A stretch of 32,000 nucleotides of DNA from an uncultured Candidatus Saccharibacteria bacterium. GTDB taxonomy: Bacteria; Patescibacteriota; UBA1384; XYA2-FULL-43-10; 1-14-0-10-43-13. Below, piece by piece: positions 1 through 32,000 of the stretch. The number at the start of each line of letters is the position of its first letter. Within the stretch, counting starts at the first letter, position 1. The notes beneath the pieces are model-generated. The model had not been told where the DNA came from, did no database searches, and saw only the letters and a list, made by a program, of their open reading frames with translations. The position numbers and the translations under genes were made by a program. Location: NCBI GenBank assembly GCA_964543385.1, contig CAZIYE010000001.1, forward strand, positions 390,001 to 422,000, given 5' to 3'.

Positions 1-2
1 TT

Positions 3-398
3 TTCCGCTCAGGCAACGCTGATCTAAATATGACGCTGGCTTTGGCTATCATTACCGTACTGGCTATTCAAATTTTCGGCATTGCAGCTATTGGTGTATT
101 CAAATACGGCAAAAAATTCATTAATTTCTCAAATCCAATTAACTTTGTTGTCGGTATTCTAGAATTAATTGGTGAAGTTTCTAGAATTATCTCTTTCTCC
201 TTTCGTCTTTTCGGCAACGTATTCGCTGGTGAGGTTTTATTAACTGTTATCGCATTCATCGTACCTTTTATTGCCCCACTACCTTTTTACGGCCTAGAGA
301 TTTTTGTCGGCTTCATCCAGGCTCTTGTTTTCACAATGCTTACTTTAGTATTCATCAAATCAGCTATTACTGATCATGAAGCAGAACATGCACATTAG
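3..398 (+). CDS. atpB: F-type ATP synthase F0 subunit a, C-terminal part (5' end lies outside the window)
   Basis: Frame is open from base 3 to TAG at 396-398. Carries the subunit-a signature SFSFRLFGNVFAGE with the essential Arg, plus hydrophobic helices. First gene of the canonical atpBEFHAGDC order. Confidence 0.9.
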   Translation, partial: FRSGNADLNMTLALAIITVLAIQIFGIAAIGVFKYGKKFINFSNPINFVVGILELIGEVSRIISFSFRLFGNVFAGEVLLTVIAFIVPFIAPLPFYGLEIFVGFIQALVFTMLTLVFIKSAITDHEAEHAH

Positions 399-413
399 AA
401 ATTAATAATATAA

Positions 414-664
<251 letters not shown>

Positions 665-665
<1 letters not shown>

Positions 666-731
666 TAGAACGTAGATTGGTAGAATGTAGACTGGTTTTA
701 GCCTTTCTACCTTCTACTTTCCACTTTCTAC
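665..731. repeat. Imperfect inverted repeat of about 30-bp arms built from reiterated GTAGA/TCTAC pentamers, filling the atpE-atpF spacer
   Basis: Left arm 665-695 has GTAGA x4. Loop is TTTTAG (696-701). Right arm 702-731 has TCTAC x3 plus one TCCAC. It ends 3 nt before the atpF SD AAGGAG (735-740). No T-tract follows. Confidence 0.6.
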
Positions 732-745
732 ATTAAGGAGAAACA

Positions 746-1228
746 ATGGAATCACTTGGAATAGATTTAAAACTTTTAATCGCACAGGCTATAAACTTTA
801 TTATCGTCATGCTTTTACTTTGGAAATTTGCTTACACACCTATTCTAAAAATGTTAAATGATCGCAAAGACAAGATTGCCAAAGGATTGGATGATGCTTC
901 TGCCGCAGCTAAGAGTCTTCAGAAGGCAAAAGGCGAAAGTGATAAGATCCAAGAGAAAGCTTTCTCTGATGCAAATGAAATAATAAAAAACGCCAAAGAG
1001 GCAGCAAATGCCGAGGCCCTGCTTATATTGGACAAAGCGAATAGCCAGGCAGATAGAATTATAAAATCAGCAAAAGAAGAAGCTTCTTCACTGAAAGACA
1101 AGACAATGGCTAGCGCCAAGAAGGAAATTTCCGACGTTGTTATCATGGCTTTAGACAAAATTGTAAATGATGAATTAACAAAAGAGCAAAAGGTAAAATT
1201 AACCAGCAAAGCAATTGCCGAATTATAA
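746..1228 (+). CDS. atpF: F-type ATP synthase F0 subunit b
   Basis: One N-terminal TM helix (LIAQAINFIIVMLLLWKF) followed by a long charged Ala/Lys/Glu-rich helix. Strong SD AAGGAG. Sits between atpE and atpH. Confidence 0.85.
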   Translation: MESLGIDLKLLIAQAINFIIVMLLLWKFAYTPILKMLNDRKDKIAKGLDDASAAAKSLQKAKGESDKIQEKAFSDANEIIKNAKEAANAEALLILDKANSQADRIIKSAKEEASSLKDKTMASAKKEISDVVIMALDKIVNDELTKEQKVKLTSKAIAEL

Positions 1229-1281
1229 TGATCATTAATTGTTTATTTGTATATTAGTCTAATTAGTAATCTGTTATTCCC

Positions 1282-1677
1282 ATGAAGATAAAGCCTCAAC
1301 AATATGCTCAAATGCTCATTGAGAGCGTCACTGAAAAGTCCGATCTAAAAAAGATTGCTGCTTCCCTGTGGCATTCCCTCCAGAAAAACAAGCAATACCG
1401 AGACCTACCAAAAATATTGGAGTTAATCGATGAGGAATTCGCTAAGAAAAATAAGCTTACTCTAGCAAAAGTTTATTCTGAGGATAGATTGAGTGAAACC
1501 GAAATCGAAAATATCCGAAAAAAACTAGAGTTAGAAAATTCCAATATTCAATATTCAATATTCAATATTCAAAAAAAGAATCTGGTTGGCGGGATCACAG
1601 TCAAAATTGAAGATAAAATCATAGACTTGAGTGTTACAGATAGAATTAACAAATTAAAACAACAATTGAACAACTAA
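1282..1677 (+). CDS. atpH: F-type ATP synthase F1 subunit delta (OSCP), unusually short at 131 aa
   Basis: Sits between atpF and atpA. N-terminus QQYAQMLIES and C-terminus GGITVKIEDKIIDLSVTDRINKLKQQL follow the delta-subunit pattern. Confidence 0.75.
   Translation: MKIKPQQYAQMLIESVTEKSDLKKIAASLWHSLQKNKQYRDLPKILELIDEEFAKKNKLTLAKVYSEDRLSETEIENIRKKLELENSNIQYSIFNIQKKNLVGGITVKIEDKIIDLSVTDRINKLKQQLNN
1543..1570. repeat. Perfect tandem heptamer (AATATTC)x4 inside atpH, followed by an A7 run at 1571-1577
   Basis: Read directly from the sequence: ccAATATTCAATATTCAATATTCAATATTCaaaaaaag. Confidence 0.95.
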
Positions 1678-1695
1678 TAATATCTTTGGAATAAC

Positions 1696-3243
1696 ATGAG
1701 TACAAACATCATCGAGGAATTGAAAAAAGAAATTTTGGATTTTGATGCCAAAGCGAAAAGTGATACTTTTGGGGAAATAGCCGAGATTGGCGACGGTATT
1801 GCTAAAATTTATGGACTCAAGGAGGCAAAATCAGGAGAACTTCTCAATATCGAAACAAAAGATGGCATAGTCACCGCTATGGCCTTGAATCTTGAGGAAG
1901 CATCTATCGGTGCTATCGTCTTGGGTAATTATAAAAATATAATGGCCGGAGACAAAGTAAAGTGCACAGGTGAAATTGCTAAAGTTGATGTTTCAGAGGA
2001 CATCATCGGACGAGTTGTAAATCCTTTAGGATTTCCTATCGATGACAAGGGTAAAATCAAAGCAGATAAATCAATGCCTATCGAAAAAGTTGCTCCTGGC
2101 GTTATTACCAGACAATCAGTTTCCGTGCCTCTTCAAACTGGCTTAAAGGCTATTGATGCCTTGATCCCTATTGGCCGAGGGCAGCGCGAGCTTATTATTG
2201 GTGATCGTGGGACCGGCAAAACAGCTATCGCGATTGACACTATCATCAATCAAAAAGACCTGCCAAAAGAAAAACGACCTATTTGTATTTATGTTGCTAT
2301 TGGACAGAAGAAATCTAAAGTTGCCCGCATCATGGCAAAATTAGAAGAGGTCGGGGCGATGGAATATACAATCATCGTCTTGGCCGGCGCCTCTGACCCT
2401 GCCTCACTTTCATATATTGCACCGTATACTGGCTGCGCTATTGGCGAATATTTTATGGAAAAAGGCATGGATGTTCTCATCGTTTTTGATGACCTAACCA
2501 AACAAGCTTGGGCCTATAGACAGGTATCCCTCCTTCTTCGCCGACCCCCTGGACGCGAAGCTTATCCTGGCGACGTCTTTTATCTCCATTCTAGATTACT
2601 AGAAAGATCAGCCAGATTAAATAAAGACTTTGGTGGCGGTTCGATGACCGCTCTTCCAATTATCGAAACTCAAGCTGGTGATGTCTCTGCCTATATTCCA
2701 ACAAATGTAATTTCTATCACTGACGGTCAAATCTTCCTAGAATCAGATCTCTTCTACCAGGGCATCAGGCCAGCTCTAAACATCGGCATCTCCGTTTCTC
2801 GTGTTGGTGGCGCTGCCCAGATCAAAGCAATGAAAAAAGTAGCGGGTAAACTAAAGCTTATGATGGCTCAATATCGTGAGCTTGCCGCTTTTGCCCAATT
2901 TGCCTCCGATCTTGATGCCGAAACAAAGAAAACTATCGAACGCGGCAAGAGAATCACAGAGGTTATGAAACAACCACAATACATGCCGATGCCCGTGGAG
3001 GAGCAGGTAGTAATATTATACGCCGTCAACAATGGTTACCTTGACAACTATGAGGTTTCAAAAATTGTTGATATTGAGAAAGAGATCCTAACTAAGGCGA
3101 AGACAGGTATTAAAGATATCCTCACAAATATCCGAGAGACAGGCGAACTTTCCGACAAAGACGAGAGAAAACTTCAGGAGTTTCTTGAGAAAAATACAAA
3201 AACGGTAGAGGCAGAGATAAAGGTTCAAGAAGAAATAAAATAA
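1696..3243 (+). CDS. atpA: F-type ATP synthase F1 subunit alpha
   Basis: 515 aa. Walker A GDRGTGKT. Conserved blocks [24 protein letters not shown] and ITDGQIFLE. Confidence 0.98.
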
Positions 3244-3259
3244 ACATCGAATAAAGAAA

Positions 3260-4171
3260 ATGGCTTCAACACAAGAATTCAGACGCCGAATCAAATCGGT
3301 CAATAATACAAAACAAATTACCAAAGCAATGGAAATGATCGCCTCTATTAAGATGCAAAAGGCAACTCGTTTTGCTGCAATGGCTAGAAGCTACACCCAA
3401 AACGCTTGGAATATGCTTTTAAAGCTTGCAACAATTGTACTGCCAGAGGCACATCCCCTATTGAATCCAAGAGAAGTAAGGAGAACAGCGGTAGTCTTAT
3501 TGACTTCAGATCGTGGACTTTGTGGTTCATATAATTCGGAAGTACTGAAAAAATTTGTTGCATTCGAAAAGGAACAATGCGCCTGCAATCAAAAAAGTTG
3601 CGGTGAATTTGTAGGAAATTGTGATGTAATTACTATCGGTAAAAAGGGCGCGGAATTCACCAAAAGATATAAAACAGGCAAACTAATCGCTGAATTCCCC
3701 GGCTTCGAAAATAATATTCAGGCAGAAGATGTTATGCCTATCTCCAAAATGACAAGCGATGAATACCTAGCCGGCAAATATGACCGAGTAGTAGTTATTT
3801 ACTCTCATTTTGAATCATCACTAAAACAAATACCGGTCGTCAAACAGATTTTACCTATATCAAACGACCATATTGATAAACCAGAAATATGGACACAAAC
3901 CGATGAGGCTGAGACCGAATACAAATTTGAGCCAAGCCCAGATGACGTTCTAGAAGGAATACTTAAGCAATTTCTGAGAGTTCAAATATACGGCGCAATC
4001 CTAGAGGCCAATGCCTCAGAACATTCTGCCCGTATGGTAGCAATGAAAAATGCTACTGACAGCGCTGGTGATCTGATAGATGAGCTCAAACTGGTATACA
4101 ACGCTGTCCGCCAAGGCTCAATCACTCGTGAAATTGCTGAGATATCTGGCGCAGCGGAAGCAATGAAGTAG
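3260..4171 (+). CDS. atpG: F-type ATP synthase F1 subunit gamma
   Basis: 303 aa. N-terminus IKSVNNTKQITKAMEMIASIKMQKA and C-terminus NASEHSARMVAMKNATDSAGDLIDELKLVYNAVRQGSITREIAEI are typical gamma helices. Confidence 0.93.
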   Translation: MASTQEFRRRIKSVNNTKQITKAMEMIASIKMQKATRFAAMARSYTQNAWNMLLKLATIVLPEAHPLLNPREVRRTAVVLLTSDRGLCGSYNSEVLKKFVAFEKEQCACNQKSCGEFVGNCDVITIGKKGAEFTKRYKTGKLIAEFPGFENNIQAEDVMPISKMTSDEYLAGKYDRVVVIYSHFESSLKQIPVVKQILPISNDHIDKPEIWTQTDEAETEYKFEPSPDDVLEGILKQFLRVQIYGAILEANASEHSARMVAMKNATDSAGDLIDELKLVYNAVRQGSITREIAEISGAAEAMK

Positions 4172-4379
4172 CACATTTAAAAAAACCAGGCCGCCACTTA
4201 CTTGATTTCGGCGGCAGCCTGGAGATGGGAAGGCGGGACCATTCCTCGTCTTCATCGGAGACGAACTCGTGTTCGTCGCTACGGCCGAGGGGCCGTGTCT
4301 GTTGCCCTTGCTTCGGGCAATCGGCGGTATCCATGCAGGAGCACGGACACAGATCATCATCGCGGCCACAGTCGGCCAT
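4122..4379 (-). CDS. Hypothetical small acidic Cys-rich protein (85 aa as drawn; 3' end uncertain)
   Basis: ATG at 4379 lies 7 nt after AAGGGGGA. Product is MADCGRDDDLCPCSCMDTADCP... Hand-counted GC1/GC2/GC3 over the first 57 codons is about 67/51/72%, a coding-like pattern. Caveat: no in-frame stop occurs before the terminator at 4179-4222, and the frame only closes 50 nt inside antisense atpG. Confidence 0.4.
   Translation of the reverse strand: MADCGRDDDLCPCSCMDTADCPKQGQQTRPLGRSDEHEFVSDEDEEWSRLPISRLPPKSSKWRPGFFKCATSLLPLRQISQQFHE
4179..4222 (-). terminator. Intrinsic terminator active on the minus strand only
   Basis: Minus strand reads CCAGGCTGCCGCC-(14 nt loop)-GGCGGCCTGG followed by T7. 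On the plus strand the A7 run precedes the stem, so atp transcripts should read through. Confidence 0.6.
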
Positions 4380-4426
4380 AGTGGTGTCCCCCTTTTCGAA
4401 ACGTTGTCCGGAAACCGGATGGGAGA
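4186..4426. other. GC-rich compositional island 1, in the atpG-atpD spacer
   Basis: Abrupt shift from AT-rich backbone to about 60% GC sequence. All-frame ORFs appear here because stop codons are depleted. Confidence 0.8.
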
Positions 4427-4427
4427 T

Positions 4428-4456
4428 ACAATAAAATAAATTAGTTAATATGTCAA
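4428..4456 (-). promoter_or_regulatory. Sigma70-like promoter for the island-1 ORF
   Basis: Minus strand has TTGACA (4456-4451), a 17-nt spacer and TATTGT (4433-4428). It lies in AT-rich DNA directly next to the atpD SD. AT-rich DNA produces such hexamers by chance. Confidence 0.35.
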
Positions 4457-4467
4457 TAAGGAGATAG

Positions 4468-5832
<1,365 letters not shown>

Positions 5833-5836
5833 GAAT

Positions 5837-5882
5837 CCCATCCAAAGTGTATCGGCCGAAACCGATCGACCCTAAGGATGGG
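5837..5882 (-). terminator. Compound hairpin downstream of the island-2 ORF; possible minus-strand terminator
   Basis: Outer stem is CCCATCC/GGATGGG and inner stem is ATCGG/CCGAT. On the minus strand it is followed by ATTCCTATTTTCC. There is no T-tract on the plus strand. Confidence 0.35.
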
Positions 5883-5908
5883 CGGAATTGTATGGCTGTT
5901 CCCCTTCA

Positions 5909-6118
5909 TTACTTCTTCTTTGGCCCTTTTGGCGGAACCGAAGGAAGATGTATCTTCGAGAAGCATCCAAGCCGTGCCATGATGATGATAACCATCACTA
6001 TTACGGCTACTGCCGGAGTAATTGCGCAGGCAAGTCCCATCTTTAGATAGATCAAGATAGCCTCCGCTATCGCGGCCATGCCAAGCGTAATCAGCAAGTC
6101 TCTGAGAATCGGATCCAT
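5909..6118 (-). CDS. Hypothetical 69-aa two-TM membrane protein with a Lys-rich tail (holin-like or type I toxin-like architecture)
   Basis: ATG at 6118 lies 4 nt after GGGGGGTGA. Product is MDPILRDLLITLGMAAIAEAILIYLKMGLACAITPAVAVIVMVIIIMARLGCFSKIHLPSVPPKGPKKK. It has two hydrophobic helices and a basic C-terminus. Confidence 0.5.
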   Translation of the reverse strand: MDPILRDLLITLGMAAIAEAILIYLKMGLACAITPAVAVIVMVIIIMARLGCFSKIHLPSVPPKGPKKK

Positions 6119-6167
6119 GGTTTCACCCCCCATTCGTTTCCAGTAAAGTAGTGTCAACCTTGCTTGT

Positions 6168-6196
6168 TTTATATCATTAATAAATTAGCATTTCAA
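6168..6196 (-). promoter_or_regulatory. Candidate sigma70-like promoter for the island-2 ORF
   Basis: Minus strand has TTGAAA (6196-6191), a 17-nt spacer and TATAAA (6173-6168), abutting the atpC ATG. A second TTGACA at 6157-6152 has no acceptable -10. Confidence 0.3.
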
Positions 6197-6616
6197 ATGA
6201 AAACAAATTTCAACTTAAAAATCATCGCCCCTGATGGCGTCAAATATGAGGAAGAGGCCACCGAAATTAGCCTTCCGACTCCAGATGGCTATATTACCAT
6301 CCTGCCAAATCATATGCCTCTAATAGCACTATTAAAGCCAGGCGAGATTATCATCAAGAACGGTTCGAAAATCCATGAGCTAGCAACCGAGGGCGGTATT
6401 GTAGAAATCTCGAATAACCTAGTTAAAATCTTGGCTGATACAGCTGAAGAGGTCAATAATCTTAACGAACTAAGAATTATTGAGGCCAAAAAAGCCGCCG
6501 AAGAGAGATTAAAAAATGCCAAGGATGATGTTGAGTTTGCCGATGCAGCCGCTCATTTAGAAAAACAATTAGCAAAGCTAAGTATCCTTAACAAACGCAG
6601 AAAAAAATACCGCTAA
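6197..6616 (+). CDS. atpC: F-type ATP synthase F1 subunit epsilon
   Basis: Starts MKTNFNLKIIAPDG, then TILPNHMPLIALLKPGEI, with a C-terminal helical hairpin. The ORF-track start at 6164 is a TTG extension. Confidence 0.9.
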   Translation: MKTNFNLKIIAPDGVKYEEEATEISLPTPDGYITILPNHMPLIALLKPGEIIIKNGSKIHELATEGGIVEISNNLVKILADTAEEVNNLNELRIIEAKKAAEERLKNAKDDVEFADAAAHLEKQLAKLSILNKRRKKYR

Positions 6617-6934
6617 CTAATCTCTTCTGTCTTTGCCTTTGTTCGGGATTAAAAACCGAATTATTGCAGCAATTATATACGCAATAACCGCGTAAATGAC
6701 TATGGCAATTAATGTTGTGATCTCGAAAACAAAACCGCCTTCTACCACAGGAGAAGGAAAAATGCCTATGAATGGATAAAGTAGAGGCGAAGTCACATCA
6801 TAAATCCAGTCAGCAAAAGGTGCGGCTAGATTAGCGCCAAACAATCTTAATAGAAACCTAACCAACAACAATAAGATCGCTATTCCGAAAACAAGATTAA
6901 CAATAAAAATTAAAATTCTTGATATTGTATTCAT
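6617..6934 (-). CDS. YggT-family-like small membrane protein
   Basis: 105 aa, two TM segments. Pattern RFLLRLFGANLAAPFADWIYDVTSPLLYPF resembles YggT/Ycf19 (from memory). Confidence 0.55.
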   Translation of the reverse strand: MNTISRILIFIVNLVFGIAILLLLVRFLLRLFGANLAAPFADWIYDVTSPLLYPFIGIFPSPVVEGGFVFEITTLIAIVIYAVIAYIIAAIIRFLIPNKGKDRRD

Positions 6935-7009
6935 AAGATAATCTTATGAGTGATCAAACAAGAAATATATATAATAATTTCTAGCTATTTAGAAATGATT
7001 AAAAATGTC

Positions 7010-7603
7010 TTATGATTGTCTCGCCCGAAGTCTTTCTTGGGCAGCTAAAAGATGGTTTTTTTTCGCCTCTAAATAGGCAACCATGCCTTTTCTTCGTGAT
7101 TCATGAATTGAATCTGGATGACTCAAAGTGAATTCAATAGATTCAAGATTTTTTTTGATATAGTCGTTAACTGGACCAGGAGGAATAGACTCCTCAAATT
7201 TATCAAGAAACGCGCCGTAAGAACGTTCAATTTTTTTAAACGCTTGTGGTTGTGCTTCTGGAATACCAATATTACGTTGTTCAGCTTCTAAAGCCTCACT
7301 AAAATCTTTGCTAGCGGCACCAACTCCTTCAATCAGATCTTTTACTCGAGGATCATTTACTTTATCTGGTTCACCAAAAAACTCAGTGACCATTCTGCTT
7401 GGACTTACTCCAACATCCCACATACTAGTTCTTTCACCCGAGGCCTCACGGGGATAACTCAGCATCCTTCTTGCCTCTGTCCAGTCCTCACCATTTACGG
7501 CCTCCTGAAACTCCGAGAACGTGCCTCTCTCAACAACCTGGGCCAGAAAAGGATTATCAACTCCTTTTGGCCGTTCTTCAATCCCATTTTCTTCTTCTAT
7601 CAT
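7010..7603 (-). CDS. Hypothetical acidic soluble protein (197 aa), no recognised family
   Basis: Strong SD GGGAGGA before the ATG at 7603. Located directly downstream of glmS. The 5' third is noticeably GC-richer than the rest. Confidence 0.6.
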   Translation of the reverse strand: MIEEENGIEERPKGVDNPFLAQVVERGTFSEFQEAVNGEDWTEARRMLSYPREASGERTSMWDVGVSPSRMVTEFFGEPDKVNDPRVKDLIEGVGAASKDFSEALEAEQRNIGIPEAQPQAFKKIERSYGAFLDKFEESIPPGPVNDYIKKNLESIEFTLSHPDSIHESRRKGMVAYLEAKKNHLLAAQERLRARQS

Positions 7604-7633
7604 TGAATCCTCCCATTTTAATGTAGTTTTATT

Positions 7634-9409
7634 CTACTTTACTGTCACACTCTTTGCCAGATTTCTTGGTTTATCAGGATCAAGATTCTTCTCAAGTGCA
7701 ATATAGTATGCAAGGATCTGACCGTATAAGATTGCGGAGATTCCAGTGTAAATTCCGCTATCAGCCGCAGGAAGGTAGGTATCGAAAACAGTATTATTCT
7801 CAAAAGAAATTCCAATAACATCGGCTCCACGAGCCTTTACCTCCATCGCATTGGAGATAATCTCTTTCTCCGACCCATCCTTCGCCACGAAGACCAAAAC
7901 AGGTACTCCTGTCTCTATGAGAGCAATTGGACCATGTTTTAAATCTCCTCCGGCATAACCCTCTGCATGGATGTAAGAAACTTCTTTTATCTTAAGACAG
8001 GCTTCCAATGAAGTTGGGTAATTTATTCCCCTACCAATAGCATAAATATTTGGCACGCTTGATAATTTTTTAGCAACATTTTTTATTTTCAAAAGGCTCT
8101 TTTTGTCTAGAATATTCTCAATGTCACTTTTTAACTCGCGAAGCACTTTTTTGCCGTCTCCGATGTTATCGCTGAGCGCAAAAGAGAGCATTGTAAACAT
8201 CCCAAGCTGAGAAACATAGGCTTTTGTAGATAGAACACAGATCTCCGGTCCTGCTTTGGTGATTATCGAATAGTCAGCTACCCTCATCAGAGTCGATCCC
8301 ATCACATTTACTAGTGCTAATATCTTAGCTCCACCTGCTTTGGCAATTTTTACTGCCTCCAAAACATCAGCCGTTTCACCACTTTGAGAAACAGTGATTA
8401 TCAAATCATTTTTATTAACAAACTGAGCAAAATATGGGAACTCTGCTGCTGATATAGGCCTCAAATTTATTCCATTATTTTTTGCAAAAATATAACTACC
8501 ATACATAGCTGCATGAAGAGCCGTACCGCAAGCTACAACGTAGATAGTCCTTGCTTTTCTTATCATCGCAATTGCCTGGTCAAGATCAGCCGAAGCTGTT
8601 GCAATCGTTTTTTCGAGAACCATTGGCTGCTCGCTCATTTCCTTGATCATAAAATTCGGAAATCCGCCCTTCTCTGCTTCGTCGAACGTCCATTCTATCT
8701 TCGTGACTTTCTTTACTACTTTTTTCCCAGTTTGAACATCAAAAATCTCGTAACCACTAGAATCAGCCGCTACCATTTCCATATCATCAAGGAATATAAC
8801 CTTGTCCGTATATTTTAAGAAAGCAGGTACATCTGAGGCTAAAAAGTTCTCCTTTTCGCCGATACCAAATACCAAAGGACTACCCTTTCGAGCGCCAATC
8901 ATTACATTACTATCCTGATCTATAATTGCTAATGCATAATTTCCTTCAAGATAGCCTAGAACACTTTTTACTGCATCACTCAGGGTTTTGCCCTTATCCA
9001 ACTCAAGTTCTATGGCATGTGGCACTACCTCTGTATCGGTTTGAGACAGGAATTGAATGCCTTTTGCCTCAAGATCACGACGCAACTCCTGATAATTCTC
9101 GATAATTCCATTATGAACGACTGCTATCCTCTTGCTCTTAGAAAAATGTGGATGGGAATTTATCTCTGTGACTCCCCCATGAGTTGCCCAACGGGTATGG
9201 CCGATGGCAATGCCACTAGAAAAATTGGGTAATTCCTTTTTGAGATCAAAGGAACCGATCTTGCCTACCTGTTTATGAATGTCGAGCTTATCTCCTTTTT
9301 TTATTGCAATCCCCCAGGAGTCATAACCACGATACTCGAGTTTTTTGAGCCCTTCAAAAACTATATTTGCACCATCTTGCTTACCAATGTAACCAACAAT
9401 TCCACACAT
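7634..9409 (-). CDS. glmS: Glutamine--fructose-6-phosphate aminotransferase (isomerizing)
   Basis: 591 aa. N-terminal nucleophile MCGIVGY. Two SIS domains. C-terminal block KPRNLAKSVTV. SD is GGAGGT. Confidence 0.97.
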   Translation of the reverse strand: MCGIVGYIGKQDGANIVFEGLKKLEYRGYDSWGIAIKKGDKLDIHKQVGKIGSFDLKKELPNFSSGIAIGHTRWATHGGVTEINSHPHFSKSKRIAVVHNGIIENYQELRRDLEAKGIQFLSQTDTEVVPHAIELELDKGKTLSDAVKSVLGYLEGNYALAIIDQDSNVMIGARKGSPLVFGIGEKENFLASDVPAFLKYTDKVIFLDDMEMVAADSSGYEIFDVQTGKKVVKKVTKIEWTFDEAEKGGFPNFMIKEMSEQPMVLEKTIATASADLDQAIAMIRKARTIYVVACGTALHAAMYGSYIFAKNNGINLRPISAAEFPYFAQFVNKNDLIITVSQSGETADVLEAVKIAKAGGAKILALVNVMGSTLMRVADYSIITKAGPEICVLSTKAYVSQLGMFTMLSFALSDNIGDGKKVLRELKSDIENILDKKSLLKIKNVAKKLSSVPNIYAIGRGINYPTSLEACLKIKEVSYIHAEGYAGGDLKHGPIALIETGVPVLVFVAKDGSEKEIISNAMEVKARGADVIGISFENNTVFDTYLPAADSGIYTGISAILYGQILAYYIALEKNLDPDKPRNLAKSVTVK

Positions 9410-9529
9410 AGTTACCTCCGGTTAATATGCATTATTCTATCAATATAGTCTTTAATAGAAAAGCGGATAATACAAAATACTAGAGATATGAAAATCTCCG
9501 TGTTTTGATCCGTGCAAAAATTGTTGCGC

Positions 9530-10942
9530 CTAATGAGTATTGCTGTCTATTTCGCTCTGAGGTGGTATTTTGGAGATTATCTGCTGTTGGCTCTTATCAA
9601 TATTTGTCCTTGTAAAAGGAAAAGTTATCGTGAATTGGCTGCCAGAATTTTCCATACTATCGACAAAAATCTCCCCCCTCATCTTTTCGACCATTTCTTT
9701 AGTTATCCAAAGCCCTAGTCCAGTACCAGGGATATCTCTGGTGGCATCTGTTTTGATCCTGTAGAATTTTGTAAATAAATTTTTCCGCGATTCTGGAGAC
9801 ATTCCGACACCAGTATCTTTTATAATTGTTTTTATCCTGTCTTTATCAATGACATGGTAAATATTCACGCTACCAGAAAGCGTATACTTTATTGCGTTAC
9901 CTATTATATTTGTCAATACTTCTCGCAATCGGTTTTGGTCTGCAGAAATCTCGATATCATTCATCGGCTCATACTTCAACTCTAGGTTCTTTTCTTGGGC
10001 CTGAATGGAAAGATTATCGACTACCTCGCCAACAAATTTACTCATATTTAGAGGTTCAAACTCAAATTGCAAACGACCTTGTTCTAGCCGCGAAACATTA
10101 AGTAGATCATTTACAAGATCATTTAGACGTGAAGCCTGTTTGTCAACAATACCAATATTCGCCCTTGCTTTCTCGTCAATTGAACCGCCGACACCATCTA
10201 CAATATTTGAAAGATACCCCCTGATTGCGGCTATTGGAGTCTTCAGTTCATGTGAAGCGATTGAAATAAAATCATCCTTCATTTGGTCTACTTCCTGAAG
10301 CTTTCTGACAAGCATTGCCCTTTCGAAGAAACGAAAATGATTTATCAACAAAAGCAAAATAATTATTATTGTAGCGATTAATACAATAAACGAACGTTCA
10401 AATGACTCCTGAACCAATTCGTCGATACTCTTCAATGACACTTTTGTGTCAATCAAACCCAACTTATTTTCCCCATTTGCTACTAAGTTAGTCACAGACC
10501 ACACTCGCATAGAAGAATTTGAACTATCGGCATAGCTACCTAGGATAGCTACAGGCTTATTTTCTTTCCAAGCAATATCCGACTGATAACCTTCTGCGAC
10601 CGTGTCTATCTTTTCCTTACTTGTGCTAGCCAAAACAACAAAGTTTTCTCCGTCTCTTGTTAGGATAGAGACCTCCATAACATCTTTAGCATTGACCTTA
10701 ATCTTCTCCAGCTTAGTCTGTGCTAATGTTTTATTAGAAAAAATTTCCGAATCAGCAACACTGGCGAATATTTCGTTCGCCAATACTGCTTTCTCGTGCA
10801 GCTCATTATCCATATTTTGCTTAGCAGATTGCCAAATCCAAAAAATATTTCCAACTAACAACGTCGGAATTAGGACAACGAGAAGGATAGAATACACGAG
10901 CTCAAACTTACTATTCGCCTTTTGACTCAGAATCGGTTTCAT
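9530..10942 (-). CDS. Sensor histidine kinase (no response regulator in the window)
   Basis: H-box SHELKTPIAAIRGY, N-box NIIGNAIKYT, G-boxes DTGVGM and GTGLGLWI. Two TM helices flank an extracytoplasmic domain. Start is uncertain (ATG at 10942, 10954 or 11020), and all choices overlap the upstream ORF. Confidence 0.88.
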   Translation of the reverse strand: MKPILSQKANSKFELVYSILLVVLIPTLLVGNIFWIWQSAKQNMDNELHEKAVLANEIFASVADSEIFSNKTLAQTKLEKIKVNAKDVMEVSILTRDGENFVVLASTSKEKIDTVAEGYQSDIAWKENKPVAILGSYADSSNSSMRVWSVTNLVANGENKLGLIDTKVSLKSIDELVQESFERSFIVLIATIIIILLLLINHFRFFERAMLVRKLQEVDQMKDDFISIASHELKTPIAAIRGYLSNIVDGVGGSIDEKARANIGIVDKQASRLNDLVNDLLNVSRLEQGRLQFEFEPLNMSKFVGEVVDNLSIQAQEKNLELKYEPMNDIEISADQNRLREVLTNIIGNAIKYTLSGSVNIYHVIDKDRIKTIIKDTGVGMSPESRKNLFTKFYRIKTDATRDIPGTGLGLWITKEMVEKMRGEIFVDSMENSGSQFTITFPFTRTNIDKSQQQIISKIPPQSEIDSNTH

Positions 10943-12119
10943 CCGCCTCCACATATCTAAATTTACGCAAACCGAAAAACAAAATTGCCAGAACTGCCAA
11001 ACCAACAACGATAGTAACATAAACTATATAGTTTTTTATCATTCCGTAGAATGGATCATCTAAAACTATACCTTTGTTACCAGGGATATCCAACATTGAC
11101 GAAGCAGCTCGAGCCTTTGAAATAAAGAAGCTTTTTGCTTCAGTGCGTAGAATCTCTTTAGTTTGAGGGTCCTCAATCAACACGTAGCTCTCATGTTTCC
11201 CAGTATCAAGTGGTCTATCGAGTATGTATTGCCAATTGCCATTTTCGTCTGCCTTGACCGACACGACTATCGGATCGCTAAAAATATATAGATATATTAT
11301 AGAATTTGGCTTAGCTTTACCAGAAAAAGAAATTGCATCTTTTTTATTCGTACTATTAGCTGTATCAGCCGAGGACAACTCAATATTTTTGACACTTTCT
11401 ATGGTAACCATCGCTTGGTTATCAGACCTCATAACATTCGTGGACTTAATCTGCTCAATACTTTTGACGAACTTTTCGGGTAAGATCGTTGAATCAACAG
11501 CAACTTGACTGGAAGCTATTTGATCAGCATTAGGGCTTGAACTACTAGCTTGGTCACCAGATGTAGTTATGGGCGCCTCTGATTGTTGTATTGAGGGCTG
11601 CTTATAACCAGTCGGCTTTGGGTCTATAATATTGGATCCTGTTTTCGAAGCTATCGATGTATCAGTGGATAATCCAGTTGAGGTCTGTGAAACCGGAGTC
11701 TTTATAACATAGCTAACCATGTTGGATTGGCCAAAAACACTAGTTCCAGCATCAGCTACGGCGTAAGAGGTGTAATTACCCGGTGTGAAATTAGTGGTTG
11801 GCAACACAAGAAACCATGTTCCATCCGACATTCTAATGGGAATATTAATTCTTGTCTCACCATTATCACTCCTGCTATAAATAGTAACTGCCGTTAAGCC
11901 TAGAGGTGTTACTTTCATACTAATTCTACTGTCTTCAACCGAAATAGCCAGAATTGGTTTTGGCAAATTGGCATTCGCTAATGGAATAATTGCTGGATTA
12001 TTGCTTCCGACTGTTTGATCAATTAGGGCATTGGCCAAAGTACGATTAGCAACAAAAAAACCAGCTACCATCAAAAATAATATCGATAGCAAACCGAGCG
12101 CAAAATAGACCTTTTTCAT
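10911..12119 (-). CDS. Hypothetical surface or membrane-anchored protein (402 aa)
   Basis: N-terminal signal/TM segment (LGLLSILFLMVAGFFV), a Ser/Thr/Gln-rich linker, a beta-rich Ig-like-looking C-domain and a C-terminal TM anchor. SD is AGGAGGGG. Confidence 0.6.
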   Translation of the reverse strand: MKKVYFALGLLSILFLMVAGFFVANRTLANALIDQTVGSNNPAIIPLANANLPKPILAISVEDSRISMKVTPLGLTAVTIYSRSDNGETRINIPIRMSDGTWFLVLPTTNFTPGNYTSYAVADAGTSVFGQSNMVSYVIKTPVSQTSTGLSTDTSIASKTGSNIIDPKPTGYKQPSIQQSEAPITTSGDQASSSSPNADQIASSQVAVDSTILPEKFVKSIEQIKSTNVMRSDNQAMVTIESVKNIELSSADTANSTNKKDAISFSGKAKPNSIIYLYIFSDPIVVSVKADENGNWQYILDRPLDTGKHESYVLIEDPQTKEILRTEAKSFFISKARAASSMLDIPGNKGIVLDDPFYGMIKNYIVYVTIVVGLAVLAILFFGLRKFRYVEADETDSESKGE

Positions 12120-12139
12120 CCCCTCCTGTTCTTTTTCTT

Positions 12140-13042
12140 TTAGTGTTCAAGATACATTTTAACAAATCTTTTTACTTCTGGGAAATCACCTAGCCAATTT
12201 ATCTCCGGAAAACGTTTAAACCATGTGATTTGACGACGAGCGAATTGATGAATTTTGTATTTAAGTTGCTGCTTCATTGCTTCTTGCGATTTATCAGTAC
12301 TATCATCAGCCAAATACTGTGTTATTTCTCGATATTCCAATCCTAAGTTTATCAACCATTCCTTACTCACACCTCGCTCCAAAAGTCCTGTAACCTCTTC
12401 TAGCATTCCAGCTTCAAACCTTTCATCAACCCGACGATCAATTCTTTCGTGAAGTTCTTTTCTATAAACCTCTATACCAATTTGAAGAACTTCAAAGTCA
12501 GGTTTTTTCTTGATTGGTTCTAGCCCTTCTTGAGCTAATTCAATAGCACGTATCAAGCGGTGATTATTTTTTTTATCAACCATTTCAAGCTTATCAGGAT
12601 CAATTTCATACAAAATTTTGCACAATTCGTCAGCAGATTTATTTTCAAGATCTTTTCTTAAGAAATTTATTTTTTGTTTCTTGTCTTTTGTTTTTTGTAA
12701 ATAAAATCCTTCTACTAATCCCTGAATATACAACCCTGTTCCTCCCACAATTATTGGTAGCTTTCCTCGATCACAAATATCATCTATTTTAGCTCTAGCC
12801 AAAGGCAAATAATCAAACAATGTCATCTTTTCTTCTGGTTCAACAATGTCAATCATATGGTATTTGACACCATCATATTCCGATAGATCTTTCCCTGTGC
12901 CTAAATCAAGCCCACAATAAACTTGGCGAGAGTCCGCAGAAATTATTTCTCCATCAAATTCCTTTGCTAATCTAACGCCAACAGTAGTTTTTCCGGATGC
13001 TGTTGGCCCGACAATGGCTACTACCTTCTTTCGATTGGTCAT
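12140..13042 (-). CDS. miaA: tRNA dimethylallyltransferase
   Basis: P-loop GPTASGKT, then ISADSRQVYCGLDLGTGK and GGTGLY motifs. 300 aa. Confidence 0.95.
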   Translation of the reverse strand: MTNRKKVVAIVGPTASGKTTVGVRLAKEFDGEIISADSRQVYCGLDLGTGKDLSEYDGVKYHMIDIVEPEEKMTLFDYLPLARAKIDDICDRGKLPIIVGGTGLYIQGLVEGFYLQKTKDKKQKINFLRKDLENKSADELCKILYEIDPDKLEMVDKKNNHRLIRAIELAQEGLEPIKKKPDFEVLQIGIEVYRKELHERIDRRVDERFEAGMLEEVTGLLERGVSKEWLINLGLEYREITQYLADDSTDKSQEAMKQQLKYKIHQFARRQITWFKRFPEINWLGDFPEVKRFVKMYLEH

Positions 13043-13058
13043 CTCTTAATGTTCCTGC

Positions 13059-13088
13059 TTGATTTATTTGATCATTTGCTTATATAAT
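13059..13088 (+). promoter_or_regulatory. Candidate sigma70-like promoter of the ABC-2 operon, in the divergent spacer with miaA
   Basis: TTGATT (13059-13064), an 18-nt spacer and TATAAT (13083-13088). Confidence 0.3.
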
Positions 13089-13154
13089 TTATCTATAATA
13101 GTTACTCGCTTGGAGGGATTTTACCAAATTTTGGATAAAAAATCTATTTTGCTT

Positions 13155-13862
13155 ATGATCAGCATTGATAAACTTACAAAAAAATACGAAGGACAGACCA
13201 TTGTCGATAATATTAGCCTAAAGATTAACAAAGGCTCTATCTTCGGTTTTTTGGGCCCAAATGGCGCCGGCAAAACCACTACAGTCAAAATGATCGTAGG
13301 TCTTTCTTGCCCGTCCAGTGGGAAAATTGAATTGGATAGCAAAAAAATAAATCTTGGGCAAATTGGCTATATGCCGGAAGATCCTTATTTTTATGATCGC
13401 TTAACAGCTGCAGAGTTTCTCAATTTTGTTAAAAGTCTTTTTCCTAATCAAAAAACAACATTAAAAACAAAGGAATGTCTAGAAATGGTTGGGCTAGAAA
13501 AATCAGGAAACAAACAAATATATAATTTTTCAAAAGGCATGAAACAGCGCCTAGGACTCGCCCAAGCAATTATTAATGACCCGGAATATCTTTTCCTAGA
13601 TGAGCCTCTCGATGGACTTGACCCGATCGGAAGATTGGAGTTCAAAAAAATAATCTTGAGTTTAAAGAAACAGGGCAAAACAATATTTTTTAATTCTCAT
13701 GTTCTTTCCGACGTCGAAGAAATCTGTGATGCAATAGGAATACTAAACCATGGCAAATTAATCTACTCAGGATCTATCAAAGATTTTTCCGGCAAAGAAT
13801 CGCTAGAAAAAAAGTTCGTTGAGATAATAACCAAACAGACAATTTCGCAGAACAATGAATAA
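13155..13862 (+). CDS. ABC transporter ATP-binding protein (ABC-2/CcmA-like)
   Basis: Walker A GPNGAGKTT, signature SKGMKQRL, Walker B LFLDEPLDGLD, H-loop NSH. I prefer the ATG at 13155 (MISIDKLTKKYEG); the track start at 13059 is a TTG extension. Confidence 0.9.
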   Translation: MISIDKLTKKYEGQTIVDNISLKINKGSIFGFLGPNGAGKTTTVKMIVGLSCPSSGKIELDSKKINLGQIGYMPEDPYFYDRLTAAEFLNFVKSLFPNQKTTLKTKECLEMVGLEKSGNKQIYNFSKGMKQRLGLAQAIINDPEYLFLDEPLDGLDPIGRLEFKKIILSLKKQGKTIFFNSHVLSDVEEICDAIGILNHGKLIYSGSIKDFSGKESLEKKFVEIITKQTISQNNE

Positions 13863-14352
13863 AAAAATAAAATTAAAAATTGGTGTCATTATAGAAGATG
13901 ACAATGGCAGGATTTTCCTTCAAAAAGAAAAGTTCTCTAGGAATCTAGTTCATAAATGGAATATTATTACCGGCAGTTTCGAAGAAAAAGACAATTGCAT
14001 GCCAGATACAGCGATTAGAGAATGCAAGGAAGAGGCCAATCTTGATATCAAATTGACAGGAATATTTCAGGTATTAACTATCAACAAATCTGGTGGCTAT
14101 AAGATATATGTAATTTTTACAGCTAAACCCTTAAGTGGCCACGCGTTGTCACACCAGTCACTCCAAGAAAAGTTTGGAGAGAGCATAATCGAACAAAAGT
14201 GGTTTACAAAAGAAGAGATCGCAAACATAAATAAGAGCGATTTTGTGACAAGTTCTTTAGCCGCAACAATCAGCCAATATGCTTCGAGCGACCATGCCAC
14301 GATAATGCCTCTCCTCAACTTACAACATTTTGAGGGGGAGTGTTACAATTAG
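13855..14352 (+). CDS. NUDIX hydrolase
   Basis: Nudix box GSFEEKDNCMPDTAIRECKEEANL. Its start overlaps the ABC ATPase stop by 8 nt (ATGAATAA). Confidence 0.8.
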   Translation: MNKKIKLKIGVIIEDDNGRIFLQKEKFSRNLVHKWNIITGSFEEKDNCMPDTAIRECKEEANLDIKLTGIFQVLTINKSGGYKIYVIFTAKPLSGHALSHQSLQEKFGESIIEQKWFTKEEIANINKSDFVTSSLAATISQYASSDHATIMPLLNLQHFEGECYN

Positions 14353-14385
14353 AATCGTAATATTTATCAGTTTATACACCAATTT

Positions 14386-15150
14386 ATGAATAACATCATT
14401 TCTATCGCTAAAAATACCTTTAAAGAAACTGTCCGAGATAGGATTCTTTATGGCATAGTGGCATTTGCTCTGCTTTTTCTGGTTTCGACGATATTTATCA
14501 GCTCGCTTTCCCTTGGGGAAGATATCAAGGTAACAAAAGACCTTGGTCTAGCAGGGATCTACATATTTAGTATTATAATTACTATTTTCTTAGGATCTTC
14601 TCTCATTCATAAAGAACTAGAGAAGAGAACTATCTATATTGTCCTTTCTAAACCTGTCTCTTCTCTAGAATTTATTCTAGGTAAATTTCTAGGCTTATTC
14701 ACTAGTATAAACCTTAACCTTTTGCTAATGACAATTGCATACCTTGCATTAGTAGCTTACAAAGGCGGAGGTTTCGATTATATGTCCCTTTTCTCTATAC
14801 TTCTTCTGATGTTTGAACTTGCGATTTTTGTAGCCCTAACTCTCCTCTTCTCTGTATTTACAACTCCACTTGCAAGCATGATATATTCGATGATAATTCT
14901 CTATGCTGGACACTCACTATCAATGCTGACAAAAACAGCTGAAAAATCTGGAAATTTATTTGCAAAAACTTTATCTTACGCGGCATATTACGGATTTCCC
15001 AATCTTGAGAAATTCAACATTCGCAATTCTGTTGTGTACGGCATGACTCCAGATGCGAGTCAGATCATATTTCCTATTTTATATTCAACTATCCTTATCA
15101 CAATTTTGCTATGGCTAGCTACCATAGCAATTAAGAAACAAGATCTATAA
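14386..15150 (+). CDS. ABC-2 type transporter permease (about six TM helices)
   Basis: A polytopic membrane protein of 254 aa in the same operon as the ABC ATPase. The first TM is followed by a long loop, as in ABC-2 permeases. Confidence 0.6.
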   Translation: MNNIISIAKNTFKETVRDRILYGIVAFALLFLVSTIFISSLSLGEDIKVTKDLGLAGIYIFSIIITIFLGSSLIHKELEKRTIYIVLSKPVSSLEFILGKFLGLFTSINLNLLLMTIAYLALVAYKGGGFDYMSLFSILLLMFELAIFVALTLLFSVFTTPLASMIYSMIILYAGHSLSMLTKTAEKSGNLFAKTLSYAAYYGFPNLEKFNIRNSVVYGMTPDASQIIFPILYSTILITILLWLATIAIKKQDL

Positions 15151-15151
15151 A

Positions 15152-15946
15152 ATGGCCAAAAGAATATATTTAACAGCTGTTTTTTCATTACTCGCCGCAG
15201 GATTATTCACAACCCAATACTTTTTTGATCAGAATAAAAAAAGGCAAATTCCGATAGAACCAATCGTTTTGAGCTCAGAAATCATTAAGATTGTAGATCT
15301 GGGTTTACACAATGCAGCAGCCGATTTTGCCTGGTTGTCAGCAATTCAGTATTTTGGTGGACCATCAAAAAGTAATTACGAAAAAATAGATGATTATTTA
15401 TATCTCGCTTCAGATTTAGATCCCAAATTTGCATATCCCTATGCATTTAGTTCGATAGTGCTACCATCAGTCAACCAGACAGACAAAGCTATTGAATTGG
15501 CAAAGAAGGGCATTGCCGAGGCTACACCAGATTGGCGCATCCCCTATTTTTTAGCAACCACCTATCATATAGATAAAGAAGATAGCAAAAATGCATCCTA
15601 TTATTTTGATCTTGCCGCTCATACAAAAGGGGCGCCAGAGGGAGCAAGGAAAGTTGCTGCAACATATGGATCACGTCCAGACATTAGAGACCAAACAAAA
15701 CAAATTTGGCTTGGTATATATGAAAGTTCAAATGATGAGATAGTAAAAGAAAGAGCCAAGAATTATATTATCCATTTCGAAATACTTTCTTTTCTAGAAG
15801 AAGCAGCCAGACAATACAAAAAGCAATTCCAGAAATTCCCAGTAACACCCGAGGAAATGATCCCGTCAATTCTTAAAAATGTTCCTAACGATCCTTTAGG
15901 TCTGCAGATCAAATTCGACGAAAACGGTCGGGCAGTGATAAAATAA
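15152..15946 (+). CDS. Hypothetical membrane-anchored helical-repeat (TPR-like) protein
   Basis: N-terminal TM segment (LTAVFSLLAAGLF) followed by helical repeats. Its start is 1 nt after the permease stop, suggesting translational coupling. Confidence 0.5.
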   Translation: MAKRIYLTAVFSLLAAGLFTTQYFFDQNKKRQIPIEPIVLSSEIIKIVDLGLHNAAADFAWLSAIQYFGGPSKSNYEKIDDYLYLASDLDPKFAYPYAFSSIVLPSVNQTDKAIELAKKGIAEATPDWRIPYFLATTYHIDKEDSKNASYYFDLAAHTKGAPEGARKVAATYGSRPDIRDQTKQIWLGIYESSNDEIVKERAKNYIIHFEILSFLEEAARQYKKQFQKFPVTPEEMIPSILKNVPNDPLGLQIKFDENGRAVIK

Positions 15947-15984
15947 GAGAATAAAAATTATACTAGAAAGTAGAGGTTCAAAGA

Positions 15985-17727
15985 ATGCATAAAGGAGAAT
16001 CTATATCAAAAATTATTTTCTCGGTTATTGCTACATTATTTTTTATTTATCCAACATCTATACAAGCGCGTGATACTTCTAAAATTACCGATTGGTATAT
16101 AAAGGATTTCAAAAGTAAAATTATCGTCAACAGAGATTCCAGCCTCGATATTACGGAAGAAATTACCGCTGATTGTGGAAATTTGCCTGATAAACACGGA
16201 ATCTTTAGAAGCCTCCCGGCCTATTACCAGAGAACAATGAATGAAGAGGTGAAAACACCTATTAAACTTTTAGGTATAACTGGATCTGAAGGACAGTCAA
16301 TTGAATATTCGACAATAAAAAATAACAATTCTATCACCTGGAAAATCGGTGACACAAATAAAACAGTTACCGGTGAAAATACCTATATCATCAGATATAA
16401 AGTAAAAAATACTATTCGTTTTGCAGACAGCGGGGACTTCGATGAACTTTATTGGAACTTAAATGGCAATTTCTGGCAGATTGAGACCGATAAGTTCATC
16501 GGCACTATAAAATTTCCCCAAGAAATAACAAAAGACAATACAACTATTTCCTCTTATTCTGGTAAAACGGGTATAAACAGCAATAATCTTGCATCTTATT
16601 CATGGATCGATAAAAATACTCTACAAGTTACCTCCAAGACAATTCTAAAAGCAGGAGAAGGCATAACCGCTTCAATCACATTCCCCAAAAATATTATCTC
16701 GCCCTACACACCTCCGTTTATGGAAAAATACGGCTTCTTCATCTTTTTACTTTTTCCACTTTTGGTTTTCGTCTTCGCATTTCGATATTGGTCAAAATAT
16801 GGCAAAGATCCTAGGCTAGACAATCCAGAAATGGCTCAATACGATCCACCTGAGAAGATGACACCTCTTGAAATCGGTATGATAATCTCAAACGGCAGAT
16901 TTGACGCCAAATTCGTCTCTGCTTGCATCGTCGACTTAGCCGTCAGGAAATTTATCGTCATCGAAGAAGTAACCAAGAAAGGGATGTTTGGCAAAAAAGA
17001 TTTCCTCCTTCGCCGGCTCAATGACCAAGAAACCAATTTAACAGAGGCAGAGAAAGAATTAATGACAGATTTATTCGTCGGCGAAAAAGCAGTCAGAATA
17101 TCTGATCTGCAGAACAAATTCTACTTGAGTCTGCCTAAAATCTCTAAAAAGGTTATGGATAAATTTTACTCAGAAGCCATCTTTGATCAAAAAGCCCAAT
17201 CAAAGATGACAACTTTACTTGTGATTGGATTTATTCTCCTGGCAATTGGTGGATATATCGCCTCCTTCAATCTGATACTTGGAATAAATATAATGCTAGG
17301 CGCTATTATAACGATCATTTTCGGTATCCTCATGCCCAGACGTACCGAAAAGGGCGCCGATCTCCTCTGGAAAGCCCAGGGCTTTCGACTATTTATCAAG
17401 ATGACTGAGAAATATCGCCAAGAGTTCAATGAGAAGGAAAACATTTTCGAAAAATTCCTGCCCTACGCCATGGTCTTCGGACTTGTCTCGGTCTGGGTCA
17501 ACAATATGAAAAAGATTTATGGCGAACAATACTTCGCGACCTACCACCCCTACTGGTACACCGGCCATACCTTTGCCAATTTCGACGCCAACAAATTCAA
17601 TTCAATGATCTCAGATCTCTCAAACAACATGGCAACAACAATGGCATCAAATCCCTCATCCTCAGGCAGTGGTGGTGGTGGCTTCTCCGGTGGCGGAGGG
17701 GGCGGAGGGGGCGGTGGCGGTTGGTAA
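15985..17727 (+). CDS. DUF2207-like membrane protein
   Basis: 580 aa. Signal/TM segment, a large extracytoplasmic beta-rich domain, several TM helices, and a Gly tail SGSGGGGFSGGGGGGGGGGGW. I recall that tail as typical of DUF2207. Confidence 0.65.
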   Translation: MHKGESISKIIFSVIATLFFIYPTSIQARDTSKITDWYIKDFKSKIIVNRDSSLDITEEITADCGNLPDKHGIFRSLPAYYQRTMNEEVKTPIKLLGITGSEGQSIEYSTIKNNNSITWKIGDTNKTVTGENTYIIRYKVKNTIRFADSGDFDELYWNLNGNFWQIETDKFIGTIKFPQEITKDNTTISSYSGKTGINSNNLASYSWIDKNTLQVTSKTILKAGEGITASITFPKNIISPYTPPFMEKYGFFIFLLFPLLVFVFAFRYWSKYGKDPRLDNPEMAQYDPPEKMTPLEIGMIISNGRFDAKFVSACIVDLAVRKFIVIEEVTKKGMFGKKDFLLRRLNDQETNLTEAEKELMTDLFVGEKAVRISDLQNKFYLSLPKISKKVMDKFYSEAIFDQKAQSKMTTLLVIGFILLAIGGYIASFNLILGINIMLGAIITIIFGILMPRRTEKGADLLWKAQGFRLFIKMTEKYRQEFNEKENIFEKFLPYAMVFGLVSVWVNNMKKIYGEQYFATYHPYWYTGHTFANFDANKFNSMISDLSNNMATTMASNPSSSGSGGGGFSGGGGGGGGGGGW

Positions 17728-17740
17728 AATATTTATAACG

Positions 17741-17776
17741 AAAAAAGGCAGACGGAAAGACCATCTGCCTTTTTTT
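17741..17776. terminator. Bidirectional intrinsic terminator
   Basis: AAAAAA-GGCAGA-(11 nt)-TCTGCC-TTTTTTT, between convergent genes. Confidence 0.8.
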
Positions 17777-17787
17777 AATAGAAAATC

Positions 17788-18135
17788 TTATGCTTGAGAA
17801 ACGACAGACTCAGAATATTTTGAATCATCGAAAGCAATTATTGGATAGCCAATAAAACTAAACAATCCGAGAAAAAAGAAACCGAAGGCAGCGCTCTTGC
17901 CGAACCGCTTTGCCAGCTCAATTGCGATGATAAATGCTATCACGATATTGACAATTGGCACTAACAATAGGATGAACCACCAGACAGGTTTGTTAACAAT
18001 CTGCAATTGAACGATAATATTGTAGATTGGTATAATACTTGCCCAACCAGCCTTCCCTGCTTTTAAAAACATTTTCCACAGTGACACAATCATTAACACA
18101 CCCACTAATATCCCTACCCACATCGAACCGTCCAT
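17788..18135 (-). CDS. DUF5684-like small membrane protein
   Basis: Pattern WKMFLKAGKAGWASIIPIYN...PVWWFILLLVPIVNIV...FGKSAAFGFF (family recalled from memory). SD is GGAGGA. Confidence 0.5.
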   Translation of the reverse strand: MDGSMWVGILVGVLMIVSLWKMFLKAGKAGWASIIPIYNIIVQLQIVNKPVWWFILLLVPIVNIVIAFIIAIELAKRFGKSAAFGFFFLGLFSFIGYPIIAFDDSKYSESVVSQA

Positions 18136-18165
18136 AATCCTCCATTTTACTAATTATATATAAAA

Positions 18166-18369
18166 TTATTCTTTATTTGGAAAACTGAAACGAGCTATTT
18201 TTTCTGCAAATATAATTAGTAATGCACCTAAAATTAAAGCAACTACTCCATATAGAGGCTTCGCCCAGATATAGAGCACCCAAGAAAGTCCGACTAGCAA
18301 TACACCACCTATGTAATTTCGTATTTTATCAATTTTGTAGGCAATGTTATCAGACTTTTTACTTTTCAT
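18166..18369 (-). CDS. Hypothetical 67-aa two-TM protein
   Basis: The ORF has two hydrophobic helices and backbone composition. Confidence 0.4.
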   Translation of the reverse strand: MKSKKSDNIAYKIDKIRNYIGGVLLVGLSWVLYIWAKPLYGVVALILGALLIIFAEKIARFSFPNKE

Positions 18370-18417
18370 TTTTCCTTTACTGAATTAAATATTAATAATA
18401 AACGAATAATAATAGAT

Positions 18418-19002
18418 CTATCCCCTTGTCCGCTCAAACAAAGCGATTACCACTCCAGAAAAAGCAATCAGGGTCTTTTCTTCTTCTGACAAATCCCTCA
18501 GATTATCTATTCCAAAATTGCTTTCAAAAAATGATCTCTTCTTAGTTACCCTAGCTACATCCTGTCCATCATTATCAATTATCTTAAATTTAGGGTTAAG
18601 GAAAAGCCCACAAAATATGCCAACAAGTGGTATTTCGCCTACTAATGCATCAACAAACTTTATTATTGGATTCTCTTCAATAATTTTATATTTAACATTA
18701 CCATCAATAATAATCTCCCATTGACCCTTAATCAGAGATTTCCATCCTGAGCGCTTCAAAGATACAATTGCCCTACCATTGCTGTCAGATATATCTAGCC
18801 GTGGTGAAAAATCGATTATCCTATCTGCATTGATCTGATAGAGCTCTTTTCCCTTTTGACGATTATTATAAATAATAATTTTTTCCTTAAGCTTCCAATA
18901 TTGCTTATAGATATAAAACAACTCTTTACCATCTTTGTCAGAAAGATAAACTTGGGGAACAAAAGCCAATATTTTAAATTTTAGATTCAATGGGAATTCC
19001 AT
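18418..19002 (-). CDS. Hypothetical protein, possibly LURP-one/scramblase (Tubby C-terminal-like) fold
   Basis: Repeated beta-strand pattern with x-D-x-x-G-K/R motifs (LSDKDGKELF, ISDSNGRAIV, IIDNDGQDVA). I prefer the ATG at 19002 over the GTG at 19008. Confidence 0.4.
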   Translation of the reverse strand: MEFPLNLKFKILAFVPQVYLSDKDGKELFYIYKQYWKLKEKIIIYNNRQKGKELYQINADRIIDFSPRLDISDSNGRAIVSLKRSGWKSLIKGQWEIIIDGNVKYKIIEENPIIKFVDALVGEIPLVGIFCGLFLNPKFKIIDNDGQDVARVTKKRSFFESNFGIDNLRDLSEEEKTLIAFSGVVIALFERTRG

Positions 19003-19093
19003 AAACACCTTTTTTTATTTATTAAATTATTATAGCAATTTACCATTATAGCTTACAAATAAAAAATACTATCTTGCGATAGCATCCTTTATT

Positions 19094-19177
19094 TGGTGCC
19101 CGGGAGAGGACTCGAACCTCCACGGCTTGCGCCACCAGTTCCTAAGACTGGCGTGTATACCATTTCACCACCCGGGC
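19094..19177 (-). tRNA. tRNA-Leu (anticodon UAG), class II long variable arm, CCA encoded
   Basis: Minus strand reads GCCCGGGTGGTGAAATGGTATACACGCCAGTCTTAGGAACTGGTGGCGCAAGCCGTGGAGGTTCGAGTCCTCTCCCGGGCACCA. It has a perfect 7-bp acceptor stem, anticodon loop CTTAGGA and T-loop TTCGAGT. Confidence 0.95.
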
Positions 19178-19303
19178 AATGACAGGATTATATTATAAAT
19201 TCCCTGTTTTTTCAAGACGAAACCACTCGCCTATCTTAACCATTGCCTAAATAATCTATTTTCGGTATCATGATGCAGATCATTAATAAAACAAAAAACA
19301 ACT

Positions 19304-20233
19304 ATGGATTTTGGATCAATAATAATTGTAGTACTAGGCTTGTGTCTCTTCGAGGTTGTCTCGAGCATAGATAACGCAATAATAAATGCCGAAGTACTAT
19401 CAACGATGCAAGAAAAATATCGGAAATGGTTCCTTCTTTGGGGTATTATTTTTGCCGTCTTTCTTATCAGAGGCTTGCTCCCATGGATGATAGTTTGGTT
19501 TGCAACCCCTAGTCTTGGTTTCATTGGTTCCCTCACTGCAACATTTAGCAGCGACCCGAAAGTATTACATTCTATAGAAATGTCAGCTCCTATTTTGCTT
19601 GCCGGAGGTGGAACATTCCTAGTATTCTTATTTTTCCATTGGCTTTTTCTTGAGAGCAAAAACTTTGGTATTATTGGCGAAAAATTTTTCTATTCAAACG
19701 GCGTCTGGTTTTATGCCGTAGTTTCAATAATTTTAAGTGCTATAGTCTGCCTTGCGCTGCAGATGAATCCCCTGATGGCGTTTGGTGCGGTTATAGGGTC
19801 GACTGCCTTCTTCATCACTCACGGTTTCAAGCAAAATGCTGAGCAAAGTGAGCAAAAAATAATGAAAAGCGGCATGTCAGATATTAGCAAAATTCTGTAC
19901 TTAGAGGTTATAGATGCAACATTTTCAATTGACGGCGTTTTGGGCGCTTTTGCTTTCACCCTCTCTGTGCCTCTAATTCTAATTGGTAATGGAATCGGTG
20001 CTATAGTCGTAAGACAGCTGACCATGGGCAACATTCATAGAATAAAGAAATACGTTTTCCTAAAAAATGGTGCAATGTACTCAATATTATTCCTCGGAAG
20101 CATCATGCTTCTCGATAGTTTTGGTGTACACATAGCCAGCTGGGTATCGCCAGTCATCACATTTGGAGTAGTTGGATTCTTTTTCTTAAAATCCAAAAGA
20201 CACTTGGATAAAAATGGCTGTTTGGCCGTCTAG
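19304..20233 (+). CDS. DUF475/TerC-related integral membrane protein
   Basis: Polytopic, 309 aa. Motifs SSIDNAIINAEVL and YLEVIDATFSIDGVLGAFAFT. Confidence 0.6.
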   Translation: MDFGSIIIVVLGLCLFEVVSSIDNAIINAEVLSTMQEKYRKWFLLWGIIFAVFLIRGLLPWMIVWFATPSLGFIGSLTATFSSDPKVLHSIEMSAPILLAGGGTFLVFLFFHWLFLESKNFGIIGEKFFYSNGVWFYAVVSIILSAIVCLALQMNPLMAFGAVIGSTAFFITHGFKQNAEQSEQKIMKSGMSDISKILYLEVIDATFSIDGVLGAFAFTLSVPLILIGNGIGAIVVRQLTMGNIHRIKKYVFLKNGAMYSILFLGSIMLLDSFGVHIASWVSPVITFGVVGFFFLKSKRHLDKNGCLAV

Positions 20234-20339
20234 CTTACTTTTTGGATTTTACGGCCGGATAAGATAATTATTGCAATATCAAAACAAAGCAGTTAAAATA
20301 TACTTAACTAAAATATAAATATCTCAAAAGGAGGGATAT

Positions 20340-20969
20340 ATGGACTTTGGATGGAATAAACCTGCCAGTCAGGATCAAAATAATAGTACTCAAGTTACAA
20401 CAGATGATGCAAAAACTCCAGTAGTTGATGATACACCAGCTGCTACTCCTGCAGCAACGCCAGCTTCTTCGTGGGATTTACCTGGAGATAATAATAAACA
20501 AGACACTCAAGGCGGGATGACTTCCTCGGAGGAAGACTTAGACTTTTCGGCTAGTAAATCAGATGATTCTTTTGGCAACGATTTCACGGTCAACCCATCT
20601 ACTAATACGAAGCAGGTGGAGGATAATATACCAGAGGAAAAAGACGAAAAAGAAGCCTCCCCAGAAGATGATCAAGCAGAGACACCTTCTATAGAAAAGA
20701 CTGAAGAGGACCAAATAGAAGCGGTAAAAACAGAGATAGAGGAAAAATCAGAACCGACAGAAGATGATATTCAAAATGCGGCCCCAACAAATGGCGGCAA
20801 ATCTCTGACAGAGTTGGAGAATGATATATTGGGTCAAAAAAACAAAGTTGATAAAGATTTGGCTGATCTGCAAACAAAAGCTACCAAGCTCGAGGAGCTT
20901 CTCTCAAAGATTAGAAAAATGCAAGATGAGGAAAAGAATCTTATACAAGAAATATCAAGCGCCCTATAG
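20340..20969 (+). CDS. Hypothetical acidic low-complexity protein with a C-terminal coiled coil
   Basis: SD AGGAGGG. 209 aa rich in Asp, Glu, Thr and Pro. The C-terminus LTELENDILGQKNKVDKDLADLQTKATKLEELLSKIRKMQDEEKNL is heptad-like. Confidence 0.5.
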   Translation: MDFGWNKPASQDQNNSTQVTTDDAKTPVVDDTPAATPAATPASSWDLPGDNNKQDTQGGMTSSEEDLDFSASKSDDSFGNDFTVNPSTNTKQVEDNIPEEKDEKEASPEDDQAETPSIEKTEEDQIEAVKTEIEEKSEPTEDDIQNAAPTNGGKSLTELENDILGQKNKVDKDLADLQTKATKLEELLSKIRKMQDEEKNLIQEISSAL

Positions 20970-20984
20970 TAAGTTGTTTCTATA

Positions 20985-21012
20985 AAAAAGAGCTGATCAT
21001 CAGCTCTTTTTT
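20985..21012. terminator. Bidirectional intrinsic terminator
   Basis: AAAAAA-GAGCTGAT-CATCAGCTC-TTTTTT, between convergent genes. It overlaps the comEA stop. Confidence 0.75.
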
Positions 21013-21544
21013 ATATCGTTATTAGGTCCTTGATTTTATTGAAAATTAAATTACCTATCCCTTTTACCTCCTTGACCTGATCTATGGTTTTAAACCCGCT
21101 ATGACTTTGACGATATTCAACGATCTTTTTAGCATATGCCGGACCGATACCGGGCAGCGTATCAAGTTCCCCTTCAGACGCAGTATTGATATTTATTTTA
21201 CCAGGGATTTGTTTTACCACAGCTTTATGGGATTCTGGAGTAAAGTTGGTTATGCCCGCTACTTTTCCGCCATCATCACTAGATGATGATACCTCCTTAC
21301 TTTCAGAAATAAGCTTCTCAACTTCAACCGGCAAAGCAGACAAGTCTTCCTTTCTATCTTGCTCTAGAACAAAGAGCCTATTCTCGGCCAGACTCACTCT
21401 TTTTTTGATTTCAGGCATTAAGTAGTTTTCTCGCCAAAGTAAGAAAATCGAACTAGCTATAATTATGCAAAGTAATAATGAGCCAATCAAATACTTATAA
21501 TGTTCCACTATTGCACTAAAGTTATTAATTTTGGAATTTTCCAT
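21011..21544 (-). CDS. comEA: ComEA-family DNA-binding competence protein
   Basis: N-terminal TM segment. C-terminal tandem helix-hairpin-helix: INTASEGELDTLPGIGPAYAKKIVEYR and VKGIGNLIFNKIKD. Confidence 0.85.
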   Translation of the reverse strand: MENSKINNFSAIVEHYKYLIGSLLLCIIIASSIFLLWRENYLMPEIKKRVSLAENRLFVLEQDRKEDLSALPVEVEKLISESKEVSSSSDDGGKVAGITNFTPESHKAVVKQIPGKININTASEGELDTLPGIGPAYAKKIVEYRQSHSGFKTIDQVKEVKGIGNLIFNKIKDLITI

Positions 21545-21567
21545 TTAAATAAAGTTTTATCTAGCTC

Positions 21568-23616
21568 TTATTCTAAGTGTTTATTTATCAAATATTGCTG
21601 GATTTTTTCTAAAAGTATAGGATAATTACTTATTCTTGGCGCAATTTCCTTAGCTGCCTCCGAAGCTTCTAGAACCAATATTCTATCAGAGATAGAAGCC
21701 ATTTTAAGGTCAAGCATACCGGACTGCTCTAGGCCAAAGATTGCCCCTGGACCACGCATCTCCAAATCAACTTCAGCCAGTTGAAATCCATCTGATATTT
21801 CTTCAAGACTTTTTAGACGCTCTAACGCCTTTTCACTCTTTGTATTAGAGAAAAGAAAACAAAATGATTGATAACTGCTTCTGCCTACTCTGCCACGAAA
21901 CTGATGTATCTGAGCCAAGCCAAATCTTTCAGCATCTTCTACTATCATAACTGAAGCATTTGGGATATCCACGCCGACCTCAATGACCGACGTGCTGACC
22001 AAAATGTCGGTCTTGCAATCAGAAAAATCCTCCATAACACTCTCCTTTTCCTTGGATTTCATCTTGCCATGTAACATGCTAATTTTGAATTCTGGAAAAA
22101 TGTTCTTTAATTTTTCGAACTCTACCTTAACAGATTTCTGCTCCTCTTCCCATAACTCGCTCTTGACAATTACCAATTCTGACTTGTCTTCTATCAGCGG
22201 ACAAACAACAAACACCTGCCTTCCAGTTTTTATCTGTTTACCAATAAAGTCATATGCCTTTTCGCGGTTCCATGATTCAACAAAACGAGTCTTTATCTCT
22301 CTTCTATCCGTTGGCTTATCCCGAATAATAGAGACATCAAGATCTCCAAATAGTGCCAAATGGAGAGTTCGCGGAATAGGCGTCGCGGTCATGCTAAGAA
22401 AATGAGGTCTCATTTCAACTGATTGTTCATTGGATATCGAAAGTTGCTGCAAAGACTGCCTTTGTCTGACTCCAAAACGATGTTGTTCATCAACTATTAC
22501 TAATCCTAGGTTATCAATTTTGTCTAAATTTAATAATGCGTGAGTTCCTATAAGAATCGGCGCGCTATGATTTTCCTTCTTCGAAGACGTAACAACCCCG
22601 ATATTTTCATCACTAAATAATTTTTTAAAAACTTCATAATGTTGATTTGCTAGAATTTCAGTCGGAGCCATTAATATTGTTTTATAACCAGCTTTCTTCA
22701 CGACAGATGCTGCGATCGCTGCCACTATCGTTTTACCACTGCCGACATCGCCGTTTAACAAACGGTTCATCGGCATTGCCATCTCTAAATCTTGCACGAT
22801 TTGCCAAAGTGCCTTCTTTTGATCTCCTGTCAGTTGAAATGGCAGATTGCCAATAAAATCTTTTAAATCATCAAGACTAACTAAAACTGGCGGCGCCTTC
22901 TTTTCCGCAATCTCCAGTTTGGCAATATTAGCCTTTAATGAAATGGCAAATAGCTCATCAAAGGCTAAACGTCTCCGTGCCTCCTGAAGTCTCGAAGCGC
23001 TGTTTGGTTCGTGAATGTTGGAAATTGCTTCTTGAATTGAGATTAATTTATGCTTATCTAGCACTTCTTTCGGCAACCATTCAGAGATTTCTTCTGTGTA
23101 TTGTTTTACTTTTGAATAAACCTTCGCAATGAAAAAGCTGGTCATCCCGGCTGTTTCGGAATAAACTGGAACAATTTTAGCTGAGTTTGATCTTGTTGGT
23201 GACTCCATCGTGTACAATTTAGAGAAGCTATCAAATTTTACCGGCCCGTTCAGAGTCAGTTTACTACCGTTTCCTAGCATCTTGGCCAAATATGGCTGGT
23301 TAAACCATATTACTTTTAGCGATCCGGTATCATCAGCAACAACCGCTTCTGTGACTGTAAAACCTCTTCTGCGCGTCTTTTTATTAGCGATACCCAAAAG
23401 AGTCCCTTTTATCGTAAATACTTCCTTATTTTGGTTCTGACCAACTTTGTTACCTAGATCATTAATCTGAGTTACTGTTGTATAATCCTCATACTTTCTT
23501 GGAAAATAAAAAAACAGGTCATGAGGACATTCAAGACCTAATTTCTTCAATTTCAAAAAACTCTTCTCACCGATACCAAGCGCTTCTATATCTATAAATT
23601 TTTTATACAAATTCAT
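21568..23616 (-). CDS. recG: ATP-dependent DNA helicase RecG
   Basis: 682 aa. N-terminal wedge/OB region, Walker A GDVGSGKT, DEQH box VIVDEQHRFGV, motif VI HQFRGRVGR. Confidence 0.95.
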   Translation of the reverse strand: MNLYKKFIDIEALGIGEKSFLKLKKLGLECPHDLFFYFPRKYEDYTTVTQINDLGNKVGQNQNKEVFTIKGTLLGIANKKTRRRGFTVTEAVVADDTGSLKVIWFNQPYLAKMLGNGSKLTLNGPVKFDSFSKLYTMESPTRSNSAKIVPVYSETAGMTSFFIAKVYSKVKQYTEEISEWLPKEVLDKHKLISIQEAISNIHEPNSASRLQEARRRLAFDELFAISLKANIAKLEIAEKKAPPVLVSLDDLKDFIGNLPFQLTGDQKKALWQIVQDLEMAMPMNRLLNGDVGSGKTIVAAIAASVVKKAGYKTILMAPTEILANQHYEVFKKLFSDENIGVVTSSKKENHSAPILIGTHALLNLDKIDNLGLVIVDEQHRFGVRQRQSLQQLSISNEQSVEMRPHFLSMTATPIPRTLHLALFGDLDVSIIRDKPTDRREIKTRFVESWNREKAYDFIGKQIKTGRQVFVVCPLIEDKSELVIVKSELWEEEQKSVKVEFEKLKNIFPEFKISMLHGKMKSKEKESVMEDFSDCKTDILVSTSVIEVGVDIPNASVMIVEDAERFGLAQIHQFRGRVGRSSYQSFCFLFSNTKSEKALERLKSLEEISDGFQLAEVDLEMRGPGAIFGLEQSGMLDLKMASISDRILVLEASEAAKEIAPRISNYPILLEKIQQYLINKHLE

Positions 23617-23634
23617 TAGCCAGAAAATTGATAG

Positions 23635-23844
23635 TTATCTTTTCATCGTTATTGATGCAGATGCTACCATTATAACTCCCAAAACAAGAAAAGCACCACC
23701 AATCCATAACAGAATACGGAATATGTCTGCACTTGGATCGACGTAAGTACTGTCAGCACCAACGCTACCAACACCCAACGATGTTGCGACAGCAATAATA
23801 CCGAACAGAAAAGCGAAGAAACCAAACGTAAATACTTTTTTCAT
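23635..23844 (-). CDS. Hypothetical 69-aa two-TM protein
   Basis: SD AGGAGA. Two hydrophobic helices. Located immediately downstream of the MacB-like gene. Confidence 0.45.
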   Translation of the reverse strand: MKKVFTFGFFAFLFGIIAVATSLGVGSVGADSTYVDPSADIFRILLWIGGAFLVLGVIMVASASITMKR

Positions 23845-23853
23845 AATTTTCTC

Positions 23854-25806
23854 CTATTCATATCTTAAGGCTTCTAACGGCGATAATTTGGCTGCTCTTC
23901 TTGCGGGGTATAAGCCAGCCAAAAGCGAAACTAATACAGTTAAGACTACCATCTCGATGGCGAAAAAGGTAGGGGTTATAAATATTTGCATTGATCCCGG
24001 AATGTCGCTCATTTTCATCAATAGATTTACTATGAAATTTACAAATTCTCCAAAGAAATAAGTAGAAAGAACTCCGGCAAGTGAACCATAAAGCCCAAAC
24101 ATAATCACTTCATATTCAAAAATACGTTTTATATCGATATTTGTTGCTCCGATAGCCTTCATTATTCCAACTTCGTGTGTTCTCTCCAGCAGAGATATAG
24201 TCATGATGTTTACTATACCAATAAGTGCAACTATCAAGGCGACACCACCAATTACTCCAAGAACAATTTGCATGATAAGAAATACTTTGTCAACTTGCTT
24301 TATAAGATCAATAACTGAAGATGTTGTAAAACCAGCTCTTTCGATATTATCCCTGACTGATTCAACCTTAGATCGATCTGACGCTTTAACCTTGACGCTA
24401 TTATATTTGCCTACTCCTGTTATTTTTTTCGCCGATTCCAGAGATATGATAGCCGTACTTAGTAATTCATCACCATAAACACCAACAATTTTTTCATCCA
24501 ATTCAACACTTTTTAGATCAGATATTTTACCAGATTCCTCCGAGACAACAAGCATTGTTAATTTGATGTTCTTACCTACTGCAGTTGAAGGATCTTTTAT
24601 ATCAAAATTCTTTAAAAGACCTTTAGATACTACCACTCCTGACTTGTCAGTAAATTTACTACCAGAGATTAAAATAACTCCTTCAAACTCTAGCGCATTA
24701 GGAGCAATCCCCTGCACAATTATCTGAGAGTTAGAGCTGTCTATGTTCGCCTTAGAGGCAACAGTTACAGATGGACTTACAATAGCAACATTTGATATTT
24801 TTTTAAGTTTATCTACTGCTTTATCATCAAGGTTTTCTATCGAATTCTTGCTCAAAGATACATTAATAGTCACCAATGCATCGAGAGAAGCCAGCTGGCT
24901 TGAAGTTATTTTCTGAAGACCAACCCCAAGAGAAACCAACGTAACTATTGATCCGACGCCCATTGCAACACCAAGAGTTGTTAAAAAACTCCTCAGTTTA
25001 TTGCTAAAAAAATGAATTCTAGAAAAACGAAGGGTTTCTAGAATCTTCATTGATCCTTTTTTATTGGAAACATAGTATTTAGGAGTCTTGCTGTCTTCAG
25101 AATAGGAGGTGCTTTTATTATTACTATCAACCCTTACCATCTCGCCATCACGCATATATAATATTCTGTCGCCAAATTTAAGAAAATCAGGATTATGAGT
25201 GACTAGAACAATCGTCCTACCCCACTTCTTATTGATCTTGCATATTAGATCCATTATCTCATTCCCTGTCGGTATATCTAGATTTCCAGTAGGTTCGTCA
25301 ATCAGGAGAATCCCTGGATTTGCCGACAATGATCTAGCAATTGCAATTCGTTGTTGTTGCCCTCCGGACATCTCCGAGGGCCTATGGTCTGCTCTATCAC
25401 CAAGTCCAACAACAGCAAGAAGCTCTTCTGCTCTGGCATGAGCCTCTTTTCTATTAACTCCAGACAAGATCAAAGGCATTGCTACATTGTCTCGCGCAGA
25501 AAGTGTCGGAACAAGATTAAATTGCTGAAATACCATACCGACCCTAGTTCGGCGATATTCAGATAACTTGTTCTCTTTTAGATCAAATATATTAGTCCCC
25601 TTATAGAGAACTTTACCCAATGAAGGATAATCCAAACCGCCCAGAAGACTTAAAAGTGTGCTCTTGCCACAACCAGATGGCCCAAAAACAACCACAAATT
25701 CACCAGCATTTATGTCAAAAGTAGCACCTTTAAGTGCCTGTACCTCGTTTTCTCCAACGAAAAACGACTTCTGTAGATTATCAACTCTGATTACAGGCTC
25801 TTTCAT
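23854..25806 (-). CDS. MacB-like fused ABC transporter (N-terminal ATPase plus FtsX-type permease)
   Basis: Walker A GPSGCGKST, signature MSGGQQQRIAIAR, Walker B LLIDEPTGNLD. These are followed by a TM helix, a large extracytoplasmic domain and a C-terminal FtsX-type helix bundle. Confidence 0.88.
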   Translation of the reverse strand: MKEPVIRVDNLQKSFFVGENEVQALKGATFDINAGEFVVVFGPSGCGKSTLLSLLGGLDYPSLGKVLYKGTNIFDLKENKLSEYRRTRVGMVFQQFNLVPTLSARDNVAMPLILSGVNRKEAHARAEELLAVVGLGDRADHRPSEMSGGQQQRIAIARSLSANPGILLIDEPTGNLDIPTGNEIMDLICKINKKWGRTIVLVTHNPDFLKFGDRILYMRDGEMVRVDSNNKSTSYSEDSKTPKYYVSNKKGSMKILETLRFSRIHFFSNKLRSFLTTLGVAMGVGSIVTLVSLGVGLQKITSSQLASLDALVTINVSLSKNSIENLDDKAVDKLKKISNVAIVSPSVTVASKANIDSSNSQIIVQGIAPNALEFEGVILISGSKFTDKSGVVVSKGLLKNFDIKDPSTAVGKNIKLTMLVVSEESGKISDLKSVELDEKIVGVYGDELLSTAIISLESAKKITGVGKYNSVKVKASDRSKVESVRDNIERAGFTTSSVIDLIKQVDKVFLIMQIVLGVIGGVALIVALIGIVNIMTISLLERTHEVGIMKAIGATNIDIKRIFEYEVIMFGLYGSLAGVLSTYFFGEFVNFIVNLLMKMSDIPGSMQIFITPTFFAIEMVVLTVLVSLLAGLYPARRAAKLSPLEALRYE

Positions 25807-26075
25807 CTTTTCTCTATCTCTTCCTCTAATTCCTCTACCTCGCGCTCCACCTCCAACAACTTAGTCATTGACTCAAACGCAGTGATAGTTAGCAACACGG
25901 TGATCACAGAAATTGTAATGAATACTCCTGCTACGATTGCCTTCTTTTGAAATGAAGATTCTGGATAATAGAAGAATAGTACGATGCCCAATACTAGTAA
26001 AAAGATAGCGACGATTATCCCAACCAACAAGAGTAGATAAGAACCCATTTTGATCAATTTTTTGTTGTTTGCCAT
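25803..26075 (-). CDS. Hypothetical 90-aa two-TM protein with an acidic coiled-coil tail
   Basis: Its stop overlaps the MacB-like start (ATGA). The tail is KLLEVEREVEELEEEIEKR. Confidence 0.45.
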   Translation of the reverse strand: MANNKKLIKMGSYLLLLVGIIVAIFLLVLGIVLFFYYPESSFQKKAIVAGVFITISVITVLLTITAFESMTKLLEVEREVEELEEEIEKR

Positions 26076-26250
26076 TTTAAAAATTTAGATTAGATAATAG
26101 CCAAAAAGGTGCCAACGACAAATCATTGCACACATAAGAATATAAAGCCTAGTACAGTCATACCCCTCGCTTTCCACAGTATTTATAGCTTGATCCAAGC
26201 TACCGTTTATCTATAAATAAATTATAACAATTGGAAAGCAATTATACAAA

Positions 26251-27405
26251 CTAATCAACTCTGTCGATTATGCCGCCGCCGACAACTTCATCGCCATGAT
26301 AGAAGACAGCACTTTGCCCGGGAGTGACGGCTCTTTGTGATACATCCAGAATGACCTTGAACTTTCCTTCCTGAATCTCATTGATTTGGCAGGTGACCTC
26401 TCTGGCCTTATACCGAATTCTAACCTTTAAATCTCCATAGTCTGATCTGGGACCAGTCCAATATGTATTTACAATTTCAAACTCTTTTTTATATAGATCT
26501 TCATCAGCGCCGACAATTAGCTCATTTTTGCGTAAATCAAATCCAATAGCATAAAGAGGCTTCTTATTTTCACCTTTATTCATAATTTTTAATTCTTGAT
26601 TGACATCCTTACGTTGGCCGATTGTGTAGTTAACCAACCCGTTATGAATACCTACTGTAAAACCACTCTTGTCAACAATTTTACCGGATTTAAAATATGA
26701 CTCGTCTAGATGTCTTTTTAGAAATTCACGATAATCATTCCCTGCTACAAAACAAATTTCTTGGCTATCTTTTTTCTTATAAGTAAGCAGACCTTCTTTC
26801 TCTGCAATTGCCCTAGTGTCTTCCTTGCTCATTTCTGAAAGTGGAAATACAACTTTAGAGAGTTTATCCTGACCAAGCTGATACAGAAAATAAGATTGAT
26901 CCTTAGCTTTATCAAAGCCCTTAGAGAGATGATAAAATTCTTCATCATCTTGGGTTATTTTTGCATAATGTCCAGTCGCAAGCTTATCGCATCCAACTTT
27001 TTCCGCAAAATCTAAAAGCCATCCAAACTTTATTTTTTGATTGCATAGAATGCATGGATTTGGGGTTCTTAGGTTTTTATATTCATCAATAAAATAATCA
27101 ACGATCTCTTTTTTAAACACCTTCCGAGCGTCTACTACATAAAACGTTATTCCTAATTGAGTAGCAACTTTGCGTGCATCCATCAAGGCTCGTTCATCGC
27201 AGCAAGCATTCTCCGATGTACCGCAAGGATCGTGCCAAAGCTTCATAAAAAAGCCGACAACATCATATCCTTGTTGTTTTAGAAGCAACGCTGAAACAGA
27301 GGAATCAACTCCTCCGGACATGCCCACCGCAACTTTTATTTTCGATTTGTCCAATATAATTCCATTCTGATATAGAACTTGATGATACCCTTGATCTGTT
27401 ACCAA
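26251..27405 (-). CDS. mnmA: tRNA 2-thiouridine(34) synthase MnmA
   Basis: PP-loop GMSGGVDSSV, motif NPCILCN, C-terminus TPGQSAVFY. Both candidate starts are TTG: 27405 (track), and 27354, which gives the more typical N-terminus M-DKSKIKVAVGMSGG. Confidence 0.93.
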   Translation of the reverse strand: MVTDQGYHQVLYQNGIILDKSKIKVAVGMSGGVDSSVSALLLKQQGYDVVGFFMKLWHDPCGTSENACCDERALMDARKVATQLGITFYVVDARKVFKKEIVDYFIDEYKNLRTPNPCILCNQKIKFGWLLDFAEKVGCDKLATGHYAKITQDDEEFYHLSKGFDKAKDQSYFLYQLGQDKLSKVVFPLSEMSKEDTRAIAEKEGLLTYKKKDSQEICFVAGNDYREFLKRHLDESYFKSGKIVDKSGFTVGIHNGLVNYTIGQRKDVNQELKIMNKGENKKPLYAIGFDLRKNELIVGADEDLYKKEFEIVNTYWTGPRSDYGDLKVRIRYKAREVTCQINEIQEGKFKVILDVSQRAVTPGQSAVFYHGDEVVGGGIIDRVD

Positions 27406-27419
27406 ATAAATGGTATAAA
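27391..27419 (+). promoter_or_regulatory. Candidate sigma70-like promoter for the island-3 ORF
   Basis: TTGATC (27391-27396), a 17-nt spacer and TATAAA (27414-27419), in AT-rich DNA at the 5' end of mnmA. Confidence 0.35.
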
Positions 27420-27434
27420 TATGCTTATCATTTT

Positions 27435-27459
27435 CGATATCCTAACGGATATCGTTTTT
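27435..27459 (+). promoter_or_regulatory. Perfect 8-bp inverted repeat plus T5 in the predicted leader (attenuator hairpin or operator)
   Basis: CGATATCC-TAAC-GGATATCG followed by TTTTT, lying between the candidate -10 and the SD GGAGGA (27475-27480). Confidence 0.5.
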
Positions 27460-27465
27460 GGTAAA

Positions 27466-27693
27466 ACCCCTATTGGAGGATGTTCGATGATTAACCCCTG
27501 CCTGCGCGCCCAATTGCGGCGCGACGTCGCCCGTCGCTGGAAGGCGACCACGGAAGCACTCCGTAACTCTGAATGCCAGAACTGCGTTCTCGCAGACAGC
27601 GGATCGTGCGCTCCGGCCAACTGTCCGGGCCATCAGGCCCAATCGCGGCACTAGCCGCACTGCGTCCCGCCACTCCCCTCAAAGGAGTGGCGG
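27466..27693. other. GC-rich compositional island 3, in the mnmA-folD spacer
   Basis: Hand count of the ORF gives about 65% GC, against about 37% in a folD sample line. Confidence 0.8.
27487..27654 (+). CDS. Hypothetical 55-aa basic Cys-rich protein
   Basis: GGAGGA lies 6 nt before the ATG. Product is MINPCLRAQLRRDVARRWKATTEALRNSECQNCVLADSGSCAPANCPGHQAQSRH. Hand-counted GC3 is about 73%. TAG stop lies 12 nt before a strong terminator. Confidence 0.5.
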   Translation: MINPCLRAQLRRDVARRWKATTEALRNSECQNCVLADSGSCAPANCPGHQAQSRH

Positions 27694-27701
27694 TTCTTTT
27701 T
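27667..27701 (+). terminator. Intrinsic terminator active on the plus strand only
   Basis: CCGCCACTCC-CCTCAAA-GGAGTGGCGG followed by TTCTTTTT. The T-tract overlaps the folD stop codon on the opposite strand. Confidence 0.8.
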
Positions 27702-28542
27702 ATCCAACAACATTTTTAAACAACATTGCAATAGTTACTGGTCCTATCCCACCAGGGACAGGAGTATAATAACGTGACTTTTCGTAAGCTTCTGGATCAA
27801 TATCGCCAATAAAATCACCATTTTCCTCTGCCGTTCCAGCGTCGATTAGAACAACGCCGTCTTTGACCATATTTTCTTTTATTAATTTTGGGCTACCCGT
27901 AGCAGAAATTATAATGTCAGCATCCTTGATTGTTTCTACAAGATCATTCTTGCCTTTGTTGACCACCCTTAGATCAGCTTCTTTAAAATCCTCAATCAGA
28001 CATTTCTGAAGTGGTGAGCCGACAAGAAAACCAAGACCTACTTGAGCAATCTTAGTTTTTTCATTTATTCTGGCTCCAGAACGTTTTATAGCTTCAAGAA
28101 TTGCTAAAACGACCGGCGGTTTAAATTTAGAGTCCAACCCTGCACAGAAGCGAAGACCGTCAATGTCCTTGTCAGGACTGATTTTTGCAATCAGCTTTTC
28201 TCGGCTGAAAACTTTAGGAAGAGGAATTTGGATCATAATACCATCAGTCTCTGGATCATTATTCAAATAGTTTATAGCTTCAATAATTTCTTCCTCTGAA
28301 TCCTTCTCACCAAATGTATATAGGCAAAACTGGATACCAGTTTTCTCAGCCATTTTCTTTTTTAGCTCAACATACTGACGACAAATAGGATTATCTCCAA
28401 TCAAAAAAACAGCCATTGTTGGCTTTCTCTTCATCGTTACTATTTTATTTGCAAGATCACTCAAGATTTCGTCTCGGATCTTTTTACCATCAAAATAATT
28501 TTCCATACGAACTATATTAGCAGAAAACACTCGACTTGTCAT
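27700..28542 (-). CDS. folD: Bifunctional methylenetetrahydrofolate dehydrogenase/cyclohydrolase
   Basis: C-terminal block YTPVPGGIGPVTIAMLFKN, plus IISATGSPKLI. The start may instead be the ATG at 28506 (MENYFDGKKIRDEIL). Confidence 0.92.
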   Translation of the reverse strand: MTSRVFSANIVRMENYFDGKKIRDEILSDLANKIVTMKRKPTMAVFLIGDNPICRQYVELKKKMAEKTGIQFCLYTFGEKDSEEEIIEAINYLNNDPETDGIMIQIPLPKVFSREKLIAKISPDKDIDGLRFCAGLDSKFKPPVVLAILEAIKRSGARINEKTKIAQVGLGFLVGSPLQKCLIEDFKEADLRVVNKGKNDLVETIKDADIIISATGSPKLIKENMVKDGVVLIDAGTAEENGDFIGDIDPEAYEKSRYYTPVPGGIGPVTIAMLFKNVVG

Positions 28543-28554
28543 CAGTATTAGCAG

Positions 28555-28947
28555 CTATTTATTTTTCTTGCCTTCATAATCAGCGATAGCCTTTTGCAGA
28601 GCTTCAGCCGAAAGAATCGAACAGTGATATTTTTGTTTCGGCAAAATACCAAGAGCTTTATTGATGTCATCTCTAGTCATTTTCTTGACTTCCTTAATAG
28701 TCGCTCCTTTAGCAAGCTCTGTCATCATACTCGAAGCAGCAATAGCTGCTGCACAACCAAGCGTCTTGAACTTAACATCCTCGATATAATCAATGCCGGC
28801 CTCATTCTTGGCTACCTTAATATAAACATGCATAATATCACCACACTTCATATTTCCAACTTGACCGACACCATCAGCATTCTCAATCTCCCCCACATTG
28901 CGTGGATTATAGAAATGATCTAATGCTTCTTTTGTATACTCTTCCAT
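28555..28947 (-). CDS. iscU: Fe-S cluster assembly scaffold, IscU/NifU-like
   Basis: 130 aa with the three scaffold cysteines (KCGD, LGCAAAIA, YHCS). Confidence 0.9.
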   Translation of the reverse strand: MEEYTKEALDHFYNPRNVGEIENADGVGQVGNMKCGDIMHVYIKVAKNEAGIDYIEDVKFKTLGCAAAIAASSMMTELAKGATIKEVKKMTRDDINKALGILPKQKYHCSILSAEALQKAIADYEGKKNK

Positions 28948-28969
28948 ATATATCCTTGAATTATAGCCT

Positions 28970-30193
28970 CTACTTAAATGGGCTCATCTTTCTTAATTTA
29001 TCAATAATTCCTGGCAAAACTTCAATAACTTTATCAACTTCCTCATCGGTTGTATAACGACTTAGAGAAAATCTGATTGAACCATGTGCCTTCTCTGGCA
29101 CAATACCCATAGCCGATAAGACATGACTAGGATCTAATGATCTTGAAGTACAGGCAGACCCTGATGAAACAGCAATCCCTAAGAAATCCAGATTCAACAC
29201 GATGGCCTCTCCCTCAGCATTTATAAAACTGAAATTTACAATATGAGGTGCATGCCTCTCTTTGCTACCGTTGAATATTATATCGGGTATAGATTTTTCC
29301 AGAGAAGTAACTAATTTATCTCTAAGCTTTATAAGCCTTTTTGCTTCATGGCTAAACTTTAGCTCTGGCAGACCATTATTGATCAAATTATCAGACTCAG
29401 ATCTCTCTTTAAGGATAAGATCAAGCGCTTTTGAAAAACCTGCTATTCCAGAAATGTTCTCCGTTCCTGCTCTTTTGCGTAGTTCCTGACTGCCACCAGT
29501 GATTTGAGATTTTATTTTAATATTATTTCGAAGATACAAAGCACCGATCCCCTTCGGTCCATGAAGTTTGTGAGCCGTGAATGTTAGCAAATCGACTTTC
29601 AAATACTCAGGTGAAATCTCAAAAAATTCTGCAGCTTGGACAGCATCAGTATGAAAATAGATCCGACTCTCTTCGTCACGATTTATATTTTCTTTTTCAA
29701 GCATGAGACCAATCTCCCTGATAGGAGAAATTACGCCGGTCTCATTATTAACATAGATTATTGAAACTAACGTTGTATTGTCTTTTATAGCTTCTCGGAC
29801 TGAATCAGCTGAAATAATCCCATTATTATCAGGTTTGATATAAGTAGCTTCGACTTTACCCTCTTTTTCAAGATCTTGTATTGTATGAAGCACAGCATGA
29901 TGCTCGACCGCACTTGTAATGATATGGGCTTTCTTTCCACTTTCCACTATTCCCCTGATCGCTAGATTATCTGATTCGGATCCACCAGAAGTAAAAATTA
30001 TCTCCTCAGGCTCACAGCCGGCAAAGAAGCTAACGAATCGGCGCCCATCATCTATTATTTTCCTCGCCTCCTGACCGACAGAATGAATTGATGAAGGATT
30101 GCCAAAATATTTCGAATTTACATCGTTTATTGTCTGAACCACCTCTTTTGCGACTTGAGTCGTCGCAGCGTTGTCTAAATATATTCTATCCAT
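28970..30193 (-). CDS. iscS: Cysteine desulfurase (NifS/IscS type)
   Basis: PLP-lysine motif FTAHKLHGPKG and active-site loop SSGSACTS. 407 aa. Confidence 0.93.
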   Translation of the reverse strand: MDRIYLDNAATTQVAKEVVQTINDVNSKYFGNPSSIHSVGQEARKIIDDGRRFVSFFAGCEPEEIIFTSGGSESDNLAIRGIVESGKKAHIITSAVEHHAVLHTIQDLEKEGKVEATYIKPDNNGIISADSVREAIKDNTTLVSIIYVNNETGVISPIREIGLMLEKENINRDEESRIYFHTDAVQAAEFFEISPEYLKVDLLTFTAHKLHGPKGIGALYLRNNIKIKSQITGGSQELRKRAGTENISGIAGFSKALDLILKERSESDNLINNGLPELKFSHEAKRLIKLRDKLVTSLEKSIPDIIFNGSKERHAPHIVNFSFINAEGEAIVLNLDFLGIAVSSGSACTSRSLDPSHVLSAMGIVPEKAHGSIRFSLSRYTTDEEVDKVIEVLPGIIDKLRKMSPFK

Positions 30194-30216
30194 AAAAACT
30201 CTATGATTTAATCAAC

Positions 30217-30426
30217 CTACTCATTAATCTTTTTAGCTATTTTTCTTAAATCCTGCAAACAGGCTTTGCAGCCAGAACCAGAGATTAAATTTTCAAATTC
30301 CTCTTTTGAAACGAGATAAGCAACCGACTTTGAATACCTATTAACTTCATAAATTTCCCCTGCTTCAACTTCCTTAATAATTTTCGAAAGGTGATTTTGT
30401 AATTCGTTTGTAGTAATTTTTTTCAT
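30217..30426 (-). CDS. Phd/YefM-like antitoxin-fold small protein, with no toxin partner
   Basis: ITTNELQNHLSKIIKEVEAGEIYEVNRYSKSVAYLVSKEEFENL matches the Phd/YefM N-terminal pattern from memory. iscS begins 24 nt downstream. Confidence 0.5.
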   Translation of the reverse strand: MKKITTNELQNHLSKIIKEVEAGEIYEVNRYSKSVAYLVSKEEFENLISGSGCKACLQDLRKIAKKINE

Positions 30427-30442
30427 ATATGTTTATGGTTAT

Positions 30443-30490
30443 GTAATATAACAAGTAATATAACAAGTAATATAACAAGTAATATAACAT
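30443..30490. repeat. Tandem 12-bp direct repeat GTAATATAACAA x4 (last copy ends in T)
   Basis: Read directly. It occupies the leader of the Phd-like gene, and the last copy contains the candidate -10. Confidence 0.95.
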
Positions 30491-30509
30491 TTAAGGAATT
30501 GCCTGTCAA
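30481..30509 (-). promoter_or_regulatory. Candidate sigma70-like promoter of the Phd-like/isc/folD operon
   Basis: Minus strand has TTGACA (30509-30504), a 17-nt spacer and TATATT (30486-30481). Confidence 0.4.
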
Positions 30510-30520
30510 TTAGTAAACAT

Positions 30521-30574
30521 AAAACGAAAACGAGCCCTGGTACATCATGTACACAGGGCCCGCTCGGATTTTTG
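30521..30574. terminator. Stem-loop terminator at the left border of island 4, with T-tracts on both strands
   Basis: Imperfect stem CGAGCCCTGGTACAT / ATGTACACAGGGCCCGCTCG. It is flanked by AAAACGAAAA on the left (GTTTTCGTTTT on the minus strand) and GATTTTT on the right. Confidence 0.65.
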
Positions 30575-31843
30575 ACCTGAGCGCGAACGCCCGGGTCATC
30601 TCCCACTTCCTTTGTTCAGCTCCACCAGCGGTCCGATGACCACCTTCTGGAGCATGATCCTACGATTCTCGGGGTTCCGCAGCCTCCAGCTGTCTCCTCC
30701 CAGGAATCGGCGCTGCTCAGCAGCAGACAGCCCCTTCCAGCGTGGATCCTTCGCCTGAGCGGCGATCTCAGCATCGCTGTTTGGGACGCCGCACTCGAGT
30801 AGCACCTTGTTCTCGATCGTGTTATAACCACCGAGAACATCGAAGGTCTTTGCTAAAGTGCAGTTGACTGGCTTGCCGAACCGTTTCCGGCCATAGCCCT
30901 GATCAAGCAGAACATTCTCGATCAGTCCGGCCAGTTGTCCAGTGTTACCTCGTCGGTGACACTCACGCAGCCCTGACCAACCATTGCTACCCAACGAGTC
31001 CACATGGAGCTCGACGAATGCACTAGTGGTACAGTTCTGGTGATCAGACTGGGCTTGGGCAGCAGCTTTCGCTCGGTCGACTGTGTCAGAGGAGTTCTGC
31101 ATGGGGTTTCCCCCATATAAGACAGCCTCTTTTGGCAACGGCAGAGGATCTTTTGGCCCAGTCACCTGGTCCATTGATTCAGCCTCGGCCGCATATACCA
31201 CAGTCGCACCGAGAGCTTCAGCCATCAGGCCAAGCTCACGCGCCATCCGATAGGTATAGGCGGCTTCCCAGTAGGCTTCTCCGTCGAATACCCAAGAGCA
31301 TCCGACGTCGAGACCATAACTGGTTACAGCATCACGGCCACCATGACCGGGGCTAACGACCAGCAACTGACCCAATAGGGCGTTCTGGCCATATTGCGCT
31401 ACGATTGCCCTACGCTCTGCTTCGGAGAAGCTGAGTTTGGGGCCTCGGGGCAGAAGTTTGCCAAGGCCTTGCGGCTCCTGGGGCTCCTGCACAGTCGTGC
31501 CGGGCTTTACAGCCGGCTTGTGCTGGTTCCACGGGTGCCACAAGAGCACGCCGAGAACCAACAACAGGAAAAGACTTGCCATGATAACGCCGAAGCGGTT
31601 CTTAGCATAGTTTTCTGCATAGGAACTACCGAACCCTGCAAAGAACGCAATGACTGCCGCCATCAGGGCTTCGAGGACCATCCACAGGCCCTGCAAAAAT
31701 GCGAGGGCTTTGGGGTGGCGGCGCCCGAAGGTCGCCCAACGCTGTTGAATCCGCATGATTTTTCTCCTTTTCAGAGCTGCCACGTGCGGTTGGACAGCTC
31801 AAGTGTTCTTCTCGCCGGATGTGTAGAATTTCCAGCGTAGACT
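30531..31843. other. GC-rich compositional island 4
   Basis: About 1.3 kb of clearly GC-rich sequence with sharp AT-rich borders on both sides. Confidence 0.85.
30596..31756 (-). CDS. Membrane-anchored N-acetylmuramoyl-L-alanine amidase-like protein (Amidase_3/MurNAc-LAA-like)
   Basis: I prefer the ATG at 31756, which follows AAAGGAGA. Two N-terminal hydrophobic helices. Motifs VVSPGHGGRD, GEAYWE, ELHVDS and VLLECGVPNSD follow the Zn-amidase pattern GHGG...E...H...E. TGA stop lies 29 nt before the terminator. Confidence 0.55.
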   Translation of the reverse strand: MRIQQRWATFGRRHPKALAFLQGLWMVLEALMAAVIAFFAGFGSSYAENYAKNRFGVIMASLFLLLVLGVLLWHPWNQHKPAVKPGTTVQEPQEPQGLGKLLPRGPKLSFSEAERRAIVAQYGQNALLGQLLVVSPGHGGRDAVTSYGLDVGCSWVFDGEAYWEAAYTYRMARELGLMAEALGATVVYAAEAESMDQVTGPKDPLPLPKEAVLYGGNPMQNSSDTVDRAKAAAQAQSDHQNCTTSAFVELHVDSLGSNGWSGLRECHRRGNTGQLAGLIENVLLDQGYGRKRFGKPVNCTLAKTFDVLGGYNTIENKVLLECGVPNSDAEIAAQAKDPRWKGLSAAEQRRFLGGDSWRLRNPENRRIMLQKVVIGPLVELNKGSGR

Positions 31844-31849
31844 AGGTAT

Positions 31850-31878
31850 ATTATAGCATTTTTATATATAAAAGTCAA
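31850..31878 (-). promoter_or_regulatory. Near-consensus sigma70 promoter driving the amidase-like gene
   Basis: Minus strand has TTGACT (31878-31873), a 17-nt spacer and TATAAT (31855-31850). The leader to the ATG is about 85 nt. Confidence 0.5.
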
Positions 31879-31893
31879 TGGTAAAACATTGAC
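31874..31893. promoter_or_regulatory. Perfect palindrome GTCAATG-N6-CATTGAC spanning both divergent -35 boxes (candidate operator)
   Basis: Read directly: aaGTCAATGgtaaaaCATTGACaa. Confidence 0.5.
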
Positions 31894-31917
31894 AAATAGC
31901 TAATATAGTGATAAAGT
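31889..31917 (+). promoter_or_regulatory. Sigma70-like promoter driving the gene at the right window edge
   Basis: TTGACA (31889-31894), a 17-nt spacer and TAAAGT (31912-31917). Confidence 0.4.
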
Positions 31918-31970
31918 AGCGAGTCGATCAATCCTGATCCGACAACTCTGACACACAGAAGGAGGGCAAC

Positions 31971-32000
31971 ATGCCCCGAAACTCTCGCAGAACACGTCGT
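31971..32000 (+). CDS. 5' end of an unknown GC-rich gene (MPRNSRRTRR...), truncated by the window
   Basis: GGAGGG (31961-31966) lies 4 nt before the ATG. Sequence is GC-rich from 31918 onward. Only 10 codons are visible. Confidence 0.35.
   Translation, partial: MPRNSRRTRR

Follow-up and report, generated by a model that had tools for sequence, protein, structure and literature searches.

An antisense cysteine-rich micro-gene between atpG and atpD of Patescibacteria: probable cassette exchange and a lost stop codon

In a genome of the Patescibacteria (CPR), the spacer between the ATP-synthase genes atpG and atpD most probably contains, on its minus strand, a conserved protein-coding micro-gene that is exchanged between lineages as a cassette and that has lost its stop codon in the strain studied here. 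As reconstructed from the sequence, the unit would start with a sigma-70-type promoter and a leader of 41 nt, continue with a strong ribosome-binding site and a gene of 45 or 46 codons, and close with an intrinsic terminator that would work in one direction. It would thus be transcribed independently of the atp operon, and its expression is predicted. The product would be a very acidic micro-protein in which a variable linker joins an N-terminal Cys4 cluster to an acidic tail that is conserved. The analysed stretch of DNA, 32,000 nucleotides in length, is referred to as the window below, and the features of the locus are collected in Table 1.

Table 1 Features of the atp locus and of the antisense micro-gene unit in the window.
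Feature	Position	Strand	Remark
atpA	1696-3243	+	F-type ATP-synthase gene
atpG (F1 gamma subunit)	3260..4171	+	PF00231; upstream flank
Read-through extension, 38 codons + TGA 4124-4122	4122..4238	-	Strain-specific; 50 nt into antisense atpG
Intrinsic terminator	4179..4222	-	12-bp stem, 13-nt loop, U7 tract
C-rich 3'-UTR element CCTTCCC	4227..4233	-	Weakly supported predicted pairing with the Shine-Dalgarno G-run
TGG at ancestral stop position (stop loss)	4239..4241	-	TAG in L084, L085; TAA in L088
Conserved coding region, 46 codons, MADCGRDDDLCPCSCMDTADCPKQGQQTRPLGRSDEHEFVSDEDEE	4242..4379	-	Homologues P0001, P0002, P0003
Hairpin GACGAAC-ACGA-GTTCGTC	4260..4277	-	In variable part of coding region
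Rival plus-strand frame, 56 codons, GTG start	4269-4439	+	GGAGA 7 nt upstream
Hairpin TTGCCC-N7-GGGCAA	4302..4320	-	In coding region; inner 4 pairs kept in 4/4 sequences
Shine-Dalgarno AAGGGGGA	4387..4394	-	7 nt before ATG (4379-4377)
Promoter-like site TTGTCC-17-TACAAT	4404..4432	+	9/12; faces micro-gene promoter
5'-UTR hairpin CCGGTTTCCGG (CCGG-TTT-CCGG)	4408..4418	-	CCGA-TAT-TCGG in L084
-10 hexamer TATTGT, 17-nt spacer	4428..4433	-	TATTAT in L084; TATAAT in L085, L088
-35 hexamer TTGACA	4451..4456	-	Invariant in all four lineages
atpD (F1 beta subunit)	4468..5832	+	Downstream flank
atpC	end at 6616	+	F-type ATP-synthase gene

The host genome is AT-rich, and its nearest species representative according to atpG is a Candidatus Berkelbacteria MAG with 71% identity. 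Within the 296-bp spacer, a core at ~4186-4421 reaches ~61% GC compared to ~38% for the genome. This island is not an assembly chimera or artefact, since identical copies of the spacer are present in independent assemblies of three separate sequencing runs (SRR12261223, SRR12261225 and SRR12261226). GC-rich islands in AT-rich genomes are often RNA genes. A known RNA family was rejected here, because Rfam 15 gave nothing at gathering thresholds and a best match of only E = 2 when searched to E up to 10, and ARAGORN returned nothing on the window, including no tmRNA. A repeat family or mobile element was rejected as well: the GC-rich islands of the window (4180-4420, 27470-27700 and 30500-31800, compared together with the mildly GC-elevated atpD-atpC spacer at 5833-6196) are mutually dissimilar in blastn and tblastx. 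No terminal repeats were seen by eye. Because five of the six reading frames are open across it, an open frame is by itself uninformative.

The original prediction, made from the sequence without database searches, had singled out a cysteine-rich acidic frame on the minus strand. This frame is present; it starts with MADCGRDDDLCPCSCMDTADC... and places five cysteines among the first 21 residues. Its GC content at the three codon positions is 63/52/68% over 4379-4200 and 70/46/67% over the 46 conserved codons, close to the 67/51/72% that had been counted by hand, and that of the host genes is ~55/37/35%. A phmmer search of 1.84 billion cluster representatives returned two significant matches, both 45 residues long: P0001 (E = 1e-12, 78% identity to the window protein) and P0002 (E = 3e-8, 56% identity). 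Cluster look-up of P0002 added a third variant, P0003. The homologue genes were found on the contigs L084, L085-L087 and L088-L089 and on one JGI/NCBI contig, all from related CPR genomes, and each lies in the gap between atpG and atpD on the strand opposite to them; wherever it was found, the micro-gene thus appears tied to the atpG-atpD slot. The known distinct sequences number four, fall into two close pairs and all stem from metagenome assemblies. We aligned the four distinct spacers (alignment A3) and their proteins (alignment A4).

The protein alignment shows an N-terminus whose invariant residues include M1, A2, C4, G5, R6, D8, D9, C11, P12, C13, S14, D17, T18, A19, D20, C21 and P22, followed by a variable linker rich in Pro, Gly and Gln and by the conserved acidic end SD(E)DEE. 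The four invariant cysteines (Cys4, Cys11, Cys13 and Cys21) form the pattern C-x6-C-x-C-x7-C and are preserved across synonymous TGT/TGC changes. With 12-14 acidic residues, a pI of about 4 (4.05 for the window protein) and no hydrophobic segment, the protein is strongly acidic and hydrophilic. At the nucleotide level, L085 and L088 differ at 2/1/9 sites in codon positions 1/2/3, corresponding to 9 synonymous and 2 non-synonymous differences (dN/dS 0.04, binomial P = 2e-5). The ratio is 0.14 between the window and either L085 or L088 and 0.43 between the window and L084, which is not significantly below 1 (P = 0.11), with a pN of 0.06 and a pS of 0.35 over the first 22 codons of the latter pair; pairwise values across the set thus range from 0.04 to 0.43. 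Homologues evolving without codon periodicity had been named as an outcome that speaks against a gene. The substitutions are codon-periodic and this test therefore fails to refute it. Overall, the comparison supports a real minus-strand protein-coding gene that appears to be under purifying selection in at least four related CPR lineages.

The same data bear on two readings in which the minus-strand frame has no coding role. According to the first, the island is a purely non-coding structured antisense RNA and the open frame is incidental to its GC richness. The many open frames in the window, the strong predicted structure and the lack of a stop codon in the window allele fit this reading, but the codon-periodic substitutions with dN/dS values of 0.04-0.14, the conservation of ATG, ribosome-binding site and stop position in three lineages, the retention of the cysteines through synonymous codon changes and the absence of any Rfam match make it very improbable. 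The proposal of a structured antisense RNA in place of a gene hence does not hold as the sole explanation, while the compensatory changes in the hairpins described below leave room for an added RNA role. In the second reading, the true gene is a 56-codon frame on the atp strand that shares the transcript of the operon, and what is read on the minus strand is its mirror image. This frame is open, has a plausible ribosome-binding site and yields a hydrophobic, protein-like translation. It can nevertheless be rejected with near certainty, because none of the three atp-strand frames stays free of stops through the island core in L085 and L088 and because the substitutions at third positions of the minus-strand frame fall on its first positions; the search for homologues of its product was empty.

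We therefore return to the conserved minus-strand gene and to the signals around it. The original prediction had listed a promoter TTGACA-17-TATTGT, a leader hairpin, a Shine-Dalgarno site and an ATG 7 nt further on, and all of them were recovered at the positions given; together with the reading frame, the start, promoter, ribosome-binding site and terminator are conserved in the relatives. The promoter (4456-4428) is a 10/12 match and ranks among the four best sites, likewise 10/12, in 16 kb. Its sigma-70-type score, predicted from the hexamers, is 11/12 in L084 and 12/12 in L085. The -35 hexamer lies immediately upstream of the Shine-Dalgarno site of atpD, which is on the opposite strand. 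The ATG and the Shine-Dalgarno site of the micro-gene are common to the four lineages, the latter at the same spacing as GAAGGGGGA in L084 and as GAGGAGG in L085 and L088. In L084, the 5'-UTR hairpin still pairs despite its altered sequence (C-G, C-G, G-C, A-U), which in the MAFFT columns is scored as one-sided changes only. The helix predicted between the C-rich 3'-UTR element and the Shine-Dalgarno site joins RNAalifold columns 76-80 with 241-245.

The -10 hexamer of the micro-gene overlaps the -10 hexamer of the promoter-like site on the plus strand, which has counterparts in L084 (10/12) and L085 (9/12). Promoter-like sites that overlap on both strands and oppose each other are thereby found in three lineages. 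Since the atp-strand site overlaps that of the micro-gene in each of them, atpD may own a promoter that lies face to face with the promoter of the micro-gene.

At the other end of the unit, the terminator hairpin and T7 tract that had been proposed are present, with the stem at 4222-4186 and the T7 at 4185-4179. The fold amounts to -23.2 kcal/mol on the minus strand (z = -4.6) compared to -17.5 kcal/mol on the plus strand, where it is weaker because two G-U pairs turn into C-A mismatches and where the stem is not followed by a T-run. As the stronger fold and the U-tract are confined to the minus strand, the terminator would serve the micro-gene. A simple terminator scan missed the element because of its 13-nt loop. 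The terminator is the same in the window, L084 and L088, whereas L085 differs by one compensatory pair (G-C to A-U) and two G-U to A-U changes. A G+C-rich stem-loop followed by a U-tract is therefore conserved in all four lineages, and terminator activity is predicted for it.

The history of the spacer differs from that of the genes on either side. In atpG and atpD, L084, L086 and L088 form a tight group with 94-98% amino-acid identity, and the window atpG is only 62-66% identical to this group, with saturated dS; between the window and L084, synonymous sites are saturated in both genes. In the spacer, by contrast, the window and L084 are 80-95% identical (dS 0.31) compared to 60-80% in the flanks. 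The pattern is reversed between L084 and L086, where the identity of the spacer falls to 50-70%. The switch in identity sits at the stop codon of atpG and at the start codon of atpD, and the coding sequence next to the spacer follows the species pattern. This incongruence indicates that the whole spacer cassette was probably swapped horizontally between lineages, with recombination in the conserved ends of the two genes as the presumed route, and such an exchange would account for the foreign, GC-rich look of the island.

Other loci hold different contents at this position. The atpG-atpD gap is occupied by a gene for a 23S_rRNA_IVP four-helix bundle in L003 and L005 and is short in L004, L006 and L007, and none of the 80 nearest genome loci by atpG carried the micro-gene in tblastn and nhmmer searches. 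Generally, the gap behaves as a landing site for accessory genes. In the window we also observed a hydrophobic 69-codon frame between atpD and atpC, as well as a Cys-rich insertion in the gamma subunit. A link between the micro-gene and the gamma subunit was considered and rejected, as gamma is free of cysteine in the three other micro-gene lineages.

It had further been noted that the favoured frame has no stop codon before its own terminator and closes only inside antisense atpG, and this is the case. Three explanations had been offered for it, namely a leaky terminator, a non-stop mRNA and a structured RNA rather than a gene; the actual cause was not among them. In the relatives, the stop codon falls straight after ...DEE, at a position common to three of the four lineages, and every assembly of the window strain has TGG there. 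With TAG or TAA aligned at this site, the missing stop is, judged by the alignment, a derived and strain-specific loss (TAG to TGG, a single A-to-G transition from an ancestral TAG/TAA) and not a feature of the design. An ancient frameshift that once brought the TAA of the terminator loop (4200-4198) into frame was also considered and is unnecessary, given that the simple change from TAG to TGG is aligned. As a consequence of the loss, the frame now crosses its own terminator and ends at TGA (4122-4124); the next in-frame stop lies 55 nt past the U-tract. The extension WSRLPISRLPPKSSKWRPGFF... corresponds to 3' UTR and terminator in the relatives. There, the stop codon is located 20-24 nt ahead of the terminator stem, so that ribosomes released at this stop would not keep the hairpin from forming.

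In the window strain, ribosomes would instead run into the terminator. Two of the explanations offered, the leaky terminator and the non-stop mRNA, may thus be effects of the mutation. Provided that the terminator works, transcripts ending at the U-tract are predicted to be non-stop mRNAs that would be subject to ribosome rescue. Read-through transcripts would encode a protein of 85 residues (calculated pI 5.1 compared to 4.05) whose new tail is basic and hydrophobic, and they would also lengthen the antisense RNA into atpG. Most likely, the allele has been damaged recently and would on balance yield less protein or a changed product.

The stop loss might go further and have inactivated the gene in the window strain, leaving the island as an inert, eroding relic. 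The loss is confined to the window lineage, the terminator within the reading frame predicts non-stop transcripts, and the dN/dS of 0.43 relative to L084 is compatible with relaxed constraint on the window copy, which may have set in. Moreover, the gap of other close relatives holds unrelated genes or nothing, which argues that the micro-gene is dispensable. On the other hand, the promoter, the ribosome-binding site, the ATG, the invariant cysteines and the acidic tail are all intact, and when polarised against L085 and L088, a single conservative change (E3D) has occurred in the first 22 residues of the window protein. The stop loss is hence either recent or tolerated; there are no frameshifts or internal stops, and any decay would be very recent. 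We therefore regard a dead gene as possible but doubtful, and a conserved gene with a recently lost stop as the better account.

Beyond the protein, several observations concern the RNA itself. Both hairpins within the gene that had been pointed out are present. The one at 4277-4260 shows two compensatory columns, A-U to G-C in L084 and A-U to U-A in L085 and L088, and its stem is kept while the encoded peptide varies (EHEF, GPVS, DRQI). RNAalifold predicts a chain of short hairpins, and compared with shuffled controls the fold is much more stable on both strands (minus strand, z = -4.75; plus strand, z = -3.6). Pairs changed on both sides number 4 compared to 1.8 expected, and the covariation score was reached by 3 of 500 shuffles, values that refer to four sequences and are to be read with the tool's own trials, in which related sequences can beat shuffles without structure. 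In all lineages the micro-gene has 57-61% GC and a GC3 of 56-67%, while the GC3 of atpD and host genes is 35-49%. It stays high even though dS between the two cassette types exceeds 1. Such values would be expected if the RNA were selected for stability or if the sequence had been imported repeatedly from another source; the elevated GC3 combined with the compensatory changes in the hairpins points to selection acting on the RNA, for which a model with the protein alone offers no explanation.

These findings raise the possibility of a dual function, in which the mRNA of the micro-protein (~245 nt) would also be a structured cis-antisense RNA tuning the atp genes. The transcript would be complementary over its full length to the atp mRNA at the junction of atpG and atpD, and with the overlapping promoters placed face to face, the cassette would tune atp expression. 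The stability of the fold on both strands, the two-sided pair changes, the hairpin kept under a changing peptide, the high GC3 at large dS, the overlapping promoter-like sites of three lineages and an N-terminal domain that has not decayed since the stop loss are all consistent with such a role. We nevertheless consider it tentative, since the hairpins in the gene are near-palindromic and do not indicate which strand matters, and both antisense regulation and promoter competition are conjectural. A dual function would add to the coding gene and does not exclude it.

A still broader proposal, which we judge improbable, is an exchangeable control module of the ATP synthase, in which mutually exclusive promoters would toggle between the beta and epsilon subunits and the micro-protein, with both protein and antisense RNA acting. 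Here, the acidic Cys4 micro-protein would be a redox- or metal-sensing inhibitor or assembly factor on F1, and the structured antisense RNA would additionally target the mRNA where atpG and atpD meet. Other cassettes built in the same way, namely a zinc-ribbon gene in the atpA-atpG gap of L085 and the 69-codon frame between atpD and atpC of the window, are consistent with this proposal.

As for the coding gene itself, the micro-protein is a new and unannotated family built from ordinary parts. It had no match in Pfam or NCBIfam (E up to 10), in PDB sequences, in PHROGs or in PADLOC, and no match to the micro-gene was found in phage, plasmid and viral-contig records (BLAST; IMG/VR scan). Scans of JGI metagenome contigs and IMG/VR with back-translated patterns, based on the single peptide and on the family alignment, returned nothing. 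The protein collection has no exact copy of either the 85- or the 131-residue frame of the window, and the Logan contigs list no gene in the spacer. The AlphaFold model predicts no fold and is of low confidence (pLDDT 55). Literature searches on antisense small proteins in atp operons and on cysteine-rich small proteins of Patescibacteria yielded nothing relevant. The only name that any source gives to the micro-protein is 'hypothetical protein', and in the window strain it is not called as a gene. Word-index protein searches with the minus-strand frame, the plus-strand frame and the island-3 protein were empty as well, a negative result that proved misleading because the exhaustive HMMER search found the homologues. 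For annotation practice, this means that gene callers and word-index searches missed a family that an exhaustive profile search alone recovered.

The micro-gene shows that a short stretch of high GC content, set in an AT-rich CPR genome, can turn out to be a genuine gene that is exchanged between species. Its window allele, a natural stop-loss variant with a frame running through its own terminator, offers a natural case in which ribosome rescue, and the way translation and termination influence each other, can be examined in organisms that so far do not grow on their own. Antisense micro-gene cassettes of this design break up the ATP-synthase operon of the clade repeatedly; if they are functional, they are relevant to the regulation of a central energy complex in minimal genomes.

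Among known systems, the micro-protein of ~5 kDa resembles small Cys4 metal-binding proteins in having four invariant cysteines within 18 residues. Its CxC/CPC motif recalls metallothionein and copper-binding motifs, and the cysteine cluster probably binds a metal ion. Its candidate role is that of a metal-binding protein in which a Cys4 cluster is combined with an acidic tail of the docking type. It differs from zinc ribbons and rubredoxin-like proteins in that it has neither paired CxxC knuckles nor a profile match, whereas the neighbouring antisense cassette of L085 encodes a true double zinc ribbon. Bacterial metallothioneins of the SmtA/BmtA type have about nine or more Cys/His ligands, compared to only four to five cysteines and no Pfam match in the micro-protein. 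With ~45 residues and a link to ATP-synthase genes, it also recalls the inhibitors of F-type ATP synthases, AtpTheta, the zeta subunit and IF1. These are cyanobacterial, alphaproteobacterial and mitochondrial, respectively, and are basic or helical and not cysteine-rich; the micro-protein shows no sequence or profile similarity to them (no Pfam match). Its location is no proof of an action on the ATP synthase, as the constant position may be a mere product of cassette exchange via the conserved atpG and atpD flanks and so reflect how the cassette moves.

At the level of the transcript, the unit is similar to cis-antisense RNAs and to dual-function small RNAs such as SgrS/SgrT or RNAIII/hld. 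It would be a short RNA opposite an operon junction, with promoter and terminator of its own, in which a small frame is combined with conserved structure. It differs from them in that it has no Rfam homology and a coding signal far stronger than the structural one. It shares with type I toxin-antitoxin systems a small gene overlapping a transcript of the opposite strand, but the micro-protein is acidic, hydrophilic and not membrane-inserting, and a separate antitoxin RNA is not evident. A leader-peptide attenuator was rejected, as downstream on the minus strand there is only antisense atpG and no gene; in the relatives, 20-24 nt separate the stop codon from the terminator stem. Finally, the window transcript, predicted to end at its U-tract without an in-frame stop, would resemble the substrates of trans-translation by tmRNA-SmpB. 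An mRNA without an in-frame stop is the textbook substrate for ribosome rescue; the window case differs in that it would have arisen by a recent point mutation in one strain.

Outside the atp cluster, the window contains two further GC-rich islands (see table), of which the one between folD and mnmA shows no similarity to island 1, the Cys-rich acidic micro-gene in the atpG-atpD gap. Its 55-codon frame (MINPCLRAQ...CQNC...SCAPANCPGH) is Cys-rich, is preceded by GGAGGA 6 nt 5' of the ATG and closes with an ordinary stop codon. Positions 27667-27693 hold a terminator of 10 bp. The island is identical in another assembly (L083); neither a homologue nor a family match was found for the frame.

The protein encoded by the third island has a membrane segment at its N terminus and gave a sub-threshold match to Amidase_3 (E = 2e-5), while no phage match was found. 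The Logan assemblies end just short of this island, at a 12-nt tandem repeat (GTAATATAACAA x3, 30443-30490), and the 386-residue form of the protein has an existing record, derived from an NCBI contig of 671 kb. Between nifS and this island lies a Phd/YefM-type antitoxin gene with no obvious adjacent toxin partner.

Features in the window and in related loci (L-numbered)
Feature	Position	Strand	Description
Second GC-rich island, folD-mnmA	27406-27699 (ORF 27487-27654)	plus (ORF); antisense	about 65% GC
Third GC-rich island	30596-31783	minus	about 57% GC, 1.3 kb; one protein, 386/395 residues
Phd/YefM-type antitoxin gene	30217-30426	minus	69 residues; Pfam E = 8e-10
atpD-atpC spacer, window	5833-6196 (ORF 6157-5951)	minus (ORF)	69 codons, hydrophobic, begins MDPILRDLLITLGMAAIAEAILIYLK
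Gene between atpD and atpC, relatives	L086 2452-2799	atp strand	115 residues, unknown family
Double zinc-ribbon gene, atpA-atpG gap	L085 2580-2880; L086 5354-5650	antisense	59 residues; Pfam Zn_ribbon_3, DZR
23S_rRNA_IVP (four-helix-bundle) gene, atpG-atpD gap	L003 4050-4436; L005 1173-1532	atp strand	two related genomes
Cys-rich insertion in gamma subunit, window	atpG 3260-4171, residues about 104-121		EQCACNQKSCGEFVGNCD

Within the atp cluster, small accessory genes have been gained repeatedly at the atpG-atpD junction, where two relatives carry a 23S_rRNA_IVP gene. One of these, L003, has the Cys-rich insertion of the gamma subunit in common with the window. This insertion may represent a redox or metal site; in the other lineages bearing the micro-gene, gamma lacks it and contains no cysteine at all.

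The neighbouring junctions hold cassettes as well. The atpD-atpC spacer of the window contains a further antisense cassette designed like the micro-gene: TTGAAA-17-TATAAA immediately adjoins the atpC start, GGGGGTGA lies 4 nt 5' of the ATG, and the stem CCCATCC...GGATGGG is followed by a T-rich tail. The exact sequence of the frame is absent from the protein collection, and no family match was obtained. The zinc-ribbon cassette of the related contigs L085 and L086 shares the layout of the micro-gene. A single base separates TTGACA-17-TATAGT from the start codon of atpG, and the further elements are AAAGGAGA, TAG as the stop codon, a 3' UTR rich in C (CCCCATCCTCCC) and a terminator whose T-tract is T6. 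In the window, in contrast, the atpA-atpG interval comprises only 16 nt. The atpD-atpC slot is occupied by the antisense hydrophobic frame in the window and by the 115-residue gene in relatives, and L084, another micro-gene-bearing contig, has no spacer there.

Follow-up and report, generated by a model that had tools for sequence, protein, structure and literature searches.

Type I toxins, among them Hok/Gef, TxpA, Fst/Ldr, TisB and AapA1, are small hydrophobic membrane peptides with a charged end. Their genes are intergenic, overlapped by a complementary transcript, lineage-restricted and fast-evolving. Class II holins, such as S21 of phage 21, are about 70 residues in length and combine two hydrophobic stretches with a very basic C-terminal tail. 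The seg and mob genes of phage T4 are examples of intronless homing, and in the excludon of Listeria a long antisense 5′ UTR spans a neighbouring divergent operon. The gene described here, orf69, has features in common with each of these systems; it lies antisense within the operon for the F-type ATPase, between atpD and atpC.

Orf69 is situated in a spacer of 364 bp, island 2, spanning positions 5833–6196 of the window, by which we mean the whole 32,000-nucleotide stretch of DNA analysed, which comes from an uncultured, ultrasmall CPR bacterium. The window otherwise consists of housekeeping and envelope genes. The length first given for the spacer stands, its limits being set by two genes assigned through Pfam and read on the plus strand: atpD, encoding the F1 beta subunit (4468–5832; ATP-synt_ab, E = 3e-76), and atpC, encoding the F1 epsilon subunit (6197–6616; ATP-synt_DE_N, E = 3e-24). 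The atpE gene at 435–665 matches ATP-synt_C. The preliminary description gave the other junctions of the operon as 16–80 bp; from the ORF coordinates this is true of five of them (36, 80, 53, 18 and 16 bp) but not of the atpG–atpD junction, which is also long at 296 bp. The spacer has a GC content of 0.46 versus a window mean of 0.39, and two independent Logan assemblies (SRR12261226 and SRR12261225) reproduce it at 100% identity, so that it is not an assembly artefact. No second copy was found in the window or in 91 fetched loci, and on this ground we rejected the idea that the island is a repeat or MITE. Its interpretation as an RNA element was also set aside: the fold is unexceptional (plus-strand z = −1.9, minus-strand z = −0.9) and Rfam offers no match, the whole window giving only a tRNA at gathering score and a permissive search of the region 4100–6250 giving only chance-level matches, with E values of at least 1.7. 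A consensus scan of 5833–6196 found no promoter-like or terminator-like site on the plus strand, and the sequence upstream of atpC contains no Shine-Dalgarno (SD) site. Since atpC has neither an SD nor a detected plus-strand promoter, its expression probably depends on read-through across the island.

The orf69 reading frame occupies 5909–6118 on the minus strand and comprises 69 codons plus a stop, with the ATG at 6118–6116 and the stop codon at 5911–5909. Its translation, MDPILRDLLITLGMAAIAEAILIYLKMGLACAITPAVAVIVMVIIIMARLGCFSKIHLPSVPPKGPKKK, is exactly that quoted originally. An ORF of this length is by itself not beyond chance, as 12.5% of Markov-simulated 364-bp sequences with the composition of the spacer hold an ATG-initiated ORF of at least 69 codons. 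It is conservation in a second genome, and not the features listed in the preliminary description, that raises orf69 above this level. A search of 1.84 billion representative proteins revealed a sole credible homologue, P0001, which is also 69 residues long and is 72% identical (E = 7.6e-25). The P0001 gene is located on a related metagenome contig, in a chromosomal atp context, at the same site and in the same orientation as orf69. A second match, P0002, is a 519-residue tandem-repeat protein of which only 34 residues were aligned, and it was treated as spurious. It had been pointed out at the outset that homologues might lack the ORF and keep only RNA structure; this was checked, and P0001 retains the ORF.

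In the single pairwise comparison, with one homologue, from which all the selection statistics given here derive, orf69 and the P0001 gene differ at 51 of 210 nucleotides and yet at only 19 residues, with the differences distributed 16/9/26 over the three codon positions and a dN/dS of 0.24. Start, stop and length are kept, and indels, present in the flanking non-coding DNA, number zero within the ORF. Under random, neutral substitution, none of 200,000 simulated trials led to 19 or fewer residue changes. The six substitutions in codons 1–13 are all synonymous, and the N-terminal 13 residues are therefore invariant in a pair of genes whose synonymous change is near-saturated. The starts and stops of the plus-strand ORFs in the spacer are not preserved in the homologous locus. 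We conclude from this comparison of sequences that orf69 is a real gene under purifying selection.

The gene has largely escaped annotation: the gene caller did not call it on the Logan contigs, and of the three assemblies that contain orf69 or its homologue, two leave the gene uncalled. A word-indexed search of 5.8 billion proteins returned no homologue of orf69, and a peptide-pattern scan of JGI metagenome contigs returned only the locus already known. The GC content at third codon positions (GC3) is 0.56 in orf69 versus 0.31–0.40 in host genes; across five genomes, antisense ORFs at atp junctions have values of 0.56–0.61 versus 0.31–0.46 for the host atpD. Synonymous divergence (pS), available for one pair only, is 0.48 for orf69 versus 0.65 for the flanking atpD.

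Inspection of the sequence preceding orf69 confirmed the strong SD described 4 nt ahead of the start codon: GGGGGGTGA at 6131–6123 on the minus strand is followed by AACC and the ATG. The homologue has GGAGGAGGAG at the matching position, so that the site is retained despite sequence change. Host genes in the window have GGAG or GGAGG 5–8 nt upstream of the start. Adjoining the atpC start codon is a sigma-70-like block on the minus strand (6168–6196), made up of TTGAAA at 6196–6191, a 17-nt spacer and TATAAA at 6173–6168. It was missed by the consensus scanner, which accepts a −10 hexamer only if its sixth position is T. The block is kept in loci L083 (TTGAAA-17-TATAAA) and L088 (TTGAAT-17-TATAAA) and is present in only three loci, these two and the window, which are those with an antisense membrane ORF; it is absent from four relatives without an antisense ORF at this junction. 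The putative promoter would place the start of antisense transcription near 6161.

At the other end of the gene, the compound hairpin noted earlier was recovered, with both its outer CCCATCC/GGATGGG stem (5837–5882) and its inner ATCGG/CCGAT stem. Folding resolves it into three tiers at the 3′ end of the predicted antisense transcript, and it is followed on the minus strand by ATTCCTATTTTCC, overlapping the last codons of atpD. The calculated energy is −21.5 kcal/mol for the minus-strand RNA versus −18.3 kcal/mol for the plus-strand RNA. The corresponding values are −24.1 versus −15.8 kcal/mol in L083, in which the outer stem is identical to that of the window and the inner tiers are rebuilt from different sequence, and −32.4 versus −24.3 kcal/mol in L088. 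In these three loci and in island 1 of the window, the minus-strand RNA is more stable by 3–8 kcal/mol. The 91-nt hairpin region has a fold z of only about −1.1, and a scan for canonical intrinsic terminators found none at 5837–5882, the hairpin having no proper U-tract. Island 1 shares this layout: TTGACA-17-TATTGT and a GGGGGA SD precede its ORF, and a hairpin with T7 directly behind it comes after. The GGATGGG heptamer common to islands 1 and 2 was discarded as a signal; it is not enriched, with five copies versus 2.5 expected and five reached in 9 of 100 shuffles. Minimum free energy folds of the two putative mRNAs share no SD-occluding or 5′–3′ pairing, and the fold z of the window transcript is −0.85. 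Overall, comparison of the loci shows the SD, the promoter-like block and the strand-biased hairpin to be conserved elements.

Analysis of the orf69 protein revealed a firm transmembrane segment at residues 29–47 (summed Hessa scale −1.9), together with a marginally hydrophobic segment at residues 8–25 (+0.4 to +2.5) bearing the conserved Glu19. AlphaFold2, supplied with a two-sequence alignment, predicted one continuous helix spanning residues 3–56 (pLDDT 71, pTM 0.31) and no hairpin of two helices, a model with too little information to serve as a query for related folds. Of the two hydrophobic helices originally proposed, one is thus upheld and the other is only marginal. The basic C-terminus is present as a Pro/Lys-rich tail, which is predicted to stay on the cytoplasmic side. 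Searches of Pfam, PHROGs, NCBIfam and PADLOC at E values up to 10 gave noise-level matches only and placed the protein with no known holins, toxins, defence proteins or ATP synthase components, and the best E-value in a profile search of the PDB was 0.39. On its predicted features we regard orf69 as a small integral membrane protein whose family, so far of two members, had not been described before. The core of the preliminary description, an antisense gene for a small, basic-tailed membrane protein between atpD and atpC, holds.

Comparison of the atp operons of related genomes shows their junctions to be variable. Relatives with AtpC sequences 75–80% identical have atpD–atpC spacers of only 3–18 nt, and in those with an AtpD C-terminal identity of 91–97% the same junction measures 3, 18, 84, 97, 108 or 109 nt. 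Other relatives have at this site a 23S_rRNA_IVP gene (L089) or a different antisense membrane ORF of 61 residues (L088). The remaining atp junctions of relatives harbour a GIY-YIG gene (L086) and antisense ORFs of 73, 94 and 98 residues. Orf69 is absent from the equally close relatives L087, L085, L086, L089, L090 and L091, and a comparable junction pattern is seen in more distant Patescibacteria. The 61-residue ORF of L088 has no detectable similarity to orf69 (BLASTP E = 7.4), and a word-indexed search of 5.8 billion proteins with it returned only itself. The two proteins nevertheless share a layout: in each, the first segment bears an acidic residue, the turn contains a Lys, and the firm transmembrane segment begins with a Pro. 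Our literature searches turned up no account of a gene lying antisense inside an atp operon, or of insertions at atp junctions in CPR bacteria.

The explanation that we favour, with a probability of roughly 60%, is that orf69 belongs to a self-contained antisense cassette at an insertion-tolerant atp junction, encoding a small membrane protein whose expression is opposed to atp transcription. The cassette would run compactly against the operon, from its own promoter by the atpC start through the strong SD and the 69-codon gene to the 3′ hairpin, which would end the antisense transcript at the atpD stop codon. It appears compositionally foreign, with a GC3 of 0.56 versus about 0.35 in host genes. 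The atp junctions of this Berkelbacteria-like CPR clade seem repeatedly to have taken up unrelated small genes, and this repeated occupancy suggests that the cassette lies where it does because the junction is a landing site that tolerates insertions, and not because of any role in the ATP synthase. The antisense mRNA, extending from about 6161 to 5836, would be wholly complementary to the read-through RNA of the operon, because atpC must be transcribed through the island. From this arrangement we infer that orf69 expression and atp transcription are inversely coupled, by way of colliding polymerases and the formation of an RNA duplex. The antisense transcription and the topology of the protein in the membrane are themselves predictions. 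As to physiological effect, orf69 would act in the membrane as a small accessory, possibly growth-inhibiting, peptide.

Some observations sit uneasily with the cassette explanation. The promoter and the 3′ end are placed by consensus and folding only, and the promoter-like block might instead be a plus-strand element for atpC. The synteny in two genomes fits a functional link to the ATP synthase equally well. Moreover, the second transmembrane segment is marginal, and the AlphaFold2 model is without a hairpin.

A bolder extension, and in our estimation a long shot, is that antisense, GC3-rich cassettes for small proteins, many of them membrane proteins, form a mobile class that specifically colonises atp junctions in a Berkelbacteria-like CPR clade and takes the read-through mRNA as antisense partner. 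Such cassettes would be either addiction modules resembling type I toxins or switches that, on a drop in atp transcription, uncouple the expression of epsilon from that of beta. If this were true, the lower pS of orf69 relative to atpD would be a trace of recombination through the conserved flanks, by which the cassette had spread laterally.

Among the alternatives, we have considered that orf69 is membrane-damaging and that the locus is a type I toxin-like module, with the atp read-through RNA as antitoxin. Degradation of the duplex, or a block to translation, would then ensure that the peptide is made only when atp transcription falls. The protein is small and hydrophobic with a basic tail and is encoded in an intergenic island, and the operon transcript necessarily overlaps the whole gene, as atpC has no detected promoter. 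The L088 ORF provides an analogous case at the same junction, and orf69 resembles many type I toxins in being an orphan that evolves fast. At 69 residues, however, it exceeds most of them; no promoter for a dedicated small antisense RNA was found, and neither conserved 5′–3′ pairing nor an SD-sequestering fold is evident in the two mRNAs. Neither Pfam nor NCBIfam assigns the protein to a toxin family, and the gene is single-copy across the window and the fetched loci. A toxin-like role for orf69 is possible, and we consider the complete module unlikely.

Orf69 might alternatively serve the F-type ATPase as an accessory or regulator peculiar to this lineage, binding or assembling Fo or tuning the epsilon-to-beta ratio through cleavage of an atpD–atpC mRNA duplex, and it would have been retained beside the genes that it assists. 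This proposal would account for the two genomes having the gene at one and the same atp junction, for the conservation of a membrane-embedded carboxylate at Glu19, for the invariance of the N-terminus in the face of extensive synonymous change, and for the recurrence of small antisense membrane ORFs in the atp junctions of relatives. It is harder to reconcile with the location of the gene on the opposite strand, which precludes co-transcription, and with its absence from the six equally close relatives. The occupants of the junctions in relatives are unrelated and include genes of selfish type (GIY-YIG and 23S_rRNA_IVP). At E values up to 10, Pfam yielded neither ATP-synt_C nor ATP-synt_I nor any other family for orf69, and the foreign GC3 points to acquisition. 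We judge such a function improbable.

It is very improbable that the spacer holds no gene at all, only a chance ORF in non-coding DNA or in a structured RNA element. Simulated spacers do produce such ORFs at an appreciable rate, the ORF is uncalled in the Logan contigs and the largest protein search found no homologue, but the amino acid conservation far exceeds the neutral expectation, the start, stop and length are kept with indels confined to the flanks, the SD is retained in both genomes, and the RNA fold is unexceptional and matches nothing in Rfam.

The preliminary description had likened the protein to a holin and linked it, as weak speculation, to an amidase-like gene at 30596–31783 as part of a lysis module. 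Size, hydrophobic segments and a highly basic C-terminus do fit the general class II layout, and each of the two genes has a higher GC content than the genome. The best Pfam match, to Phage_holin_10, was obtained for P0001 only (E = 2, 8.9 bits); PHROGs at E values up to 10 gave no holin match for either protein, and orf69 found no counterpart in phage and plasmid records (tblastn and blastn) or in a peptide-pattern scan of viral contigs. An in-frame ATG ahead of the orf69 start, at 6133 (MGGET-M), occurs in the window but has no counterpart in the homologue, so that a holin-style dual start is not conserved. With no holin family, phage context or adjacent endolysin or spanin gene, with 24 kb of housekeeping genes before an amidase-like protein that itself falls below the Pfam cut-off (25.2 bits versus 27) and matches no PHROG, and with the homologue in a chromosomal atp context and not a prophage, we rejected this proposal as having next to no likelihood.

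Genome annotation systematically overlooks small proteins, and small genes of unknown function abound in CPR bacteria. Orf69 illustrates cleanly how a conserved orphan gene for a membrane protein can be nested, in antisense orientation, within an essential operon, here in a CPR clade whose atp operon junctions are unusually plastic. If the antisense arrangement is regulatory or toxin-like, it would offer a simple natural case in which a housekeeping mRNA is the antisense partner of a gene embedded within it; if it is neither, orf69 would be one more lineage-specific accessory gene.

Set beside the known systems, orf69 is like the type I toxins in being small, hydrophobic, charged at one end, intergenic, lineage-restricted, fast-evolving and, as predicted, overlapped by complementary RNA. 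It is unlike them in its greater length (69 residues) and second, marginal hydrophobic segment; its complementary RNA would be read-through from a housekeeping operon and not a dedicated small RNA, and it has neither a conserved SD-occluding mRNA fold nor a family match. The class II holins share with orf69 a length of about 70 residues, hydrophobic stretches and a very basic tail. There is, however, no sequence relationship, conserved dual start, endolysin or spanin neighbour or phage context, and orf69 is conserved at a chromosomal operon junction. AtpI/UncI and AtpZ are also small, hydrophobic and encoded inside atp operons, but their genes occupy the 5′ end of the operon, on its own strand, and the proteins fall into defined Pfam families, whereas orf69 is antisense between atpD and atpC, matches no Pfam family and is missing from relatives that are equally close. 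Orf69 has no nuclease or mobility domain, is single-copy and has no identified terminal repeats or target duplication, in all of which it differs from free-standing selfish genes such as those encoding GIY-YIG and 23S_rRNA_IVP proteins. Like them, it lies between two highly conserved genes, with a patchy distribution and a foreign composition, and junctions of this type have varied occupants, GIY-YIG in L086 and 23S_rRNA_IVP in L089 among them. Finally, although orf69, unlike an excludon, is predicted to form a 0.3-kb monocistronic cassette nested in an operon, the two arrangements have in common convergent or overlapping units in which the expression of one is expected to oppose that of the other.

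The 364-bp spacer between atpD and atpC (island 2, 5833–6196) was confirmed in the sequence, as were the elements that the preliminary description had placed on its minus strand: an SD sequence, GGGGGGTGA (6131–6123), followed by AACC and an ATG at 6118; a 69-codon ORF (orf69, 5909–6118) with its stop codon at 5911–5909 and a translation exactly as quoted; and a compound hairpin, CCCATCC...GGATGGG, at 5837–5882. Two independent Logan assemblies carry the island with 100% identity, which rules out an artefact of assembly. Their gene caller left orf69 uncalled, 12.5% of simulated spacers of matching composition contain an ATG ORF of 69 codons or more, and the hairpin region folds with z ~ −1.1. 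The ORF length and the hairpin alone are not beyond chance.

A word-indexed protein search with orf69 gave no match, and phmmer, run exhaustively against 1.84 billion representative proteins, revealed one true homologue, P0001 (69 residues, 72% identity, E = 7.6e-25); a second match, to a tandem-repeat protein, was regarded as spurious. P0001 is encoded on a 1.1-kb JGI metagenome contig (L083) that carries the 3′ half of atpD and, beyond it, the 5′ end of atpC; its gene lies between these two, antisense as in the window. The flanking atpD sequences share ~81% nucleotide identity, with pS near saturation at 0.65 and a dN/dS of 0.03. The two ORFs have equal start and stop positions and no indels, and 51 of their 210 nucleotides differ (16/9/26 by codon position), giving just 19 residue changes, nearly all conservative (I/V, L/F, Y/F, A/G), and a dN/dS of 0.24. 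The first 13 codons contain six substitutions, all synonymous. The adjoining non-coding DNA on both sides has 3- and 5-nt indels. When 51 substitutions were placed at random, the ORF stayed intact in 7% of trials, and 19 or fewer residue changes were obtained in none of 200,000. The starts and stops of operon-strand ORFs in island 2 are not kept at the homologue locus, the fold of the island RNA is unremarkable (z = −1.9 for the plus strand and −0.9 for the minus strand) and it matches no Rfam family. We conclude from this pattern of substitution that orf69 is a real gene. Its synonymous divergence is lower than that of the flanks (pS 0.48 versus 0.65; z ~2.2 by our own estimate from one sequence pair), which may point to lateral spread or to constrained synonymous sites.

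The putative promoter block, consisting of TTGAAA (6196–6191), a 17-nt spacer and TATAAA (6173–6168) on the minus strand, adjoins the atpC start codon and is conserved in L083. A variant, TTGAAT-17-TATAAA, is present in L088, a relative whose antisense membrane ORF at this junction is a different one, and four relatives without an antisense ORF there lack the block. The SD is retained despite sequence change (GGGGGGTGA in the window versus GGAGGAGGAG in L083), and its spacing is similar to that of the GGAG/GGAGG sites of host genes in the window. The window and L083 share the outer stem of the 3′ hairpin unchanged but build its inner tiers from different sequence. Because of G·U pairs, the hairpin is more stable as minus-strand than as plus-strand RNA in the window (−21.5 versus −18.3 kcal/mol), L083 (−24.1 versus −15.8 kcal/mol) and L088 (−32.4 versus −24.3 kcal/mol), which suggests that it serves the antisense transcript. 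As it has no proper U-tract, it may stabilise the transcript's 3′ end instead of bringing about efficient termination.

The protein had been described as having two transmembrane helices and a basic tail. A firm transmembrane segment spans residues 29–47 (summed Hessa scale, −1.9), and the tail, HLPSVPPKGPKKK, is indeed Pro/Lys-rich and should be cytoplasmic by the positive-inside rule. However, residues 8–25, separated from the firm segment by the four residues KMGL, have no more than marginal hydrophobicity (+0.4 to +2.5), are non-amphipathic and enclose an invariant Glu19, and AlphaFold2 gave a single continuous helix with moderate confidence. A topology with two membrane segments is thus plausible rather than established.

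The window genome is AT-rich (39% GC) and belongs to the Candidate Phyla Radiation (Patescibacteria). Among the species representatives of the genome collection, none has an AtpD more than 75–76% identical to that of the window, the best matches all being Patescibacteria MAGs, and the named relatives of AtpC, at ~70% identity, are 'Candidatus Berkelbacteria'. The plus-strand genes atpB (partial), atpE, atpF, atpH, atpA, atpG, atpD and atpC were all confirmed by Pfam; their junctions measure 36, 80, 53, 18 and 16 bp, then 296 bp (atpG–atpD) and 364 bp (atpD–atpC). Since the plus strand of the atpD–atpC spacer showed neither a terminator nor a promoter and atpC, preceded by …TTAGCATTTCAA and then ATG (6165–6199), has no SD, we infer that atpC is most likely expressed by read-through, so that the operon RNA is complementary to the whole orf69 mRNA. 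Convergent transcription and this full complementarity would make orf69 expression inverse to atp transcription. An SD is also missing at atpA, atpG, atpH, recG and folD; other window genes have strong GGAGG sites.

Relatives were compared on contigs whose AtpD C-terminus and AtpC are 91–97% and 75–80% identical, respectively, to those of the window. Their atpD–atpC junctions measure 3 nt (L085), 18 nt (L087), 84 nt (L091), 97 nt (L086), 108 nt (the P0004 contig) and 109 nt (L090), or are occupied by a plus-strand gene for a 125-residue 23S_rRNA_IVP protein (L089, 1298–1675), by orf69 (the window and L083) or by an unrelated orphan antisense ORF encoding a 61-residue membrane protein, MRNFGFSLLWGG... 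(L088, junction at 1500–1978). The last has a firm transmembrane segment, a marginal N-terminal segment with an Asp, an AAGGAG SD and a compound hairpin beside the atpD stop. A Lys/Pro-rich stretch (…SLPKKPLPPKVG…) resembling the orf69 tail follows about 200 nt downstream of this ORF, in a different frame. The atpD of this contig is split in two, so a frameshift error may conceal one longer protein whose N-terminal part spans the membrane and whose tail is basic. The 84- to 97-nt spacers of L086 (3905–4000) and L091 (3917–4000) are AT-rich, consist of repeated and inverted GTTCATAAAG/CTTTATAAAC motifs and form a junction element of a different kind, possibly a binding-site array or small repeat element. 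Other junctions are also occupied: atpG–atpD by a 95-residue GIY-YIG gene (L086, 1909–2196), and atpA–atpG by antisense ORFs of 98 and 94 residues, the latter a membrane protein (L085, 820–1602), an antisense 73-residue ORF (L091, 1123–1344) or a plus-strand 101-residue ORF (L086). More distant Patescibacteria often have 200- to 1000-bp insertions with unrelated small genes at atpG–atpD and atpD–atpC. The GC3 of the antisense junction ORFs is 0.56–0.61 throughout, versus 0.31–0.46 for host atpD. L087 lacks the island, yet L087 and L083 are equally close to the window (third-position identity 0.53 and 0.54, respectively). By the AtpC N-terminus, the window and L083 are mutual nearest relatives, which makes vertical inheritance in a small clade the simplest interpretation.

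Two further GC-rich islands occur in the window. Island 1, at atpG–atpD (4172–4467, GC up to 0.60), has the same antisense layout, with a minus-strand promoter-like TTGACA-17-TATTGT (4456–4428), an SD (GGGGGA) and an ORF of 85 codons, rich in Cys and acidic residues, that extends from an ATG at 4379 to 4122 and matches no family. A canonical intrinsic terminator on the minus strand, CCAGGCTGCCGCC...GGCGGCCTGG then T7 (~4180–4223; −23.2 kcal/mol versus −17.5 for the plus strand), lies within this ORF, which may therefore not be real. The folD–mnmA intergenic region (27406–27699, GC 0.56) contains no convincing ORF, begins with a 12-bp perfect hairpin immediately 3′ of the folD stop and folds as minus-strand RNA at −125 kcal/mol (z = −4.5; 0 of 200 shuffles fold as well); it has no Rfam match at the gathering score and may be an undescribed structured RNA. 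The 395-residue amidase-like ORF (30596–31783, minus strand; GC 0.57, GC3 0.62) looks horizontally acquired. It scores 25.2 bits against Pfam Amidase_3, below the 27-bit cut-off, and has no match in PHROG or PADLOC.

Overall, we consider island 2 to be a self-contained, compositionally foreign antisense cassette for a real small or accessory membrane protein (probability about 0.6), occupying one of several junctions at which the atp operon of this clade tolerates insertions. The peptide may be neutral cargo; that it is harmful, in the manner of a type I toxin, seems unlikely. A role as an ATPase accessory is more doubtful: the junction occupants are unrelated, some are of selfish type (GIY-YIG, 23S_rRNA_IVP) and occupancy is patchy among close relatives, so landing-site behaviour explains the position better. 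To an equally slight degree we entertain a class of antisense cassettes exploiting atp mRNA as a partner. The absence of any gene, despite the frequency of such ORFs in simulated spacers and the omission by the Logan gene caller, is very improbable given how few residue changes accompany the 51 differences. Least credible, and rejected here, is the suggested holin of a lysis module: the amidase-like gene is 24 kb away and has only elevated GC in common with orf69, and the rest of the window is housekeeping and envelope genes (glmS, histidine kinase, miaA, ABC transporters, recG, mnmA, folD, nifU and nifS). Compared, permissive thresholds included, with holin, type I toxin, defence and ATP synthase subunit families and with solved structures, and also with phage records, plasmid records and viral contigs, orf69 matched none; it and P0001 constitute a new two-member orphan small-protein family, unusual in its position but explicably so.

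Follow-up and report, generated by a model that had tools for sequence, protein, structure and literature searches.

Comparison with relatives identifies the GC-rich block at positions 27475-27700 of the 32,000-nucleotide stretch of Saccharibacteria DNA analyzed here (the window) as the coding part and terminator of a genuine, previously unannotated small protein gene under selection. The gene belongs to a cassette of ~380 bp that lies antisense between folD and mnmA and, on the evidence of the same comparison, is present in three species-level Saccharibacteria lineages and is equipped with an AT-rich promoter, a leader hairpin, a Shine-Dalgarno site, and an intrinsic terminator of its own (Table 1). 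Overall, we consider it likely, but not secure, that this is a real accessory small-protein gene that is swapped by recombination, encodes a product of a metal-binding type, and originated from high-GC DNA. A preliminary description of the locus had proposed a stand-alone promoter-leader-RBS-ORF-terminator cassette encoding a small basic Cys-rich protein, and the relatives support that proposal; the promoter hexamers, leader hairpin, GGAGGA with ATG 6 nt downstream, 55-codon ORF, and 10-bp GC-rich hairpin that it listed were all found in place.

Table 1 Features of the cassette and its flanks, with positions numbered from the first nucleotide of the window.
Feature	Position	Strand	Detail or basis
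mnmA flank	26251..27336	-	Pfam tRNA_Me_trans domains
Whole allele-specific segment (cassette and remodelled gene ends)	27322..27703	+	Comparison of empty and filled alleles; homology to the L077 segment
Promoter-like site	27391..27419	+	-35 TTGATC 27391-27396, 17-nt spacer, -10 TATAAA 27414-27419
5' leader hairpin CGATATCC-TAAC-GGATATCG, then T5	27435-27454 (hairpin); 27435..27459 (with T5)	+	8-bp stem, loop TAAC
Shine-Dalgarno site GGAGGA	27475-27480	+	ATG (27487) 6 nt downstream
CDS of the 55-aa protein MINPCLRAQLRRDVARRWKATTEALRNSECQNCVLADSGSCAPANCPGHQAQSRH	27487..27654	+	TAG stop 27652-27654
Codons of the metal-binding-type motif C30-x2-C33-x7-C41-x4-C46-P-x-H49	27574..27633	+	Comparison of three homologues
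Small hairpin GCGGC-ACTA-GCCGC with the stop codon inside its loop	27645..27658	+	RNAalifold pair
Intrinsic terminator, stem CCGCCACTCC / GGAGTGGCGG, 7-nt loop, then TTCTTTTT	27667..27701	+	10-bp stem, 8 G-C pairs
folD flank	27700..28542	-	Convergent with the small gene; Pfam THF_DHG_CYH and THF_DHG_CYH_C

The promoter-like site was not called by a strict sigma-70 consensus scan because its TATAAA lacks the final T. A TG at 27411-27412, upstream of this hexamer, makes it an extended -10 element (TGgTATAAA, 27411-27419), and the arrangement TTGAYM-N14-TGN-TATAAA is common to four sequences, those of the window and of the relatives L030, L077, and L021. The leader hairpin is kept in the same four sequences, with changes in the loop and one at the top of the stem; together with its T5 run it looks like an intrinsic terminator, which makes it a candidate attenuator or 5' stabilizer. 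The Shine-Dalgarno site is also present in L030, L077, and L021, with a spacing of 8 nt, and a GGAG-type motif occurs upstream of ~40% of the native genes in the window. At the 3' end, the terminator stem (27667-27693) begins 12 nt past the stop of the ORF and its tail reaches the folD stop codon (27700-27702). The terminator is kept in L030 and L077, where a single A-to-G change preserves a G-U pair. On the minus strand the hairpin is not followed by a T-run, so that read-through from folD to mnmA is not obviously blocked. In L030, the smaller hairpin around the stop codon has A-U in place of a G-C pair, a compensatory change with weak statistical support. Where mnmA begins is uncertain, since cassette-bearing alleles have ATA in place of the ancestral ATG of the empty allele.

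The GC-rich stretch is open in four of its six frames, and three antisense ORFs of 63-73 aa overlap the 55-aa ORF. The length of the ORF is therefore uninformative by itself, and its significance derives only from comparison with relatives. Two further Saccharibacteria lineages, both stemming from other runs than the window, have homologous ORFs in this folD-mnmA slot and orientation: the ORF of L030 encodes 50 aa and that of L077 55 aa. A Logan contig of another assembly, seen in four samples, is 100% identical to window positions 19133-30472. Differences at codon positions 1/2/3 number 4/4/13 between the window and L077 and 6/10/22 between the window and L030 (pooled chi-square p = 1e-4), and NG86 dN/dS is 0.24, 0.17, and 0.23 among the three copies; these ratios, like the residue conservation described below, rest on three homologues of 50-55 codons. 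The indels between homologues measure 12 and 3 nt, both in frame, and the RBS, ATG, and stop are kept across all three copies. Alternative frames give pN/pS > 1, except for an antisense frame that shares third positions with the ORF, and this frame is interrupted by stops and spans merely 27 aa in L030. The preliminary description had held that conservation without codon periodicity would indicate an RNA element; the third-position excess, the dN/dS range of 0.17-0.24, and the in-frame indels favor coding instead.

The same observations weigh on the idea that the ORF is open by chance within high-GC DNA that was acquired horizontally and is now decaying without function, an idea consistent with the foreign composition and codon usage, the several open frames of the GC-rich stretch, the lack of homologues in protein databases, and the lack of the gene in many strains. 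Retention of the ORF, start, stop, and RBS in three lineages over a dS of about 1 argues against such decay, as do the low dN/dS, the in-frame indels, and the conserved promoter and terminator, so that this reading is already disfavored and, in our judgment, very improbable.

Alternatively, the GC-rich block might serve primarily as a structured small RNA in which the ORF is incidental; this could be an sRNA or a molecule antisense to the intercistronic folD-mnmA transcript. GC-rich islands within AT-rich genomes are a classic signature of noncoding RNA, and the block folds better than shuffled sequences (z = -3.5 on the plus strand and -4.1 on the minus strand), has a promoter and terminator of its own, and would yield a transcript fully complementary to folD-to-mnmA read-through RNA. 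Its high GC content has been held over a dS of about 1, and in RNAalifold 55 pairs are common to the two sequences, four of them with compensatory changes, although the covariation control is weak (30/500, with two sequences from which the structure itself was derived). Against an RNA with an incidental ORF, third codon positions take most of the substitutions, indels are in frame, the RBS and ATG are kept, and synonymous change between the window and L030 is as fast in the ORF as in the flanking genes (pS 0.56 versus 0.62; dS about 1). Searches of Rfam over the whole window brought only a tRNA-Leu to its gathering score; between 27300 and 27800 the best score was 18.6 bits, terminator-driven, against a gathering score of 40, and beyond such terminator-like noise the block had no match even at E up to 10. 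We consider a primarily structured RNA quite unlikely. The high GC content at a dS of about 1 and the four compensatory pairs make some selection on the RNA itself possible within the protein gene that we favor.

The nifS, iscU, folD, and mnmA genes form a conserved block in which folD and mnmA abut or overlap in most relatives. The preliminary description had suggested checking whether the mnmA-folD spacer is empty in relatives, and it proved empty in six (L031, L034, L035, L036, L079, and L080), with the junction ranging from overlapping to 10 nt. A single species comprises both an empty allele (L079) and a filled one (L077), whose flanks are 100% identical; the 26 nt that connect folD to mnmA in L079 are replaced by 384 nt in L077. 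The latter carries the window-type folD end, and its segment is homologous to that of the window. The folD genes of L021, L033, L035, and L076 are 97-100% identical, and the folD proteins of L077, L079, and L080 belong to the same 90%-identity cluster. Despite this near-identity of folD, the slot is either empty or holds a gene of the 55-aa type or two other small genes. The alleles compared document a polymorphism of presence, absence, and alternative content in at least one species, and the sequences mark the cassette as a strain-variable accessory mini-gene. Whole alleles, including the last folD codons and the first mnmA codons, have apparently been swapped by homologous recombination; between the window and L077, pS is 0.28 in the ORF versus 0.74 in folD (Fisher p = 1e-7). 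Saccharibacteria are reportedly naturally transformable.

Other routes of entry were rejected. The filled allele has replaced 26 nt and includes diverged gene ends, unlike the clean insertion with duplication expected of an IS, MITE, integron cassette, or similar transposon-like element, and neither a transposase nor a target-site duplication was found at the cassette. Terminal repeats are likewise lacking, and the window holds no second copy of the island, which also speaks against a DGR or other repeat-templated origin. One alternative occupant of the slot, a 43-aa basic protein of L076 with a CPHC..Cx4C pattern, resembles the window copy of the 55-aa protein in a Smith-Waterman shuffle comparison (p = 0.005), but does not significantly resemble the L030 copy; with an hhalign probability of 1%, this leaves only a hint of homology between the two proteins.

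The composition of the ORF is foreign to its surroundings. The preliminary description had estimated ~65% GC and a GC3 of ~73% for the ORF, close to the computed values of 64% and 0.73; GC content at codon positions 1/2/3 is 0.64/0.58/0.73, whereas the flanking genes have a GC3 of about 0.30. Codon usage is foreign as well, with GC3 of 0.62-0.73 and every Arg encoded by CGN, which would suggest that the ORF came from a high-GC donor. No source of the GC-rich DNA was found by tblastn and blastn against phages and plasmids or by pattern scans of viral contigs and JGI metagenomes, and neither the protein pattern nor the leader DNA pattern had a match in these last two collections. A 17-nt pattern from the ORF gave 39 viral matches, all of them due to chance as judged by tblastn.

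A more far-reaching scheme, which we regard as unlikely, would treat the GC-rich mini-cassettes of the window as one class of element comprising the folD-mnmA cassette, an antisense atpG/atpD cassette, and an amidase gene. In each, an AT-rich promoter of native type and a leader hairpin would drive a high-GC ORF with its terminator. Saccharibacteria would domesticate host-derived high-GC DNA in such expression slots within conserved operons and pass these slots from species to species by natural transformation, and the product considered here would be a metal-dependent RNA or DNA binder with an Arg-rich helix whose targets serve host interaction or self-regulation, its own leader hairpin being one example.

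Residues C30, C33, C41, C46, P47, and H49 of the 55-aa protein are invariant in 3/3 homologues (window, L030, and L077), whereas the C33-C41 spacing varies, with seven residues in the window and L077 and three in L030. The preliminary description had counted five Cys with CxxC and Cx4C spacing; four of these are conserved, and the fifth, C5, is Tyr in L030. The four conserved Cys form two closely spaced pairs and, with H49, are candidate metal ligands. In a single-sequence AF2 model (mean pLDDT 77), the N-terminal part forms a long helix and the rest a coil, with low confidence in the Cys-rich tail, and a helix plus coil is too simple for a meaningful fold search. The helix is the best-conserved part of the protein. 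An amphipathic, membrane-active helix was rejected, its hydrophobic moment being no higher than in shuffled sequences. Net charge is +2.6 to +6.5, and no signal peptide, double-glycine motif, or hydrophobic segment was found in the protein. The product would be a cytoplasmic basic mini-protein with a pI of about 9-10, in which a polar Arg-rich helix (residues about 4-28) precedes a four-Cys (plus His) knuckle of the form C-x2-C-x3-7-C-x4-C-P-x-H. From this pattern, the protein probably binds metal. The knuckle would most likely chelate one metal ion, with Zn2+ the likeliest and an Fe or Fe-S center possible, and chelation would fold an otherwise unstructured tail. The metal-bound knuckle and the Arg-rich helix could then bind a nucleic acid or protein partner, which would make the protein a small regulator or an accessory factor. 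The preliminary description had raised a partnership with the island-1 product, for which no evidence was found.

The Fe-S option could be taken further, with the product being a mini iron-sulfur protein, ferredoxin- or WhiB-like, tied to the neighboring nifS-iscU-mnmA sulfur and Fe-S genes. The gene does lie inside the nifS-iscU-folD-mnmA block, and its motif C-x2-C-x3-7-C-x4-C-P closes with the Cys-Pro that also ends the cluster motifs of ferredoxins. High-GC Actinobacteria and actinophages encode WhiB-like [4Fe-4S] proteins, which are small and basic with four Cys; the 55-aa protein shares their size, charge, and four Cys including a C-x2-C, and its high-GC CDS would fit pickup of a gene from an actinobacterial host. 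The spacing, however, is unlike both patterns: WhiB has C-xn-C-x2-C-x5-C, with a first Cys that finds no conserved counterpart here, and of the Fer4 motif C-x2-C-x2-C-x3-C-P only the terminal C-P is shared. Neither Whib nor Fer4 in Pfam matched even at E up to 10, and the G[VI]WGG turn is absent. Moreover, the gene is antisense to the operon, and its slot is vacant in most relatives and occupied by unrelated genes for small membrane proteins in other strains; because it is variably filled or empty, the position marks an insertion hotspot and not a functional link. We view a dedicated iron-sulfur role as unlikely.

A similarly improbable reading makes the protein the precursor of a ribosomally synthesized Cys-rich peptide, of RiPP, bacteriocin, or effector type, that is modified after translation or exported and acts against or on the host bacterium. 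Saccharibacteria are epibionts, the protein is small and cationic with a leader-like N-terminal helix and a Cys-rich C-terminal part, and the slot is strain-variable and holds small membrane proteins in other strains. In length (45-55 aa) and in this division into helical and Cys-rich parts it is like SCIFF/ranthipeptide precursors, from which it differs in lacking an adjacent radical-SAM or other maturase and in having its best conservation in the N-terminal part, an unusual pattern for a leader destined only for removal. As the preliminary description had noted, no maturation enzyme is adjacent: the neighbors are the housekeeping genes folD, mnmA, iscU, and nifS, with no protease or transporter among them. 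No model of SCIFF or another RiPP precursor in NCBIfam or Pfam matched, and the lack of export signals and of helix amphipathicity described above also counts against a peptide precursor.

Searches for relatives of the metal-binding-type protein that we favor covered several collections. An exact look-up of the 55-aa product returned no record, a word-indexed search of 5.8 billion proteins had no match, and the gene is absent from the gene calls of the Logan contigs and from every protein collection searched. Three phmmer matches among 1.84 billion representatives were rejected as spurious, all being long tandem-repeat proteins with scores summed over 5-17 weak stretches. Profile searches of Pfam, NCBIfam, and PDB gave nothing significant among zinc-finger, rubredoxin, ferredoxin, WhiB, or other models (best E = 0.06-0.19), including NF045720, an RCKP-type rubredoxin-like domain (13 bits against a cut-off of 45, E = 0.057), and PF18445, a zinc knuckle reached by the L030 copy only (13 bits against 25.8, E = 0.092). 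PADLOC had no match to anti-phage defence, and the best PHROG hit (E = 0.026) was to a family without assigned function.

The gene is a solid but modest discovery, and illustrates that real, selected small genes in Patescibacteria escape automatic annotation. It also indicates that the tightly packed nifS-iscU-folD-mnmA operon of a reduced epibiont genome is a hotspot at which strains and species acquire, lose, and trade tiny accessory cassettes. The strongly foreign composition of the gene, with its high GC content, is a hint of an origin among high-GC organisms, perhaps the actinobacterial hosts. If a function is found for the product, it would define a new family of small metal-binding proteins and perhaps offer a handle on strain-specific host interaction.

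Among known proteins, a local likeness to the LRCxxC motif of CcmH (PDB 2kw0 and 2hl7), pairing EALRNSECQNCVLADSGS with EELRCPKCQNNSIADSNS, was put down to chance (E = 0.19-0.54 over 21-23 residues, with the CxxC pairs out of register); the 55-aa protein lacks a signal peptide and a membrane anchor, and was not matched by CcmH of Pfam. Small proteins of the zinc-knuckle, zinc-ribbon, and rubredoxin-like types are alike in being tiny and basic with two tight Cys pairs, one of them C-x2-C, and the tail of the 55-aa protein, as in zinc-knuckle-type proteins, is predicted to be unstructured unless metal is bound. In contrast to these proteins, its second pair is C-x4-C followed by P-x-H, its pairs are separated by a spacer of 3-7 residues, and a long Arg-rich helix comes before the knuckle. 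At the level of the locus, the cassette resembles the flexible islets of naturally competent bacteria, which are strain-variable and exchanged by recombination: identical flanks enclose either no gene, this gene, or other genes, mobility genes are lacking, and the cassette is younger than its flanks. It differs from flexible islets in its size of about 380 bp with one gene, in its antisense placement, which splits operon genes that formerly abutted or overlapped, and in its strongly GC-rich cargo behind an AT-rich promoter.

The GC-rich block between folD and mnmA (27475-27700; 62-76% GC, window mean 39%) is not an assembly artefact, because a Logan contig assembled independently and found in four samples matches window positions 19133-30472 with 100% identity. 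That contig ends inside a 12-nt tandem repeat (30472) and inside tRNA-Leu (19133). All elements that the preliminary description had listed for a self-contained cassette, from promoter to terminator, are present on the plus strand (Table). The leader hairpin is terminator-like and lies ~10-30 nt downstream of the presumed transcription start. As is usual for GC-rich DNA, the 55-codon ORF is overlapped by antisense ORFs (three, of 63-73 aa), so its presence alone is unremarkable. Its composition is foreign to its surroundings, with GC1/2/3 of 0.64/0.58/0.73 against a GC3 of ~0.30 in neighbouring genes, and with CGN at all seven Arg codons where native genes favour AGA. A 13-nt direct repeat within the ORF (27508-27520, GCCCAATTGCGGC; 27637-27649, GCCCAATCGCGGC) encodes AQLR and AQSR.

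Table. Positions of the cassette, of other features in the window, and state of the folD-mnmA junction in relatives
Feature	Position	Strand	Remarks
mnmA	26251 to ~27336	-	flanks GC-rich block
Promoter-like hexamers	TTGATC 27391-27396, 17 nt, TATAAA 27414-27419	+	TG two bases upstream
Leader hairpin	27435-27454	+	8-bp, then T5
RBS	27475-27480	+	GGAGGA, 6 nt to ATG
55-codon ORF	27487-27654	+	
Terminator	27667-27693	+	perfect 10-bp stem 12 nt past ORF stop, then TTCTTTTT into folD stop codon
folD	27700-28542	-	flanks GC-rich block
atpG-atpD mini-cassette promoter	4456-4428	-	TTGACA-17-TATTGT, then leader hairpin, AAGGGGGA RBS
atpG-atpD putative ORF	4379-4197	-	acidic 61-aa Cys-rich protein (MADCGRDDDLCPCSCMDTADCPK...), then hairpin and T7
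Third-island promoter	31878-31850		TTGACT-17-TATAAT with TG, strong
Third-island gene	30596 to ~31756	-	~390-aa protein, N-terminal TM segment, sub-threshold Amidase_3 match (E = 2e-5)
Third-island terminator hairpin	near 30525-30560		
L031	junction 5 nt		empty
L034	junction 10 nt		empty
L035	junction 1 nt		empty
L036	folD-mnmA overlap		empty
L079, L080	junction 1 nt each		empty
L030 homologue	same place and orientation		folD 85% aa identity to window; protein MISPYLRAQLRRFVARRWEATTAALRKPKCTNCNGSCSPANCPDHGQSQR
L077 homologue	same place and orientation		folD ~83% identity to window; protein MITPCLRAQLRREVARRWKATTEALRNSECQNCELADTSSCSPTNCPGHQAQQRH

Related contigs were gathered through folD and mnmA homologues. 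The nearest genomic relatives of mnmA are MAGs labelled Candidatus Saccharibacteria (L021, 89% identity over the N-terminal 129 residues; L002, 58%). The preliminary description had asked whether the mnmA-folD spacer is empty in relatives, and it is empty in six. Therefore, the tight folD-mnmA junction in the nifS-iscU-folD-mnmA block is widespread and probably ancestral. Two other lineages, L030 and L077, carry homologous cassettes that keep the promoter hexamers with TGn, the leader hairpin, GGAGGA, ATG, stop position, and terminator. Both units of the 13-nt repeat have near-identical copies at the same positions in these two cassettes.

Codon periodicity in relatives had been proposed to separate a protein from an RNA element, and the outcome favours a protein. 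Differences at codon positions 1/2/3 number 4/4/13 between the window and L077 and 6/10/22 between the window and L030 (chi-square p = 0.02 and 0.004; pooled 1e-4), Nei-Gojobori dN/dS is 0.24, 0.17, and 0.23 for the three pairs of copies, and the two indels, of 12 and 3 nt, are in frame. Among the other five frames, pN/pS exceeds 1 in four; the fifth, the antisense frame sharing third positions, is interrupted by stops and extends for only 27 codons in L030. The RNA itself could nevertheless make some contribution to conservation of the region. RNAalifold on two sequences kept 55 pairs in both, four of them compensatory, with a control (30/500) that is weak because the structure derives from the same two sequences. 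The island region also folds more stably than shuffled sequences on both strands (z = -3.5 and -4.1), as expected for a GC-rich block with a terminator, and Rfam found only tRNA-Leu in the window, with no meaningful match at 27300-27800 even at E up to 10. The homologues and the codon-position bias thus support the core of the preliminary description, a small-protein gene cassette, and from these comparisons we take the ORF to be a real, unannotated, strain-variable gene with a conserved four-Cys motif.

The slot between folD and mnmA varies even among close relatives. The folD proteins of L021, L033, L035, and L076 are 97-100% identical to each other (81-85% to those of the window and L030) and therefore mark one species-level group; those of L077, L079, and L080 fall in the same 90%-identity cluster. 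The slot of this group stands empty in L035, L079, and L080, carries the GC-rich gene in L077, and carries a two-gene cassette in L076; L033 shares the terminator of that cassette. Between empty L079 and filled L077 the flanks are 100% identical on both sides, with 26 nt in the former and 384 nt in the latter, and no target duplication or terminal repeats were found in this comparison. The filled L077 allele combines a window-type folD C-terminus (..VVG*) with its own mnmA 5' end. In the window-L077 comparison, pS is 0.28 in the ORF against a saturated 0.74 in folD (Fisher p = 1e-7), and identity is 87-88% across ORF and terminator but only 64-83% in the promoter-proximal part. ORF divergence between the window and L030 is similar to that of the flanks (pS 0.56 vs 0.62). 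The simplest reading is an old accessory cassette, with alleles that related species would have exchanged through homologous recombination. Such exchange fits the natural competence reported for Saccharibacteria. The ORF and terminator have stayed GC-rich in three AT-rich genomes over dS ~1, which could reflect incomplete amelioration of foreign DNA or selection acting on the mRNA.

Insertion also remodelled the mnmA translation start. In empty alleles the gene begins ATG AAG GTT GC.., which reads ATA AAA GTT GC.. in every cassette-bearing allele (window 27319-27351), so mnmA must start elsewhere in these, the candidates being an internal Met at 27321 (356-aa NCBI product) and TTG at 27405 (Logan call). 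The L021 scaffold does not differ from L077 across promoter, leader, RBS, and 'ATGAT'; there follow 37 nt of AT-rich sequence (3085-3121; MMRKKRILKSSL) and then a 10-N gap, in which the folD 3' end is also lost. L021 thus represents either a further (third) allele or a scaffolding chimera.

Small genes have repeatedly landed in the nifS-iscU-folD-mnmA operon. In L002 (5284-5985), folD and mnmA are separated by genes for two small proteins with two TM segments, and each of these genes has its own RBS and terminator. The L076 slot (2473-3000) encodes a 63-aa two-TM protein and then a 43-aa basic Lys-rich protein with CPHC...Cx4C (MTEKKGEKKKQTDRPARILKENQCPHCGMIENPKTHVCAVFNC). The latter has the CxxC...C[A/S]xxNC layout of the window protein but AT-rich codons, and the resemblance is a hint at most (shuffle p = 0.005; hhalign probability 1%). 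Five small genes lie between iscU and folD in L036 (681-2854). L002 and L036 are more distant Saccharibacteria relatives, and their extra small genes are unannotated or of no assigned role.

Elsewhere in the window, a second antisense mini-cassette (4179-4429; 59% GC) separates atpG from atpD in the atp operon; its putative product has no protein-family match. A third GC-rich island (30518-31801; 57% GC, 1.28 kb) gave no tblastn match to phages or plasmids. In the last stretch (31889-32000), a further GC-rich ORF (MPRNSRRTRR...) begins at 31972 (+), is preceded by TTGACA-17-TAAAGT and an AGGAGGG RBS, and continues past the window end. The tandem repeat, GTAATATAACAA, is perfect (x3.9; 30443-30489) and separates a PhdYeFM-type antitoxin gene from the third GC-rich island.

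Across the three homologues of the 55-aa protein, M1, I2, P4, L6-R12, V14-W18, A20-T22, A24-R26, C30, N32, C33, S40, C41, P43, N45, C46, P47, and H49 are invariant. Four cysteines of the five-Cys pattern first described are thereby conserved; the fifth, C5, is replaced by Tyr in L030, which leaves four Cys and a His as the conserved ligand set. Seven residues separate C33 from C41 in the window and L077, and three do so in L030. The homologous proteins are basic (net charge +2.6 to +6.5; pI 8.8-10.3), and both a signal peptide and a hydrophobic segment are absent. In the single-sequence AF2 prediction, residues 4-36 form a helix and the tail is coil (pLDDT 77 in the best model, 47-64 in the others); the N-terminal helix is polar and Arg-rich but not significantly amphipathic. 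These features suggest a cytoplasmic metal-binding knuckle, most likely for Zn, with the attached Arg-rich helix perhaps binding nucleic acid or a protein partner.

Profile searches with the protein gave no match in Pfam, nothing useful in PHROGs or PADLOC, and no significant match in NCBIfam (best, RCKP rubredoxin-like domain, E = 0.057, 13 bits where the cut-off is 45) or the PDB (best, CcmH LRCxxC motif, E = 0.19). Two large protein collections held no true homologue, the exact product was absent from the record on exact look-up, and phage, plasmid, viral-contig, and JGI-metagenome searches for the cassette or protein were all negative. That no protein database has it is partly an annotation blind spot, because gene callers skip the ORF on all three cassette contigs (window-matching Logan, L030, L077). 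Among known small Cys-rich proteins, WhiB-like, ferredoxin-like, and SCIFF-like readings each lack a defining feature. The protein represents a new orphan family of ordinary kind, and the value of the cassette lies mainly in its population dynamics and foreign composition.

Follow-up and report, generated by a model that had tools for sequence, protein, structure and literature searches.

At the end of the window (the whole stretch of 32,000 nucleotides that was analysed), we identified two divergently transcribed genes that we interpret as a two-enzyme cassette for cutting peptidoglycan in the cell's own wall. It would combine a membrane-tethered zinc amidase (P0001) with a GH25-like partner (P0010), and would be a resident of its lineage that is exchanged by allele and not a recent import. 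We give this reading as a whole a probability of about 0.6. Patescibacteria (CPR bacteria) account for a large part of bacterial diversity and spend their lives attached to other cells, and their handling of peptidoglycan, both their own and that of their hosts, is almost uncharted. What the locus offers is concrete and testable, namely two tethered enzymes for cutting the wall whose families are barely recognised or unnamed in databases.

The two genes and their products

Much of what the earlier note had described for the amidase gene was borne out. The 386-aa reading frame runs on the minus strand from an ATG at 31756 to a stop codon at 30596-30598, and matches between P0001 and its homologues reach E=8e-66. 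The translation contains all four motifs that had been singled out (VVSPGHGGRD, GEAYWE, ELHVDS and VLLECGVPNSD), and the Shine-Dalgarno sequence AAGGAG (31769-31764) lies 7 nt 5' of the ATG. The features of the cassette are as follows (coordinates in the window).

30519..30565, minus strand: intrinsic terminator of the amidase gene, 17-bp stem and T tract (fold z = -4.9)
30596..31756, minus strand: coding sequence of the 386-aa membrane-anchored Amidase_3-type enzyme P0001 (open reading frame and translation)
30599..31381, minus strand: predicted Amidase_3 catalytic domain, aa 126-386 (invariant ligands, LytH alignment)
~30707-30781, minus strand: 25-aa insertion after the catalytic Glu, found only in this allele
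30796-30794, minus strand: predicted catalytic E321 (LLECG, an E-x-G motif near the C-terminus), invariant in the family and aligned with the LLELG motif of LytH
31006-31004, minus strand: predicted Zn ligand H251 (LHVD), invariant in 7-10 family members and aligned with a LytH ligand
31267-31265, minus strand: predicted Zn ligand E164 (WEAAYTY), likewise invariant in 7-10 members and aligned with a LytH ligand
31345-31343, minus strand: predicted Zn ligand H138 (PGHGG), likewise invariant in 7-10 members and aligned with a LytH ligand
31382..31537, minus strand: Pro/Gln-rich linker, aa 74-125 (pLDDT < 50 for residues 74-107)
31538..31711, minus strand: N-terminal membrane module of helix 1, short loop and helix 2, ending in a conserved LLWHPW (AF2 model, hydropathy 2.1-2.7, charge counts)
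31757..31843, minus strand: 5' leader of the amidase gene, ~87 nt, with a stem-loop just 5' of the Shine-Dalgarno sequence (fold z = -3.0)
31850..31878, minus strand: amidase promoter TTGACT-17-TATAAT with TG extension, kept in L005, L004 and L002
31874..31893, no strand: palindrome GTCAATG-N6-CATTGAC across both -35 boxes, read from the sequence, a possible shared operator
31889..31917, plus strand: divergent promoter of the partner gene, TTGACA-17-TAAAGT, conserved in L039 and L040
31971..32000, plus strand: start of the partner gene (open reading frame P0010, annotated 354 aa), which continues past the window to C1:423035

In both the family alignment and the alignment with LytH, the zinc ligands and the catalytic Glu stand in register, in agreement with the proposed membrane-anchored hydrolase of Amidase_3 type. 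The HMM search that had been suggested as a check gave a divided answer: PF01520 matched with E=1.9e-5, but P0001 alone scored 25.2 bits, 1.8 bits below the curated Pfam gathering threshold of 27 bits. A six-frame search with PF01520 reached 26.1 bits, or 27.3 bits when in-frame neighbouring stretches were included. Precomputed PF01520 matches exist for eight of eight homologues, and in relatives the subfamily reaches 34-52 bits. An NCBIfam scan of P0001 returned no family. A single-sequence search of PDB gave chance-level matches only (such as ArdC and FdnI), and the family profile was needed; with it, the best PDB match was LytH (7tj4, E=5.8e-9), and AmiC2, Cwp6, CwlD and Ami1 were matched too. 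The AF2 model of P0001 (pLDDT 67.6, core blocks 80-93) has the Amidase_3 alpha/beta fold seen in CwlV, AmiC and LytH. Using this model, Foldseek detected Ami1, AmiC2, LytH, CwlD and CwlV (E from 3.5e-9 to 1.7e-6, probability 1.0), and its best 21 matches, which are 20 solved Amidase_3 structures and one integrative model, all have E <= 1e-4 and probability 1.0.

From these comparisons P0001 is predicted to be a zinc N-acetylmuramoyl-L-alanine amidase belonging to a rare, divergent Amidase_3 subfamily that is almost confined to Patescibacteria; literature searches found no published description of this subfamily. Four changes are unique to P0001 at positions otherwise invariant in the family, including D to S before PGHGG, and given these and the sub-threshold Pfam score its activity might be reduced or altered.

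Two known enzymes, LytH of S. aureus (with ActH) and CwlD of Bacillus and Clostridioides (with GerS), are among the top Foldseek matches and share with P0001 the Amidase_3 fold, the H-E-H site, the catalytic Glu, an N-terminal anchor and a tether. Unlike them, P0001 has two helices instead of one, a Pro/Gln linker of ~50 residues and the 25-residue insertion; it occurs paired with or fused to a glycosidase, and it is accessory and exchanged between lineages. Within the cassette we detected no activator resembling ActH, GerS or a LytM factor, the only linked gene being that of the GH25-like enzyme. The best structural matches, Ami1/Rv3717 of mycobacteria and AmiC2 of Nostoc (Foldseek E 3.5e-9 to 3.5e-8, TM-score to target 0.64-0.70), are only 14-17% identical to P0001; they are soluble or periplasmic proteins that have neither tandem membrane helices nor a glycosidase linked to them.

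The two hydrophobic helices reported at the N-terminus fall at about residues 16-42 and 54-73 (15-42 and 54-73 in the AF2 model). Unlike the catalytic domain, this membrane module is 60-73% identical to that of P0002. The Pro/Gln-rich segment, also reported, is modelled with low confidence and is the most variable segment of the family alignment. Helices and flexible linker together would tether the enzyme at the cell membrane.

The signals that the earlier note had placed around the gene were recovered as well. The promoter agrees at 11 of 12 positions and is still present in L039, where the amidase gene itself is deleted. Promoter-like sites in the region are no more numerous than expected by chance (7 versus 4.9 +/- 2.2), and despite this the amidase site is conserved in orthologues. 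In the leader, GAGCTG (31800-31795) pairs with CAGCTC (31779-31774). Folded separately, five orthologous leaders form a matching hairpin in which changes in the stem compensate each other and the loop, GCAYG, is conserved; the string AATCATG is common to five of six orthologous leaders, the sixth having A-TCATG. RNAalifold found no consensus structure for the six leaders because MAFFT misaligned the stems. An Rfam search of the whole cassette (E <= 1) gave no match, and the leader hairpin thus belongs to no known RNA family. The gene ends at a terminator whose stem (30565-30529) is followed by TTTTCGTTTT; it is conserved at ~88% in L039 and at ~96% between L005 and L039.

The palindrome between the two genes is kept wherever both occur (L005, L004, L039). 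Since the -35 boxes of both promoters form this one palindrome, the amidase and P0010 genes are probably co-regulated from their back-to-back promoters.

P0010 has a clear single N-in membrane anchor and a putative GH25-like barrel domain, and its family is without a name in Pfam, NCBIfam and PHROGs. The family profile matched the GH25 endolysin 3hmc (E=6.3e-5, ~127 positions), with an invariant F-D-x-E on the D-x-E motif of GH25. Six close members all have D151 and E153, and the latter is kept in at least 90% of 60. Sub-threshold matches to PF01183 (GH25) occur in 9 of the 60 family members (best 1.1e-4), and none was found in P0010 itself. The AF2 model of P0010 is poor (pLDDT 56), and Foldseek returned nothing significant for it, giving local matches only, to 4krt, 2x8r and 1jfx. 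With this model set aside, the link to GH25 comes from the sequence profile, which points weakly to a GH25-like, membrane-anchored glycan hydrolase. The P0010 family resembles characterised GH25 enzymes (the PlyB-type endolysin 3hmc of B. anthracis prophage LambdaBa04 and Psm of C. perfringens phage phiSM101) in its D-x-E motif, and its pairing with an amidase parallels Psm/Psa; unlike in these enzymes, the region of the first catalytic Asp is unaligned. Distant relatives of P0010 carry PG-binding, LysM or SLH modules, and many are short and lack an anchor. We rejected a relation of the partner family to GHL10/Cwp19, as PF02638 was found in none of the 60 members and the PDB profile search recovered no Cwp19.

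In other Patescibacteria, amidase-type and P0010-type domains are fused in one chain, as in P0008 (from bacterium ADurb.Bin212), P0009 and P0023, and in G026. These GH-like barrel and Amidase_3 proteins have the same domain families as the cassette in the same order, are membrane-anchored, and are likewise GC-rich relative to their flanks (60% versus 41% in G026). In contrast, the cassette consists of two divergently transcribed genes with an anchor each, and the identity of the amidase domains is only 30-35%.

The chromosomal slot and the origin of the GC-rich tract

At least four further genera in the same Patescibacteria family have orthologues between TatD and Phd-like/NifS/NifU/FolD. The synteny is the same in L002/G019, L004, L005, G002 and G013, and the promoter and leader are orthologous too. 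The content of the slot varies among genomes:

G018, G007: slot empty
G002, G019, G013: amidase gene only
G000, G001/L004, L005: both genes
L039: GH gene only, with the amidase promoter, last ~15 codons and terminator remaining

In the closest relative's slot the amidase gene was lost by deletion, rather than never inserted, and genomes carrying the cassette are scattered within one clade of the NifS tree. The remnant in L039 is of P0001 type, and the allele is therefore older than the split of those two lineages.

This genome holds a deeply divergent allele of the catalytic domain. The P0001 domain is ~34-40% identical to all orthologues, as against 57-92% for most flanking proteins, and P0001 sits on a long branch with 38-42% identity to its syntenic orthologues, which are mutually 52-72% identical. 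At the nucleotide level, identity to L005 is mosaic, with 30-56% over most of the catalytic segment, 56-70% in the last ~100 nt and 61-88% in most flanking windows. Identity to L005 at 4-fold sites is 0.60 in the GH gene, compared with 0.31 in both the TatD flank (p=3.5e-5) and the catalytic part of the amidase gene (p=7e-4). L005 and L039 have flanks that are 93-96% identical and different amidase 3' ends. In-situ acceleration is disfavoured as the source of the divergent domain, given that conserved residues of this domain show saturation at synonymous sites and those of the adjacent partner gene do not. The comparisons suggest that the cassette is an accessory module. In its variable slot, bordered by tatD on one side and the Phd-like/Fe-S operon on the other, it would be gained, lost and exchanged by allele through recombination. 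Wall enzymes can be seen at this slot to come, go and move between lineages.

The GC-richness noticed earlier is real. The amidase gene has 57.3% GC, 19 points above the backbone of this 38% GC genome, and a GC3 of 0.62, the fifth-highest of 651 ORFs (genome ORF means, 38.6% GC and GC3 0.341 +/- 0.059). The GC-rich tract continues past the edge of the window to ~C1:423050 and includes the second gene. The earlier note had called this composition foreign to the backbone and proposed acquisition from a high-GC donor, naming beforehand a grouping with low-GC relatives of the backbone as the outcome that would speak against it. Such a grouping is what we observed: P0001 falls with the CPR orthologues of the backbone, which have the same site, promoter and leader and, in each of the genomes, a GC content +6 to +19 points above that of their own flanks. 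If a GC-rich island had recently been imported by horizontal transfer, from a high-GC donor outside CPR, this would account for the composition of the gene, for the lack of any close relative of the catalytic domain (best 37-41% identity) and for a distant relative in an Armatimonadota MAG of 60% GC. Yet the nearest non-CPR relative found, an Armatimonadota protein, has 26-32% identity, no phage or non-CPR donor was found for the amidase, and the slot is occupied in at least five genera of the family, with empty sites in G018 and G007. The N-terminal module and terminator are also shared with relatives, the subfamily motifs YEAAYTY, PLPLP and DSWRLR are common to P0001 and CPR orthologues, and the promoter block is AT-rich and of native composition. 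The age of the allele given by the L039 remnant, and a GC content that is elevated throughout the family in every CPR genome though synonymous sites are saturated, point the same way, and we consider recent import very improbable.

The suggestion of a phage endolysin found no support either. That the cassette is the remnant of a prophage lysis cassette, with signal-anchored endolysins and a two-helix N-terminus acting as a holin would, suits its phage-like pairing of muramidase and amidase, the two-helix N-in/C-in module, which resembles class II holins, and the many distant partner relatives that are short, anchorless and, with their PG-binding modules, endolysin-like. Against it, neither the amidase nor P0010 matched any PHROG family, tblastn against 50,697 INPHARED phage records gave no match, and scans of IMG/VR gave no relative. 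The locus lacks an integrase, tRNA genes and flanking direct repeats (att sites), its neighbours are housekeeping genes, and the genes of the cassette have their own sigma-70-type promoters. A prophage origin appears scarcely credible. For genome scans, the locus is a caution that a GC-rich island need not be foreign DNA, its composition here being common to deeply diverged orthologues.

Side of the membrane and target wall

In the reading that we favour, both catalytic domains lie outside the membrane and act on the cell's own wall, where the glycosidase would cut the glycan strands and the amidase would strip the stem peptides. By analogy with tethered amidases of the LytH/CwlD type, the cassette may serve wall remodelling or daughter-cell separation. 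The genome encodes its own wall synthesis (three PBP-type transpeptidases and four Mur ligases), and P0001 is its sole Amidase_3.

The caveat about topology in the earlier note was well placed. Charge counts (the N-tail has five K/R and the loop two or three) favour a cytoplasmic catalytic domain, and this positive-inside pattern is consistent across P0001-P0004, favouring N-in/C-in. A cytoplasm-facing amidase could strip peptides from imported or recycled muropeptides made outside by the GH25-like partner, as a salvage route suited to a bacterium of limited biosynthetic capacity; the partner is clearly outside, so the pair could work in series across the membrane. Against this, one-helix and three-helix relatives point to an amidase domain outside the membrane, the fused proteins imply that it shares the outer side with the glycosidase, and there is no adjacent permease. 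To our knowledge, Amidase_3 enzymes work outside the cytoplasm, and the amidases that process muropeptides within it, such as AmpD, are members of Amidase_2. We regard the cytoplasmic arrangement as improbable. A different target is also conceivable, in that the tethered pair, sitting at the contact zone of a presumably episymbiotic CPR bacterium, might open the peptidoglycan of a host, with allele swaps tracking the chemistry of the host wall. The accessory distribution of the module, its loss in the closest relative and its allele swapping are unexpected for a housekeeping autolysin and would also fit a host-facing or conflict role. The module is hypervariable and laterally exchanged, and a canonical, different Amidase_3 of 280 aa, present in half of the family's genomes, could cover housekeeping. 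Muramidase and amidase are a classic lytic pairing, as in Psm and Psa (PMC7999503), and secreted PG hydrolases have been proposed as tools against the host wall in the CPR predator Vampirococcus (PMC8080830). However, uncleaved membrane helices tether both enzymes on linkers of only ~20-50 residues, and neither a secretion or targeting domain, nor a cell-wall-binding module, nor an immunity gene nearby was detected. Nor does this genome encode a second Amidase_3 that could serve its own wall. Action on a host wall seems to us unlikely, if worth keeping in view beside action on the cell's own wall.

Hairpin-dense coding sequences

GC-richness belongs to this gene family wherever it is located and accompanies a coding sequence packed with hairpins beyond the needs of protein and codon usage. 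Synonymous shuffling gave folding z scores of -4.7 for the amidase gene, -5.75 for the GH gene and -7.5, -8.1 and -5.3 for three orthologous amidase genes, compared with -0.04, -0.03 and -1.8 for controls. Dinucleotide shuffling gave -4.8 and -5.25 for the cassette versus -0.5 for NifS. Over whole genes the folding energy exceeds that of the controls by about 12-18%, and by as much as 24% when pairing spans are limited. This excess extends throughout the coding region, is already seen at spans <= 40 nt and is almost symmetric on both strands. A single conserved RNA structure within the coding sequence was rejected, as pairs from one orthologue were kept in another no better than in slid controls.

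Such a property was reportedly described as genome-scale ordered RNA structure (GORS) in some RNA viruses by Simmonds and colleagues in 2004. The likeness lies in the large excess over sequence-order controls, its spread over a whole region and the keeping of the property but not of the pairs. The difference is that GORS concerns viral genomes, whereas here the genes encode wall enzymes in cellular DNA and the excess is near-equal on both strands. Folding 12-18% more stable than that of synonymous recodings has a significance that we would expect of structured viral RNAs and not of bacterial genes.

We think that the hairpin density reflects selection for strongly folded mRNA, and conjecture that, for dangerous enzymes, such folding would lengthen the life of the message or slow its translation. 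If the foldedness is functional, it may be a general way for minimal cells to control hazardous genes. More tentatively, and with the odds in our view against it, the GC-richness of the cassette and of most other GC-rich islands of this genome might trace back to a density of local hairpins that is maintained over whole genes, and not to foreign ancestry, with Patescibacteria keeping genes for wall hydrolases and surface proteins GORS-like while swapping them between lineages. In this reading, the hairpins might throttle translation, lengthen the mRNA life of dangerous enzymes or protect DNA or RNA during exchange. Literature searches found no description of hyper-folded GC-rich genes in CPR bacteria, and this reading, if true, would add a previously undescribed layer of gene organisation in Patescibacteria. 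Elsewhere in the genome, z <= -2 was obtained for 11 of 14 other high-GC3 ORFs, compared with 2 of 14 ordinary ORFs.

The amidase and its GH25-like partner

The gene for the 386-aa membrane-anchored protein P0001, with the near-consensus promoter, leader hairpin and terminator described in the earlier note, was recovered in the source genome (G000; 902,808 bp in four contigs, 38% GC; the window is C1:390001-422000), which by its size and relatives belongs to the Patescibacteria/CPR. The GC-richness of the proposed island also holds (57.3% for the amidase gene), but its extent does not: the tract continues past the window end as far as about C1:423050, taking in a second, divergent gene, here called GH-like (P0010). 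The features are as follows (window positions).

30565-30529, minus strand: amidase terminator, 17-bp stem and T tract (z = -4.9)
31756 (ATG) to 30596-30598 (stop codon), minus strand: amidase ORF, 386 aa
Upstream of the ATG, minus strand: amidase leader, about 87 nt, stem GAGCTG/CAGCTC (fold z = -3.0)
31878-31850, minus strand: amidase promoter TTGACT-17-TATAAT with TG extension, 11/12 positions matched
31889-31917, plus strand: GH-like promoter TTGACA-17-TAAAGT
31971 onwards, plus strand: GH-like gene, annotated 354 aa

The two promoters lie back to back and their -35 boxes together form the palindrome GTCAATG-N6-CATTGAC, which is kept wherever both genes occur. The amidase gene has the Shine-Dalgarno sequence AAGGAG 7 nt 5' of the ATG, and its start context AATCATG is common to five of six orthologous leaders.

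P0001 matched Amidase_3 in Pfam (E=1.9e-5), although its 25.2 bits fall slightly below the 27-bit cut-off, and the NCBIfam scan assigned no family. A search of 5.8 billion clusters yielded only eight homologues, all with PF01520. The profile of seven close members matches LytH (7tj4, E=5.8e-9), AmiC2, Cwp6, CwlD and Ami1, and the AF2 model (pLDDT 67.6, core 80-93) matches the structures of Ami1/Rv3717, AmiC2, LytH, CwlD and CwlV (E 3.5e-9 to 1.7e-6). The zinc-ligand pattern of N-acetylmuramoyl-L-alanine amidases that had been read from the sequence is borne out: H138, E164 and H251 align with the LytH ligands and E321 with its catalytic Glu, and all four are invariant across the subfamily. At four positions that are invariant in the rest of the subfamily P0001 has changes of its own, and a 25-residue insertion on the C-terminal side of the catalytic Glu is likewise unique to it. 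It is predicted to be a divergent Amidase_3-type enzyme.

Searched alone, P0010 had no match in Pfam, PHROG or PDB. A full HMMER search gave 428 representatives at E <= 1e-3, and a 60-member family profile matches the GH25 endolysin 3hmc (E=6.3e-5), with F-D-x-E over the GH25 D-x-E motif. Since GH25 matches of single members were sub-threshold (9 of 60) and those by Foldseek local only, from a poor AF2 model (pLDDT 56), we term P0010 a putative GH25-like wall glycosidase without a family name and do not place it in GH25. Distant family members bear PG_binding_1, PG_binding_3, LysM or SLH modules. The GH-like and amidase domains are fused in a single membrane-anchored chain in P0008, P0009, P0023 and the genome G026, which links the two genes by the Rosetta-stone principle. 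The split form of this cassette, probably co-regulated given the promoter architecture, is new at this locus.

Beyond the window, the GH-like ORF reaches a perfect 12-bp hairpin without a stop and reads through it (positions 3814-3841 of the extracted locus L001, C1:422912-422939; ACGAGACCGGCT-GGAT-AGCCGGTCTCGT and a T-rich tail). P0012, P0014 and P0015 keep the hairpin translation ARDRLDSRS, and P0013 reads the hairpin in a different frame. What is conserved in the ORF tail is therefore the hairpin as a nucleotide sequence, and the annotated end of the protein is probably spurious.

A variable slot with mosaic alleles

The gene order aaRS-EamA-TatD / (GH-like) / amidase / Phd-like / NifS / NifU / FolD was found in G019 (L002), L004 (genus of G001), L005, G002 (L006) and G013. 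The amidase promoter and start context have orthologous counterparts in relatives, as does the leader hairpin, in which stem changes compensate each other. Slot content varies in a still sparse sample, and the GC content of the amidase or fusion gene exceeds that of its flanks in every genome examined.

Table. Slot content, and GC of the amidase (or fusion) gene vs its flanks
G000: both genes; 57% vs 38%
G001/L004: both genes; 48.5% vs 40% (L004)
L005: both genes; 53% vs 47%
G002: amidase only; 51% vs 44%
G019: amidase only; 57% vs 46%
G013: amidase only; 66% vs 43-48%
L039: GH-like only
G018: empty (325 nt)
G007: empty (509 nt)
G026: 60% vs 41% (fusion gene)

In L039 the amidase promoter, terminator and last ~15 codons persist at about 88% nucleotide identity to G000, a pattern indicating loss of the amidase by clean internal deletion. 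In the NifS tree, cassette carriers are scattered but confined to one of two clades, and of 400 genomes sampled from the phylum only three carry the amidase subfamily, G000 and G002 among them. The cassette thus reads as resident in a variable slot rather than as a fresh foreign island; a documented slot of this kind, with a deletion remnant, is also new at this locus.

For most flanking proteins identity to those of relatives is 57-92% (EamA, 44-51%), and the GH-like protein shares 76% (L005), 86% (L040) and 54% (G001), whereas the amidase shares only 31-37%. Syntenic amidase orthologues of other genera share 52-72% identity among themselves, against 38-42% between P0001 and every one of them. 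P0001 lies on a long, unresolved branch, and no donor was found. Compared with the amidase P0002, identity is 60-73% in the N-terminal membrane module and mostly 13-47% in the catalytic domain, with 53% over the last ~35 residues of that domain.

Table. Nucleotide identity of G000 to L005 along the cassette
GH gene: 63-88%
Promoter block: 70-84%
Amidase 5' part: 61-78%
Amidase catalytic part: 30-56%
3' end and terminator: 56-74%

At four-fold sites of conserved residues, identity between G000 and L005 is 60% for the GH gene and a saturated 31% for both the flanking TatD (p=3.5e-5 vs GH gene) and the catalytic part of the amidase (p=7e-4 vs GH gene). The contrast with TatD indicates that the GH segment was exchanged between lineages after genome divergence, and such statistical evidence of allele exchange is new here as well. 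Coalescence of the catalytic domain is much older than that of the GH segment; because its four-fold sites are saturated, unlike those of the GH gene, allele replacement is favoured over in-place acceleration. Between L005 and L039, EamA and TatD show 93-96% identity but the amidase differs, being P0002-type in L005 and P0001-type in the last codons of the L039 remnant; the P0001-type allele is therefore present in at least two lineages. The subfamily motifs that it carries point to another, unsampled Patescibacterium as its source.

Several smaller differences surround the slot. L005 has an additional 385-aa ORF without a Pfam family between TatD and the GH-like gene (1689-2846), a further indel, missing in G000 and in L039. 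L039 has, from its terminator remnant towards its Phd-like gene (about 660-850), a GC-rich stretch of palindromic repeat units (GGAGGGGGGCTAGCTCT...) that may be a small inserted repeat element. In L040, which carries the closest GH-like homologue, the next gene is a low-GC D-2-hydroxyacid dehydrogenase-like gene (1147-1731) instead of TatD, so this half of the cassette also occurs in another neighbourhood. An assembly break within the amidase gene and an in-frame TAA in the GH-like gene of the congeneric genome G001 (contigs C98 and C70; L010, L015, L017) could reflect strain heterogeneity or decay. The Phd-like gene of the window (30217-30500; 69 aa, Phd/YefM fold, Pfam E=7.6e-10) stands at the head of the NifS-NifU-FolD genes, with TTGACA-17-TATATT and four 12-nt repeats (GTAATATAACAA) in front of it. 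A toxin partner is lacking, and 14 of 22 genomes of the family keep the gene 5' of NifS.

Where the enzymes would act

P0010 has an Arg-rich tail and a single membrane helix, a clear N-in/C-out anchor. For the two-helix amidase, the positive-inside count predicts C-in, as the earlier note had cautioned, and this would suit a cytoplasm-facing salvage amidase; the fusions and the one-helix and three-helix relatives imply an outside domain and make that reading improbable. Both catalytic domains would accordingly be placed outside the membrane, acting on peptidoglycan. P0001 is the sole Amidase_3 of a genome with three transpeptidases and four Mur ligases; a canonical ~280-aa Amidase_3, present in half of the family's genomes, is absent from G000 and its congener. 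Given this, the tethering, the short linkers and the lack of a targeting domain, the likely substrate would be the cell's own wall, and we favour an own-wall tethered autolysin (probability about 0.6) that may work in the manner of LytH/CwlD-type tethered amidases. Attack on a host wall, with which the accessory, swapping behaviour of the cassette also fits, appears unlikely.

Origins outside the lineage, both raised in the earlier note, fare worse. Recent import from a high-GC organism is very improbable: relatives share the slot, promoter and leader, and GC is elevated in each genome even though synonymous sites among the amidase genes are saturated, so that a frozen donor signature should already have decayed. 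The phage endolysin, or phage remnant, is the least credible reading, as searches for phage or IMG/VR relatives, tRNA and att repeats found none. By these tests the cassette is neither a phage endolysin nor a recent island.

GC-rich composition and hairpin density

The GC3 of the amidase gene (0.62) ranks fifth among 651 ORFs of G000 (mean 0.341 +/- 0.059). In dinucleotide shuffles the two halves of its mRNA gave z = -4.8 and -5.25, against -0.5 for NifS. Synonymous-codon shuffles, which hold protein, codon usage and GC constant, gave the values below; sets were small (16-40) and MFE on ~1-kb RNAs is approximate.

Table. Synonymous-shuffle z
G000 amidase: -4.7
G000 GH-like: -5.75
L005 amidase: -7.5
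L004 amidase: -8.1
L002 amidase: -5.3
Control, G000 NifS: -0.04
Control, G000 TatD: -0.03
Control, L002 NifS: -1.8

The excess is already seen at spans <=40 nt (z -4.7, an energy excess of about 18%) and is distributed along the gene. The two strands show it to a similar degree, although some genes modestly favour the sense strand. Individual base pairs were not kept between amidase orthologues; what these genes have in common is foldedness, not one fold. Among other high-GC3 ORFs of G000, 11 of 14 gave z <= -2 (down to -6.8), compared with 2 of 14 ordinary ORFs. Hairpin density kept across orthologues of one gene and common to most GC-rich ORFs of the genome is new at this locus, and our literature search returned no description of such hairpin-dense folding.

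The hyper-folded high-GC3 ORFs (z -2 to -6.8) include C1:156656, 168521, 169297, 557537, 247268 and 287889 and C2:110455, and several have a signal peptide or lipoprotein-like N-terminus. Some shorter high-GC3 ORFs may not be real genes. Among the exceptions is a PyrF-like gene (C1:369960, z -0.6).
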